Shown: piece by piece, positions 1-52,293 of the stretch | Layout of the letters: each line of letters begins with the position of its first letter | Position numbering within the stretch: position 1 is the first letter of the stretch | From: a virus | Lineage: Duplodnaviria > Caudoviricetes | DNA length: 52,293 nucleotides | Strand: one strand, 5' to 3' | IMG/VR virus record: IMGVR_UViG_3300028595_000017 | Location: 1 to 52,293 of that record | Translations under genes and position numbers: made by a program | Notes under the pieces: generated by a model | Seen by the model: the letters and a program-made list of their open reading frames with translations, nothing else | Database searches by the model: none | Told to the model about the DNA's origin: nothing

Positions 1-139
1 ATAACGTTAGAGGATATAAGATGCGTACTGAAACTATTACACAAATATTAGTCGTATGGTTACTTTGTGGATTTATTTTTTTATCTTATATAATCTATGA
101 TTTTAAACAAAGTATAAATCAAACTATCATAGAAAAGTT
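1..139. repeat. Terminal overlap, left copy (circular assembly junction)
   Basis: 1-139 matches 52153-52293 except GGATATAAG (left) vs GGATATATAAG (right). Confidence 0.95.
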
Positions 140-233
140 AAAGGTTGAATATATTCCTTTAACTACTAAAGATTTTAGTAAACCAATACAATTTTTTGGT
201 GAAAAGGAGTCTACTAAAGATGGAAAACATTAA
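21..233 (+). CDS. Small single-TM membrane protein, possibly lysis-associated
   Basis: GAGGA SD; N-terminal hydrophobic helix ILVVWLLCGFIFLSYIIY; follows the endolysin across the circular junction. Confidence 0.6.
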   Translation: MRTETITQILVVWLLCGFIFLSYIIYDFKQSINQTIIEKLKVEYIPLTTKDFSKPIQFFGEKESTKDGKH

Positions 234-657
234 TGTATTTGGAGCGTGTTTTTCCCTAGTCGCCGCTATTTTACTAGCGGGTTTTAAAGAAAATATTGGT
301 AATGCTTTCCGGGCATTGAGTACTAAGTATCGTAACAATGTCATTGAAGGTAATTTTTATTGGGCGAAAAATACCAACACCGGTGAGAGTGAACCGGTTT
401 TAGCTGGTAAAGAAGTTGTTTCATTGGGTGCTGGAGCCGGCATTCATGTGTTTCTTTTAGAACATGATATGAGGAAACGTAATATTCCCTGGTCGCTTTC
501 TAAAGTTTATCTATTTGAATCAATGTCGCAAAAAGAAATAGATATAATTAAAACAGGCGATTTTAATGTGATAAGCGGGAAAGTATTAGCGTGCGATACA
601 GCACAATATTCAACTAAAAATGGGAAAGATTACGTTGCTGATTTGAAAACTGCATAA
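220..657 (+). CDS. Membrane-anchored hypothetical protein
   Basis: ATG at 220 with AAGGAG SD preferred over GTG at 196; N-terminal hydrophobic segment VFGACFSLVAAILLAGF. Confidence 0.65.
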   Translation: MENINVFGACFSLVAAILLAGFKENIGNAFRALSTKYRNNVIEGNFYWAKNTNTGESEPVLAGKEVVSLGAGAGIHVFLLEHDMRKRNIPWSLSKVYLFESMSQKEIDIIKTGDFNVISGKVLACDTAQYSTKNGKDYVADLKTA

Positions 658-669
658 TTTATGCAATGA

Positions 670-712
670 AAAAGGCATAAATAAATGCTATGTATTTTTA
701 TTTGTGCCTTTT
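670..712 (+). terminator. Intrinsic terminator-like hairpin
   Basis: AAAAGGCATAAATAAA ... TTTATTTGTGCCTTTT stem directly after the stop at 657. Confidence 0.6.
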
Positions 713-759
713 GTTTACTTTATAACATAAGGCGATATATACATTGTTAGGAGTTATCA

Positions 760-1317
760 ATGGAAGCCTTACGGATTAAAATTTTTTGTACATTGTTGAG
801 TTGGATGATGGCTGTAGTTTTAGCGGTGTTTCAGTTTTTTGGTGAAAACTTATTTCGTATTTTACATTGTTATCTTGAAATTCCATTAATTTTTGTTTGT
901 ATTGTTATTTCTACTTTTTTTAGTGTGCGCTTGTTTTATTTAATGTTCCATCCACTTTTCGCCGTGAATTTTTGGGAGTTATTTTTTAAATTCACAGTTG
1001 TAACTGCAATATTAATCGCAAATATTAAGTTTCCGATTTTTTATTATGAGTGGATTATAAGTGCGCTTTATAATTCAATAGATATTAAAAGTGACCAATT
1101 ATGGCTGTTAATCGAAACAGCTATACAAACATATCAGATTTGGTTCTGTCTTGATTGTTATATCGATATTGAAAGAATCGAGTTTGAGTGCTTAGAACGT
1201 CATGTAAAAATAAAGCAATTTGGAAAGTTTGCTATTGAGTTAGATTATTTAAGTGAGGAAAGTGTAAAACGGTTATTAAATAAACAACAAAAAATAAGGT
1301 TATCACAAGGATCGTAA
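760..1317 (+). CDS. Polytopic membrane protein with C-terminal MshEN-like motif (paralog of 1542..2168)
   Basis: AGGAG SD; about 4 hydrophobic helices; QFGKFAIELDYLSEESVKRLLNKQ fits the 24-aa MshEN spacing. Confidence 0.7.
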   Translation: MEALRIKIFCTLLSWMMAVVLAVFQFFGENLFRILHCYLEIPLIFVCIVISTFFSVRLFYLMFHPLFAVNFWELFFKFTVVTAILIANIKFPIFYYEWIISALYNSIDIKSDQLWLLIETAIQTYQIWFCLDCYIDIERIEFECLERHVKIKQFGKFAIELDYLSEESVKRLLNKQQKIRLSQGS

Positions 1318-1319
1318 AA

Positions 1320-1538
1320 ATGGAAATGAGTCGAGAGAGTAAATTAATCAATTTTATAAATGGTTTATATAAAACACTTATCTGGCTTGTATTAATTATT
1401 AATATTATATTGTCAATATTCACGATACGAATACATAAAGAAATGGCTCAAGAGCGTTTATATAAACAAGACAAATTAGAAAATCTTGTAAATGCATTGC
1501 TTGAGAAAAGATTGAAAAAACCATTTAAAGGTGATTAA
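1320..1538 (+). CDS. Small single-TM protein with basic C-terminus (holin/spanin-like candidate)
   Basis: TM segment LIWLVLIINIILSIFTI followed by a charged helix; tightly packed between the two paralogs. Confidence 0.55.
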   Translation: MEMSRESKLINFINGLYKTLIWLVLIINIILSIFTIRIHKEMAQERLYKQDKLENLVNALLEKRLKKPFKGD

Positions 1539-1541
1539 GTC

Positions 1542-2168
1542 ATGTTTAGAAAATATGTAGATTCAAAAGTTGAGTTTTTATTTATTGTACTGCATGATAG
1601 TTTAGGCCAATTGTTGGCTACAATCATTGCTGTATATTCACTGGTGTTTATATTCTGGGGCGATAATATCTTTCGAATTGTTTTGCTGTATATGGAATTA
1701 GTCATAGGATTTACATCTTTATTTATAGGTATGTTAATTTCTTTATATGCAGTGCATTTACTTTTATTTTATTACGGACGATTGAACGGCCAAAAGAATG
1801 AAGTTGTTTTTAAAGGCTGCATGTGTTTTGTTGGCTGTTTGATTTCTTGTTTTTTCATTGGTTTGATTTGGGATTGGCTTGCGTCTGTTTATTATACAGT
1901 CATTGCAGCGCCTGTGGATATGAAGTGGTTTTTATGGGAATTTTTTGCAATGCATACAGTGTTGTTAACTCAAATTGATAATTTTAGTGACTTATATCAA
2001 ATAGATCTCAAAACAGAACCTGATTTTGATGTCCCTGCAATTGGCCAATTAGCTTTAGCAGAAGGATTATTAAACGAATTACAAATCAAGCATATAGAAC
2101 GCCAACAATATTTTTGGAAGAGGCGTGCATTTAAAAGGCTTATGTCTCAAAGCAATAAATATAAATAA
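1542..2168 (+). CDS. Polytopic membrane protein with C-terminal MshEN-like motif (paralog of 760..1317)
   Basis: FWGDNIFRI aligns with FFGENLFRI of 760..1317; C-terminal AIGQLALAEGLLNELQIKHIERQQ. Confidence 0.7.
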   Translation: MFRKYVDSKVEFLFIVLHDSLGQLLATIIAVYSLVFIFWGDNIFRIVLLYMELVIGFTSLFIGMLISLYAVHLLLFYYGRLNGQKNEVVFKGCMCFVGCLISCFFIGLIWDWLASVYYTVIAAPVDMKWFLWEFFAMHTVLLTQIDNFSDLYQIDLKTEPDFDVPAIGQLALAEGLLNELQIKHIERQQYFWKRRAFKRLMSQSNKYK

Positions 2169-2181
2169 GCATGGATTAACT

Positions 2182-3810
2182 ATGAGTAAAACAATAGATA
2201 AAAAAACTGTGGTTAAAAAAGCTAATGAAAATTTTGCGTTCTTTTGTTTCTTTTTTTATGAAGATGAATTTAGAAGGGAGTTTCACAGTCATCAATTAGA
2301 AATAATTAAAGCTCTTTTAATAACAGATTTAAATTTTATAAATATTGTAGCTCCTAGAGGTACCGGTAAAACTACTATTATTAAAAATTTTATTCGTTGG
2401 AATATTATGCGGCGGACAGCTCGATGTGTTGTGTATATTACAGATGCTGCAGCTACAGCAATAGATCGAACAGAGTCAATAAAAAAAGGTATTATAGAAA
2501 ATTCGAGAATTTTGGAATATTATGGCGATATTGTATCAGAGAATGTGTCAGCTAGGACCGGAAAAATTCAACAACTCGGTAAAGAGGTTTATAAATTATT
2601 AGATACTGTTGTTTTCCCGAAAGGGCGTAATCAACAAGTTCGAGGTACATTAGGCGATGGTTATCGACCAGATTTAATTGTTTGCGATGATGCTATTAAA
2701 AAAGATGCTTATAAATCAGAGACTCAGCGATTAAAATTTATTGCTTGGTTTAATTCGGATGTCATACATTGTCACGATGAACAAGAAACAAATTATCGTT
2801 ATTTTTATATTGATACATTGAAACATCCAGATGGCTTGATGGCGCATTTAATGGCTAATCCTATGTGGCACACTGTTCATATAGAAGCTTTTGACGATAA
2901 TTTTAAAACAACAGATTCAAAATTCTTATCACAGAAACGAATTGATGAAAAAGTTGCTTCTGCTAGAATGGACAATACGCTTCCAGAGTTGATTTTAGAA
3001 TATCGTGGAATGCAGACTTCAGAAGATACAGATATTCAATTTAATTATGCAGTCGATAAAGGGGCTTATTGTGCATTATGTAAAAAAGATCTTTTGAATA
3101 ATATAGTTGAAACTGATATTAATTTAGATTATAGAACAGCAATAACATTTATTTTATGTGATCCTGCTAGAACTGTGGGCGCTAAATCAGCTGAATCAGC
3201 TGTGATCGCGGTATCGTTTTTTCAAGCTGAAGGTGTGATAGTTATTAGAGATTCAATAGGTATTAAAGTTAAACCAGATGATCTTTATGATATGATGTTT
3301 GATTTTGCTGATAAGTATAATGCTTCATATCTAGGCGTTGAAACAAACGGCGTTGAATTATTTATTTCACAGCCGATAGAAAATAGAATAGCACTTGAAA
3401 ATAGAACAATTGAATACATACCTTTAAGAGCTGTTGGCGGTAAAGAAAGTGATGATGCTAAAATAGCTAGAATAAAACCATTATTTCCTTTATATAATAG
3501 AGGAATAATATACCACATTATAAATAAATGCAATCGATTAGAAACACAATTACTAGCTTTTCCGTATCCTTCAAAATGGGATTTAGCTGATGCGGCATCT
3601 TATATAAATGCTATAATGAAGAAACAAGAATTAGTTTCAATGCCGATGGAAATGGCGCCGCCTGCACCTGATTTAGATTATTTAGAAAAATTATATGAAG
3701 CTCTTGGTGGGCGAGTTGCTTTACCAGAGTATCAAACAAATGTAAATTTTATGAGGAACATTCATTATGGGTTTGGGCAAAGACAAACTATGGAAAATTC
3801 AGTACGGTAG
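2182..3810 (+). CDS. terL: Terminase large subunit
   Basis: Walker A APRGTGKT, Walker B LIVCDD, RNase H-like nuclease motifs CDPA, GVETNG, WDLADA; ATG 2182 preferred over GTG 2125. Confidence 0.92.
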   Translation: MSKTIDKKTVVKKANENFAFFCFFFYEDEFRREFHSHQLEIIKALLITDLNFINIVAPRGTGKTTIIKNFIRWNIMRRTARCVVYITDAAATAIDRTESIKKGIIENSRILEYYGDIVSENVSARTGKIQQLGKEVYKLLDTVVFPKGRNQQVRGTLGDGYRPDLIVCDDAIKKDAYKSETQRLKFIAWFNSDVIHCHDEQETNYRYFYIDTLKHPDGLMAHLMANPMWHTVHIEAFDDNFKTTDSKFLSQKRIDEKVASARMDNTLPELILEYRGMQTSEDTDIQFNYAVDKGAYCALCKKDLLNNIVETDINLDYRTAITFILCDPARTVGAKSAESAVIAVSFFQAEGVIVIRDSIGIKVKPDDLYDMMFDFADKYNASYLGVETNGVELFISQPIENRIALENRTIEYIPLRAVGGKESDDAKIARIKPLFPLYNRGIIYHIINKCNRLETQLLAFPYPSKWDLADAASYINAIMKKQELVSMPMEMAPPAPDLDYLEKLYEALGGRVALPEYQTNVNFMRNIHYGFGQRQTMENSVR

Positions 3811-5584
3811 CGATAAGCATAAGAAAATTTTGAATATGCTTAAACGGCATATTGATGAATCACGTGGTTTAATGCGAAATCGCATACCTATCTGGAGGGA
3901 TGCAGATGCTTTAATGCAAGCACATGTCCCAACAGCGGATGTAGATCTTGCCGTTAAATACAGTAAGAAAAAAGATGATGGGAAGATTCATGCAGTAGAT
4001 ATATTATTTCCATATTCATATGTTGCAGTGGAGGTTTTATTAGCTCAGTTAGTGAATTTGATGTATTCACGTAAACCTTTGTTCGGCTATCATCATTTTC
4101 ACACAGAGCATCAAGCTGCTACTAAACTTATGGAACGAATAATCCAACAACAAGTTGAACAAAGTGGTTTGTTTTTGGATTTGACCACTTCTGTTAGAGA
4201 TAGCTTAAAATATGATTTTGGCGCAATGCTGGGTAGTTGGGAAATACGTCTTAATTCTAGAAATAATGTTCAGTATCAAGGAACTTCTACTAAGTCTATA
4301 GATCCATATTTATCTATTGTTGACTTTGAAGCTGTTTCAAATCAGCAAACACCTGCTTATTTTGGTTTTTATCATAAAATTCGTTTGTTAGATTTATGGC
4401 GAGATAATAAACTTTATAATTTAAAACATGTGAAAGAATTGATGGATAAAGGTCAAGGATTAACTATAGGACCTCCGTATCAAAGAAAGTCGCCACAATC
4501 TTATTATAAAAATAAAGATTCGACAGTTACGCCGTTTCTGGCTAAAGGAACTAATTTGGAATCCACAAAACAATTGTGGCAAATTCATATAGTAGCTGAT
4601 TTTATTCCAAGTATGGAGGGTTTGGGAAGTTCTACTAAACCTGAGCGTTATTATTTTATAATTGTGCGTGATGTTATTGTTTATGCTCAAAAAATGGATG
4701 TTAATGAAGAGTTTCCAGCTTTTATATTCAATCCTATTACAGATGGACATCGTGTTTTAGGCCAATCTTATACTTCTTTAATAAGTGGCCAACAGTTTGT
4801 GATGAATACTCTAATGCATACACATATATTTAATTTGATTAATGCTGTTGAACAAATACTTATATATGATCCATGGGTTATAAACAAAACATATTTAGAG
4901 GCGCCAGGCCCTAAAAAGATTCCTACTATAAAACCTATGCAAGGAAAACCTTTGCATAATTCGATTTTTCAAGTTCCTATAAGCGATATTACAGCGCGAA
5001 ATATGCAGGAAGCTATGACAGTTAAAGGTTTTGCTGATATGATTACTGGCACAAATACTATGGGTGGTTTTATTAGATCTAGCGGACCTGAGCGTTTGAC
5101 TGGGCAAGAATATAGCGGACAACAACAAGGGACTATGCAACGAATAAATCTGATATATTTAAATATTATATATCAAGTTTTGAAACCTTTAGCAGAATTT
5201 TTTGCTGAAAATTTGATTAATAAATTAGATAGAACAATTCCGGTAGCTGTTGGCGATGAGATAGATTTAGACCTACTTGTTAATAAAGAGGTTTTGGATA
5301 TAGATTATAGAGTTGCTATTAATTTACCTAACACTGCGCCAGATAAAATTGAGATGGTTTATAAAGATTTGTTTCAAATGTTAGCGCAAAATCCTGGTTT
5401 AAGTCAACATTTTAATATTGTGGAAGTTTTTAAACATTTGTTAATAACTTTTGGGGCTGAAGAACATAATTTATCACGCTTTATTATAACACCTAAAGCT
5501 ATTACTGACGAAGATTTACAGGAAAATCCTGCTGCTATGTCTTTAGAAAACGCAGCAGCTGCAAGAATGCAAGAAGGGGGTTAA
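3767..5584 (+). CDS. Portal protein (podovirus type)
   Basis: 605 aa directly after terL; helical pattern and RLTGQEY segment resembling the R-TAxE region of P22/T7-type portals. Confidence 0.8.
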   Translation: MGLGKDKLWKIQYGSDKHKKILNMLKRHIDESRGLMRNRIPIWRDADALMQAHVPTADVDLAVKYSKKKDDGKIHAVDILFPYSYVAVEVLLAQLVNLMYSRKPLFGYHHFHTEHQAATKLMERIIQQQVEQSGLFLDLTTSVRDSLKYDFGAMLGSWEIRLNSRNNVQYQGTSTKSIDPYLSIVDFEAVSNQQTPAYFGFYHKIRLLDLWRDNKLYNLKHVKELMDKGQGLTIGPPYQRKSPQSYYKNKDSTVTPFLAKGTNLESTKQLWQIHIVADFIPSMEGLGSSTKPERYYFIIVRDVIVYAQKMDVNEEFPAFIFNPITDGHRVLGQSYTSLISGQQFVMNTLMHTHIFNLINAVEQILIYDPWVINKTYLEAPGPKKIPTIKPMQGKPLHNSIFQVPISDITARNMQEAMTVKGFADMITGTNTMGGFIRSSGPERLTGQEYSGQQQGTMQRINLIYLNIIYQVLKPLAEFFAENLINKLDRTIPVAVGDEIDLDLLVNKEVLDIDYRVAINLPNTAPDKIEMVYKDLFQMLAQNPGLSQHFNIVEVFKHLLITFGAEEHNLSRFIITPKAITDEDLQENPAAMSLENAAAARMQEGG

Positions 5585-5585
5585 A

Positions 5586-5786
5586 ATGGCTGGTGTATTA
5601 TTTAATGAAAATGATGTAACTGATTATGTTAAAGCACTTGAAGGATATTTTAGAGAACGAATAAATGAACGGCAAAGTGCAATTTTTGATGATGACGATA
5701 TGGATTTGCAAACTTTGTATGTTGCCAAAGGTTATGTTAATGCGTTAGAAGAAGCTATTACTTCTTTATACGCTATAACGAATTAG
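5586..5786 (+). CDS. Small portal-adjacent hypothetical protein
   Basis: 66 aa acidic helical ORF in the position typical of podovirus post-portal genes. Confidence 0.65.
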   Translation: MAGVLFNENDVTDYVKALEGYFRERINERQSAIFDDDDMDLQTLYVAKGYVNALEEAITSLYAITN

Positions 5787-5807
5787 TAAGGTTATTTTTT
5801 AACCTTA
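5787..5807. promoter_or_regulatory. Genome-wide 21-bp double-palindrome site
   Basis: TAAGGTTA-TTTTT-TAACCTTA, a perfect inverted repeat just upstream of the scaffold SD. Confidence 0.75.
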
Positions 5808-5828
5808 GTTTAAAGGAGGTCTTAACTT

Positions 5829-6548
5829 ATGGATGAAAAGGAAAAATTAGCTTTAAAAAAGAAGGAAGAAGCGGAAGCAGCCAAAAAAGCTGCGGAAGTT
5901 AAAGCTGCAGAAAAAGTTAATAAATCTAACCCTGATTTAAACAGTGCTGAGGCTGTACTTACAGCTTTACTGCAGCAAACTTTGAAAAAAGAAGAAGATT
6001 CTGATGATTCTGAAGATTCCGATGATTCAGATAAAGAATCTGATGAGAATGAAAATGCTGAAGAAACAGAGAGTGCAGATGTCAAAAAGAATACTCAGCC
6101 AAATAAAAATGAAGATAAATCCAAAGATACAAATGTAGATAACGCACAAGATTTGAATCAAGATTGGGCTAATATGATTGGCATCGATTCTTCTAAACCC
6201 AATAACCCAGCTTTCAATAACATGATGAACAAGTTTGGTTCAGCTTTGAATATAACTATACAAACAAGTATAGCTCAACAATTGCCTCTTTTAGTGGCAG
6301 ATGTTGTTAAAAGTCTGGAAGCTGAACGTGCTGCGCGTGCCAAAATTGTCGAAGAGTTGGGTTTAGACCCTAAAGTACACGGTTCTGGAGTAGAACATTT
6401 AATGAGCATGTTTTCGAGTGCTGGGGTTAAGCATAAAGATATACCAGAAAAAATTCGCGGTTTTTTAACCTCGGTTGAAACTATTGTTAAGAAAAAAGAT
6501 GGCGCAGGGGCTGCTAATAGTGTGGCTCCATTTTTAGCCAGAAAATAA
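5829..6548 (+). CDS. Capsid scaffolding protein (putative)
   Basis: AAAGGAGG SD; low-complexity acidic N-half (DSDDSEDSDDSD), helical C-half; directly upstream of the capsid gene. Confidence 0.7.
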   Translation: MDEKEKLALKKKEEAEAAKKAAEVKAAEKVNKSNPDLNSAEAVLTALLQQTLKKEEDSDDSEDSDDSDKESDENENAEETESADVKKNTQPNKNEDKSKDTNVDNAQDLNQDWANMIGIDSSKPNNPAFNNMMNKFGSALNITIQTSIAQQLPLLVADVVKSLEAERAARAKIVEELGLDPKVHGSGVEHLMSMFSSAGVKHKDIPEKIRGFLTSVETIVKKKDGAGAANSVAPFLARK

Positions 6549-6559
6549 GGAGGTAACAA

Positions 6560-8113
6560 ATGAACCATTGGTCATTAATAGATACGTTTCATAAAGACGT
6601 AATCTTGACAACAAGTGGACAATTTCAAGAAGAAGGCTACATGCCTTCTGATTATTTAGAGGCTGTGTATTTACATAAACCTCAAAATCACATCATCACA
6701 GCGATTGTCGCTAGTTTGGGTGGATCAAAGTCTTTCGATAATTTAACTATTGAATGGTCTGAAGAATCTGAAAGACGCTATCATTGTCATGTAGATAAAA
6801 TGATTGTGCCAGATGTGCCAAGTGCTCAACCGTCTTCACCTGAGGGTGTATATGGAAACTTTTGGACTTATGATGTCAATGACTTAGGTAATGCTACTAC
6901 CACTTTAACAAGAAACGGTACTGTGATAGGCTTGACTGCCAACGACAATGTGTACTTAGATCATTATCGCCCTGGCATGACTGTTGCATTAATGTGCAGT
7001 AATAATATCGCAGAGATTGCCATAGGCCGTGTGCGCCAAATTTTACCAAAGGGATCATCAGCCGCTTTGCCAGACAAAACAGTTTTAGTTGTAATGCTGC
7101 CAGAGGGGATTTCTTTTGAATTTATCAAGCATATTTCAGAATTCACATTAGCCGGCGGTGAAGTTTCTGAATATTCAGATCGATTAACTGGTGCTTCAAG
7201 TCGTCCTCGTTTATTTCGAAATACGATTGGTATTTTACGTCAAGACAACCAGCAATCGCACACAGCATTAAAACTCAATCCTCGGTATGTTAGAAATGGG
7301 GACGATGCTTTACTGCAAGATGTGTCTACCAAATTAGCTGATATGGTTGAAAATTATTGGATTTTCTCAAAACATTATATTGGTGAAGATCCTTTAACCG
7401 GCAATCCAATTCGTAAGCCAGCTGGATTATTACAAGGCGTTTTTAATATGGATGGGCATTTTCCAACAGGTGGACATATCATAGACATGCGTGCTCATCT
7501 ACCCACGAATGGCACATTTGTTGATCATGGACTGGATGCTTTTGATAATATTGCAACAGAATTATTTGATCGTATTCCACAAAATGCTCATTTACTTTGT
7601 GGTCCTGGTGTAATAGCTGGTTTTTCAAAGTTAGCCAGAAAAACAGGTGATATGGAAGTTACAACTGATACAACAAAAATTGGTCTACGAATTTCCACTG
7701 TTAGAACATCGCAAGGAACTTTTGAAGCAGTTGCGCATCCTGAATTTGCTAAAACACGCGCTCTTAATCATGCCATGTTTGGTATTGATTTTACACAAAT
7801 GCAAATGTTGAATTATCGCGAAATGAGCTCGTTTATTACTGATGATTTAAAAGTAAGCGGTAAAGACGGTATTTGTGCTACAGCCATCACAGAAATGGGT
7901 TTTCAAATGCAAGGTATATCTTCTTCTGTAGTTTTGTTGAATGTTGGCCTTGATAAGAATCAAACAGTGATACAGTCTGTAAATCAAAATACTTTGTTAA
8001 CAGCGAATGAAGGCGAATTGGATGTTAGCCCAACTATTGTGGAAAATGTGTTTAATACCGCTTTAGAGGGTGTTCCAACGGTAAAAAGCGAGCCAAAAGA
8101 AGTTTTAACTTAA
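6560..8113 (+). CDS. Major capsid protein (HK97 fold, DUF5309/SU10-like)
   Basis: AAGGAGG SD; IEWSEE, FRNTIGILR, GLL and GLRISTVRTSQG..HP patterns typical of this capsid family; gene order. Confidence 0.8.
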   Translation: MNHWSLIDTFHKDVILTTSGQFQEEGYMPSDYLEAVYLHKPQNHIITAIVASLGGSKSFDNLTIEWSEESERRYHCHVDKMIVPDVPSAQPSSPEGVYGNFWTYDVNDLGNATTTLTRNGTVIGLTANDNVYLDHYRPGMTVALMCSNNIAEIAIGRVRQILPKGSSAALPDKTVLVVMLPEGISFEFIKHISEFTLAGGEVSEYSDRLTGASSRPRLFRNTIGILRQDNQQSHTALKLNPRYVRNGDDALLQDVSTKLADMVENYWIFSKHYIGEDPLTGNPIRKPAGLLQGVFNMDGHFPTGGHIIDMRAHLPTNGTFVDHGLDAFDNIATELFDRIPQNAHLLCGPGVIAGFSKLARKTGDMEVTTDTTKIGLRISTVRTSQGTFEAVAHPEFAKTRALNHAMFGIDFTQMQMLNYREMSSFITDDLKVSGKDGICATAITEMGFQMQGISSSVVLLNVGLDKNQTVIQSVNQNTLLTANEGELDVSPTIVENVFNTALEGVPTVKSEPKEVLT

Positions 8114-8126
8114 TTGGAGCATTTTT

Positions 8127-8720
8127 ATGAACTTACGAACCGTTTCTGAAATGGTTTTAGATGAATCTGGAAGAAGCGATATATCTCCGGCAACGCTGAA
8201 TCTTTTTATTAATTCAGCTTGTCGAGATATTTCTACTAGGTGTTTTGCTAATACATATACAGCTACTGATTTACTGCAGTTCAACATTAGTAGTTCGTTA
8301 AAATTTATTTTTAATGATCGCTATCCAGATGTTTTTGCTATTTTAGCTATTTTTACAAGCCAAAAAAAGCAATTAAAAAGAATAAGCCCAGAACAAATGC
8401 CTTTTATACCAGATATAGGTGAACCAGATTCTTATACTATCTGGCCTAAAGTTGGTTCGATTGATTTGAGTTTTAATAAATTACCAACTAATTCTATGAT
8501 GTTATTCGCTTATGTGCAGCAACATCCAGTATTATTACAGTATGAAGATGATACAAATGCATTGGTAACTAATCATACAAATGCTGTTGTGATAGGAACT
8601 TTAAAACAAATAGAGATTTTTAACAGAAATATGGCTGGTGCAAAAGGTTATCAAGAACAATTAGATGCCCATATTAGCAGCATTATTCTTCAGATGGGTA
8701 GGCAAATCATAGAGGTGTAA
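8127..8720 (+). CDS. Head-tail adaptor / tail tubular protein (putative)
   Basis: N-terminal helical ..FINSACRDI, central GEPDSY, DDTNALVTNHTNAVVIG; position after capsid. Confidence 0.65.
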   Translation: MNLRTVSEMVLDESGRSDISPATLNLFINSACRDISTRCFANTYTATDLLQFNISSSLKFIFNDRYPDVFAILAIFTSQKKQLKRISPEQMPFIPDIGEPDSYTIWPKVGSIDLSFNKLPTNSMMLFAYVQQHPVLLQYEDDTNALVTNHTNAVVIGTLKQIEIFNRNMAGAKGYQEQLDAHISSIILQMGRQIIEV

Positions 8721-8722
8721 TA

Positions 8723-9208
8723 ATGAATCAAAGTATTATTACTAGAATCAAATTATTAGAAGCTCAATCTAAGCAAAAATTTGATACTAATGAAAGCGCA
8801 GTCAAAGCATACAAGGAAGCTTCCAATAGTTTTAAAAACCTTCCAACAATTACTATTGAAAAAGAGGTATTTGATAAAGTAGATTTTCGTCTGCCAGTAG
8901 GTTTAGATTTAGTTAGTTTTATTTTAGCTACGGTATCGCCAACTGGCATATATGAAGACCATTCTTTTGTTGTAGATTACATGATTGGAGATAGTAATAC
9001 AACAATTACAGGTCTATTTCATTATAACTCTATCGGTGGAGTTATGGTTAAAACTTTTGGCGCTACTTATGTAAAGAAATATACTATACCAATACGTTTT
9101 ATACATCGAATAGTACTGTCTAACAATAAAATAAACGCGCCTTACATATTTTATGGACTTTTTAACACAAACAACGCTATAACTACTAAGGAGATGACAG
9201 TAATATGA
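8723..9208 (+). CDS. Hypothetical virion protein
   Basis: Coupled ORF in the structural operon. Confidence 0.55.
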   Translation: MNQSIITRIKLLEAQSKQKFDTNESAVKAYKEASNSFKNLPTITIEKEVFDKVDFRLPVGLDLVSFILATVSPTGIYEDHSFVVDYMIGDSNTTITGLFHYNSIGGVMVKTFGATYVKKYTIPIRFIHRIVLSNNKINAPYIFYGLFNTNNAITTKEMTVI

Positions 9209-10983
9209 GGGCTTTTCAGCAATATAAAGAAGCTAGTTTAAAAACATCTATGAAACATGTGCCTCTTTATGGTAGTACATTGGTGTACTTGCAAAACGCT
9301 GACTTTAACTTTAATGCTCCGACAACTATAGTATTTAATGTTTCGGATAATGTAAAAGATTATGTTCCAAATACTTTATTTAAATGGAGTATTGTTAATA
9401 ATGCTAAGTATCTTTTAATTGATAATTTTTGTTTTTATGACGATGCTATTTTATATATAGATGTGAGTAACGCTAAAACTGTTTTAAAATTGAATATTTA
9501 TTTAGATAGTACGTTTAGAGTACCTGTTTCCACTAGATTGACACAAATAATGTTTTTTGACAAGTTAATTAAAGATATTCAATTTGATGCTTTTGAACGG
9601 GCTGTTTGGGAATGGTCTATTAAACAAGACCATTACCATGAATTCGAAAAAGACTATACAATACGCGCTAAGAATAGATTAACTACAGACATTGAACGAA
9701 TTTATCTTGATGTTTATGCTGATAAACGTTGTACTATTAATGAACAGTCTTCTTTTTTTGAATTACAAGCTGATGTTGAACTTGTTAGATTCATGTTTAC
9801 TAAACGCAATGAGCAACTATATGTCGAAGATTTTGAGCTATATAGTCCTTATTCAATATTACCTGGATGTGTTTTTAATGTTTCTACAACAGCTGAAGTA
9901 TTAAATGCTAATACAAATATTTTAAATTATAATTCAGCAAATGCAGATAGAGCTGATTTTACTCCTTTAATTATAGGTAATGATTATAAAGAAAATGACC
10001 AAAGGCTTGGCGTTATATTTAATCAAGATACAAGTTATTTTTGGTATATCTTCAAAGATTTTGAAGAGAATCATGATGAAGATGTACCTATGATGCCACA
10101 TAATCAATATTTTATACAAAAAGATGATTATACACAATCAGAAAAATTTCCAGAAAATCTTTTTCCGTTAAAGTGGTATATATGGTATTTTAATAAATTA
10201 AAAGCCGCACAACAGCAATTACAGGGATATGATTGTATTGGTAGACGTTTTAAAATAAATAATTTAGATGATTTTATCGCACAAGCAACAAAATTACGTA
10301 TGTTGACACTTACGTTAGATGTGGAAGCCGGTTTTTTACCTCAAAGTACTCGTATGCCAGATGTTTATTTACATGTTTTTCTTATGAAGGATGTTAAAGA
10401 AAATTTTAATAACACAGGCGATACTGCTTTTAATTCAGATATTCGAAGACAGGCATTTTTACAGACTTTTTTTGCGGATAATTCTTTTGTACAAGAATAC
10501 ATTAACACACGTTATCATTATTTAAGTGCTATAGATGAAGAGAAAAATCCTTATCGTTTCTTAGGACAAGATGTTGCGGCTTTAGATACAATTCGAACTT
10601 ATTCTAATTTTACTGACTTTCGTAATAGTATCGATAAATCTGTTGCATCTGATTATGCAGCATATAACTCTACACAGACATATAAAGATTATAGACCTTT
10701 TTTATTTACAACGGCTGAAAAAGGCTTTTTTTTAAATTGGCCTTTAGGTGATATTATTCATCTAAATTATTATGATTATTTAAAAAGTGGTAAATATGTT
10801 TTAGAATTACCATTCTTAACTGATCAAATACGTACTTGGGATTTCAACGCTGATTTTGATTATTATATTTGGATAACACCAGAATCAAATACAACAGCTT
10901 TAAGGAATTTAAGCGTTATCACTAATGCAAACCACGTATTGCATATTAATAATATAGAAATAAAGGCATATTTTGAAAAATGA
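9205..10983 (+). CDS. Hypothetical tail/virion protein
   Basis: 592 aa, AAGGAG SD, aromatic and beta-rich, structural operon. Confidence 0.55.
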   Translation: MRAFQQYKEASLKTSMKHVPLYGSTLVYLQNADFNFNAPTTIVFNVSDNVKDYVPNTLFKWSIVNNAKYLLIDNFCFYDDAILYIDVSNAKTVLKLNIYLDSTFRVPVSTRLTQIMFFDKLIKDIQFDAFERAVWEWSIKQDHYHEFEKDYTIRAKNRLTTDIERIYLDVYADKRCTINEQSSFFELQADVELVRFMFTKRNEQLYVEDFELYSPYSILPGCVFNVSTTAEVLNANTNILNYNSANADRADFTPLIIGNDYKENDQRLGVIFNQDTSYFWYIFKDFEENHDEDVPMMPHNQYFIQKDDYTQSEKFPENLFPLKWYIWYFNKLKAAQQQLQGYDCIGRRFKINNLDDFIAQATKLRMLTLTLDVEAGFLPQSTRMPDVYLHVFLMKDVKENFNNTGDTAFNSDIRRQAFLQTFFADNSFVQEYINTRYHYLSAIDEEKNPYRFLGQDVAALDTIRTYSNFTDFRNSIDKSVASDYAAYNSTQTYKDYRPFLFTTAEKGFFLNWPLGDIIHLNYYDYLKSGKYVLELPFLTDQIRTWDFNADFDYYIWITPESNTTALRNLSVITNANHVLHINNIEIKAYFEK

Positions 10984-12203
10984 ATGAAATATATTATGAC
11001 ATGTTCCCAGAATTATTAAAAGGTTCGTCGGCTGCACAGACACGGCCTATGATATCTTTTATCGGTTTATATAAAGAAGGTAATTATTTAACTAATCAAA
11101 TAGCAGACTTTAACATTGTGAAAACAACTTCTTTAGATTATACACAAATAGCTTTTGACGATACTTTTCAAGAAGTACCTGCTAATTTTCCTAAGTCGGA
11201 TTTGCATTCTTTACTATGGGGTCGTTGGGATTATGTTAATAATGAAGATGTAATACAAACAACTCCAAGCGGTGTCTTTACAAGTCAAGGTCATTGGTAT
11301 GCTCATCCCAGTTATTCACATGCTATATTTCGTAATCAAGTTATTTTAAATAAACATACCAAAATTTTTTGGGCTACGCCCTATGCATTAGATTTAGATG
11401 TGCAAACGCAGGGTGTTGCAATGCCTGTTAGTATTTCGCCATTAGCAGGTTTTTTAGATTTTCATCATACACAAATTATTGCTATTGCGGCGTTATTAGA
11501 AAATTTAATAGTATTTACTGAATCTGGCATGTTTTTGATGTTTCCGCAAGAGCTTGGTTTTGGAATTACTGAAATAAATAAACTTAGATTACGTGATAAA
11601 CAATCTTTTATTTATGAACCGTTAACACAGACGTTGTATTTTATAGATGTAAAAAATATGCTATATTCATACAATAAAGCGGGTATAAAATGTTTGTACT
11701 ATCAGCACATTTGTTTAACAATTGAGAAATTAGATACATGTAATGGACATGTTTTATTATTTGGCACAAACAAATTATATTCTTATAAAGAGAATTTTAT
11801 GACTCTTATTGACAACTGCGCTTATTATTTAGCTGCTTCACATACTTTAAAATTACATAATGCAATAAGTACACCTTCAATTAATCAAATTTATATTAGT
11901 AATTTAACTTTCAACAATCCTAGGCGCAAACGTTTAATGACTCTTTATTGCAGTGTGCAAAATGATTTCTCTTCAAGACAAAATTTTTATTATAGTCATA
12001 AGAATAAAATTGTCCGCCTTAATAAGAAAGGTTTTATGCATGTAAATCGTTCTGATTATATTTTTGATATTTCTTTAAACTATTCGAGCTCAGCGCCTTT
12101 AAGACTTTATGAATTCAGATTGTCTTATCAGAATGACGGGACACAAGGAATAAGGAGTTCTTTAGTTCAGTGCGCAACACGAGATCCAAGGAATAAGGAG
12201 TAA
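10980..12203 (+). CDS. Tail nozzle / packaged-DNA stabilisation protein (beta-propeller, putative)
   Basis: Repeating blade-like segments (IIAIAALLENLIVFTESGMF, TLYFIDVKNMLYSY); position typical of P22 gp10/T7 gp12-like genes. Confidence 0.55.
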   Translation: MNEIYYDMFPELLKGSSAAQTRPMISFIGLYKEGNYLTNQIADFNIVKTTSLDYTQIAFDDTFQEVPANFPKSDLHSLLWGRWDYVNNEDVIQTTPSGVFTSQGHWYAHPSYSHAIFRNQVILNKHTKIFWATPYALDLDVQTQGVAMPVSISPLAGFLDFHHTQIIAIAALLENLIVFTESGMFLMFPQELGFGITEINKLRLRDKQSFIYEPLTQTLYFIDVKNMLYSYNKAGIKCLYYQHICLTIEKLDTCNGHVLLFGTNKLYSYKENFMTLIDNCAYYLAASHTLKLHNAISTPSINQIYISNLTFNNPRRKRLMTLYCSVQNDFSSRQNFYYSHKNKIVRLNKKGFMHVNRSDYIFDISLNYSSSAPLRLYEFRLSYQNDGTQGIRSSLVQCATRDPRNKE

Positions 12204-12205
12204 TT

Positions 12206-12649
12206 ATGAAACTAATGCTTCTGGAAAAAGAACATATAGATAGTATTACTATCGATATTTTAACAGCTATCAAAATAGCGCATCCAGATTATAATGATGT
12301 TTCTATAGCGAATTTCTATAGTTTTATCCACACAGGTTTATACAGAATGGTCGCTTTTTATGAGCATATAGAGAAGCCAGAAGGTTTTTTTGTTTTTCAA
12401 ATTAATGACGATTTATTAACTGGTAAAAAAATCTTCTTTATAAATCTTTTATATGCATGGTCATCTTTGGAAAATTTACATACTAAGTTATTTAATGAAG
12501 TAGTTCAATTTGCACAAACTTATAAATGTGATGTTATACAAAGTTTTGTCCAAGAGTCAAAGTTGTTGAAAATATTAGAGCAATTTCCTGTTAGACGAAT
12601 GACATTCTGTGAATATGCACTAACGTCAAAAAATAACATTAGTATATAA
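12206..12649 (+). CDS. GNAT-fold protein preceding the ejection genes
   Basis: 147 aa with GFFVFQI..FFINLLY..VQFAQTYKCDVI pattern common to podovirus GNAT-like genes at this position. Confidence 0.55.
   Translation: MKLMLLEKEHIDSITIDILTAIKIAHPDYNDVSIANFYSFIHTGLYRMVAFYEHIEKPEGFFVFQINDDLLTGKKIFFINLLYAWSSLENLHTKLFNEVVQFAQTYKCDVIQSFVQESKLLKILEQFPVRRMTFCEYALTSKNNISI
12621..12641. promoter_or_regulatory. Genome-wide 21-bp double-palindrome site
   Basis: TAACGTCA-AAAAA-TAACATTA just upstream of the AAAGGAGG SD of 12661. Confidence 0.7.
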
Positions 12650-12660
12650 AGGAGGTTTTT

Positions 12661-13581
12661 ATGGGTACTGGACCAGGTAACGCTTCTGGTGGTGCTTCGT
12701 CGGAAGCTATCTTACATAAGTTATTATCAAATAAAGATGACGGTACTGGTTGGGGTTACACTTTATATAAAGAATGGACTTATTTAGCTGATTCAATTTT
12801 ATCAAATGCTAATAATGTATTTGCTTATGCTGAACCTTTTAATCCAAATGAATTATTAAGTGATTATTCTAGTTCCGCTATGCCTATTATGGATGTGTTA
12901 GTAGAAGAGACGCCTGAAAATGTATATACAGATATGGCTAATGTTTTAGATGCCATAATTACAAATTATTATAAAACAGCTGAAGGTGAAACTATTATAG
13001 ATGATTATGCGTCTCAATTAGCACAAGATATTGACGTTGTCTTTGATTTTGAACTTTATAAAAACACACGTAATTTGCAATTAATTGGTGCTTATGGTAG
13101 CTCTATGCATGGTTATATGATTAATTTAGCTAATACACAAAAAATTCGTGAGAAAAATAAACTGTTAGCTGAATTACGCTATAAAGAACGTATTAGACAG
13201 CAAGAAATACGCCAACGAACTGAAGCAATGTTGTTAGATCTTTATCATAAAATGCGAGATCGACAGTCACATTTATTAGATCATTTAAAAACATATTATG
13301 CATTACAAATAGCCAGTCGTACCGAACATATTGATAAACAAATTAAGATGGTTGCTGATATTAATGCTTTTGACAGATCGAAATTTGAAACCGTCTTACA
13401 GTTATTGTCAGCGCCGCAAGGTGCCATATCACATCAAGGTACTTTAGGCCCATCGCCAGGACAAACTATTTTAGGGACTGCTTTATCAGGAGCAGCGCTT
13501 GGTGGCTATATCGGTGGTGGAGTACCTGGTGCTCTTTTAGGAGCTGCTGGTGGCGCGGCTGCTGGCGCTTTAACTTTATAA
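12661..13581 (+). CDS. Ejection/DNA-pilot protein with C-terminal glycine zipper
   Basis: Coiled-coil body; C-terminal GTALSGAALGGYIGGGVPGALLGAAGGAAAGAL. Confidence 0.65.
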   Translation: MGTGPGNASGGASSEAILHKLLSNKDDGTGWGYTLYKEWTYLADSILSNANNVFAYAEPFNPNELLSDYSSSAMPIMDVLVEETPENVYTDMANVLDAIITNYYKTAEGETIIDDYASQLAQDIDVVFDFELYKNTRNLQLIGAYGSSMHGYMINLANTQKIREKNKLLAELRYKERIRQQEIRQRTEAMLLDLYHKMRDRQSHLLDHLKTYYALQIASRTEHIDKQIKMVADINAFDRSKFETVLQLLSAPQGAISHQGTLGPSPGQTILGTALSGAALGGYIGGGVPGALLGAAGGAAAGALTL

Positions 13582-13595
13582 TAGGAGATAAATTT

Positions 13596-15212
13596 ATGAA
13601 CACATTTTTTGGTAATATAGTAAAAGCAGGATCAAACTTACTGGATGCTGAAGTTAGCAATGGTGTTTGGAGTATGCTTGCTAAAGCAGGTGAGGCTTTA
13701 TATACTACACCTTCATCCACATTAATATCGCAATTAATAAGTGCGCAAGCTTTGAAAGATGAACAACAACAAGGACAAACCTCTGCTTTTAACATCGCTG
13801 ATGCCAGTGCACAACGAATAGCAGCAAATACTAAGCAACAAGATATTACTATAGGAGGTGCGAATTACGTGCCCCCTCTCGATAATGGGGGTCCCAAAAG
13901 TTCCATCAATAATGGATCAGATGGAGGAGGGACTCCCAACACTACTGGACCACTTACCAACAACGAAGCTAATATCGCTTCCGATAATTTAGGTGATAAA
14001 TTATACAATGATGGTGCTGAAGTAGTGCGTTTTCTTTCTAAATTTAATCCTCATTATTTCCGTCCTAAAAGACGTATTATGGGATTAACTGTTGATGAAT
14101 ATATTAAATCACAGCAATTAGCTGATAGTCGTGTTGGTACTGCTATGAGTGCGTTACAAACACAAATGCAAGTACGTAAATTATTCAACGGAGCTCCAGA
14201 TTCAGAAGATGATCCAAAAATACTTATCGATTTAGGTGCTGATAAAATAGTAATCGGTAAACAAACTTTAACAGGAAAAGCTTTCGTCGATAAGAAAACT
14301 CTAGATATTATTAACGAAAAAAGAGCTGTAGCTTCAAAAGCTAGGATAGCGCCAGCTAAAATTTTTGGTGGACTCACTTTTAGAGATTTAAAAACAATAT
14401 CTGAGGCTGGCGATTTAGTAGATTTAGCTAGATTTTTAGGTGTTGATCAAAATGTGGCGGATGAGTTTAAAACTGCTATAAAAGCAAATAAAAGTACAGA
14501 ATATTTGAATAATTTATTAAAAGGTGAACAAGCAAATGTAGCTAAACAAAAAGTGGCTTTATTTAAAGAAAATATACAAGATACTCAAAGTAATCGTCCT
14601 TTGAAAGAAGCATTATTACGTGCTAGAGTATTAGCAAATGAACTGAAATATGATATGAATAGAACTGCTTATGAGGATTTAATACAAGAGCGTGTATTTC
14701 CAATGCCTTTAGCAGACGGAACTACTGTGGATGTAACAGTTAAAGATAAAGATATGTATAAATATATAGAGGTATACAACAAACAAATCAGAGCCAGCAA
14801 AAAAATCAAAAAAGATAAAGCCTATGATGATTTAATGGAAGATTGGCGAAAGAGAAAATGGCGAAGAGATGTGAATAGAGAGCGTTGGGAGAAAATAGAC
14901 AAACTAATGGGTCTTATGACAAGTTGGGGAAATGATAAACGCACAGACACTAATGGTTTAAGTGCTGCTGTAAATGTTTTTAATACTCAATATGCTAATG
15001 ATTTAAATACATTTATTTATGTAGATAAAGAAGGTGACTTAAAGGCTGCTATGGCTTTACCAAATGATCAAAAGAGCACTATATGGGATTTTTATAAATC
15101 TCAAGAAAAGTTATTTGAAGATAAAGGTGTCAGTAAAGAAAATCTTAATATGCATGATATTATGATTTTTTTAGTTGAGCACAATCAGTTTGTAAAAAGT
15201 ATAGGGAGATAA
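13596..15212 (+). CDS. Internal virion/ejection protein (putative)
   Basis: 538 aa, helical, between the pilot-like gene and the giant gene; AGGAG SD. Confidence 0.55.
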   Translation: MNTFFGNIVKAGSNLLDAEVSNGVWSMLAKAGEALYTTPSSTLISQLISAQALKDEQQQGQTSAFNIADASAQRIAANTKQQDITIGGANYVPPLDNGGPKSSINNGSDGGGTPNTTGPLTNNEANIASDNLGDKLYNDGAEVVRFLSKFNPHYFRPKRRIMGLTVDEYIKSQQLADSRVGTAMSALQTQMQVRKLFNGAPDSEDDPKILIDLGADKIVIGKQTLTGKAFVDKKTLDIINEKRAVASKARIAPAKIFGGLTFRDLKTISEAGDLVDLARFLGVDQNVADEFKTAIKANKSTEYLNNLLKGEQANVAKQKVALFKENIQDTQSNRPLKEALLRARVLANELKYDMNRTAYEDLIQERVFPMPLADGTTVDVTVKDKDMYKYIEVYNKQIRASKKIKKDKAYDDLMEDWRKRKWRRDVNRERWEKIDKLMGLMTSWGNDKRTDTNGLSAAVNVFNTQYANDLNTFIYVDKEGDLKAAMALPNDQKSTIWDFYKSQEKLFEDKGVSKENLNMHDIMIFLVEHNQFVKSIGR

Positions 15213-15216
15213 TAAC

Positions 15217-18200
15217 ATGGCAGAAAATAATAAAAAGAATAAGATAAATAACGACGGTGAATTAGGATTAAAACTTGACGATACTTATAAACAAGTCCCA
15301 ATAGACATGTTAACATCTGATAAAAGAGGTTATGAAGAAAGTTTATCTTCACCAGATCTATTACAACATACTTCAAATTTCGTTGGTAACATAGCTTATG
15401 GCGCTGATTCTATAATCGATGAATTAAGCGGACTTTCTTCTATTGGACCACAATCTAAAGATTATAAAGATTATCCAGAAAGACCTTTACATGAGCAGAA
15501 TTATTTGGAGGCTTTTAATCAAGATTTTTGGCATCGTATGCAATTAGCTAAAGGAGATTATGTCAAAAACGGCGAACAACTTGAACCACCGGGGATTGCT
15601 GGTGATTTGGCAGTATCTATCACGAAAAACTTAGGCCATTTAGCAACATATGGCCTGGTTGCAACTCCTATTACAATAGCAACATTACTCGAAAACATCG
15701 CTTTATCAGGAATTAATTTATCTTTATTAGACTCAGATGTTAATATTTCTTTAATAGATCCACAAATTCGTAGAGATAATTTTAATGATCCAAATCAAAC
15801 AGATATATCTATTAAAAATGATTTAATAGACCCAGCAGATGTAGCCAGTAAAGTAAGTTTAGATAAACTGAATAGTCCTCTACAAGTTACTATGCCTGAT
15901 GGCCGTAAACAATATATAAAAGATGCTGAGGATTTTCTTAATTTTATTAAAACTAATTATGATTTTGAAACTGCGAATAAAAAAAGTTATTATTTAGCAG
16001 CACAACATGAATGGTTATTTAGACAAGCTATGAAACCTTGGGATTTAGTAAAACATAGCGAAACTAAAGTTGTTAAAGTGCCCCCTATTTATACTTTATA
16101 TGATAAAAATAAAGCTTTTGAGTTTGAAGGTGATACACGTTATCCTGTAGTTTTAGATGATAAAAAGCAAATTGTACAGTTTAATTCAGCGGCAGATGCT
16201 CAACGTTATATAGATGCAGATAAAAAAACACGTAGTGAGTATATTATGGATGCTACACAACAAGAGTATTGGGCAGTAGCAACAGATGATAACCTATTAC
16301 AAAATGAGGATGGTACTATACAACAATTTGATAGTGCTGATAAAGCTTATGAGCATATAAGTGCAAATAATATGATTAAGCCAGGGCAACGTTTAAGTGA
16401 TGTTTTACAATGGGGTTTAGAAAAAGCTATGATTCCAGTTGAAGCAGCTTCAGATTATATTGTGCCGGCACACCTGCATCCAGCAGCACATGCTTGGGTA
16501 AAAGAAGCTCTAACAGTTGCGTCATTTAAAGTAGTAACAGGTTCTGCTAATAAAATTACGCATAAAATAGTAGAAAGACGAGCTGCTCGGAGTCTTAAGA
16601 AAAGTGAAGAATCTTTTACAGAAGGCTCCAAAGAATTTAAAAATTTAAAAGGCACCGAAGAATTCTTTTGGGAAGCTGTTGTTGATGGTGATAAAGTCAA
16701 TGGAACAATGCAGGCCAAAAACCAAAAAGCAGCTGAACAAATGGTAAGAGAAGTTATGAACTTACCGGATGCTAGAATTGAGCCAAGAAAACAAAGAGTA
16801 GAAGCTGTTGCTAAATCAGATGAAAAAATTAAACCAACAGATCCTGAAGCTAAAAAACAACGTAGACAAATGAATGCTAAAGTTATACAAGAACCAAAAA
16901 TAGTTGCGAATCTTTATGATGGCATGAAAGTTAAAGCACATGAAGCTTACAGCCGTATTCAAGAAGCTGAAAATAACGGCTCAGGTGCACTGTGGGAAGA
17001 TAGAAAGCTGGTGGATAGTTATAGAAAAATATTAGAAAAAGGCGATTTTAAAGACTCTGTTTTTGAAGAGTATTTTACGCCAAAAACTGAGATGACTTCA
17101 AAATTATCAGAAAAAGAATCTCAAAAAGTAAAACAAGGAGCAATAGATGCTAAAGGTAAAACAGTTACACAAAAAACCGATAAATCTAAGTCGGACGATA
17201 CCGCACAAAGTTCTGCAAAAAAGAAGGCGGAGACAGAAACAAAAGAAAAGAAAACAGCTAAAAAGCCTCCACTTAATACATATGCTTATCATGGTTATAA
17301 TAAAACAACATTGCAATCAGAATATGGTGTTATAGAAGCAACATCATTAAGAGATGCAAAAAAAATATCACGCGAAAAATTTTTTAATTCTGAGTTATAT
17401 GAAGTTAGCATAAGACAAACACTTAAACAATTCACAACAGATATACTCAGCAATGCTTTCCAAGGGCAAACTTTTCAAAAAAGAATAAAATATGTACAGT
17501 ATGATACACCATCTAATATAATAGCTAATAAACATATTAAAAGCGAGGGTGCATTTAAAGTTTATTTTTCTAATGGAACGCCTACACGAATAGATGTAAA
17601 TCCAAATGTTTTTAAAAATAAAGCGACAAGAGGTTCTATTAATTATGACAATTGGAGAGAAGTTGTTGGAAAAGAATTAATTAATACTCCTTTTGCTGAA
17701 GTACCAATACATATTAAAGGCAGTAGATTAAGTGGTGTAACTGCAACAACATTATATCAATTACAACAAAACATTATTAGTTCAGCAGACATTAAAGCTG
17801 ATGGTACACATGCTGTTAATACAGCTGAGTTGACAGATTTTTTAAATATTACAGATATCAGTACTGGTTTAACCGATCCCATTAAAGCTTATTCCAGATA
17901 TAATTCTATAATGCCAGCGCACATTAAACGCGGAGTATGGGGACTTGAAATAGAAGGCAAAGAACTAACTATGAAAAACGCTAAAGGTAAAAAAGTTCCT
18001 GTTCGTTTTAAATCACACGAAGCAGCTGCTGATTATATAAGTACTATATCTATTATAAAATATGGACCACCAGGTAATCAGCGATATATCTGTGGGAGTA
18101 CTCGTTCGCCTATGAATATACCTAACAATACTAATAAATCTCACTATAACGCAGAAACCGAGGCTCCTGAAATTACTGAGCGCCGAAACGATCTAGTTAA

Positions 18201-20973
18201 TAAAACTAACGTTAAAGAATCACGTAAGTCCGAACAAATAGAAGAGGAATTAACTACGGCAGCAGAGCAAGCTGGCGAAATTATAATTGATGACTATAAT
18301 GATGCTGCTTTACATAGCTTAATAGAAGAGATAAAAATATTAGAGCGAGAATTAAAACACCCAATAGATTCTAGAACACAAGAAATGCTTGAAAAAAGAT
18401 TGGAACAAAATAGACAAGAATTAAAAGAATATGATGAAGGAAAATATATCATTATAGATCAACATGGGAACTATCACAGAATGGATAGTAACTCTGTTCA
18501 AATTACAGATGCTGTAAACCAAAAAGCAAGAGTTAAATCCTTAATTAAAGATGAAAGCGGTTTTATAACTGTTCCTATTACCGATTTAAAAAGTTGGTAT
18601 GAAGGTTATAAATCTTATAAAAATAGAACGATGCGTAGCGGTAATATACCAACAGGTTTTACTGAATATTATGCTAATGCGATGGGCTTTACTCATGCTC
18701 AAGCTGAATCAGTTCTAAAATATAATTATTTTTATCCAGGAGTTTATGACGGAGTAACAGCGATTCCTGGTGTAGGTACTCGCACAGGACATCAAGTTGA
18801 ACCAATCACACTTAAAGTATCTGCAGATTATGAAGTTTCTGGTTATGAAAATGTCGCGGATTGGGCTGGAGATGACATATATGTTGTAGCCCCTCCAGTA
18901 CGACAAGTTGCTACCTCATTGGGTGATGTAAATATTTATGATATTGGAGTAACCGCAGCTGATATGATGTTTTTACAACATATGAAAGTGCCTGAAAAGC
19001 CTTATAGTAATAGAAGTTATCGCACACAAGGTAGATATATTAGAGATCAACTTGGTGATGGCATGTTACATAGATTATATTTAGAATCACAACAGTCTCA
19101 TGCACAAGCTGCAAATATGCGTAATGAAGCGCAAAAGCACGCTGAAGCATTAAAAGATGTACCGGATAGTGTTTTAGAAGACATAGGTATTTTAATTCAA
19201 AGTAAAACACCTGAAGGTTTAGCGGTATTAATAGACGCTGGCTTATCTCATAAAATTGGAAACATTACAATACCTCCTGAATACAGTTGGGTCGAAGGTT
19301 ATGTTCGCTCAGAATACGCTGCTCTAGAAAACCAGATAAATCATGTAAATACAAGAACAAATAAAGCGCCATTTACAGATATAAATGATAATTATTTGTA
19401 TTTTATGTCAGCTGTTGGTGATTATACGAGTTTTGGGCAATATATTAATTTATATTCGGCGACGAATAATCATATCGTTGATTTTATGAAGCAAAAAAAG
19501 ATACCTTTAAAACATGCGGCTAGAGTTAAAGAAGGTGCTTTTCAATTAGAAACCAATGTTAAAGATATTTTAATTGACTTTCATTCCTTATCAGCTGATT
19601 ATATATCAAAACAACCTTTTCTTAGAAAGTGGAAAGTGCTTACAGAACCAATACCAATACAAGGACGTGCAGAACCATTTGATTTACGAAAAGAGAATCC
19701 TTTAGCTAATGAATATATACATAAATATTTAATGTCTGTTAAAGGTACTCACGAATTAAATTTAGGCATACCAGGATCTTTTAGACAAGGTGTTAATTGG
19801 GTACAAACAAAATTAGCTAATTCTACTTTAGCGGGAAATTTACGGACTATTTTAGTTCAAGGTTCTGTAGCAATAGATTTACCTATGCATGTTGAAATGC
19901 CTTATTTAGCTTTGGCTATGCAGAATTTTATTAAACCTAAGCAAATAGAACGAATTATAGAAGAGCAGAATAAGCGTTCAGCTCATCTTAGTACGAGAGA
20001 AGTAGATGCTATAATGAAAGATCTACAAAACCAAAAATTACGCAAAGGCCATCCAATTGTAGACACATTATTAAAAAGTTGGCCTGAACCTTTAAAAGAA
20101 GCTTTACGTAATGGTGATTATTATTCTATGTGGGCGGCAGCAAAAGCATTTAAAGCACTACAAGTACATGATATGTTTTGGGCTCGTTTTACACAACATG
20201 CCGCATATGAACAATACCGGCATAAAGGTTATAACAAAGACTGGGCTACTAAATTAGCTGACTGGACAACGATACAAGCTAATGCCAGTGGCGCACAAAT
20301 AGATGTAAGTCCTATGCAAACGCATTTATATGGACGATGGGCACATATGTTTACGACTTTTAAAATAAATAAAATTAATCAATATATAGATGCTTATAAA
20401 GGACAATTACCACGTGGAAAATGGGAATATGGTTTATACCAATTAGCTGCTACAGCATTTTTAGCCCATTTTACAGAGAATGTTTTAGATGTACGTTCTC
20501 CAGAAGCTGCCTTATTACAGGCAGCGGCTGATGAGTTTTATAAAGGATCTGCTTTAGGAACTCTTATAGATCTTAGTAATGAAATAGCTAATCAAACGAT
20601 TCCTTTTTATAATCAAGACGGAATTACTCCTGGCGCTTTAGCTATGCATATGATTAATGTAGGTCAGGCTATTGGTGGAAAAGCTCATGGAACCACTGTT
20701 GATTTATATATTGATAATACCTGGGTTAAAGTACCAGCAGAATTGATTGCTATGTTAACTATTGGCGTTGGTGTAAGTCAAGGTAAGAGAATATATTGGG
20801 GTACGCAAGGCATGGAAAAACGAGATATCCCAAAGGATGTTGCAATTCGGCAAATGATATTAGGTGCTGCTCAAAATTACCGAACACCAAAAGAACAAAA
20901 ACGCTGGGAACGCAATGTGAAAAGACAACGACGACATGTTAAAGATAGAATAAAAATAAAACATTATTATTAG
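15217..20973 (+). CDS. Large internal virion/ejection protein (1918 aa)
   Basis: Last gene of the structural operon; C-terminal amphipathic region (..AHMFTTFKIN..) typical of large podovirus ejection proteins; internal repeats. Confidence 0.65.
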   Translation: MAENNKKNKINNDGELGLKLDDTYKQVPIDMLTSDKRGYEESLSSPDLLQHTSNFVGNIAYGADSIIDELSGLSSIGPQSKDYKDYPERPLHEQNYLEAFNQDFWHRMQLAKGDYVKNGEQLEPPGIAGDLAVSITKNLGHLATYGLVATPITIATLLENIALSGINLSLLDSDVNISLIDPQIRRDNFNDPNQTDISIKNDLIDPADVASKVSLDKLNSPLQVTMPDGRKQYIKDAEDFLNFIKTNYDFETANKKSYYLAAQHEWLFRQAMKPWDLVKHSETKVVKVPPIYTLYDKNKAFEFEGDTRYPVVLDDKKQIVQFNSAADAQRYIDADKKTRSEYIMDATQQEYWAVATDDNLLQNEDGTIQQFDSADKAYEHISANNMIKPGQRLSDVLQWGLEKAMIPVEAASDYIVPAHLHPAAHAWVKEALTVASFKVVTGSANKITHKIVERRAARSLKKSEESFTEGSKEFKNLKGTEEFFWEAVVDGDKVNGTMQAKNQKAAEQMVREVMNLPDARIEPRKQRVEAVAKSDEKIKPTDPEAKKQRRQMNAKVIQEPKIVANLYDGMKVKAHEAYSRIQEAENNGSGALWEDRKLVDSYRKILEKGDFKDSVFEEYFTPKTEMTSKLSEKESQKVKQGAIDAKGKTVTQKTDKSKSDDTAQSSAKKKAETETKEKKTAKKPPLNTYAYHGYNKTTLQSEYGVIEATSLRDAKKISREKFFNSELYEVSIRQTLKQFTTDILSNAFQGQTFQKRIKYVQYDTPSNIIANKHIKSEGAFKVYFSNGTPTRIDVNPNVFKNKATRGSINYDNWREVVGKELINTPFAEVPIHIKGSRLSGVTATTLYQLQQNIISSADIKADGTHAVNTAELTDFLNITDISTGLTDPIKAYSRYNSIMPAHIKRGVWGLEIEGKELTMKNAKGKKVPVRFKSHEAAADYISTISIIKYGPPGNQRYICGSTRSPMNIPNNTNKSHYNAETEAPEITERRNDLVNKTNVKESRKSEQIEEELTTAAEQAGEIIIDDYNDAALHSLIEEIKILERELKHPIDSRTQEMLEKRLEQNRQELKEYDEGKYIIIDQHGNYHRMDSNSVQITDAVNQKARVKSLIKDESGFITVPITDLKSWYEGYKSYKNRTMRSGNIPTGFTEYYANAMGFTHAQAESVLKYNYFYPGVYDGVTAIPGVGTRTGHQVEPITLKVSADYEVSGYENVADWAGDDIYVVAPPVRQVATSLGDVNIYDIGVTAADMMFLQHMKVPEKPYSNRSYRTQGRYIRDQLGDGMLHRLYLESQQSHAQAANMRNEAQKHAEALKDVPDSVLEDIGILIQSKTPEGLAVLIDAGLSHKIGNITIPPEYSWVEGYVRSEYAALENQINHVNTRTNKAPFTDINDNYLYFMSAVGDYTSFGQYINLYSATNNHIVDFMKQKKIPLKHAARVKEGAFQLETNVKDILIDFHSLSADYISKQPFLRKWKVLTEPIPIQGRAEPFDLRKENPLANEYIHKYLMSVKGTHELNLGIPGSFRQGVNWVQTKLANSTLAGNLRTILVQGSVAIDLPMHVEMPYLALAMQNFIKPKQIERIIEEQNKRSAHLSTREVDAIMKDLQNQKLRKGHPIVDTLLKSWPEPLKEALRNGDYYSMWAAAKAFKALQVHDMFWARFTQHAAYEQYRHKGYNKDWATKLADWTTIQANASGAQIDVSPMQTHLYGRWAHMFTTFKINKINQYIDAYKGQLPRGKWEYGLYQLAATAFLAHFTENVLDVRSPEAALLQAAADEFYKGSALGTLIDLSNEIANQTIPFYNQDGITPGALAMHMINVGQAIGGKAHGTTVDLYIDNTWVKVPAELIAMLTIGVGVSQGKRIYWGTQGMEKRDIPKDVAIRQMILGAAQNYRTPKEQKRWERNVKRQRRHVKDRIKIKHYY
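18207..18227. promoter_or_regulatory. Genome-wide 21-bp double-palindrome site (intragenic, degenerate)
   Basis: TAACGTTA-AAGAA-TCACGTAA inside the 1918-aa gene. Confidence 0.5.
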
Positions 20974-21338
20974 ATTTGTGTAGTAATTTCGTCATGAATA
21001 AGTTGTAAACAAAATTTATAGAATGAATAAGATGCTTGCTCTAATTCGCTAATTTTACGTAATATGAAGATTAAGGAGCTGATTAAAGTTGATATTGTTT
21101 GATCTATCTCAATATCATTTTGATCAGCTTCTGCTATTTGTTTAGCTAATGTGATTAATAAATTAGCTTTTTTTAACCATTTCTGATGCACTGGTTGATC
21201 CCAAGCAACATCTAAAATATCCTCTACATAATAAAGACACACATCATTTCCATTAATTACTTTATCAGTTATATCAACGTGTTGTTTTTTACATATAATA
21301 GTGTGTAATAGATTAGCTAGAAATTTTGGATCATTCAT
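20970..21338 (-). CDS. Hypothetical protein
   Basis: ATG 21338 with GGGAG SD; last gene of the - strand arm, converging on the giant gene. Confidence 0.6.
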   Translation of the reverse strand: MNDPKFLANLLHTIICKKQHVDITDKVINGNDVCLYYVEDILDVAWDQPVHQKWLKKANLLITLAKQIAEADQNDIEIDQTISTLISSLIFILRKISELEQASYSFYKFCLQLIHDEITTQI

Positions 21339-21339
21339 T

Positions 21340-22497
21340 TTATAATTCTCCCATATATTTAGCAATTACTGTACCATTTGATTCTACCAATTTAACTTGG
21401 CCAGCTTTTTGTAATGAAATCAATGTGTCTTTAAAAAAAGCTTGTGTCATAGTATTAATGCAACTTGCACGCAATAGTCGTACATCAATATCACCTGCTG
21501 CTTTTATTCTACTAATTAAATCAACTCTTTCTGATAATTCATTCATGGTACTGGAAATATCACTGAACACTAAATTATAAGATTGTTCTAATCTATCCAT
21601 GCAATTTATTGCTCTAATTATCATATCTTTAGTGACTATGTTTGTTCCTTTCATACAAGCAAAAACTATGCATAATTTAAATATCATTAATTCTCTACGT
21701 TGCCATGTATAATCAAAACGCCGACCATAAGGACATACAATTGGTTTACTTAAATAATACTTTTCGTAATATTCATAAGCTGTTTTGTTAAATTTTATAG
21801 GGCCAGTCATACACATCATTTGTTCTAGGTCATACTTTAAATTAGATAAAATAGCTTTATCAACTTCTGGTCTTGCGACTTTTTTCGCAATAGGGCCAGC
21901 GCCAACTAAAATAAAACGAGAAATCATTCCAGATTCTTTTATTCCTATAGGCGAAGTTGCTAGAGTGCTGGGTTGTGTTGCTCCGATTAAAGATACCCAA
22001 ATATTTGATAATTGTGGCTCATCTCTGGATAAAACACCATAATCGAATATTTTCCTACAGTCAAAAAATTGAAGTAACCAAGATAATTTTCTATCATCAT
22101 CTTGAATAAAAGAAGTTAATTCTTGAAAAACTCCTGCTACACTGGTGTGTAAATAATCACCATTATTATATTCAAAAGTAGTTTCAGCATTTGACATTTG
22201 CCTATAAACATATTCAATAGAACCGGCGTCAGGTAAAAAAGTTATGTTTAAATTATCAAGTACATAATCACACATTAAATCAAGACAACAACCTTTTCTA
22301 GCAGCAGGCGGTCCTACTAAAGCTATAAAAAAGTTTGGGTATATTACAAGAGAGCCCAATTCTAGCCAAACTTTTCTTTGTAACACAGCTGATATTGAAA
22401 AAATTCCAGTCCATTCAAAATATAATTTACACGGTTCTTGAATTTTAAAACATTTAATATAATCATTTAAATAGTCTGTACATTTTCTTTTTGACAT
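21340..22497 (-). CDS. DUF3987/YfjI-like AAA+ helicase
   Basis: Walker A-like VGPPAARKG, Walker B-like VFQEL, IGATQP, SGMISRF Arg finger; C-terminal winged-helix-like segment. Confidence 0.75.
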   Translation of the reverse strand: MSKRKCTDYLNDYIKCFKIQEPCKLYFEWTGIFSISAVLQRKVWLELGSLVIYPNFFIALVGPPAARKGCCLDLMCDYVLDNLNITFLPDAGSIEYVYRQMSNAETTFEYNNGDYLHTSVAGVFQELTSFIQDDDRKLSWLLQFFDCRKIFDYGVLSRDEPQLSNIWVSLIGATQPSTLATSPIGIKESGMISRFILVGAGPIAKKVARPEVDKAILSNLKYDLEQMMCMTGPIKFNKTAYEYYEKYYLSKPIVCPYGRRFDYTWQRRELMIFKLCIVFACMKGTNIVTKDMIIRAINCMDRLEQSYNLVFSDISSTMNELSERVDLISRIKAAGDIDVRLLRASCINTMTQAFFKDTLISLQKAGQVKLVESNGTVIAKYMGEL

Positions 22498-24977
22498 ACT
22501 AACTCCCAAGCTTGTTTTAAGTGTTCAGGATTTAACCCTTCGTTAAAATGGTCGTTAAATTCTATGCCATGTTTTTTAACAGTCAGTGTTTTGCTTAAAG
22601 AAACATTAGCGGGTATAACAAATGATCGTCCTTCTGGAGTTTGTAATGGTGTTTCCATTTGATCTGTAATTCGTTTAAGTTGATGACATAAAGATGTCCA
22701 TTCATCTATATCTTTAGGTATTTTAAATTGAAAAACAACTTCGTCATGTATTTGTAATTTTAATTGTAAAGCTTTTCGTGAATCATAATCATTATAATTA
22801 AATATAATAGCATCTCGATTTATTTTATCGCCTACTGTACTTTGTGGATTAAAAGCAAAACCATCACGAAAAGTTTTAGTCTCTAATTTTTTACGACAAT
22901 ACCAAGTTCGTCCTAGAAGATTGGTTAGTTTACGCCCATTAGTTAATTGATTAATAACACCTTTTTGATATACGTTAACTACTCCAGGATTGTGCCTAAA
23001 ATAAATTGTTTGTATTTGTTTTGCTGCGGTTTCTTTCATATCGTTTTCTAATGCAAAACCTTTGACAGACCAACCATAGTTAAAACCGTGATTCATTTGC
23101 TTTGCAACATCTCGCCATGATTTACCTACTATACTTAAAGGACACACATCTTTTTTTACATTAACAGTATTTACAATATTTGGAGCAATGTTATTAACTA
23201 AAATATAGGCAGATTGTGTGTGTACATCACCGCCAACTCGTTCAAATTCTGCTATCATCTCTTCACATTTACCTAAATAAGCGACAATACGATTTTCCGC
23301 TTGACTAAAATCTATAGAAATAAAACCATGATTAGGTGTATCAGGTATTAAAATTTCTCGTAAATTTTTAGGCCAATTTTGCATATTCATGCCTGTACCT
23401 AAAGGACTTGTTACAGATGAAAATCTTGCCCAAATAGTGCCTGCTGGACTCATTGTAAAAATAATTTTACCATTGGGGCTTACGATACTTTCTTTTAAAT
23501 AATTTGAATAAATTTTTCTGTGCTTTCGACAGTTTTGTATAAAGTCAATACCACGTGTACCGTTTCGACGCATTCTTTTCAAAGCTGTTTTATCAAACGA
23601 AAAACCTTTACCAGTTTTTCCTTTATATAGCTTTGTTTGTTTCAACGCATAAAATTCAATTAATTGTTTATTTGAATGTGGGTTTAATTCGATTCCAGCA
23701 AAATCATGCAATTTTTTTAAATAAATCTGTTCTTGTTCTTTATGATATTCAGCTAATTGGCGCATTCGTTTTATGTTACAGTTTAAGCCACTTCGTTGAG
23801 CACTTAATAAAGGTTTAATTAAAGCACATTGCGCTTCAAAAATAGGTTTGTTATCAAGCGCGTCTAAATCACTTAACATATTTTTCATCGCAAGTAAAGT
23901 AGCCATAGAATCCATAGCAGCATAGGTAAAAAAATTAGACCAATCTGAACCGGTATCAAAAAATTTTTTGCCTTCTGCTTTATAGTATTGAAAGGGTGTG
24001 TATAAACTAGTTATTATATCAAGACCGCGTTTAAAACCAGACCAATTTAATCTTTGTGCAATCATAGTATCCCAAAGAGGTCCTTGTGGAATAATACCGT
24101 AGCAATACCATAATACAAAATAATCATACCAACCACCTTGAGTAACTTTTAAAATACAGTTATCTTCTAAAATATGTTGGTATAATTCTAAAAGCATTGT
24201 TTCTGTAGTTTTTGTAAAAGATAATCCTTGTGCATCCATGAAATTAATACACATAGAGACATTGTTAACAGCCATACTGAAACAAGATATTGTTGTATCA
24301 GGCGTTGCATAGTGTATGGTTTCAATATCATGAGCAATTCTTTCGCCTTTTAATCCTTCACTTTTACAATATTTTAAAAAATCCATAGCTGATTTTTTAG
24401 ATGGTCTTATGATTAGTTCAACATCATTAGCAGCTTTTTGCAAAGCTTTAATAGCAATACCTCTTTTAAAATCTTTAAAAACTAAAAAGCGATTTTGCCA
24501 TTGATCTGAATATTGTTCTATATGTTTTGGGTGATAAGTAGGCATTACTGGAATATCGGTTCCTATTAAAGATAATGGTGAACCTCTATATTTTGTAATG
24601 CCTGTTAATTCTGTTAATGCATATAAAGCAACTTCACCGAGTGCAAAAATAACTTTAGGACGAAGCTTACTTAAACTATTGCGAAGTTGGTTTATATAGG
24701 CGACACCCTCTTCAGATAGGCGTGGTTTTTTATCTAAATTAATGTATTGTTTTAAAGGTTTGTCTGCATCCATTATAACATTAAGAAGAAGACAATCACT
24801 TCTAACAATTCCTAACTGTCCTAAAATATCCCATAATAATTTACTAGTATCGCCTAGAAACGGTTTTCTATGAATTAATTCATTCCGGCTTGGTTGATCT
24901 CCGATAATAATGTACAAACTACTGTAATTATCGTTAGCTGGTACAAAAGTTCTTGTTTTATTTATATTTTTAAACAT
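22467..24977 (-). CDS. polA: Family A DNA polymerase with N-terminal uracil-DNA glycosylase-like domain and 3'-5' exonuclease
   Basis: UDG-like GDQPS..E...KPFLG and PTYHP; exo HDIET, YD, YAAMD; Pol motifs DFSQAENR, RDVAKQMNHGFNYG, QIHDE. Confidence 0.92.
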   Translation of the reverse strand: MFKNINKTRTFVPANDNYSSLYIIIGDQPSRNELIHRKPFLGDTSKLLWDILGQLGIVRSDCLLLNVIMDADKPLKQYINLDKKPRLSEEGVAYINQLRNSLSKLRPKVIFALGEVALYALTELTGITKYRGSPLSLIGTDIPVMPTYHPKHIEQYSDQWQNRFLVFKDFKRGIAIKALQKAANDVELIIRPSKKSAMDFLKYCKSEGLKGERIAHDIETIHYATPDTTISCFSMAVNNVSMCINFMDAQGLSFTKTTETMLLELYQHILEDNCILKVTQGGWYDYFVLWYCYGIIPQGPLWDTMIAQRLNWSGFKRGLDIITSLYTPFQYYKAEGKKFFDTGSDWSNFFTYAAMDSMATLLAMKNMLSDLDALDNKPIFEAQCALIKPLLSAQRSGLNCNIKRMRQLAEYHKEQEQIYLKKLHDFAGIELNPHSNKQLIEFYALKQTKLYKGKTGKGFSFDKTALKRMRRNGTRGIDFIQNCRKHRKIYSNYLKESIVSPNGKIIFTMSPAGTIWARFSSVTSPLGTGMNMQNWPKNLREILIPDTPNHGFISIDFSQAENRIVAYLGKCEEMIAEFERVGGDVHTQSAYILVNNIAPNIVNTVNVKKDVCPLSIVGKSWRDVAKQMNHGFNYGWSVKGFALENDMKETAAKQIQTIYFRHNPGVVNVYQKGVINQLTNGRKLTNLLGRTWYCRKKLETKTFRDGFAFNPQSTVGDKINRDAIIFNYNDYDSRKALQLKLQIHDEVVFQFKIPKDIDEWTSLCHQLKRITDQMETPLQTPEGRSFVIPANVSLSKTLTVKKHGIEFNDHFNEGLNPEHLKQAWELVCQKENVQTI

Positions 24978-24988
24978 TTTTTAACCTC

Positions 24989-25009
24989 TATCGTTATTGA
25001 TTAACATTA
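24989..25009. promoter_or_regulatory. Genome-wide 21-bp double-palindrome site
   Basis: TATCGTTA-TTGAT-TAACATTA; overlaps the ParB-MTase stop codon, upstream of the polA SD. Confidence 0.7.
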
Positions 25010-26457
25010 GAGATTTCGGTTATTTGCGCATTAACTAATAATGGAAATTTATCTACATATGTATTCGATAAATCCCATCCAATAGCTGTACGAAAAGTTC
25101 TAAAAGCTGATAGTATAGTTTGACCAGAACCCCCAAAAGGTACACAAACATGCCCACCTGGTTTACAAAAAGTATCTATTACTTCAGCCATTAAAGCATG
25201 TGGTCGTTGTGCCCGATGAATACGTTGTGTTGAAGGCACTAAATTATACTCAAAAACATTAAAATGTCCGGTTTTATTCAATATTGCTTGTGAATTTTTG
25301 TTACCATAAATAAACATATCAATTCTTGCTGTTAATCTATGTTGCGGTTGGTTTGCAGCACCTGTTGGCTTTAACCAATAACCAGGCATTTCGTAAACAT
25401 TTAAACCATTATTTACGTATTTATAAGCATGTTGTTTTTGTGCAATCATTTTTTGTAAGTCATTTTTACGCAAACCTTTGAATATTTGTTTTGTAACTTC
25501 AGTCCAAGAAGGAGAATGCCAGCAAATAAACCAACCGGTCGGTTTTAAAACTCGTAACACTTGTTTATTTATTTCGTACAATGTATCTATATATAATTCT
25601 GGAGACATCTCTATATACTGATCACTTTGTTTTGTTTTTTGATTATTATCCAAATCTATTGCGTAAGGTGGGTCTATCTCAAAAAAATCTACAGATTCAT
25701 CATTAAGCTTTTCAAGCCCATCCAAACAATTACCTTTGTGAAAAGCTTTAAGAATGGTTTTTTTATAACTATTTAAAGAAGTTTGTTCAGCTTCCATTCT
25801 AGCTTTAGCATTACGTCCTTCTATAATTTTCCTAGCTTCAGCAGCTTTAGATTTTAAATCTTTTTGCGATTTGATATCTGAAGGTTTAAATCCCAACGAT
25901 ATCATAAGTTCATAATTACTGAGATCTTGTGAAATTTTTGGCCTAGACACATTCAACATTTTAGCTGTATCTGCCATAGTATGGCCTTTGGCACTAGATG
26001 TAACTTTTCTACCCTTCTTTTTAACCATATATCTATGCAAAAATTGTTCTTGTTCAATTAATTCACCATATTCCAATGGCTTTGTATGCGCATTTTCCCA
26101 ATTTTCATACATTGGAAATAACATGGATTCATAAGATCTGATTAAAAGAGATACTCTAACAGTTTTAAATTCATCATTAGCTTTTTGTAGAAGATTTAAA
26201 GCACTAAAACGTCTGCCTCCTGCAATAAGTCTGTATGTATATCCATCAGTTTGACATTGTTGCAAATCTGCTATATCATCTTCTTCATCTGCTGTTTTTA
26301 ATGCTTCTTCTATATTTTGCACTAAAATCGGATTAATTAAGCCACCTTCTAAAATGCTCTCAGCTAAATCTTCTATCCCAACATACACTTTTCGTGTACG
26401 TAATTTGCCAAAAGCAATTTGTTCAAACGAAACATTTATTGTCTTAAAAAATGTCAT
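24994..26457 (-). CDS. ParB-domain/HTH - DNA amino-methyltransferase fusion
   Basis: ParB boxes IEDLAESILEGGLINPILV and LIAGGRR, EN motif, HTH TMADTAKMLNVSRPKISQDL; MTase motif IV DPPY before motif I PFGGSG (beta-class order). Confidence 0.88.
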   Translation of the reverse strand: MTFFKTINVSFEQIAFGKLRTRKVYVGIEDLAESILEGGLINPILVQNIEEALKTADEEDDIADLQQCQTDGYTYRLIAGGRRFSALNLLQKANDEFKTVRVSLLIRSYESMLFPMYENWENAHTKPLEYGELIEQEQFLHRYMVKKKGRKVTSSAKGHTMADTAKMLNVSRPKISQDLSNYELMISLGFKPSDIKSQKDLKSKAAEARKIIEGRNAKARMEAEQTSLNSYKKTILKAFHKGNCLDGLEKLNDESVDFFEIDPPYAIDLDNNQKTKQSDQYIEMSPELYIDTLYEINKQVLRVLKPTGWFICWHSPSWTEVTKQIFKGLRKNDLQKMIAQKQHAYKYVNNGLNVYEMPGYWLKPTGAANQPQHRLTARIDMFIYGNKNSQAILNKTGHFNVFEYNLVPSTQRIHRAQRPHALMAEVIDTFCKPGGHVCVPFGGSGQTILSAFRTFRTAIGWDLSNTYVDKFPLLVNAQITEISNVNQ

Positions 26458-26669
26458 TCTTTATTCTCCTTTTTTTGAACCAAACCTTTTTCTAATAACG
26501 CTTGTAAAACTTGTTCTATATTAGAACTGTATGAAGCTTTACTCGTTACTTTTGTTTTAGTTGTTTTCTTTGTAACTTTCTTATCTTTTGTTATTTTTTT
26601 CTTTTTTTCAGCATAACGTTGTTCTAAATATTTTAAACGTAAATTTCTATAATAAGATATATTATTCAT
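26454..26669 (-). CDS. Small basic hypothetical protein
   Basis: Lys-rich 71-aa ORF coupled to its neighbours. Confidence 0.55.
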   Translation of the reverse strand: MNNISYYRNLRLKYLEQRYAEKKKKITKDKKVTKKTTKTKVTSKASYSSNIEQVLQALLEKGLVQKKENKE

Positions 26670-26671
26670 GT

Positions 26672-26887
26672 TTATGCCTCGGCTAAAGTACTTTTATTTA
26701 CAGTTAACTTCACATTAAAAAGCCCAGCAGCCATAACAGTACAAAGCACCTTGGGATCAATATCTTCCGCTAAATGCCGCATATGATCAATAAAAGAATT
26801 AAACAATTTTTTTAAATCTCCATGTGAAGAATTTTTAAATAAGAATTGTCTATTTTCCTCTGTTAAGACAACTGTTGTTTTGCTCAT
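26672..26887 (-). CDS. Small protein, possible ribbon-helix-helix DNA binder
   Basis: ATG 26887 with GGAG SD; beta-strand KTTVVL followed by two helices. Confidence 0.5.
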   Translation of the reverse strand: MSKTTVVLTEENRQFLFKNSSHGDLKKLFNSFIDHMRHLAEDIDPKVLCTVMAAGLFNVKLTVNKSTLAEA

Positions 26888-26947
26888 TTTAAAACTCCAA
26901 AATGACAGATTACCTGTGAGATAATCTGTCATTCATTTAGGTAATTG

Positions 26948-27421
26948 TTATTCTTGGTCAATAATGAATTTTTTGATTACAAAACGTGTACCAAAAATTG
27001 GATGATCGTCTTTTCCTATTTGGCAGAAACCACGATGCCCGCCCCAGTCTGCTACAGGCAATGAAGGATCAATATTAAAACATTTACGAATTTTACTGAT
27101 TTGTATTGACATTTTACGCTTTTGGTTGTCTTTAATATTTGAGTCTTTGTGTGGAATGCCAACATAATTTTCAATGTTGTCATAATTTGAAGGATCAGCC
27201 ACCGCATTCGGTGCGGGTGCCAATAACAACATTCCATAATACTTACCATCTTTAGTGGATATAATGCCGCCATTTTTTGCTTTTTTCCAGCCTACGATTT
27301 CCAATTCCATTTCACCGGATGGATAATCTTCAAACGGCGTATCATCAAAATCCATATCATCCATTGATACATTTTCGATAACTGCATCATAGTTATCATT
27401 GTCTACATACTCGTCACCCAT
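26948..27421 (-). CDS. Single-stranded DNA-binding protein (DUF669-like, putative)
   Basis: Acidic N-terminus, PSGEMELEI, ..DWGGHRG..IKKF; adjacent to the Sak4-like ATPase. Confidence 0.6.
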   Translation of the reverse strand: MGDEYVDNDNYDAVIENVSMDDMDFDDTPFEDYPSGEMELEIVGWKKAKNGGIISTKDGKYYGMLLLAPAPNAVADPSNYDNIENYVGIPHKDSNIKDNQKRKMSIQISKIRKCFNIDPSLPVADWGGHRGFCQIGKDDHPIFGTRFVIKKFIIDQE

Positions 27422-27427
27422 GATAAA

Positions 27428-28324
27428 TTACTCCTTTTTTGTTTTAGGGTTTTCATCTCCTAATAAAATATCCCAATTATTAGGTTCCTTATCTTCATAA
27501 GGTCTATTACCTTTTTTTAATAAAGCTTTAATATCTGGTGGTTCAAACTTTTTTAATAAATCACGCCATTTGCAAGATGACGCTATATCATAATCAATCT
27601 GTCTTATGGGTTGTGTTTGTATTTCTGGCGCTTTTCCTTTAGTAGGCACAAGTCGGAAAATATTGCCGACAGCAGTAGCAACCAATTGTCTATTACTACC
27701 ATAAGAATTAAAAGTTAAACTGCCATCAAGTATGATTTTATTATCATCTTCACGTATCGGCACTCTAACATGGTATAATAAAATTACATCACAAGGTAAC
27801 CCGCATAATGTAGTAATAAAATTATGCTCTTTTTGCATAATAGGTAAATAGTCACCTTTATGCGGAGGGTTGTTAGGTTTACCAACATGCGCGCCTTTTG
27901 ATTTTTGAGATTGTACGTATATGTGTTGACGCATAGCAGCTCTATTCCAAGTTGTCATAGAATCAATAACGCAAGTACCAGCATAATCAAAATATCCAGC
28001 GCGTTTATAATATACAAACTCTTTACCAAAATCGCTATATTGCGTAGGTTTATCTTGATCTTCTTTATCAACATAGATAAATTCAAAAGTACCTGGGTCT
28101 ACAATATTTTTAATCCTATCAACGCCACCTGGATCAAGACAAAAATATAAAACAGGTTTTCTGGCAGTCATCATTAACCATGTTTTACCAATGCCTGATT
28201 CGCCATATATTATCATGTTAGTATTATTTTCAGACACAAATTGACGTTTAGCTAAACGATTTTTTTGTCGTTCTCTTGCTTCCTGCATACGTTTTAAACG
28301 TGTTTGATCATCTATCATAGGCAT
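27428..28324 (-). CDS. Sak4-like AAA_24 ATPase / ssDNA-annealing protein
   Basis: IYGESGIGKT Walker A, CVIDSMT Walker B, ILLYH; lies between an exonuclease and SSB. Confidence 0.8.
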   Translation of the reverse strand: MPMIDDQTRLKRMQEARERQKNRLAKRQFVSENNTNMIIYGESGIGKTWLMMTARKPVLYFCLDPGGVDRIKNIVDPGTFEFIYVDKEDQDKPTQYSDFGKEFVYYKRAGYFDYAGTCVIDSMTTWNRAAMRQHIYVQSQKSKGAHVGKPNNPPHKGDYLPIMQKEHNFITTLCGLPCDVILLYHVRVPIREDDNKIILDGSLTFNSYGSNRQLVATAVGNIFRLVPTKGKAPEIQTQPIRQIDYDIASSCKWRDLLKKFEPPDIKALLKKGNRPYEDKEPNNWDILLGDENPKTKKE

Positions 28325-29457
28325 GCTTTATGTTCTCCTGTTAAAGAATTTACTGTTATATAAGTTGAATCTCCATCTAAACCTTCTCCAGGATTCCAAT
28401 ATTTGCGGTAAAAAAGATCTGGATCTTCGATGTCCATTAAAGAAACTGTATTAGAACGAAAAGCACTACATTCTGATTGTAATGGGCAATTAAAAATTTC
28501 AGGTGCTTGTACGTCTGTTTGTGGCCTGTTAAATTTAACGCAATTTTGAAAGTGCTTTTTCCATATAACATGTTTACCTTCGTGTAAGCGCCACTCTTCC
28601 ATATCAGTGCGAATTTGCTGCATTGTAGTATACATAACACGAGTAAAATCAGTTAAATCATTAGGCAAAAAAGTAACAATATACCTCCTATAGTCAAATT
28701 GATTTCGACCATGAGCAGGGTCTGTTAGCTCTTTCGTATAGTCTATTCGTTTGTTTTTCTTAAAAAATGTAGCGTTAAATTGTATACCATTAAAAGAATA
28801 TTCTGTAGGTAAAATATTATATGCTGCAAAATGATATGCCATAGCTTGCATAGAATGGTGTAAAGAACTTTCCCATCTGAAAGCGCTAGAACCGGTTTTG
28901 TGATCACGAATTATTACAGTATCTGTATTTTTATGTCTTAATAAACTATCAAAAGTAAATACAAATTGATCATCATGAATCGGTACTAATCCACGTAATT
29001 CAATAACTGGAACTTTTTTACCTGTAATTTCATCTTTAATAGATAACAATTCATACTCAGAAGGATCAGCAATGCTATATTCAGCCCAATAAAATTTGAT
29101 AGCTTGCAATGCTCGAAAAATATTTTTAGGATACACTTCTTTGTCATAAATATCTTTCGATGTATATCTCTCTTTTTTTAAAGCATTAAGAAAAGCTTGT
29201 TGAGCTTGTTCTAATGTAATATGTTTAGAATCATCCGAACGAAAATTTTGAGATAATTCAGCAACTTCCATAGCAGCATGCCAAGCTTTACCGAATTTAA
29301 GATGGTGGTTTTCATAAGTTAGACCTAAAACATGCCTTAAATAAAAAAGCATAGGACATGTTATATAATCATTGACTTTACTGTTATCTAGATAAAACCA
29401 AGTTTCTTGAAAATCTATTGGCCAATCTAGATCACGATAGTCTTCTAAAGTTATCAT
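28315..29457 (-). CDS. PD-(D/E)XK exonuclease (Cas4/RecB-like, possible Fe-S)
   Basis: N-terminal CP, FGKAWH, D..IIRDHKT, Q...Y, three C-terminal Cys. Confidence 0.8.
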   Translation of the reverse strand: MITLEDYRDLDWPIDFQETWFYLDNSKVNDYITCPMLFYLRHVLGLTYENHHLKFGKAWHAAMEVAELSQNFRSDDSKHITLEQAQQAFLNALKKERYTSKDIYDKEVYPKNIFRALQAIKFYWAEYSIADPSEYELLSIKDEITGKKVPVIELRGLVPIHDDQFVFTFDSLLRHKNTDTVIIRDHKTGSSAFRWESSLHHSMQAMAYHFAAYNILPTEYSFNGIQFNATFFKKNKRIDYTKELTDPAHGRNQFDYRRYIVTFLPNDLTDFTRVMYTTMQQIRTDMEEWRLHEGKHVIWKKHFQNCVKFNRPQTDVQAPEIFNCPLQSECSAFRSNTVSLMDIEDPDLFYRKYWNPGEGLDGDSTYITVNSLTGEHKACL

Positions 29458-29537
29458 AACAGCCTCCTGTTATCGTAATTTTTCTTTAGTTTGTTGATTT
29501 AATTCCTTAATGACAATAAATTGATCTTTGTTAAATT

Positions 29538-30182
29538 TTATGCCTGCATCTTCCTGCGAATTAAATATGTTGAAGGAATTAGAATATTTCGATCCATCGC
29601 TTCCACAATATCTTTCAGCGCTAATACATCACCGTAAGCCTTATGAGCATCCGGAAAACCTTTATTCATCAAATAACGATAAGCTTCTGTTTGTTTTGGC
29701 CACTTATAACCGCTATACTTTTTTTTCTTATTTAAGTGAGGCATTTTCATAATATCTGTCAAAATTAACATTGGATCAAATACAGGTTTGTTTAACAATA
29801 AAGCTTGTAAAGCATTAAACATCTTTACTTCTGTTGCTTTATCGAATAAAAAAGGTAAATCAAATTTTTTGTTATAGATTACCAATACATCAGAACGTTC
29901 AATAGCAATTAAAAATCGCTCAAAATGCGCTCTATCCATTTCTATGTCATTTGGCAAGTCCTCAACACTGATTCTATGCACTCTTTCTGCACCCGCGCTG
30001 ATCGAACGTTGAAGATGCGAATAATTATGGCTTTCAAAATCAGTGAAAGCCCTTTGAGGTTTAAATAACCCCCAAGCATGCTGAACAATAAATTGTTTTA
30101 GTGTCTTTCTATTATCGCGTTGGCGAAAATTAGATGTTTCTGTATCTGTTACTAAATAATTAGTAATGTTTGTTGTCGGCAT
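29538..30182 (-). CDS. DEDDh 3'-5' exonuclease (DnaQ-like)
   Basis: DTETS, YNKKFD and AHKAYGD motifs. Confidence 0.85.
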   Translation of the reverse strand: MPTTNITNYLVTDTETSNFRQRDNRKTLKQFIVQHAWGLFKPQRAFTDFESHNYSHLQRSISAGAERVHRISVEDLPNDIEMDRAHFERFLIAIERSDVLVIYNKKFDLPFLFDKATEVKMFNALQALLLNKPVFDPMLILTDIMKMPHLNKKKKYSGYKWPKQTEAYRYLMNKGFPDAHKAYGDVLALKDIVEAMDRNILIPSTYLIRRKMQA

Positions 30183-30202
30183 AAATTCTCCTTTTTTAAA
30201 TG

Positions 30203-30223
30203 TTACGTTATTTTTTAACGTTA
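30203..30223. promoter_or_regulatory. Genome-wide 21-bp double-palindrome site
   Basis: TTACGTTA-TTTTT-TAACGTTA spanning the ligase stop codon. Confidence 0.72.
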
Positions 30224-31140
30224 GTTGTAAAAAGTTCTAAAGCAGGAATTTCGACAGCAACAGATTCCATTGGTGCATGCCTTTTTGTTAATCGTTGATA
30301 TCGAATACCTAATTCAAAACCCACTAAAGTTTTATGCTTTTTCCAAATATATTCTAATTGTGCATGTGTAAATTGCGATGATCCAACTGTAAAAAATACA
30401 TCTTCATCTGTCTTGCAATAGAAAGACCCAGCTCTATTCAAAGCGACACCATTTTTATCTATAGCTTGATTTATTTTTACAATTAGACATTTCATAGTTT
30501 GGTGTGGTTTAAATTTTAAAGCAGTTGAAACACGTTTACCTCTTGTATAAATATTTGTGTGAGATCGAATGATTGAACCTTCATAACCTTCATCTAAAGC
30601 ATTCTTAGTAAAATCTAACACATCTTGATAGCTATGTATAAAAAAATCTTTTAAAATAAATATATTAGACGCTACTTGTCGAAAATAAGTATGGATAGCT
30701 ATATCTTCAACTATAGTATCCCTATATAAACGGCGCATACAATATTTATCTTTTTCAACAATATCTAAATCATCCTTTTTATAAAAGAAACAATCAAAAA
30801 TATAATAATTTAAATCTGATTCTTGCGGATGATAATTATTAACACGATTTAATGCACCATGAATATCTTGTAATTTCCAATTGTGGTTATAAATTTCACC
30901 GTCTAAACAAAAATTGTTTTTTAGTTGTTCTTTATATAATGAAAATATACCATCTAATTGTTTTAAAATTGTTGGCACACTATTGATAATATTATCTTGT
31001 GGAGAGAATAACATAGAACAGTCATTAGTAAAATAAGCTAAAGCTCTGCATCCATCTAATTTTATTTGAGCTGTTGGATGCACTAATTTTTGAAAAGCTT
31101 TTAAATTGAGATAATTAAATTTCATTGTACTAAATTTCAT
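30208..31140 (-). CDS. ATP-dependent DNA ligase
   Basis: KLDGCR (motif I), LDGEIY, YIFD, GYEGSIIR, LKFK; C-terminal OB fold. Confidence 0.9.
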   Translation of the reverse strand: MKFSTMKFNYLNLKAFQKLVHPTAQIKLDGCRALAYFTNDCSMLFSPQDNIINSVPTILKQLDGIFSLYKEQLKNNFCLDGEIYNHNWKLQDIHGALNRVNNYHPQESDLNYYIFDCFFYKKDDLDIVEKDKYCMRRLYRDTIVEDIAIHTYFRQVASNIFILKDFFIHSYQDVLDFTKNALDEGYEGSIIRSHTNIYTRGKRVSTALKFKPHQTMKCLIVKINQAIDKNGVALNRAGSFYCKTDEDVFFTVGSSQFTHAQLEYIWKKHKTLVGFELGIRYQRLTKRHAPMESVAVEIPALELFTTNVKK

Positions 31141-31154
31141 TATAACTCCAAAAT

Positions 31155-31194
31155 AAAAAAACCGGCATATAACTTTAAATCACATACCGGTTTT
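31155..31194 (-). terminator. Intrinsic terminator
   Basis: Minus strand AAAACCGGTATGTGA...TTATATGCCGG followed by T7. Confidence 0.7.
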
Positions 31195-31215
31195 AATCTA
31201 TAAATTAAATGACGT

Positions 31216-31659
31216 TTAGGCGCTGGTTACCTGTAAATTGTGCTTAGCCAGCAAGGCATTCAATGCATCCAAATCACCGGTAGCCAGATTTGCAAAACCT
31301 TTTTCTATCGAGGCTTTAGAGCCAATATTAAGACCTGGACGATAATCATCCAAAGCCGCAAGTTGCACAAGACCAGCTTGACCTTTTTCTAAACCTTTTC
31401 GAGCCATATTCTGAACGCTGACGGTTACTGCTCGTTTCAAAAGGGCTTTTGTTTCAGCTTCACCAAATTTAGCTACAAAATCGGCCACTGTTGGTTGCAT
31501 ATCTACATAATGTCGGCAACTTGTAGCATTTTCAGGCGATCCTGTAACAATTGTTATTGGATCAGCCCAATCAGGATTGAATGTTTGATCATAGACACCA
31601 GTCGTGCCTTCTTTAGGGTACTGAAGTTTTTTGTCTTCTGTTGACATGTTCTCGGACAT
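31216..31659 (-). CDS. Hypothetical protein, probably abundant
   Basis: AAGGAGA SD, flanked by upstream promoters and a downstream terminator. Confidence 0.7.
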   Translation of the reverse strand: MSENMSTEDKKLQYPKEGTTGVYDQTFNPDWADPITIVTGSPENATSCRHYVDMQPTVADFVAKFGEAETKALLKRAVTVSVQNMARKGLEKGQAGLVQLAALDDYRPGLNIGSKASIEKGFANLATGDLDALNALLAKHNLQVTSA

Positions 31660-31681
31660 AGTAAAAAATCTCCTTTTAAAT

Positions 31682-32020
31682 TTATTCGCCTGCTAAAGGC
31701 GGTTTATTTTTAAGAACTAAACTTCCAATGTTTAGTTCAGCTAAATCTTCTTGTAAAGCAGTTTGAGTTTCTACCTTTGCAATTTTTTTAAGTTTAGGTA
31801 ACTTAAATCGCATTTTATTTGTTAAAAAAGATGTTGCTTCTTGTTCATCAGTAATAACAGCTTCTGGATCGAGATCCTTAATTGATTCAACCAACATTTG
31901 AATTGCAAGTCTTGCTGCATGCGCTGTTGTAGAAGGATAAATTTGGTTACGAATTAGATAATTTATAACAGTAGCAATATCAGCGTACTTGCAACTCAAA
32001 GTTGTTATTCGGTTGGTCAT
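31682..32020 (-). CDS. Hypothetical protein, possible DNA-binding
   Basis: GAGGGAG SD; first gene after tandem sigma70-like promoters. Confidence 0.65.
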   Translation of the reverse strand: MTNRITTLSCKYADIATVINYLIRNQIYPSTTAHAARLAIQMLVESIKDLDPEAVITDEQEATSFLTNKMRFKLPKLKKIAKVETQTALQEDLAELNIGSLVLKNKPPLAGE

Positions 32021-32103
32021 AATTCTTTCTCTCCCTCTTAGAAATTCATAAAATCTGGCCTCTCTGGGTTATTCAGATTTTATAAGAAAAAATATCATAT
32101 CTT

Positions 32104-32131
32104 ATAATAAGGATAATAATATTTTTGTCAA
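32104..32131 (-). promoter_or_regulatory. Sigma70-like promoter
   Basis: TTGACA-16 nt-TATTAT. Confidence 0.55.
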
Positions 32132-32205
32132 TTATTTAATCGGTTTTTTTTACATTTTATTAAGCTTTAAAATTCGTTTTAATTTATTTTTCATTTTGTA
32201 TATTC

Positions 32206-32234
32206 CTTATATATGAAAAATATTTATTTGTCAA
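32206..32234 (-). promoter_or_regulatory. Sigma70-like promoter
   Basis: TTGACA-17 nt-TATAAG. Confidence 0.65.
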
Positions 32235-32319
32235 TATTTAAATGTATTTAAGGCATTTTTCTTAATGATTTCAAGCATTTAAGCGGACATCTAGAAAAAA
32301 AGAGTGCCCGCTCATAAGA

Positions 32320-32538
32320 TTAAAATGGTGAGTTAGTCGGTGATACTATAGGTTTATCAGAAATTTTATCAATACAAATAGCTAATGTTTGTGATAAACA
32401 ATCAACAAATATCTCTTGCACTTGGTTTCTTCCCCAACTCGTTTTTTTATCTAAAGCTCGTGAAAAACGTAATTGAAGATCTGTTATGATCTTGTTAATC
32501 ATAATTTTTTTATCCACAATTATTCTCTTTTGTTTCAT
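32320..32538 (-). CDS. Hypothetical phage protein (KTSWGRN motif)
   Basis: 72-aa ORF overlapping its upstream neighbour. Confidence 0.6.
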   Translation of the reverse strand: MKQKRIIVDKKIMINKIITDLQLRFSRALDKKTSWGRNQVQEIFVDCLSQTLAICIDKISDKPIVSPTNSPF

Positions 32539-32827
32539 GTATTCTTGGAAAAACTTTATTTAAATCACAACCAGGCAGTATATCCAAAACAGTAAAAATG
32601 ATGGATGCGCACTGAATCAATTTATCAATAAATACATCAACATCTGCTGATAATAATGCGTTATTCACAGTTCCAAACTCAGCATTAAAAATAACCATCC
32701 AACCAGACATTGGCATTAAAGTAAAATCAGTATCGTTGAGAGTACTATTTTTAACAAGCTCAAAAATAGTTTGAAGCCTGTCATCTCTGTCTACAGAAAT
32801 TGATAAAGTTTCAAGTAATGTGTTCAT
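32510..32827 (-). CDS. Hypothetical protein
   Basis: GGAGG SD, coupled to 32828..33238. Confidence 0.6.
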   Translation of the reverse strand: MNTLLETLSISVDRDDRLQTIFELVKNSTLNDTDFTLMPMSGWMVIFNAEFGTVNNALLSADVDVFIDKLIQCASIIFTVLDILPGCDLNKVFPRIHETKENNCG

Positions 32828-33238
32828 TTAAACCTCCATTAAATCCTTTAATTGATTTATTAATTTATCCGGTAATTTATTGCACTTAGCAATAAAATCT
32901 CTCAAATCAAAATTTTTTTTATTTGTTGTTTTGTTGATAGAAGAAAAACCATTTATAGTGTATAAACCACTTTCGCTAAGATAATAATCAACACCATCAA
33001 AAGTAATAGAAAAACCAAAAGATAGATATTTTAATACTATCAAAGGTTTTTTTATCCATGTAGGCATATATATTTCTAATAATTCTGCTGTTACATTATT
33101 TATAGTAACGACAGAATTAAACATCTTAGCATTAATATATGCTTCAAAATCGTTTAGATTTTTACATTGATTTTCATGTGATACACCATAACTAGAACCA
33201 GTTTTTCGATTTGTTATTTTAGTGAGTATATGTTTCAT
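32828..33238 (-). CDS. Hypothetical protein, early paralog family A
   Basis: PTWIKKPLIVLKYLSFGFSITFDGVDYY aligns with 34902..35204. Confidence 0.7.
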   Translation of the reverse strand: MKHILTKITNRKTGSSYGVSHENQCKNLNDFEAYINAKMFNSVVTINNVTAELLEIYMPTWIKKPLIVLKYLSFGFSITFDGVDYYLSESGLYTINGFSSINKTTNKKNFDLRDFIAKCNKLPDKLINQLKDLMEV

Positions 33239-33278
33239 TTATTATTTTTCCTTTAATCTTTTGTTGTATATTATATCC

Positions 33279-33626
33279 TTATACACCATGCCAATCAATA
33301 TTGATATGTTCTTGTTTAAGATCATCCTCCTCAGACCAATCATCAGGTAAGTCACCGAGTGTTGTATCATCCTCGATGCTCTTACCTGATGGATCTTCTG
33401 AAGTCCTATAGATGGAGCAAGGATCTTCGAGTACTTCAAATAAATGCTCTTCAGGTAGAAGATAACCTTCTGACTTCAACTCCATCTGAATAATGTCCCA
33501 GGGTAAACCACGCCTAGCAAAAAGCGTCTGAACTGAAACACAATATCTTTCGTGTTGTAGTTTAAAATGCTTCCATTTGCTAGGCGGTTTGATAAGACAC
33601 TTACGTAGCCGAGTTCTCAAGTTCAT
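33279..33626 (-). CDS. Hypothetical protein with acidic tail
   Basis: 115-aa ORF in the early operon. Confidence 0.6.
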   Translation of the reverse strand: MNLRTRLRKCLIKPPSKWKHFKLQHERYCVSVQTLFARRGLPWDIIQMELKSEGYLLPEEHLFEVLEDPCSIYRTSEDPSGKSIEDDTTLGDLPDDWSEEDDLKQEHINIDWHGV

Positions 33627-33627
33627 T

Positions 33628-33855
33628 TTAGCTCAACGTTGCGATAATTTGGTGACTTTTCGCAATCTTCTCAGCAATTTTTGTTTTTAGATGGCTGTGT
33701 TTACATATGTAATCGAGTGTACCTGTCACACGAACAGCACTAATGCCACCATTTATTGTTGGTGGCATTATCTTACCGTCAAGACAGCGTCTCAATTGAT
33801 ATGAATAACGATCACACTTTGTGCATGTTATTTTCTTTGGTTTATTTGCTGACAT
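33628..33855 (-). CDS. Small Cys-rich protein (putative Zn-binding)
   Basis: AAGGAG SD; CTKC..C..C. Confidence 0.6.
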   Translation of the reverse strand: MSANKPKKITCTKCDRYSYQLRRCLDGKIMPPTINGGISAVRVTGTLDYICKHSHLKTKIAEKIAKSHQIIATLS

Positions 33856-33870
33856 CTTTTACTCCTTCTA

Positions 33871-34068
33871 TCATCTCATCAAATTTCTTTGATAGCGCAC
33901 GTCCAACAGATGTGCACATTCATTTTCAAGATACGTATCGGTTAGAAATGACACTATCATTGGTGCGAAGCTTTCACTTGGTAACTCAACACCAATACTA
34001 TCGTCACCTTTGCCAATAGAAGCACAAACAGATACACGTTGTTTATCCTCTGAGATGTAGATTTGCAC
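33871..34068 (-). CDS. Hypothetical protein, 5' end uncertain (possible frameshift from ATG 34136)
   Basis: Frame is open upstream of GTG 34068, but the SD-associated ATG at 34136 is in another frame. Confidence 0.45.
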   Translation of the reverse strand: MQIYISEDKQRVSVCASIGKGDDSIGVELPSESFAPMIVSFLTDTYLENECAHLLDVRYQRNLMR

Positions 34069-34144
34069 ACCTTCAAAAGTAAATGCTGGCTTACTTTCTG
34101 GTGTGGCTTTTCTTTCTTGTTTTTCTTGTCTTTCATACAGCCTC

Positions 34145-34345
34145 CTAATACTGTGACGAATATACTACTAGTATATCTGTGTTACATCTTGGGCAAGATA
34201 TCATAATTGGTGTTGCCCAAGACATTTTATTTTCGTAATCATATATGAATGGCACTTTTACCTTGATAGTGAACTGACATTCACATGTTTCTTGTTTCGT
34301 ATACCATTTTTCAGGTAATATTTTTGTTTTAGCCATTATACACAT
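34145..34345 (-). CDS. Small zinc-ribbon protein
   Basis: CEC...CPRC. Confidence 0.6.
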   Translation of the reverse strand: MCIMAKTKILPEKWYTKQETCECQFTIKVKVPFIYDYENKMSWATPIMISCPRCNTDILVVYSSQY

Positions 34346-34572
34346 ATCGCATTTGAATTAACAATTCCTTTTGGAAAGTAACCTATGTTTTCCAAGGCAT
34401 CCAGAATTGTTAACACTTCATAATATTGATTGTTTAACTCTTCTCGTGCCCATTTTCGGACACTAGCCTTATCATTTCCTTGCACAAGCATAAGTGTGTC
34501 ACAATCAAATGTGCGCCCACCTATACGATGTGTGTGTTTTTGTCCTAATGTAATACAAAAATATTTATCCAT
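34336..34572 (-). CDS. Hypothetical protein
   Basis: ATG 34572 with GGAGG SD. Confidence 0.6.
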   Translation of the reverse strand: MDKYFCITLGQKHTHRIGGRTFDCDTLMLVQGNDKASVRKWAREELNNQYYEVLTILDALENIGYFPKGIVNSNAICV

Positions 34573-34573
34573 C

Positions 34574-34897
34574 TTAACCCTCCAAATTTTTATGTAGTGT
34601 TTTAAAAAGGTTATGCAGGTCTTTTGGAACGTCACTTAAATCAAAATCTGACATTGGATCGTTCAATATAGTATCAACAAACATAGCTATTATTTTCTTA
34701 GTCTGCATCTCATCGATATACTTCATGAAAGCGTGTATTAAATCTTTGAAACGGTCTTTTTCTATACGCATACCTTGTTTGCAGTACGGTAATTCGATTT
34801 CAACTTTGTCAATTGTTTCACGAATCATTACGTCACCAATTATTATTTCTCTATTCATAGAACCTCCTTCAACCGTTACTGTTGGAATTTTATCCAT
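34574..34897 (-). CDS. Hypothetical protein
   Basis: AAGGAG SD. Confidence 0.6.
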   Translation of the reverse strand: MDKIPTVTVEGGSMNREIIIGDVMIRETIDKVEIELPYCKQGMRIEKDRFKDLIHAFMKYIDEMQTKKIIAMFVDTILNDPMSDFDLSDVPKDLHNLFKTLHKNLEG

Positions 34898-34901
34898 TTT
34901 A

Positions 34902-35204
34902 TTACTCCTTTCTCTTAATGCAACATAAACTAGCAGTTATAGTCGCGTTCATTTGGTTAATTAAATCATCAGATATTAAGTTACACATATCGATAAATTC
35001 AGCTAAACTTACATCATCATAGATTTTAACTTCACTTGTGTCACCTTGTTTAGTTTCGTATGTACTTAAACAATAGAAACCTTTTTTGTCGATATAGTAA
35101 TTTGTATCTTCGTATGGAAATGAAAAACCAAGTGATGTATATTTTAATACTGTCACTGTTTTTTCTAACCATTTAGGGATTGTAAAAGTTAAGTTAACTT
35201 CCAT
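34902..35204 (-). CDS. Hypothetical protein, early paralog family A
   Basis: GGAG SD; PKWLEKTVTVLKYTSLGFSF. Confidence 0.7.
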   Translation of the reverse strand: MEVNLTFTIPKWLEKTVTVLKYTSLGFSFPYEDTNYYIDKKGFYCLSTYETKQGDTSEVKIYDDVSLAEFIDMCNLISDDLINQMNATITASLCCIKRKE

Positions 35205-35287
35205 TAGTTTTCTCCCTCCTGTTTTGGCTCTATCACTACGTTACCATCTTTACGTGTGAATATTTGTGCCCATTTGCTATCACCCAT
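35204..35287 (-). CDS. 27-aa micro-ORF (not in ORF track)
   Basis: AGGAGG SD; MGDSKWAQIFTRKDGNVVIEPKQEGEN; TAATG overlap with the next gene. Confidence 0.45.
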   Translation of the reverse strand: MGDSKWAQIFTRKDGNVVIEPKQEGEN

Positions 35288-35446
35288 GTTAACCTCCTAG
35301 TACAACATGGATATAATCACCTGGTAAACTCTTTCTACTAAACTCATACCATACCTCCATTTCTTATAAGCGCAATCATATCGCTAATGAATGCGGTTTT
35401 AAGCGCAGTTTTTTCTGTTTCTGTTATATATAAACGATGAACACCT

Positions 35447-35908
35447 TCACCAATATAGCTTAACAGAGGAATTCATTATTTTACAGACATCAAGTGCTAA
35501 CTTAGTATACATATCCTTATACACTGGTGCTGAGTTAACAGAGAATGTCCAAAGCTTTACGATGTTTGGGTCACCTTCATGCAGACCTTGATTAATTTGT
35601 GGCTTTGTTTCATCAATGACCGCAACACACCCTTCTGCTACACGTACAGTATAGCGTAAATTATCTTGCTTAACTTTATTACGTAATACTTTTACTTCAA
35701 GATATGACTTTTCAACAATAGAGGCACAAACAGCGCACGGCAAATTATCACACCGACTTAGATGACAAGCAAAATTGTATTTAATATGAGCGTCATCTAT
35801 AGATTTTACTAATACGTGATTTTCCCATTCATCAAAATAAACAACACCTGTCTTCCAAGTATCGTCGTTAATTTGGACTTTTATACCATTTAAAGTTATA
35901 GTTTTCAT
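35447..35908 (-). CDS. Hypothetical protein
   Basis: AGGAG SD, ATGA overlap. Confidence 0.6.
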   Translation of the reverse strand: MKTITLNGIKVQINDDTWKTGVVYFDEWENHVLVKSIDDAHIKYNFACHLSRCDNLPCAVCASIVEKSYLEVKVLRNKVKQDNLRYTVRVAEGCVAVIDETKPQINQGLHEGDPNIVKLWTFSVNSAPVYKDMYTKLALDVCKIMNSSVKLYW

Positions 35909-36408
35909 TGAATACTCCTAGCTATTGTTACATTTAAAATTGTAACAGTCTTAGCGAATTCATAAAGTACAGCCATGTTATAGTTAACATTATCGTATAA
36001 TATGGTTCCATCATTCATTATGAAATGAAAACCACGGCTATCCATGAAAATATCTTTACCATGAATTTTAATACTTTGACCGCTTTGCAATATTTCAATT
36101 AGCATTTTAAATCTACTCATTACATCTGCACTATAATCTTGATAACAAATAGAAGTTTTTGCTGCGATATTTTTTAAATGAGCTTTAAATTTCTTAATTG
36201 TTTTTTTACCAAACTGGTCACAAAAGAATTTTAATTCATTTAAAGATACATAGGATTTAACAAAATTACCATAATTATCTTTTTCATACAAACCATTTAT
36301 ATAAACAAAAAATCGTCCGCCTAATGAAACAGATCGACCTGTATCCATATAATGTAATACAGTTAACATATTATCCATATTATCTATATACTCGTTATTC
36401 ATAAGCAT
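35905..36408 (-). CDS. Hypothetical protein with two tandem family-A domains
   Basis: VLHYMDTGRSVSLGG and LIEILQSGQSIKIHG repeats. Confidence 0.65.
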   Translation of the reverse strand: MLMNNEYIDNMDNMLTVLHYMDTGRSVSLGGRFFVYINGLYEKDNYGNFVKSYVSLNELKFFCDQFGKKTIKKFKAHLKNIAAKTSICYQDYSADVMSRFKMLIEILQSGQSIKIHGKDIFMDSRGFHFIMNDGTILYDNVNYNMAVLYEFAKTVTILNVTIARSIQ

Positions 36409-36423
36409 CCTTATAGTATTGTT

Positions 36424-36456
36424 AAGGCGTAAGTATTAAAATATACATTACGCCTT
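36424..36456. terminator. Intergenic hairpin (terminator or processing site)
   Basis: AAGGCGTAA ... TTACGCCTT. Confidence 0.45.
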
Positions 36457-36462
36457 TAATTA

Positions 36463-36798
36463 TTAATAGGTGTTTACATGCTGTAAAGAACGCCATTCAA
36501 GAGTTTGTTCCATTTCTTGCGCTCGTATACGTCGCTTGTAATCAAAACATGGATCATCTTCTCGCTCTTCAATAAGTGCTTCGTTGTAAAAATCTTTCAA
36601 AGATTCCATAATGGCATGGTCAGAATCATCAAGATTCCAACCTCGTTTTATACTTTCTAAGTCATAGTCATTATTAAAATCAAGAAGTTGATTTAAATTA
36701 GTCTCCAAAAGATATAATGCATCATCTTCCGGTAAATTGTTTTTTATCATTATTGCCTGTATCCATGGACGACAATCATCATGATCATAGTTATACAT
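36463..36798 (-). CDS. Acidic hypothetical protein
   Basis: AAGGAGA SD; D/E-rich. Confidence 0.65.
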   Translation of the reverse strand: MYNYDHDDCRPWIQAIMIKNNLPEDDALYLLETNLNQLLDFNNDYDLESIKRGWNLDDSDHAIMESLKDFYNEALIEEREDDPCFDYKRRIRAQEMEQTLEWRSLQHVNTY

Positions 36799-36816
36799 AA
36801 TTACTCTCCTTCTTAC

Positions 36817-36837
36817 TAATGTTAATTAATAACGTTA
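36817..36837. promoter_or_regulatory. Genome-wide 21-bp double-palindrome site
   Basis: TAATGTTA-ATTAA-TAACGTTA, intergenic. Confidence 0.8.
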
Positions 36838-36840
36838 CTT

Positions 36841-37584
36841 TTATGCAATAGTTGCGTAATGCGCTATCGCATTTTGTTCTACCGCTTGATAAATTCTTGG
36901 GTGTTTTGCAAGCGATAATCTAAAAGATTCTCTAAAAGGGTGTGTTAATAAACCAGATACAAAAATACCATCCCCCCTTGTTGAATGGATATCTCCGCAA
37001 TCATTAATTGTTTTAATGACGTACTTTTTTTGTAAGCAAGAATCATAAGTTTTTTTTGCATGCTTACCTTTTTGCACACAATTAAAAAAATGCGTTCCGT
37101 ATCTAAATGATTCTTTGTTAGCAAGATTCTTTGGGATTAAGCTTTTTTTGGCAGCTAATAAATAATCACAATCACATATTAACTCAGTAAGATAGTATAA
37201 CCTATGCGCTCTGCCTAAAAGAAAATTCATGCCATTTAATTTAAATAAACCTTCCCAAATATCTCTTGCCACGCCTGCATGTCCATAAAATTCAATAAAA
37301 GAACTAATTTTAATATTAGCTTTATTGAATAAATAAAAATCAATAAGAAAACAGTTATTTATACCAAGGGATCTTATAATAGTATAGCGATGCGTTGATT
37401 GGAATGATTGTAAATGTTCCATATTCACAAGGAACAAACCGTCTTGAATACGTTGTACTAATTGTATTCCATAGCCAAATATTTTATTACCATCGGTATA
37501 AATATTTCCTGTTGAATTTTGTGTAACAAAACCATCCATTACTTTAAATGAATGAAGCATATTTTCCATGTTATCTCTAATCAT
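36841..37584 (-). CDS. Hypothetical phage protein
   Basis: AGGAGA SD; 247 aa. Confidence 0.7.
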   Translation of the reverse strand: MIRDNMENMLHSFKVMDGFVTQNSTGNIYTDGNKIFGYGIQLVQRIQDGLFLVNMEHLQSFQSTHRYTIIRSLGINNCFLIDFYLFNKANIKISSFIEFYGHAGVARDIWEGLFKLNGMNFLLGRAHRLYYLTELICDCDYLLAAKKSLIPKNLANKESFRYGTHFFNCVQKGKHAKKTYDSCLQKKYVIKTINDCGDIHSTRGDGIFVSGLLTHPFRESFRLSLAKHPRIYQAVEQNAIAHYATIA

Positions 37585-37669
37585 TTTAAATCTCCTATTC
37601 TGTATAATCTATAAATAAAAAATAATCCCTAAAAGAGGATATGATATAATTCCTGTAAATAAAGACATA

Positions 37670-38110
37670 TTAATAGGTATCTCCCTTTATTAAATATGCA
37701 GATAGTATATCTTTTAACATAGATGCTTTAAATAACATGTTTTGAAAATCTGATCGATGGCATCTTATTAATACTTCGTTTAAATCACTTGACCAATAGT
37801 AAAAGCCTAACCAAGGTTTGTCAAATAATTTAATGTCTTCTCGACCAGATATGTTTTTCGTTAAAACACAAGCGTATTTTTGTTTTGGACATAAAAACAA
37901 TTTAGATGAATTTTCAACTGTATGTATTTCCAAATAACCATATTTATTCATACAATCATTTAAAAAACAATTATTGTATAAATAAGGTATTCTTGGAGTA
38001 TGTCGAAAATCAACTAAAAATTGTTTAATAGATGAAATTTTACGCTTTACTTTTTTTGCAATAAGCGTGCCAAACCATACTTTTTGATTTTTTAATTGAT
38101 GGTTATCCAT
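37670..38110 (-). CDS. Hypothetical protein
   Basis: GGAGG SD. Confidence 0.65.
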   Translation of the reverse strand: MDNHQLKNQKVWFGTLIAKKVKRKISSIKQFLVDFRHTPRIPYLYNNCFLNDCMNKYGYLEIHTVENSSKLFLCPKQKYACVLTKNISGREDIKLFDKPWLGFYYWSSDLNEVLIRCHRSDFQNMLFKASMLKDILSAYLIKGDTY

Positions 38111-38113
38111 TTG

Positions 38114-38740
38114 TTATCCTCCACAATTAGTTGACGTACATGCTAATTTCTCTATTAATGCCTCAAGTTCTTTCCAGTTACTAACGTTAAAAGCACCTGG
38201 AACTGAGTTATTCCATAATTGTTTAAATAATATGCCGCCAGTAAAACCAGCATCACGCGCTGTTCTTATTGTTACTTCATTATCATCGACTAAATAATCA
38301 ATGTTATAAAGTCGCGCTATATCGTGTTTGTTTTTAATATAACTAAACAATATTTCAAAATCAACATTCAAGTGACGTTTTAGCCAATCTTCTGTAGCTT
38401 CTTTTGCATATACCGATCTAGCTGTTATGAATAAAAATTTTTCGCAATATGCGGAATATTTTTGGAAAAATTTTACAGCGCCAGGGATTGGTGGTGGTTC
38501 AGAAGAACTTTTTATATTCGTAATGATTTGATCTGTATAATTACGATATTCATCATAGGTAATGTCTAATATATCGTATAAGGCATATTTTGTAACATCT
38601 TTTTTTGAATAAGAACGTCCTTTTTCTTTTTCCACAAGATTTAAAAAAGCTTGAACAAAATCTATCACAACACCGTCTAAATCAAAGGCGATGGTTATGG
38701 CATGCCCGTTTTTTAATGTGATTTTAAAATCACTATTCAT
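38114..38740 (-). CDS. HAD-family 5'(3')-deoxyribonucleotidase (NT5C-like)
   Basis: FDLDGV, PIPGA, FITAR, K, LVDDN, WN motifs. Confidence 0.85.
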   Translation of the reverse strand: MNSDFKITLKNGHAITIAFDLDGVVIDFVQAFLNLVEKEKGRSYSKKDVTKYALYDILDITYDEYRNYTDQIITNIKSSSEPPPIPGAVKFFQKYSAYCEKFLFITARSVYAKEATEDWLKRHLNVDFEILFSYIKNKHDIARLYNIDYLVDDNEVTIRTARDAGFTGGILFKQLWNNSVPGAFNVSNWKELEALIEKLACTSTNCGG

Positions 38741-39012
38741 AATAAACTCCTTCCTGTCTTTTTGCTAGTCCTCAATAAATGGTCAATTTTTTCAAACGCT
38801 TCACTTATTGAATCTACTTCAAAAAATTTTGTGCCTTGAGATGCAATAATGTGTTTATCAGCGCTTAAGAATATGTAATACCCTTTATAATGCACTTTTA
38901 TTTTATGGAAACTTAACATTGAATGTAAAGCCTCCAAAGTACAAGTAATATCTGTGGAATAAGCATTCAGTAGTTTAATTTTATATGTTTTTTCTTTCAT
39001 AATTAATAACAA
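38737..39012 (-). CDS. Hypothetical protein
   Basis: Coupled ORF; start may be ATG 39000. Confidence 0.55.
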   Translation of the reverse strand: MLLIMKEKTYKIKLLNAYSTDITCTLEALHSMLSFHKIKVHYKGYYIFLSADKHIIASQGTKFFEVDSISEAFEKIDHLLRTSKKTGRSLL

Positions 39013-39389
39013 TCTCCTTTAATCTCAGCCCAACAATTTGGGCATATCGTGTTAGCGTAGTCATCATTACACCAGACTACTCCTTTTTCATTGTTACTAC
39101 TATAATTATGCAGATATTTAGTAACACCGTCTTTAGTACGAAAATATCTTCCACATTTTTCACAAGGCGGCATCATGTCTAAATTTGCATCTAATTGTTG
39201 TTGCTTTCTCTTTTTGATAAGTTTTAATGCTTTTTGTTTAGTGATAGAAGCTGTTACTTTTGTGGACGTCCCTATCATAATAGCATTCGCCTTATCAAGT
39301 AATTGTTTATAAAAACCAACAGTTCTCGATAAATCTGTTAGGTTTATAATCTTGATTTCTTTTTTTAATAAAATGATAATATTTTCCAT
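39003..39389 (-). CDS. Zinc-finger-containing protein
   Basis: CEKC...CPNC. Confidence 0.6.
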   Translation of the reverse strand: MENIIILLKKEIKIINLTDLSRTVGFYKQLLDKANAIMIGTSTKVTASITKQKALKLIKKRKQQQLDANLDMMPPCEKCGRYFRTKDGVTKYLHNYSSNNEKGVVWCNDDYANTICPNCWAEIKGDCY

Positions 39390-39412
39390 TTTTACGCCTT
39401 TTTTGCCTTAAT

Positions 39413-39473
39413 AAACGATTAAAAAATCTTTTAAACATAAAATTATATTTAAGTCAAGATTTTTTAATCGTTT
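39413..39473. promoter_or_regulatory. Long palindrome overlapping a probable promoter
   Basis: Perfect 18-bp IR AAACGATTAAAAAATCTT / AAGATTTTTTAATCGTTT; minus-strand TTGACT lies within it. Confidence 0.6.
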
Positions 39474-39490
39474 TTTGTTTAAAAAAAATC

Positions 39491-39667
39491 TTAATTTAGT
39501 TTCTTTTGTTTAGCTTCATAAAAAGCTATCATCTTTTTAGCTAAATCAAGATTGAACATTATTCTATGGCTCATTTCCCAACAGTTATTACACATAGCGG
39601 TACCTGTAAATTTTGTCGGTTCACTACACCATTTACACAAGATTGTTTCTTCATTTTCTGTGTGCAT
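39491..39667 (-). CDS. 58-aa zinc-finger microprotein (not in ORF track)
   Basis: GGGAG SD; MHTENEETILCKWC...CNNCWEM...KKLN. Confidence 0.6.
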   Translation of the reverse strand: MHTENEETILCKWCSEPTKFTGTAMCNNCWEMSHRIMFNLDLAKKMIAFYEAKQKKLN

Positions 39668-40109
39668 TTAAAAACTCCCTGTCTGGCCGTAAATTATACG
39701 GTTTTTCTTCAACGATAAAATCAATTAGTATTGTACTAAAAGATTCAATCAAATTAACAAAATAAAAATCTGGCGCTTTTTCTTTCACAGTACGTGAAAT
39801 AGTCAAAGCATATGATAGATATCTTGGCATATATGCTAATGAGAATCTAAAGCCCCAATTATAGTAACGATTTGAACCTTCTATTAGCGTCCAAAAAAAT
39901 AGAAGATATTGCGTATCGCCTGCTATGCGAATATATTGTCTAAATGTTTCACCTCGTTTCGGAATGTGTCCACTACAAGAACCAATTGTACGAAAACAGG
40001 GCGTGCTGTTGACAACACCGCATAATTCTATTATATGAAGATCAATTTTATCTTTTTCCAAAACTTTTGAAAAAGGTAAATTTTCAGGGAACCAATTATC
40101 AGTTTTCAT
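39651..40109 (-). CDS. TYW3-like domain protein
   Basis: IDLHIIELCGVVNSTPCFRTIGSCSGH resembles the TYW3 N-terminal D..I..L...IN....T.SSCSGR signature. Confidence 0.55.
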   Translation of the reverse strand: MKTDNWFPENLPFSKVLEKDKIDLHIIELCGVVNSTPCFRTIGSCSGHIPKRGETFRQYIRIAGDTQYLLFFWTLIEGSNRYYNWGFRFSLAYMPRYLSYALTISRTVKEKAPDFYFVNLIESFSTILIDFIVEEKPYNLRPDREFLNAHRK

Positions 40110-40116
40110 ATAACAC

Positions 40117-40320
40117 CTACCATCTATCTTCAGGATGTATGCCTAATTCCATAGCATCAATTACATCATTATTGATAGCCCCACATACAGGCTGAAAACA
40201 ATCAGTTTCATCTATGTCTAGAAATTGATTATTTTCTGTCGCTATTTCTGCTAATATTGCTGCCATATAATGATTATTTTTGTTTAAATCATCAATGATT
40301 TGTTTATTTGACTTCATCAT
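40117..40320 (-). CDS. Small acidic hypothetical protein
   Basis: AAGGTG SD; 67 aa. Confidence 0.55.
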   Translation of the reverse strand: MMKSNKQIIDDLNKNNHYMAAILAEIATENNQFLDIDETDCFQPVCGAINNDVIDAMELGIHPEDRW

Positions 40321-40382
40321 TATATCACCTTCCTTTTAGTTTTTAGTTCAATAGTATTACTATTAAAGTTTTCGGTGTGAAC

Positions 40383-40424
40383 AAAAAAAGCCGCACCAGG
40401 ACTTGAATCCCAAACGCGGCTTTT
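40383..40424 (-). terminator. Intrinsic terminator (part of an attenuator-like element)
   Basis: Minus strand AAAAGCCGC...GCGGC followed by T7. Confidence 0.7.
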
Positions 40425-40480
40425 CCGCCTTCTTTGATTTCACGCTCAAGAAGATGAAAGCGTTTCCTGTTTATTTTTAC

Positions 40481-41116
40481 TTAGAAAATGAAAGGCTCTA
40501 GGTCATCGTTTGTTACCGTAAGAGCCTGATACCTGAATTGAGTGTTACGTATTAACTGATCTAGTATATCTGCTGTATAAAAGTTAGTTGTTAAAACTGT
40601 ACCTCTACCGAGCTCCCATACTCTATAAAGGTTAAGTTTTTCATCTAAACACTCTAATACAATTAGCGTCTCAACTAGTGAGTAGAAACGCATATAGAAA
40701 CAGTTGAAACTTCTTTTATACATCACTTTTTCATGCGGTTCGTATGCTTGCAAAAAGTCATCAATCGCTTCTTGCTTAACTGCTAGGCACTTACCACTTT
40801 TCCTGTAGAGCAATTCAAATTGTCGCCTAGATACGTGAAATGTTAGCGTGTACGCTTTGTCTTGTTTCATTAAGATACTTTCAGGTTCTTGTGGCGCCAA
40901 AATGACGTGTTTACTTTCGTAGAACTCTTGGTCTTTCTTTAACCACACCAGGTCATAATCCAGTATAGGTTTATTAGATACACTTATGGTTACACCAAAT
41001 TGTTTCCTTAAGCGAGGTAATGGGTTCACATTCATTGCGAACCCTTTTATTATGTACCGCTTCAATTCCACTCGACTAAGTGGAATCACTATTTTTTTCT
41101 TTTCTTTACTTTGCAT
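40481..41116 (-). CDS. Hypothetical protein
   Basis: AGGAGA SD; 211 aa. Confidence 0.7.
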   Translation of the reverse strand: MQSKEKKKIVIPLSRVELKRYIIKGFAMNVNPLPRLRKQFGVTISVSNKPILDYDLVWLKKDQEFYESKHVILAPQEPESILMKQDKAYTLTFHVSRRQFELLYRKSGKCLAVKQEAIDDFLQAYEPHEKVMYKRSFNCFYMRFYSLVETLIVLECLDEKLNLYRVWELGRGTVLTTNFYTADILDQLIRNTQFRYQALTVTNDDLEPFIF

Positions 41117-41125
41117 AATATTCTC

Positions 41126-41605
41126 CTATATTTTTACACCTTTAGGTATCAACCCTTTCTGTTGATACATCAAAGCATAAGTTTTTATTTCTTTTGAATC
41201 ATGTCTTCTTAAATAAGCACCTAATGGCACATTTAAAAAAGCGTCAGATATTGCATAAATGATATCGCTTTCAAATAAAAAGGTCAGTACTTCAATTGTC
41301 AAGTCTTGCAAACATCCGATATTTTCAATATTATTTAAATCGGATAAAACATCAATAAAATGCAGACCTGGATTTATTTGTTTGAAATCAAATATCCAAT
41401 TTTTTATCTGGGAACATTTTATGATTATTTGCCCCATTGAGAATTCAGAGCTAGACGGCGAAAAAGCTTTTAATACTTTATCACTGTAATGCATTGCATC
41501 TATATACTGCATATTTCTATACGCAATAATGGCTTTATAAAGAATATGTCCATAATTACTTTTATGCGTTATTTGTTGGTTCCAGATTTGTAATACTGGA
41601 TTCAT
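41126..41605 (-). CDS. Hypothetical helical protein, paralog family B
   Basis: Aligns with the N-terminus of 41852..42466. Confidence 0.65.
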   Translation of the reverse strand: MNPVLQIWNQQITHKSNYGHILYKAIIAYRNMQYIDAMHYSDKVLKAFSPSSSEFSMGQIIIKCSQIKNWIFDFKQINPGLHFIDVLSDLNNIENIGCLQDLTIEVLTFLFESDIIYAISDAFLNVPLGAYLRRHDSKEIKTYALMYQQKGLIPKGVKI

Positions 41606-41802
41606 TAGAACAATCCCCCCAATTCATTTAAAAGTTCAATAACATAGTCTGGCTCCAAGCCAAAATAATCTTCTACAATTCTGTCAAGATCATCAAGAGT
41701 TTCGGCTTGTCTGGCTTCATCCATAGCGTCTTCCCAAAGATTGTCAAAATCGAACTCGCTCATATTATCACGAGTCATAACTATCTTTTTAATACTATCC
41801 AT
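41605..41802 (-). CDS. Small highly acidic protein (FGLEPDY motif)
   Basis: ATG 41802 with AAGGAGA SD preferred over 41889. Confidence 0.65.
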   Translation of the reverse strand: MDSIKKIVMTRDNMSEFDFDNLWEDAMDEARQAETLDDLDRIVEDYFGLEPDYVIELLNELGGLF

Positions 41803-41851
41803 AATATTTCTCCTTTTATAGGGCGCACAATATGTACGCCCTGATTTATAG

Positions 41852-42466
41852 TTATACAGTTTGCTCAAAATCGTAATCAAGCAGTGCATTTAATGCTTTT
41901 AATATTTCTATCTTGTTATATGAACCGGTGTGTAAGCCCATACGATTTACAGAGATTGCGCCGATTAGTTCAAACAATTTAGTGCATGCTTCGGTATCCC
42001 ATTGGGCTTTAGTACCCATAGATTTTTGCAATATAGTACGAAAAATGATCATTCTTTTTGCCGTCGGCGAATCTTTTACAGAGTTAATTTTTGGTAATTC
42101 AAGACGACCTGTTCTATTTAATAGATCTTTTTCATTTAAAAAATCTAAGATTGCTTTTGCGTCAGTAGAGATTGTTGGGTTCTCTTCTGTTGCAAATTTT
42201 AATAAGCTTTCATTTGCAGCTTTCCATTTAATATCTTCGATCATATTAAGAAAGTCTGGTTTACCTCCTAATTTGATCATACGAAGATTAAGGATTGTAA
42301 AAATAATCCCATTTTCAATCTTCGTTTTTGGTTTTTTGGTTAAAATTTTATCACATGCTTTTTTTAAGTCACCTTTACGATAAAGTCTAATAGCTGTATA
42401 GATGACTTTATGTTTGTTTTGATTGATTTTTTCATCCCAATTATCAAGTGTGGTCTTGATTTTCAT
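41852..42466 (-). CDS. Hypothetical helical protein, paralog family B
   Basis: AAAGGAGA SD. Confidence 0.7.
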   Translation of the reverse strand: MKIKTTLDNWDEKINQNKHKVIYTAIRLYRKGDLKKACDKILTKKPKTKIENGIIFTILNLRMIKLGGKPDFLNMIEDIKWKAANESLLKFATEENPTISTDAKAILDFLNEKDLLNRTGRLELPKINSVKDSPTAKRMIIFRTILQKSMGTKAQWDTEACTKLFELIGAISVNRMGLHTGSYNKIEILKALNALLDYDFEQTV

Positions 42467-42481
42467 AGTTTTCTCCTTTAC

Positions 42482-42502
42482 TAACGTTAAACGTTAACAT
42501 TA
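42482..42502. promoter_or_regulatory. Genome-wide 21-bp double-palindrome site
   Basis: TAACGTTA-AACGT-TAACATTA. Confidence 0.8.
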
Positions 42503-43026
42503 GTTTTTATGTTTACATTATTTGAATGTGGAAAAAAATTTGCAGCCAGGAATGATTTTTTTCGAAGTGTTTTGCATTCCATCTGCAAATATTCATTACA
42601 TACATTGAATATTTGTTTAATGCTTGAATATTGAGCATATCCATTAATCTGAAGTGTGTAAGCTATATGATGAACTTCAAAGTCAAATGGTGTTTCAGAT
42701 AAAATACATAAATCATGTGCAGCCTCTAAATGTTCGCGTAAACCTTGAATATGTATCTTTTCATCAAATAATACCTTATCTTTGAATAACATTGTTTTTA
42801 TTTGACCGTGCATAATTAGTATTTGTTCCCATTGTGCGTTTTGATGTCTGTAATCAAGATAACTCAAAACAACTGGGTTACCTTGATAATTATTAGTAAT
42901 AAAATCATCCAAGAAACTACGTAAATCCTTAGATTTAACGTCAACTAATAGTTGTCTAGCCTCTTCTACATCTGCCTTCAAAAGTTTACATATGTCGATT
43001 GTCATCATCTTTTTCCAATTCGTCAA
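42487..43026 (-). CDS. Hypothetical protein
   Basis: 179-aa ORF; TTG start preceded by GGAGG, or a nearby ATG. Confidence 0.65.
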   Translation of the reverse strand: MTNWKKMMTIDICKLLKADVEEARQLLVDVKSKDLRSFLDDFITNNYQGNPVVLSYLDYRHQNAQWEQILIMHGQIKTMLFKDKVLFDEKIHIQGLREHLEAAHDLCILSETPFDFEVHHIAYTLQINGYAQYSSIKQIFNVCNEYLQMECKTLRKKSFLAANFFPHSNNVNIKTNVNV

Positions 43027-43156
43027 TAGTTACCTCCATATCATGGATCTTTTTACAATTCATACAGATATAGACGTAAGATCCATAATGTCCAGGCATC
43101 CATGTACACTCTTGACATGTGCACTTTTCTTGTTGTTGTTCTTTTTTAGTTGTCAT
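42986..43156 (-). CDS. 56-aa Cys-rich microprotein (not in ORF track)
   Basis: AGGAGA SD; CTCQEC...CMNC. Confidence 0.55.
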   Translation of the reverse strand: MTTKKEQQQEKCTCQECTWMPGHYGSYVYICMNCKKIHDMEVTIDELEKDDDNRHM

Positions 43157-43544
43157 TATAGTCTCCTAATTTTTTATATCTTGTAGTTGTCCAATTAAGA
43201 CTTTTAAACAGTGGCGTGAAATAATCAGCAGCTTTAAGAATTATTTGTGTCGGTATGTCACATTGCGCTTTATTAATATAAGCTTTTTCCATAACAAATA
43301 TAGTTTGATTATCCTGAATAAAATAAAAGTTCTGACGAATTTTTTCTAGACATTCTGCAATAAATTTACCGTGTACTTTTGTTTGCTGCCAATGTGGCGA
43401 ATATAATCGATAAATAGCACTGCCAGGCGCAATAATTTCGTCAGTTCGCATATTAGCATAACCGACTTTATCTAAACTCATGTCATAAGTTAAAACATGT
43501 TCGCCATGTTGAGCTAATACAACATGTATAGGTGTTGCTTTCAT
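43146..43544 (-). CDS. Hypothetical protein
   Basis: AAGGAGA SD. Confidence 0.65.
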   Translation of the reverse strand: MKATPIHVVLAQHGEHVLTYDMSLDKVGYANMRTDEIIAPGSAIYRLYSPHWQQTKVHGKFIAECLEKIRQNFYFIQDNQTIFVMEKAYINKAQCDIPTQIILKAADYFTPLFKSLNWTTTRYKKLGDYNDN

Positions 43545-43557
43545 AATGATTCTCCTT

Positions 43558-43950
43558 TTATGTTTTTTGATTAATCACTCTTTCTATTAAAAGTGCTTCA
43601 TACGTACTCCTAGCAATGTTTATTTGTTTAAAACCTTCTCTTAAATCATAAACATCTATTATATCGCTAGAAAAATCGTAAAAAAGTTCCTTTTGTGTAA
43701 GCATAAAAATTTGTGGCTCCTTTTCATACTTTTCTGTATTACTATTATAAAATCCTACAGAAGATCCATCTTTTTTACAACAAATTGGATAGTATAATAA
43801 TTCTAGATAATTATCTTGCAATGTTTGTAAAAATCGTTTCCATGCTTCCTTTGCCACATTTAATTCATGTGCTAAGTTATAGAAATCGTTTTTAACGTTA
43901 GCTCCATTAGTATGAATAACAATTGAACCAGAAAATAGGGTTTTATTCAT
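43558..43950 (-). CDS. Hypothetical protein
   Basis: ATG 43950 with AAGGAGA SD. Confidence 0.65.
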   Translation of the reverse strand: MNKTLFSGSIVIHTNGANVKNDFYNLAHELNVAKEAWKRFLQTLQDNYLELLYYPICCKKDGSSVGFYNSNTEKYEKEPQIFMLTQKELFYDFSSDIIDVYDLREGFKQINIARSTYEALLIERVINQKT

Positions 43951-44230
43951 GTCTTTCTCCTTCTGGATTACCTTCATAATCCTCTATTTCTAAACTCTCA
44001 TTGATGATTGATAGTAAAGAGTGTAAACAATCAATCTCATTTTCTACGGCATTTTTTAATGTTTCTTTACTTGTGTATAAATCCCATCGTAAAGCTTGAA
44101 TGCTGCCGTCAGAATGATAACCTTTGATTAAATCGAAATTTGATTCGCCGATTTGTGACTTTTGGATAGTCTCTACTCGTGTCAAACCATAAATCTGACT
44201 TGGTCTGAAATAATGTATTTTATGTTTCAT
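43943..44230 (-). CDS. Hypothetical protein
   Basis: AGGAG SD. Confidence 0.6.
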   Translation of the reverse strand: MKHKIHYFRPSQIYGLTRVETIQKSQIGESNFDLIKGYHSDGSIQALRWDLYTSKETLKNAVENEIDCLHSLLSIINESLEIEDYEGNPEGERHE

Positions 44231-44308
44231 TTTATACTCCTATATTAATGATATCCAAAAAATGATAATGATTAATATTATCATCAAATAATGCTGATGA
44301 TCTTCTTA

Positions 44309-44521
44309 TTAGCAGCAACCACAACAAGGAGCGTCCTCACAGCGGTTACTATTATATGAGTCATATTCAAAGGCATCGTAAGCGTCTGTGTCCCTTTGAT
44401 CTTCTATTGGACACTCGACGTGTGTTACGTAGGTCTTTCCACCTTTCTGAAAAACCTCACCTTCACCCTTATTTACTATGCACCCGCAAAGGGCACAACT
44501 TGTAACATAAAGATTAATCAT
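44309..44521 (-). CDS. Cys-rich small protein ending in CEDAPCCGCC
   Basis: AAGGAG SD; CALC..H..C plus a terminal Cys cluster. Confidence 0.7.
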   Translation of the reverse strand: MINLYVTSCALCGCIVNKGEGEVFQKGGKTYVTHVECPIEDQRDTDAYDAFEYDSYNSNRCEDAPCCGCC

Positions 44522-44536
44522 GTTAGCTCCTTGCTT

Positions 44537-44860
44537 TTATATTCGTGAAAATACCCCAAATTTAGACATTTCATACTCATGCCCTGGATCAAAAATCTCA
44601 AGGATTTTCAAGGCAAGTTTTATGTCTGCGTTCTGCTCAGTTTTCCAGTTCTCATTATAATACGAGGCTAGAACAAACCAAGTATCCTCTCCGATTCGCT
44701 GCATGATTTTTACACCTGAACCATCGGCCAGGTTAGTTACCCTATAATCACCTTCTGGCGGTAACTGTAATGAGTATGGATGATATGTGGTGACTTTACG
44801 ACAATCATCATCAACGTAGACAAAAGAATCGTCTAATTTTCCTTCTATATTAAGAGACAT
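44537..44860 (-). CDS. Hypothetical protein, first gene of the - strand early arm
   Basis: ATG 44860 with AGGAGG SD. Confidence 0.65.
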   Translation of the reverse strand: MSLNIEGKLDDSFVYVDDDCRKVTTYHPYSLQLPPEGDYRVTNLADGSGVKIMQRIGEDTWFVLASYYNENWKTEQNADIKLALKILEIFDPGHEYEMSKFGVFSRI

Positions 44861-44999
44861 GTTTTTTCCTCCTATAATGTTATGAATCTTGATACCAATC
44901 AGTTTTCTTAATTGCATCTAAATTAAAACTATCCATAAAATGGTTTAATCTAGTGCCTATTTCTTTAACTACAATCATAAAAAAATCTCCTCCTTATTT

Positions 45000-45880
45000 T
45001 TAATAAAAAATTTTAATCAATAAAAACAATACTTTAATCATAATACAAAACCATATCATAAAAAGCATTTAAAATCAATCAAAATAATTAAAAAAATCAA
45101 AAAAATGAAAATATCAAAAATATCAATTTTTTTTCGAGCCATCCCTTTAATGTTAAAACTTTACACTTCTATTTACATGTTACTGATTAACGTTAGTTTT
45201 ATTATTGTGTGTGGTTCTGTTATTATATAAAAAAAAAAAAAAAAAATAAGACAAAAAAAAAATAGACGTAAAAAGATGTCCAAATACATTTAAATATGTC
45301 CAAATAGGAATTTTAATAACTTTACACTTCTGCTTTACACTTTTGGAGGAGGGTTCTTAAAAGAATGATGTTTTGATTTTTTTTGATTTTTTGATTATTT
45401 AAGTTCTTTTTATTCCATTTAATTACTATCTCACAATACCATAATTTGCAAGTCCTCAAGAGCTTTCCTTCAAAATTTCAAAAAATCGCTTCTAAAAAGT
45501 AGTAAAAAGAAAAAATTCCCATTATAAGTAATATCACTAGTTATTTTACTACACTTCCTTAAAGTGGTATAAATCAGTAGTTACAGCAGGTAGTAATTTT
45601 TAAAAGTATAAATAACATATGTTTCGTAAGGTGCTTTCTCTCAGTGCTTATATTTATTACTTTCAAATGGTAGTATTTAAAGAAAGTTAGTAATAGAGCT
45701 ATTTTTGAAAAAGTATCATTTTGATGTAATTTTGATACTTTTTTGGGATATTTTAGAAGAGGCCTGGTAAAGTGTAAAGAGTGTAAAAAGTGTAAACCCT
45801 ATGTAAAAACTATTTTTGAAATTATTTTTTTAAAAGCATTAAAAAAAATATTAAAAAAAAAGCATAAAAAAATATTTTTT
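45000..45880. repeat. AT-rich non-coding block with iteron-like TTTACACT repeats and poly(A) tracts (putative origin or genome-end region)
   Basis: AACTTTACACTTCT at 45157 and 45318; AGTGTAAA x3 at 45771-45796; A18 at 45229-45246; ATGTCCAAATA x2. Confidence 0.6.
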
Positions 45881-45883
45881 TTC

Positions 45884-45912
45884 TTGACATATCATAAAAA
45901 GCAAGATATATT
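45884..45912 (+). promoter_or_regulatory. Strong sigma70-like early promoter
   Basis: TTGACA-17 nt-TATATT with an A-rich UP-like region. Confidence 0.75.
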
Positions 45913-45935
45913 GCTATTACAATTAGTCAGGTTCG

Positions 45936-46022
45936 GCGCTTACCGGAAAAAGCGCGCGCGGCAAGATTTTTATCTTGCATTTTGGCCTGTATTTTTCAGG
46001 TCACGATTGAGGTTGTATCAAT
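45936..46022 (+). ncRNA. Structured leader / candidate small RNA (four hairpins)
   Basis: Four consecutive stems in a GC-enriched stretch between the promoter and the SD. Confidence 0.35.
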
Positions 46023-46072
46023 TATATTATTTATTATTTATTAATCTAGCTTTAAGCTAAAAGGAGATTATC

Positions 46073-46870
46073 ATGAAAGAAAAAACTTATGAAATTATCA
46101 ATGGTGCTGTCGAAATCGACGGTATTTCCCACAAAATTGACGCCAAAAAATACTCTATCGAACAATCATTCATCTTTGATATGGATAAAAAGACCGTTTT
46201 AGCCGGTAAGATCCGAACCACGAATCATTATAAAAATGATAATAAAGATATCATTCGTTTTATTGAGTCTATTTTTGATTTTGCCGGTATGCCTTTAGAC
46301 GAATTTTTAAAGAATTTTTGGCATGGTTTTAAAGTCCGGCAAGGGAAAAATGTGCGTGAATCTCACAATTGTAATACGAATTATATAGCTGAAATATTTA
46401 ATTATGACAAGTGGTTAGGGACAAAACAAGCTGTCTCGGAAAAATTAACTGAGATAGAAGAGAAATTTAAGATCTTTTATTGTGAAAAAGCAGGTATCAC
46501 GCCGGAAGATCTAGACCAAGATGATATTTTTATCATTAAAAGTAACGATCCAATGCAGATCCTGGAAGCGGCCTTATCACGTGCTGCACGCTTTGCTAAT
46601 CTTGAATCACCTAATCTCACTGTTGATACAGCCCTTGATGATTCTATCAATGAAAATGAAGATATTAAAGATTCAGGAGATATTGATGATAATGACACTG
46701 ATGATATTGATATTGATGAAAATGACAAAGGTTTATATGGTGAAGATGAGTTACGAGACAAAACAGCTAAAACATTGAAAGAAATTGCAAAAAATCTGAA
46801 TATCCGATTTGCAGGGAAACCGAATAAAGATCAATTAATTGCAACGTTGACAGATAAACCGAGGATATAA
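46073..46870 (+). CDS. Early protein with acidic linker and C-terminal Rho-N/HeH-like domain
   Basis: AAAGGAG SD; KTAKTLKEIAKNLNIRFAGKPNKDQLIATL. Confidence 0.75.
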   Translation: MKEKTYEIINGAVEIDGISHKIDAKKYSIEQSFIFDMDKKTVLAGKIRTTNHYKNDNKDIIRFIESIFDFAGMPLDEFLKNFWHGFKVRQGKNVRESHNCNTNYIAEIFNYDKWLGTKQAVSEKLTEIEEKFKIFYCEKAGITPEDLDQDDIFIIKSNDPMQILEAALSRAARFANLESPNLTVDTALDDSINENEDIKDSGDIDDNDTDDIDIDENDKGLYGEDELRDKTAKTLKEIAKNLNIRFAGKPNKDQLIATLTDKPRI

Positions 46871-46937
46871 TAACAGAATCAATCATAAAAACGCCGGTCG
46901 TCACAGGCCGGCATAATATAAAGAAAGGATTAAAATC

Positions 46938-47204
46938 ATGAAAACATTGAAAGAATTAATAAATCCAAAAGATTTATTGGCAAAGTTGCACAATAACATA
47001 AACCCACTACCTGAATTAAATGTGCTTTATCCAGATGCTAATTTTTTGATAGCTACCGATGCTTGCAAATTAAATAATAGCAACCCAATAATCATAATTC
47101 GGTTGATAATGAATGATGATTATTGTGACTATTGCGTCGATGAAAAAGCGGCCTTTGATTGCTATAGATGCATTGAAGATATCCAATTAGAATTTATCGA
47201 ATAA
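46938..47204 (+). CDS. Hypothetical early protein
   Basis: AAAGGA SD; followed by a terminator. Confidence 0.6.
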   Translation: MKTLKELINPKDLLAKLHNNINPLPELNVLYPDANFLIATDACKLNNSNPIIIIRLIMNDDYCDYCVDEKAAFDCYRCIEDIQLEFIE

Positions 47205-47222
47205 TCAATATATAAAATTAAT

Positions 47223-47261
47223 AAAAGGTCAATCGATATAAAAGTCGGTTGGCCTTTTTTT
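47223..47261 (+). terminator. Intrinsic terminator
   Basis: AAAAGGTCAATCGA-loop-TCGGTTGGCC followed by T7. Confidence 0.75.
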
Positions 47262-47267
47262 ATGCCA

Positions 47268-47400
47268 TTTTTTTACTTCCTTTATTACTTCTTTAAATAC
47301 TTTTCTCCTTTACTTCTTTACTTTATTTCTATGAATTACTTCCTTAAATACTTCTTTACTTCTTTACTTTTTTTGAATTACTTCTTTACTTCTTTTATTA
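47268..47400. repeat. Degenerate TACTT(C) tandem array
   Basis: About ten TACTTC/TACTTT units in a pyrimidine-skewed tract upstream of the terS candidate. Confidence 0.7.
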
Positions 47401-47770
47401 GGGCAATAATCATGCCAAATAATTGTATCATTTTGTTTTCCTTCTTGCTTTACTATCGAATACAAAATGTTACCATCGTAAACAAAATGCAACAATAAAA
47501 ATAATGAAACATTTTGTATTATAGTAATACATAATAGTAATTATAAAAATACCAACAATACTTCTTTTCTTTTACTTCTATTCGTGCAAATCGTTGATGC
47601 ATATAGGTTTGCTTGCGTTAATTACTTCCGTTATTTACAAAAGTACTTTTATACTACTGCGACATTTTGGTAATACTACTTGGGGGGTAGTAGAATTTTT
47701 TTACTACTCACTTCCAACTCATTTCTAGTAAGTAAGATTTTTTTATATTTAAAAGAAGTAAAAATATGGC

Positions 47771-47799
47771 TTGCTTTATTTTCATTTAAATGTTATAGG
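47771..47799 (+). promoter_or_regulatory. Probable promoter of the terS/late operon
   Basis: TTGCTT-17 nt-TATAGG with TGn extended -10. Confidence 0.45.
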
Positions 47800-47845
47800 T
47801 GAGGGAAGATTTGAATTAAAATTTTTATGGGAGATGGATTTTTTT

Positions 47846-48304
47846 ATGGATATGACGCAAATTCATAAGGTGAGGCAGCTAAAACTTTATCGTATGCCTG
47901 TTGATGATATTGCTACTATTCTTGGGTGCAAACCAAATGATGTGCGTCAAGTAGAAGTACCGACGACTTTTCTTGTTGGTACACCGGCGAATAAACGTTC
48001 TGGTGCTTTACATAATCAGAATATACGTAAACGCATGAGTACTATGCTTGATCGCGCTTTAGACGGTTTAGATAATTGTTTAGATTCTGATGATGAGCGC
48101 GTTAAATTACAAGCTAGTAAAACTATGTTAGATCTAGCATGGAAAGCCAGTGATGTTGATGACAAAACACGTCGTCAATTTGAAAGTTTAGATCCTAATG
48201 TGATTGACATTGAGCCTAAAGATAAGGGCATTTCAGATATAGTTAATGATGATATTCAAGCGCTTACTGCCGCATGGGACAAAGCTGAAAAAGTTCCCTT
48301 ATAA
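47846..48304 (+). CDS. Terminase small subunit (putative)
   Basis: N-terminal HTH (PVDDIATILGCKPNDV); DERVKLQASKTMLD motif typical of TerS oligomerisation helices; exact start uncertain. Confidence 0.6.
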   Translation: MDMTQIHKVRQLKLYRMPVDDIATILGCKPNDVRQVEVPTTFLVGTPANKRSGALHNQNIRKRMSTMLDRALDGLDNCLDSDDERVKLQASKTMLDLAWKASDVDDKTRRQFESLDPNVIDIEPKDKGISDIVNDDIQALTAAWDKAEKVPL

Positions 48305-48305
48305 T

Positions 48306-48326
48306 TAGCGTTATCAAATAACGCTA
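48306..48326. promoter_or_regulatory. Genome-wide 21-bp double-palindrome site
   Basis: TAGCGTTA-TCAAA-TAACGCTA, perfect IR upstream of the SD of 48347. Confidence 0.75.
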
Positions 48327-48346
48327 GAAAGGAGATAAATATAAAA

Positions 48347-48655
48347 ATGGAAAATTTTTTATTAATAGAAACTTTAAATTCGCCAGAAATTACCACAGAG
48401 AAAATACATATTATGGATGTTTTTAATGTTTCTATTAACTTTGACGATGAAGCCGGTACTACAGGCAGTTTGATTGCGCGTAGAAATATTGCCTCTTCTA
48501 CAGCAGATGAAACTTCTCTAGAAATGCATAAAATTGAAACTATCACTGAAGATACTCAAGGTGTTATGGGAGAAGATTCTCTAGGTGCTTGGTATGACTT
48601 TAAAACTTCTGAAGATTTCAGTGGCGCCGTCCAAATAGCTTTAAATAAAAAATAA
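48347..48655 (+). CDS. Small beta-rich virion accessory protein (putative)
   Basis: AAGGAG SD; precedes the lectin spike. Confidence 0.6.
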   Translation: MENFLLIETLNSPEITTEKIHIMDVFNVSINFDDEAGTTGSLIARRNIASSTADETSLEMHKIETITEDTQGVMGEDSLGAWYDFKTSEDFSGAVQIALNKK

Positions 48656-48678
48656 AAAATAAAAAATAAAGGTGTTAA

Positions 48679-51453
48679 ATGAGATTAGCAAATATTAGAA
48701 AATGCGAAATTAATTATTCTACTGATAGAACGAGAACTACATCACATAGGACTGTTGCATTATTAGGTTTTAATCCCGCAATCACAGATCAAGACAATAA
48801 TCTTATACCTTTAGATACAGCTACTTCTGTTTCTGAAATGCATATTCCGCCTAATGTTAGCTTAGAATTCGAGTTAACTGTTTTATCTGGTTCTCTAGAA
48901 TTTGTTTTTATAGATGACAAAGGTAAAATTTTACGTGTTCCTGTGCCAAATTTTGCAGAAATTTCTTTTATAAATAACCTTTTCAATATTTGGGGCACAA
49001 CTTTTAATAAAATGTGGGCTGTGTTAGATCACGTTCAAGTTAAAGCAATAAACGGAAATGCTATAATACAAATATCTAATATCTGGGAAGATGTAGATGC
49101 TGGTGAAATATTTACATATAAATTAGCAAATTCTAATTGCGTTAAATTTACTGAGCCTGTGGGTTTGGGTTTAACATTAGCTGATTTCGGTATTCGTATT
49201 GATCACGACTGGTCTATATGTTTTTATTTGAAAGATTGCAGGACGTATAATGATAAAAATATACTCTTAAATGCGGGGGCTTTTTTCATATATAGTTTAC
49301 CTCATTCAAACGGTGGACAATTAGTTGTCGGCACAAGTGAGAATTCTACCGGTACATGGTTCTGCGAAACTCCGCGATTTGTAGAAGGTTTATTTGTGCT
49401 TGTCTATTCTGCGCAAGAAAAAAGGTTGCGTATATATTACAACAATCAATTAAGTCTTGATGAGACTAAAGAGAATTTAAGTTCCTGGGATGCTTCTCAA
49501 GAAGTGTTTTTGGCAAAGACAAGATTTCAAGTTTTTTGGGATACACCTTCCGATTTTAACATGGCTGGATTTGGAATATTTCAAAGAGTTTTGTCTGAAG
49601 CAGAAATTCAAGAATATTATCGTCATGTTATACCGGATAATTCTAAAGTGTTCTATCCAATGGCGGAAGGGTATGAAAATTTATTATACGATGTTAGTAC
49701 TTTTCCGGTCTTTTTGTCTAATTCTAATTGTGCTACTTTTGATGGGCTTAGTACATATATTAATACTCAAAAAACTATAGCACAGCTAAAAACAGATTAT
49801 AATAATGCTTTTAGTATTACATTTAATTTTAGGTTATCTAATTTAAGTCCTGGTAGATATTTTTATGGTTATCAACACTCCTCTCCGACGTTTAAAGGGC
49901 AATTTTTTGAAGTAAATTTAAATGGAATCCTAACCTTTAAGTTTACAGAAGATTATTCTGTTAGTCCAAAAATACAAACTGCGTATTCATCAGCAAATGG
50001 AGTTATATCGACAAATACTTTTTATAATTTAGTGCTTACTTATGATGGGCAAATGGGAACTGACTCGCTAAAAATATATCTAAATAACAGTGAAGTCACC
50101 ATGACTAGAAGTACTGTGGGAGTTTATGTATCGGCCAGCGTTTCTACAAACGATAGATTTCCTTCAATAGGGGATTTAAATAATAATAATTCTTCTTTTT
50201 ATCCTTGTAACGATATTTTATATAATTTTACTATTTATTCAAAAGTACTAAGTACTGCTGAAATAGCTGAATTAGCAAATGGAGGATTTATTAGCGATAG
50301 CGTTACCCTTGCTTATCCTCTCGCAGAAGGTGCAGGAGTAATTGCTTATGACGTCTCAGGAAACGACAATCATGGAACAATTTCAAACGCTAATCTATCT
50401 ACTTTTTGGGGAGCAAGACAAGATAAGTTCCATTATAACCTTTTGAAAGGACACTCAAAACTGATGTATTTTGATGGTAGTGATGATTATATTGATTTAG
50501 GTTCTGGTAGTGGAGTTGGTGCTAATTTTATTATATCAGCAGAGTTTTTTAATAATACTGATATGTCAGCAGAACAAGCCATTTTAAATTTTAGACCTGT
50601 CTCTGGCGATGCTAATGAAATAAGGCTTTTTGTAAAAAATTCTAAATTAGTGGCAGTTGTAATAGATCAAGCTGGTAATGGGGCTGGATATAAAACATAC
50701 TATGGAGCAACTACAATTCAAGCTAATACTTTTTATAAGGTAGTATTAGTTTTTGATGGAACTAATTTGGATTTATATTTACAAGAAGGAAAAGATGGGA
50801 CTTTAACAAAAGATACGCCGTATACAAAAATAGTTGACGACTCTATTACTATGTCAGACACAACTAGAAATAGGAGAATAGGATGTGCTACTTATGACTC
50901 TAAACTTTGGAAGGGGGCAATCACAAAGTTACAAATTGCTTCTTATTCAACTGCTAATTTAAATGAAATAATATCTGGTGATTTTAGTAGTCCTGACTTT
51001 TATTATACAGGCTATGGGAACACTGATGCCGACTGGGTTGACCAATCTGGCAACGGAAATGATGGCACAGTCAATGGTTTACCGATTAATATCAGAATAC
51101 CAGCCCTTTCAGACGCCTCAGCAGATGCAGCAGGTGGAACATTAAAAAATCCTGCTTGGGATGGTATAAACAATAATGATTCTGAAACCATACTTAGCAA
51201 TGACTTTTCATCTTTCCATTCAGAACAAGTAATGCTTTCTTCTAATACTATAGAAAATAGTTCTATAGAATGGACAAAACAAGATGAACTACATTACAAT
51301 CTTATGAATGGATTTCGAAAAGAAGACAATGTCAAAGTCCCTGCAATCCCAGGGCAAAACAAATCAGCAAATGGAAAACCATTAACAAATCTTGCTTGGG
51401 ATGGTTATAATTTAAATGGAGCTGAAACTGTTTGGACAGAAACAGCTCTATAG
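48679..51453 (+). CDS. Multi-LamG/concanavalin-A-like lectin protein (tail spike or receptor-binding, putative)
   Basis: Three LamG-like units (LRIYYNNQ..FQRVLSEAEI; FDG..LKIYLNN..YSKVLSTAEI; FDGSDDYI..VFDGTNLDLY). Confidence 0.8.
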   Translation: MRLANIRKCEINYSTDRTRTTSHRTVALLGFNPAITDQDNNLIPLDTATSVSEMHIPPNVSLEFELTVLSGSLEFVFIDDKGKILRVPVPNFAEISFINNLFNIWGTTFNKMWAVLDHVQVKAINGNAIIQISNIWEDVDAGEIFTYKLANSNCVKFTEPVGLGLTLADFGIRIDHDWSICFYLKDCRTYNDKNILLNAGAFFIYSLPHSNGGQLVVGTSENSTGTWFCETPRFVEGLFVLVYSAQEKRLRIYYNNQLSLDETKENLSSWDASQEVFLAKTRFQVFWDTPSDFNMAGFGIFQRVLSEAEIQEYYRHVIPDNSKVFYPMAEGYENLLYDVSTFPVFLSNSNCATFDGLSTYINTQKTIAQLKTDYNNAFSITFNFRLSNLSPGRYFYGYQHSSPTFKGQFFEVNLNGILTFKFTEDYSVSPKIQTAYSSANGVISTNTFYNLVLTYDGQMGTDSLKIYLNNSEVTMTRSTVGVYVSASVSTNDRFPSIGDLNNNNSSFYPCNDILYNFTIYSKVLSTAEIAELANGGFISDSVTLAYPLAEGAGVIAYDVSGNDNHGTISNANLSTFWGARQDKFHYNLLKGHSKLMYFDGSDDYIDLGSGSGVGANFIISAEFFNNTDMSAEQAILNFRPVSGDANEIRLFVKNSKLVAVVIDQAGNGAGYKTYYGATTIQANTFYKVVLVFDGTNLDLYLQEGKDGTLTKDTPYTKIVDDSITMSDTTRNRRIGCATYDSKLWKGAITKLQIASYSTANLNEIISGDFSSPDFYYTGYGNTDADWVDQSGNGNDGTVNGLPINIRIPALSDASADAAGGTLKNPAWDGINNNDSETILSNDFSSFHSEQVMLSSNTIENSSIEWTKQDELHYNLMNGFRKEDNVKVPAIPGQNKSANGKPLTNLAWDGYNLNGAETVWTETAL

Positions 51454-51462
51454 GAGAATATT

Positions 51463-52140
51463 ATGAAAAATTACGTTGTGAATGTTTCATCGCATTTAAA
51501 TGTTCGTTCAAATCCACAAACAAGCGCCGCTTTAAAAGATACACTTAATAAAGGCGATATCGTTCAACATAAAGGACAAAGACAAGATTCGTTTGTATAC
51601 ATATTTTACGGTAAAGAAAAGACTGGCTGGGTTGCTGAAAGGTATTTGATCAATGAGAAAGAGAAAATCTTTAAAGAACCGCCCAAGCCATCTCTTTTGG
51701 AGAAACCTCCGTGGCTTATTTCCATTGAAAAAGTGGCAGGCTCAGTCGAAGAGATACCCGGTGCAGGTACCCACCCATGGATTGCCTCTGCCTTTGACCT
51801 TACTACTTCTCGTGGTGAAAATTTTGATGACTCTTTACATGGTTGGTGCGCGGCGGCTGCTAATAAAGTGCTTATCGACAACGGTTTTCCTGGTACTGGT
51901 AGTTTGCGGGCAGATTCTTTTATACATTATGGTGTCGAAGCTCCATTGGCTTTTGGCGCAATAGCTGTTTTTGCGTTTCCGAAAAATCGACATGTCACAT
52001 TTATATCTAATCCTGTTCCTTTTATGGGAAAACTTGGACTATATTCAAGTGGAGTTGGAGGTAATCAACGTAATAAGATAAAGAGTAGTAATTATTTATT
52101 GCAAAATTTAATAGCATTACGTTGGCCCCCAACTGTTTAA
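51463..52140 (+). CDS. Endolysin: SH3b domain + TIGR02594-like NlpC/P60/CHAP peptidase
   Basis: LNVRSNP...GWVAERYL (SH3b); PPW, EIPG, WCAA, HVTF, GGNQ. Confidence 0.85.
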   Translation: MKNYVVNVSSHLNVRSNPQTSAALKDTLNKGDIVQHKGQRQDSFVYIFYGKEKTGWVAERYLINEKEKIFKEPPKPSLLEKPPWLISIEKVAGSVEEIPGAGTHPWIASAFDLTTSRGENFDDSLHGWCAAAANKVLIDNGFPGTGSLRADSFIHYGVEAPLAFGAIAVFAFPKNRHVTFISNPVPFMGKLGLYSSGVGGNQRNKIKSSNYLLQNLIALRWPPTV

Positions 52141-52161
52141 TAATGTTATTCAATAACGTTA
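52141..52161. promoter_or_regulatory. Genome-wide 21-bp double-palindrome site
   Basis: TAATGTTA-TTCAA-TAACGTTA directly after the endolysin stop. Confidence 0.8.
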
Positions 52162-52293
52162 GAGGATATATAAGATGCGTACTGAAACTATTACACAAAT
52201 ATTAGTCGTATGGTTACTTTGTGGATTTATTTTTTTATCTTATATAATCTATGATTTTAAACAAAGTATAAATCAAACTATCATAGAAAAGTT
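52153..52293. repeat. Terminal overlap, right copy (141 bp)
   Basis: Direct repeat of the window start; contains the 5' part of the 21..233 ORF. Confidence 0.95.

Follow-up and report, generated by a model that had tools for sequence, protein, structure and literature searches.

A ParB-methyltransferase fusion gene adjoining PolA

The window, by which we mean the whole analyzed stretch of 52,293 nucleotides, represents a complete phage genome of ~52.15 kb (circle of 52,154 bp); the two ends of the record overlap, so that positions 52175 and 21 denote one base. On its minus strand, a single gene joins a ParB-type nucleotide-binding domain and helix-turn-helix (HTH) to a DNA methyltransferase (MTase), and the gene for a family A DNA polymerase (PolA) follows directly downstream. 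The features of this locus are:

24994..26457, minus strand: ParB-HTH-MTase fusion gene, 487 aa
26083..26457, minus strand: ParB/Srx-type N-terminal nucleotide-binding domain, ~aa 1-125 (Box II AGGRR, Box III EN; profile and modeled fold)
25897..25986, minus strand: ParB-type helix-turn-helix, ~aa 158-187 (DSSP helices 161-167 and 172-187; recognition helix begins at R172)
25738..25866, minus strand: long helical linker, ~aa 198-240 (structure model)
25051..25692, minus strand: beta-class N6/N4 DNA methyltransferase domain, aa 256-469 (Pfam PF01555)
22467..24977, minus strand: family A DNA polymerase (PolA), directly downstream of the ParB-MTase

The methyltransferase domain was matched by Pfam N6_N4_Mtase at aa 256-469 (E 1.8e-17), covering profile positions 1-217 of 221. 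Its DPPY motif (IV, ~aa 262-265) stands before FGGSG (I, ~aa 441-445), and the nearest solved structures in the PDB are CcrM, M.MboIIA, M.RsrI and N4-cytosine MTases. N6-adenine as the target base is favored by the DPPY motif alone. The canonical ParB C-terminal dimerization domain is absent from the fusion, the C-terminal half being the PF01555 methyltransferase.

For the N-terminal half, Pfam ParB_N scored 21.4 bits on the single window sequence, under the cut-off of 26.3, while precomputed annotation assigns PF02195 to the window protein and 21/25 homologues. A profile built from 18 N-terminal regions retrieved Caulobacter ParB (1.4e-19), Noc (2e-18), Spo0J (1.5e-17) and KorB (7e-9) from the PDB. 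The AF2 model of aa 1-250 (pLDDT 85.5) matched the N-terminal and DNA-binding domains of Noc, ParB and KorB in Foldseek with probability 1.00 (7ol9, 6sdk, 7bm8), and the KorB structure 8qa9 was among the fold matches (TM 0.43/0.50). Box II reads AGGRRFSA in the window protein, which fits GxxRxxA with its nucleotide-binding arginine. G80, R82, R83, E118, E121 and N122 do not vary among the 18 sequences compared, which include relatives at ~30% identity. In Box III (ENxxR), Arg125 is kept in at least 90% of relatives and replaced by Thr, with a Lys beside it, in the window protein. The family consensus carries an LLGKS-x motif in the HTH.

The profile, Pfam and Foldseek results agree with the initial annotation, which had read a ParB N-domain, an HTH, a helical linker and a beta-class MTase from the motifs GLINPI, AGGRR, EN and DPPY-then-FGGSG, all of them present. 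It had also recognized no ParA, and Pfam CbiA (PF01656), the sole ParA family tested, was indeed unmatched in the window and positive in 14/14 control genomes. The AAA_24 protein at 27428..28324 is no ParA but Sak4-like.

An evenly spaced lattice of palindromes

The window contains ten copies of a 23-bp palindrome, CTAAYGTTA-N5-TAACRTTAG (9-bp arm, 5-bp center, 9-bp arm). Its 21-bp core, TAAYGTTA-N5-TAACGTTA, starts at 5787, 12621, 18207, 24989, 30203, 36817, 42482, 45175, 48306 and 52141 (at most three mismatches). The full sites, given without a strand, are:

5786..5808: site 1, same variant in both arms (AAGG..CCTT); adjoins the stop of ORF 5586..5786, 21 nt upstream of the ATG at 5829
12620..12642: site 2, overlaps the 3' end of ORF 12206..12649
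18206..18228: site 3, within the 1918-aa ORF 15217..20973, translated ..TNVKESRKS..
24988..25010: site 4, overlaps the ParB-MTase stop codon (24994-24996); 11 nt before the PolA ATG
30202..30224: site 5, overlaps the 3' end of the ligase ORF 30208..31140
36816..36838: site 6, intergenic
42481..42503: site 7, overlaps the 3' end of ORF 42487..43026
45174..45196: site 8, the weakest, with three mismatches to the 21-bp core; in an 826-bp divergent intergenic region
48305..48327: site 9, same variant in both arms (TAGCG..CGCTA)
52140..52162: site 10, 13 nt upstream of the ATG at 52175

As the initial annotation had noticed, the core of site 4 (24989-25009) runs across the stop codon of the fusion gene itself. 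Allowing two mismatches, nine palindromes in the window have a spacer of 5, versus one in total for 11 other spacers (0-4, 6-11), and the reversed-pattern control returned none in the window. The 5-bp center is AT-rich and places the conserved arm cores approximately one helical turn apart. A consistent orientation of the sites is absent from the window. On the 52,154-bp circle, neighboring sites lie 2693-6834 bp apart (CV 0.27), which is more even than expected from uniform placement (P(CV) = 8.5e-5; P(largest gap) = 2.5e-5). Compared with random draws from the 72 gene junctions, the nine intergenic sites gave P(CV) = 0.009.

Conservation of the fusion and of site geometry among relatives

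Since a single-protein search gave no relatives, an alignment query was required to retrieve them. The fusion turned out to be a core gene of a large environmental phage clade, in which it adjoins PolA and the gene order ParB-MTase, PolA, primase is kept throughout. The ParB-MTase is present in 73 of 75 PolA-seeded relatives; the other two have less than 1.5 kb of upstream sequence, and none of these 75 could be shown to have PolA and lack the fusion. Relatives that keep the lattice without the gene, which the initial annotation had named as a refuting case, were accordingly not encountered in this set. Because the fusion is a core gene, its co-occurrence with the lattice is uninformative.

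For the lattice, we considered 70 non-redundant loci of at least 15 kb each. At least 48 of these possess their own 9-5-9 site family with three or more sites, compared with 1/70 after shuffling. The arms differ from phage to phage and the 9-5-9 geometry is constant; the reader of phage-specific arms must therefore be phage-encoded and co-evolving. Relatives have 10-20 sites at distances of 0.5-8.5 kb. Of the initial annotation's palindromes spaced by roughly 6 kb, the lattice itself, real and even in the window (P ~1e-4), stands, whereas the figure of 6 kb is not conserved. Evenness was likewise observed in three other complete relatives (P = 0.0007, 0.005 and 0.03). In early and replication modules, sites are just 0.5-1.6 kb apart. 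In 23/39 loci (two of these 23 families look spurious), a site copy lies within a giant virion-protein ORF, and the peptide encoded by this intragenic site tracks each phage's own arm sequence, which points to sites that matter as DNA and are placed for their spacing.

De novo detection, a conservative approach, yielded no site family in 22/70 loci; sites in L121, L089 and L027 were picked up by a motif-guided scan. The L107/L065 group keeps the fusion and has 0-1 site by the motif-guided scan (19 kb for the L107 group). The outgroup phages MW202489.1 and Mel-JY34, in which a ParB-MTase adjoins PolA, were also considered as lattice carriers, but their palindrome families are driven by composition only.

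In many relatives, most sites run directly into a downstream Shine-Dalgarno sequence and have a polarity that follows the direction of the genes, this polarity being limited to the degenerate positions 3 and 8. Such Shine-Dalgarno-fused, gene-polar sites could point to a role in expression.

Co-variation between the recognition helix and the palindrome arms

Next, we analyzed which residues of the fusion vary together with the arm sequence, as the initial annotation had proposed for the HTH recognition helix and the motif. The dataset comprised 57 non-redundant loci minus L031, L114, L121 and L143, which were left out because their families looked spurious by eye, without a shared arm consensus. 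In an unbiased scan of 403 alignment columns, arm base 6 shared most mutual information with the column of window residue R172 (z 7-8), and arm base 7 with that of the neighboring P173 (z 8.1); the 29-column HTH window holds 9 of the top 30 column-base pairs. G at base 6 occurs in 11 of 13 phages with His or Arg at the R172 column and in 1 of 40 with other residues (Fisher 1.2e-8, the His/Arg grouping having been picked after the table was seen). Independent contrasts pointed in the same direction: seven agreed, none opposed and one tied when the MTase tree, from which the DNA-binding region had been left out, was used (p 0.016), and the PolA tree gave 6:0:1 (p 0.031). The proposed co-variation was found, and for base 6 the z of R172 was not reached by any column in PolA, primase, Sak4 or the Cas4-like nuclease.

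In Caulobacter ParB, R173 contacts parS and sets specificity (PMC7383237). Based on the G-K-S turn motif and the modeled helix start, R172 of the window protein appears to match this residue, while the HMMER alignment to Noc places the R172 stretch in a different register. A sliding-window Mantel comparison of protein and motif distances peaks at the DNA-binding region of the fusion (partial r 0.37), but this peak is not specific evidence, because PolA (0.34), Sak4 (0.38) and the Cas4-like nuclease (0.34) reach comparable values.

Other window proteins were also considered as binders. A lattice-bearing Desulfofustis phage detectably shares nine window proteins, among which the fusion alone has an HTH. 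No DNA-binding family scored above its cut-off in 45 other window proteins scanned with Pfam. The small proteins at 26672.. and 31682.., which the initial annotation had named as alternative binders, had no family match and no homologue detected in the relatives, and for four small window ORFs the count of loci with a detectable homologue was 0/81. Altogether, the sequence comparisons indicate that the fusion probably binds the palindromes.

Predicted homodimer and a proposed load-and-slide model

The fusion was predicted to form a homodimer with an ipSAE of 0.61 (runs 0.68, 0.58 and 0.61; best of three controls 0.00). The runs share at least 77% of contacts, with a partner pLDDT of at least 74. 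In calibration, the tool called 20/30 solved homodimers and 1/23 single chains. The predicted interface involves aa 3-6, 34-45, 79 and 101-120 of the N-domain and aa 315-320, 355-401 and 429 of the MTase domain. In this model, closure through the N-domain together with the MTase domain is the topology required of a clamp, and the MTase-MTase interface may substitute for the ParB C-terminal dimerization domain. The prediction may partly be memory of ParB and CcrM-type dimers.

One possible explanation that could connect these observations is load-and-slide methylation from the lattice sites. The palindromes would be DNA-level parS-like sites to which the phage's own ParB-MTase binds through its HTH; by homology with ParB, Noc and KorB, a dimer of the fusion would recognize both 9-bp arms. 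Nucleotide at the N-domain would then close the ring, with the MTase-MTase dimer as a second closure replacing the missing ParB C-terminal domain. The clamp would depart from the site, diffuse over a few kilobases and carry the methyltransferase along the phage DNA. Even entry sites would keep the whole genome within ~3-4 kb of an entry point, one of them being written into the sole multi-kilobase stretch without an intergenic gap. With every region so close to an entry site, phage DNA would therefore be modified preferentially in cis, probably for protection against restriction. Binding, nucleotide identity and role, sliding, methylation and purpose are inferred steps, and we regard the whole, although our best explanation, as tentative. 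The initial annotation, which had interpreted the palindromes as parS-like entry points for a sliding MTase, is as a whole partly supported.

Several findings speak against load-and-slide methylation: the early-region spacing of 0.5-1.6 kb is denser than sliding coverage needs, the window protein has Thr at the near-invariant Box III Arg125, and the L107 group and the two outgroup phages retain the fusion although no lattice could be detected in them. Somewhat more doubtful is a reading in which the ParB clamp has turned into an enzyme delivery vehicle that uses 10-20 private entry sites, spaced evenly through the genome and placed even within coding sequence, loads on phage DNA only and methylates processively in cis. 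The phage would thereby mark itself by address and not by sequence motif, and the specificity code would be partly readable, with the first recognition-helix residues pairing with arm bases 6 and 7 and His/Arg reading G.

The lattice and its link to the HTH give a testable idea of how the fusion finds its own DNA. Candidate cognate sites are now supplied for more than 50 phages, together with a conserved site geometry, and the residue-to-base correlation can be tested by one residue swap and one base-pair swap. Evenness and the sites written into an ORF constitute genome-architecture evidence that the palindromes act on DNA over a limited distance. Should binding alone prove true, the result would be a KorB-like network of phage-wide extent that the literature searched does not describe. 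If binding and spreading are both true, the fusion would be the first ParB clamp known with a catalytic passenger and a new means of selective self-DNA marking by a virus, and it would offer orthogonal ParB/site pairs for DNA labeling.

Alternative explanations

All binding evidence, namely the R172 co-variation and the predicted dimer, is shared by a reading in which the fusion binds the sites as KorB/OB-like operators or as genome organizers and the MTase acts locally or independently. The ParB module, fixed or spreading, might in this case silence, insulate, time or compact units or the chromosome. This fits with the sites, which at cistron junctions fill precisely the gap from stop codon to Shine-Dalgarno and are polar and, in early and replication modules, dense (0.5-1.6 kb). 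There is precedent in KorB, a CTP clamp of the ParB family whose operators lie 4 bp to >1 kb from the promoters it represses (PMC11790492), and in the further ParB-like regulators VirB and BisD. However, sigma-70-like promoters are not enriched at 23001..43000 (96 vs 108.9 in shuffles) and none coincides with a site, and copies within a 5.8-kb ORF as well as the genome-wide evenness are unlike operators. A KorA-like or TrbA-like clamp-locking partner was not recognized among 46 Pfam-scanned proteins, a scan that small proteins may escape, and the obligate MTase fusion across hundreds of relatives would be left unexplained. We consider this reading rather unlikely, though one to be taken seriously. 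Less probable still is that a different phage protein binds the palindromes, such as a small, fast-evolving, dimeric global repressor of stoperator type, with the fusion unrelated to them. Most early proteins lack a family assignment, certain phages hold the fusion without the lattice, and neither the co-occurrence of a core gene nor the non-specific Mantel scan speaks for the fusion; stoperators, many repressor sites across the genomes of Cluster A mycobacteriophages, provide a precedent (PMC9283540). Yet stoperators are asymmetric and monomer-bound whereas the window sites are palindromic, small proteins conserved with the lattice-bearing relatives were not detected (0/81 loci for the four small ORFs), and the co-variation is localized to the first two recognition-helix residues, with 6-7 contrasts and none opposed.

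The 9-bp stem and 5-nt loop would also suit mRNA hairpins, whose geometry is usually of this kind, acting in processing, stabilization, translational control or termination; the sites stand directly 5' of a Shine-Dalgarno, and pairing is preserved in the two window sites with the same variant in both arms. The mismatch patterns argue against an RNA hairpin: on the sense strand, arm pairs at 162 sites include 135 transversion mismatches and 72 A.C but only 32 G.U, and at position 3 an A usually faces another A. Any one phage has identical arms, beyond what pure structure requires, copies occur within an ORF, and the sites lack T-runs in their flanks and are absent from a terminator scan in which a canonical GC-rich terminator appears at 31158-31194, so that we regard an RNA-level role as very improbable. 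About as remote is a function as phage-specific promoters, T7-type or N4 hairpin-like, for an unrecognized phage RNA polymerase or sigma-like factor. Sets of phage RNA polymerase promoters do resemble 10-20 conserved, phage-specific elements of ~23 bp just upstream of genes with polarity following the strand, but palindromy is unexpected in promoters, the window sites have no consistent orientation, and no RNA polymerase was found (Pfam, PHROGs, PDB and Atlas, for the 924-aa and 1918-aa proteins). Of these two large candidates, the former is a Laminin_G_3 protein, and the latter has no Pfam, PHROG or PDB match, with language-model features resembling internal virion protein D. Even spacing and intragenic copies would finally fit sites for replication, recombination, nicking or packaging, such as primosome loading or T5-like/tf-like nick sites, and motif-associated nicks are described in other phages; known nick motifs are, however, strand-specific, non-palindromic and unevenly spread (PMC11780129). 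Given in addition that primase, PolA, Sak4 and the Cas4-like nuclease have no co-varying column at the level of the HTH column, this role is likewise a distant prospect.

Comparison with known systems

Among the ParB-family proteins compared, KorB of plasmid RK2 has a ParA partner, IncC, and RK2 carries 12 OB sites. Similar to the phage system, KorB/OB combines a ParB N-domain and HTH with a multi-copy palindrome on a replicon of ~50-60 kb, and KorB acts over kilobases by sliding (PMC11790492), as we propose for the fusion. Unlike the fusion, KorB has a C-terminal dimerization domain and the clamp-locking partners KorA and TrbA, and no fused enzyme; its operators lie beside promoters and are, unlike the window sites, neither evenly spaced nor within ORFs.

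Noc sites are many and scattered over the chromosome. The chromosomal ParB-parS and Noc-NBS systems share fold and motifs with the fusion (profile E 1.4e-19 to 8e-18), and their palindromes are recognized through a G-K-S-x helix, the first residue of which determines base specificity (PMC7383237). In contrast to the window palindromes of 23 bp with a 5-bp center, ParB/Noc sites are 16 bp long without a 5-bp spacer, and parS is clustered near the origin whereas the phage palindromes form a lattice. ParB and Noc have no fused MTase, their effector being ParA or the membrane.

The sites of phage N15 are dispersed and affect phage gene expression. With the fusion, N15 SopB has in common that a phage-borne ParB-family protein is accompanied by several separate palindromes, IR1-4, on the phage genome (PMC7205306). 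It differs in serving plasmid-prophage partition with SopA, in having four unevenly spaced sites and in lacking an MTase.

Fusions of a ParB-CTPase fold and an N6_N4 methyltransferase, with the same architecture as the window protein, are described as enriched in phages and prophages and as among the commonest phage ParB-like proteins; their function is unknown, and anti-defense has been suggested (PMC12704722). In the sections of that report covered here, no cognate DNA site, lattice or loading model is named, nucleotide preference is given as unpredictable and no NTP binding is reported for the N6N4-MTase fusions (PMC12704722). An Asgard MGE preprint mentions a ParB-MTase without a sliding claim, and the Desulfofustis phage paper mentions neither palindromes nor ParB.

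Outside the ParB family, the stoperators of Cluster A phages are unlike the lattice sites in being asymmetric 13-mers oriented with transcription and bound by a monomeric immunity repressor, with no ParB or MTase involved. They are like the lattice in comprising tens of phage-specific sites that lie in short intergenic gaps and co-evolve with a phage protein (PMC9283540, PMC6550527).

Domain organization of the ParB-methyltransferase fusion

The window represents a complete phage genome (100%, CheckV) with a GC content of 32%, in which the structural genes are located on the plus strand and the replication and early genes on the minus strand. An exact direct repeat of 126 bp at the record ends (14-139 and 52168-52293; unique length 52,154 bp) is either a short terminal repeat or the overlap left by assembling a circular or permuted genome. 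The initial annotation had recognized a ParB-HTH-methyltransferase fusion (ParB-MTase) and no ParA:

24994..26457, minus strand: ParB-MTase ORF, 487 aa

Both readings hold. Pfam detected N6_N4_Mtase at aa 256-469 (E 1.8e-17), and no ParA-type (CbiA) gene was found in the window. On the single sequence, ParB_N reached only 21.4 bits, which is under the Pfam cut-off. Despite this score, the N-terminal ParB assignment is secure, based on four lines of evidence. PF02195 and PF01555 are precomputed on the window protein and 21/25 homologues in a large protein collection. Across 18 sequences with ~30% identity, R20, R22, the Box II residues G80, R82 and R83 and the Box III residues E118, E121 and N122 are invariant, as is DPPY/GSG of the methyltransferase. 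A profile of the 18 N-terminal regions matches Caulobacter ParB (E 1.4e-19) as well as Noc, Spo0J, Myxococcus ParB and KorB. Finally, the AF2 model of aa 1-250 (pLDDT 85.5), with an HTH formed by helices 161-167 and 172-187 and a long helix at 198-227, matches the two-domain NTD+DBD structures of Noc, ParB and KorB with probability 1.00. At one Box III position, the window protein carries Thr where at least 90% of the relatives have Arg.

Evenly spaced palindromes across the phage genome

The spaced palindromes described in the initial annotation proved to be real. A 23-bp palindrome, CTAAYGTTA-N5-TAACRTTAG, is present in 10 copies in the window, compared to 0 sites for the reversed-pattern control. 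Its spacer is fixed: allowing up to two mismatches to the 21-bp core, 9 sites were found at spacer 5 and 1 site in total at the other 11 spacers (0-4 and 6-11). Eight copies fill intercistronic gaps, abutting or overlapping the stop codon of the upstream ORF, with the next ATG 11-21 nt beyond each. One further copy, the weakest, lies in an 826-bp divergent intergenic region, and one is intragenic. The gaps between sites range from 2693 to 6834 bp (CV 0.27), an evenness deviating from uniform placement with P = 8.5e-5 (CV) and 2.5e-5 (largest gap); for the nine intergenic sites compared with a random choice among 72 junctions, P = 0.009. Three copies stand out:

5786-5808: site 1, same rare non-consensus base in both arms (AAGG..CCTT)
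18206-18228: intragenic palindrome, inside the 1918-aa ORF
48305-48327: site 9, same rare non-consensus base in both arms (TAGCG..CGCTA)

The paired variants of sites 1 and 9 preserve the inverted symmetry, which independent half-site recognition does not explain; homogenisation of the palindromes by template switching is one possibility.

Clade-wide conservation of the lattice

At least 313 relatives of the ParB-MTase are present in IMG/VR, with a conserved order of ligase, Cas4-like nuclease, Sak4 ATPase, ParB-MTase, PolA and primase. A search seeded with PolA yielded 75 new loci, of which 73 carry the ParB-MTase just upstream (the remaining two have less than 1.5 kb of upstream sequence), indicating a core gene of the replication module rather than an accessory one. 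The nearest named phage, Desulfofustis phage LS06-2018-MD01 (31% identity in ParB-MTase, 34% in PolA), shares the gene order of the window but has a palindrome of its own, CTATGTCCC-AANTT-GGGACATAG, in nine copies.

De novo detection revealed families of at least three sites with the same geometry (9-bp arm, 5-bp centre, 9-bp arm; 9-5-9) in 48/70 non-redundant loci of at least 15 kb, compared to 1/70 in a shuffled-sequence control. The initial observation is confirmed and extended: the combination of lattice and ParB-MTase is a clade-wide architecture and not the peculiarity of one genome. In the literature that could be searched, we found neither a lattice of this kind nor cognate sites of ParB-MTase fusions described. 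The arms vary from phage to phage (CTATGTTCA, CTATGGTAA, CTATGGAAA, CTGTATGCA, CTCCGTAAC, GATCGTTTA, GTCCGGTTA and others), but the 9-5-9 geometry is constant and the centre stays mostly AT-rich. When the whole records of four complete relatives were scanned (the Desulfofustis phage and three of the relatives found here), each gave 9-20 sites, with zero matches for the control pattern. Spacing was more even than expected by chance in the three relatives tested (P = 0.0007, 0.005 and 0.03). In relatives, sites are 0.5-8.5 kb apart, with the densest placement in early regions, and the ~6-kb spacing noted initially is specific to the window phage. The L107/L065 group and two high-GC outgroup phages kept the ParB-MTase with no detectable lattice, so the enzyme does not generally require one.

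Two types of loci deviate in detail. In L152 (sites at 1172, 2358, 5516, 9461, 12338, 13959 and 18985), the geometry is kept, but the centre, usually AT-rich in other relatives, is GC-rich (CCGGG/CCCGG). In L068/L103, each site (4470, 7965, 12109 and 16040) combines one GTTAA half and one GGTAA half, a systematic hetero-palindrome alternating in orientation along the locus.

Probable identity of the protein reading the sites

Since the arms are phage-specific, they must be read by a protein that the phage itself encodes. The Desulfofustis phage has detectable counterparts of only nine window proteins (TerL, portal, primase, PolA, ParB-MTase, a 157-aa protein, Sak4, Cas4-like nuclease and ligase), and among these an HTH is found in the ParB-MTase only. 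A Pfam scan of 45 other window proteins gave no DNA-binding family above cut-off. Two small proteins, initially considered as alternative binders, showed neither a family match nor a homologue in 81 loci.

The initial annotation had suggested looking for co-variation of recognition helix and motif across related phages, and this more direct evidence was indeed obtained. In 53 non-redundant phages (four of 57 loci were dropped, their families being apparently spurious), mutual information was calculated for each of 403 alignment columns against the most frequent base at every position of the arm. The top column was that of window residue R172 for position 6 (z about 7-8.6; next best about 4) and the adjacent P173 for position 7 (z 8.1); D178, N181 and M185 of this helix, together with Q198, were the best or among the highest-ranking columns for positions 4 and 8. 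Altogether, the 29-column HTH window holds 9/30 best column-base pairs. G at position 6 occurs in 11/13 phages with His/Arg at the R172 column and in 1/40 with other residues (Fisher 1.2e-8, with the His/Arg grouping picked after looking at the table). Arginine and histidine are classic guanine readers. Residue and base each change at least 10 times on the tree, and phylogenetically independent pairs gave about 7 same, 0 opposite and 1 tie (p 0.016) when the tree was made from the MTase with the DNA-binding region left out, and 6:0:1 on the PolA tree (p 0.031). No column of PolA, primase, Sak4 or Cas4-like nuclease reaches the z of R172 for position 6. In a coarser Mantel window scan, the ParB-MTase did not beat the control proteins.

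R172 is the first recognition-helix residue after the G-K-S turn. In Caulobacter ParB, G170, K171 and S172 make contacts with parS, while R173 contacts bases and determines specificity (PMC7383237). The mapping of R172 to R173 relies on the motif and the modelled helix start; over this stretch, the HMMER alignment to Noc is in a different register. Judged from these sequence comparisons, the ParB-MTase probably reads the palindromes, which is the best-supported reading.

Probably a DNA rather than an RNA element

In many relatives, the site is located exactly between the TAA stop and the Shine-Dalgarno sequence, with the downstream arm (...CAAAG) running into GAG to make AAAGGAG, and the two halves differ systematically by gene direction. 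This abutment and polarity might be taken as signs of a role in RNA or expression, which the pairing statistics contradict. Arm pairs departing from Watson-Crick pairing were counted at 162 sites in co-directional modules of 54 non-redundant loci. Transversion mismatches account for 135 of these pairs, most often A facing A (position 3) or T facing T (position 2), and the sense strand shows 72 A.C pairs versus only 32 G.U. The sense strand thus does not maintain an RNA hairpin and is simply rich in A upstream of the ribosome-binding site. Nor are the palindromes terminators: they lack a T-run, and the phage uses ordinary terminators distinct from them, as seen from a canonical example:

31158-31194, minus strand: strong intrinsic terminator (17-pair stem, then T-run) separating ORF 31216..31659 from the ligase gene

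Sigma-70-like promoters were neither enriched nor co-located with the sites, and a phage RNA polymerase was not found in the window.

A DNA-level function is further supported by the intragenic copies, present in 23/39 loci containing the giant ORF (the counterpart of the 1918-aa ORF), although 2 of these 23 families look spurious. Here, the DNA motif dictates the protein sequence, as the peptide at the site tracks the arm sequence of the phage: SVQKLNK with GTTCA arms, YGKKIT with GGTAA arms, DRLxxKRT with CGTTTA arms and TNVKESRKS in the window. This argues for a function needing a site in the sole multi-kilobase stretch without an intergenic gap. Together with the even spacing, the intragenic copies point to a range-limited process starting at the sites.

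Predicted dimer and possible spreading

A homodimer prediction for the ParB-MTase passed with a median ipSAE of 0.61 (runs 0.68, 0.58 and 0.61), compared to 0.00 for the best of three controls; the runs agree in at least 77% of their contacts, and the partner pLDDT is at least 74. The calibration (20/30 solved homodimers versus 1/23 single chains) holds only roughly here because our own alignment was supplied. The predicted interface consists of two separate parts, the N-domain (aa 3-6, 34-45, 79 and 101-120, covering GLINPI, the Box II glycine and Box III) and the MTase domain (aa 315-320, 355-401 and 429). Two such closures with HTH and linker between them would correspond to the ParB ring topology, in which the MTase dimer takes the place of the C-terminal domain that the fusion lacks. 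The model indicates likeness rather than binding, and known N-engaged ParB dimers and dimers of the CcrM/MboIIA type may have partly shaped it.

In the proposed mechanism, the ParB-MTase would read the palindromes, spread from them and methylate phage DNA in cis; this whole chain is reasonable but tentative, and we consider it somewhat less probable than an even chance. The main rival explanation is a KorB-like regulatory or organising role of the ParB-MTase, KorB-OB being the nearest analogue among ParB/parS-type systems. In its available text, a ParB-fold survey describes ParB/N6N4-MTase fusions as phage-enriched and of unknown function, lists no NTP binding for them and considers nucleotide preference not predictable (PMC12704722).

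Further features of the genomes

The 826-bp region (44918-45742) separates leftward early genes from rightward genes and is a candidate early promoter or origin region. It contains long A/T tracts, A-rich repeats phased at 9 bp (45063-45129) and an imperfect inverted repeat of 69 nt (45064-45132 / 45359-45427). The 1918-aa ORF (15217-20973, plus strand) has no Pfam, PHROG or PDB sequence match; its nearest clusters by language-model features are 'Internal virion protein D family' (score 0.96). Its position is kept in the Desulfofustis phage, yet the two share no BLAST-detectable likeness. A 5'-deoxyribonucleotidase (38114-38740, minus strand; NT5C, E 2.9e-14) is located among the early genes, and a 924-aa Laminin_G_3 protein (48679-51453, plus strand; E 5.7e-20) lies upstream of a lysozyme-like ORF and probably serves in receptor binding or as a fibre. 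The N-terminus of the window PolA (22467-24977, minus strand; ..GDQPS..E..PF.GD..) appears to resemble a uracil-DNA-glycosylase-type domain, here fused to the family A polymerase. In L014, L024, L025 and L075, the PolA ORFs (1136-1148 aa) are ~300 aa longer and match the window PolA in two separate pieces, pointing to an inserted segment that may be an intein or an additional domain.
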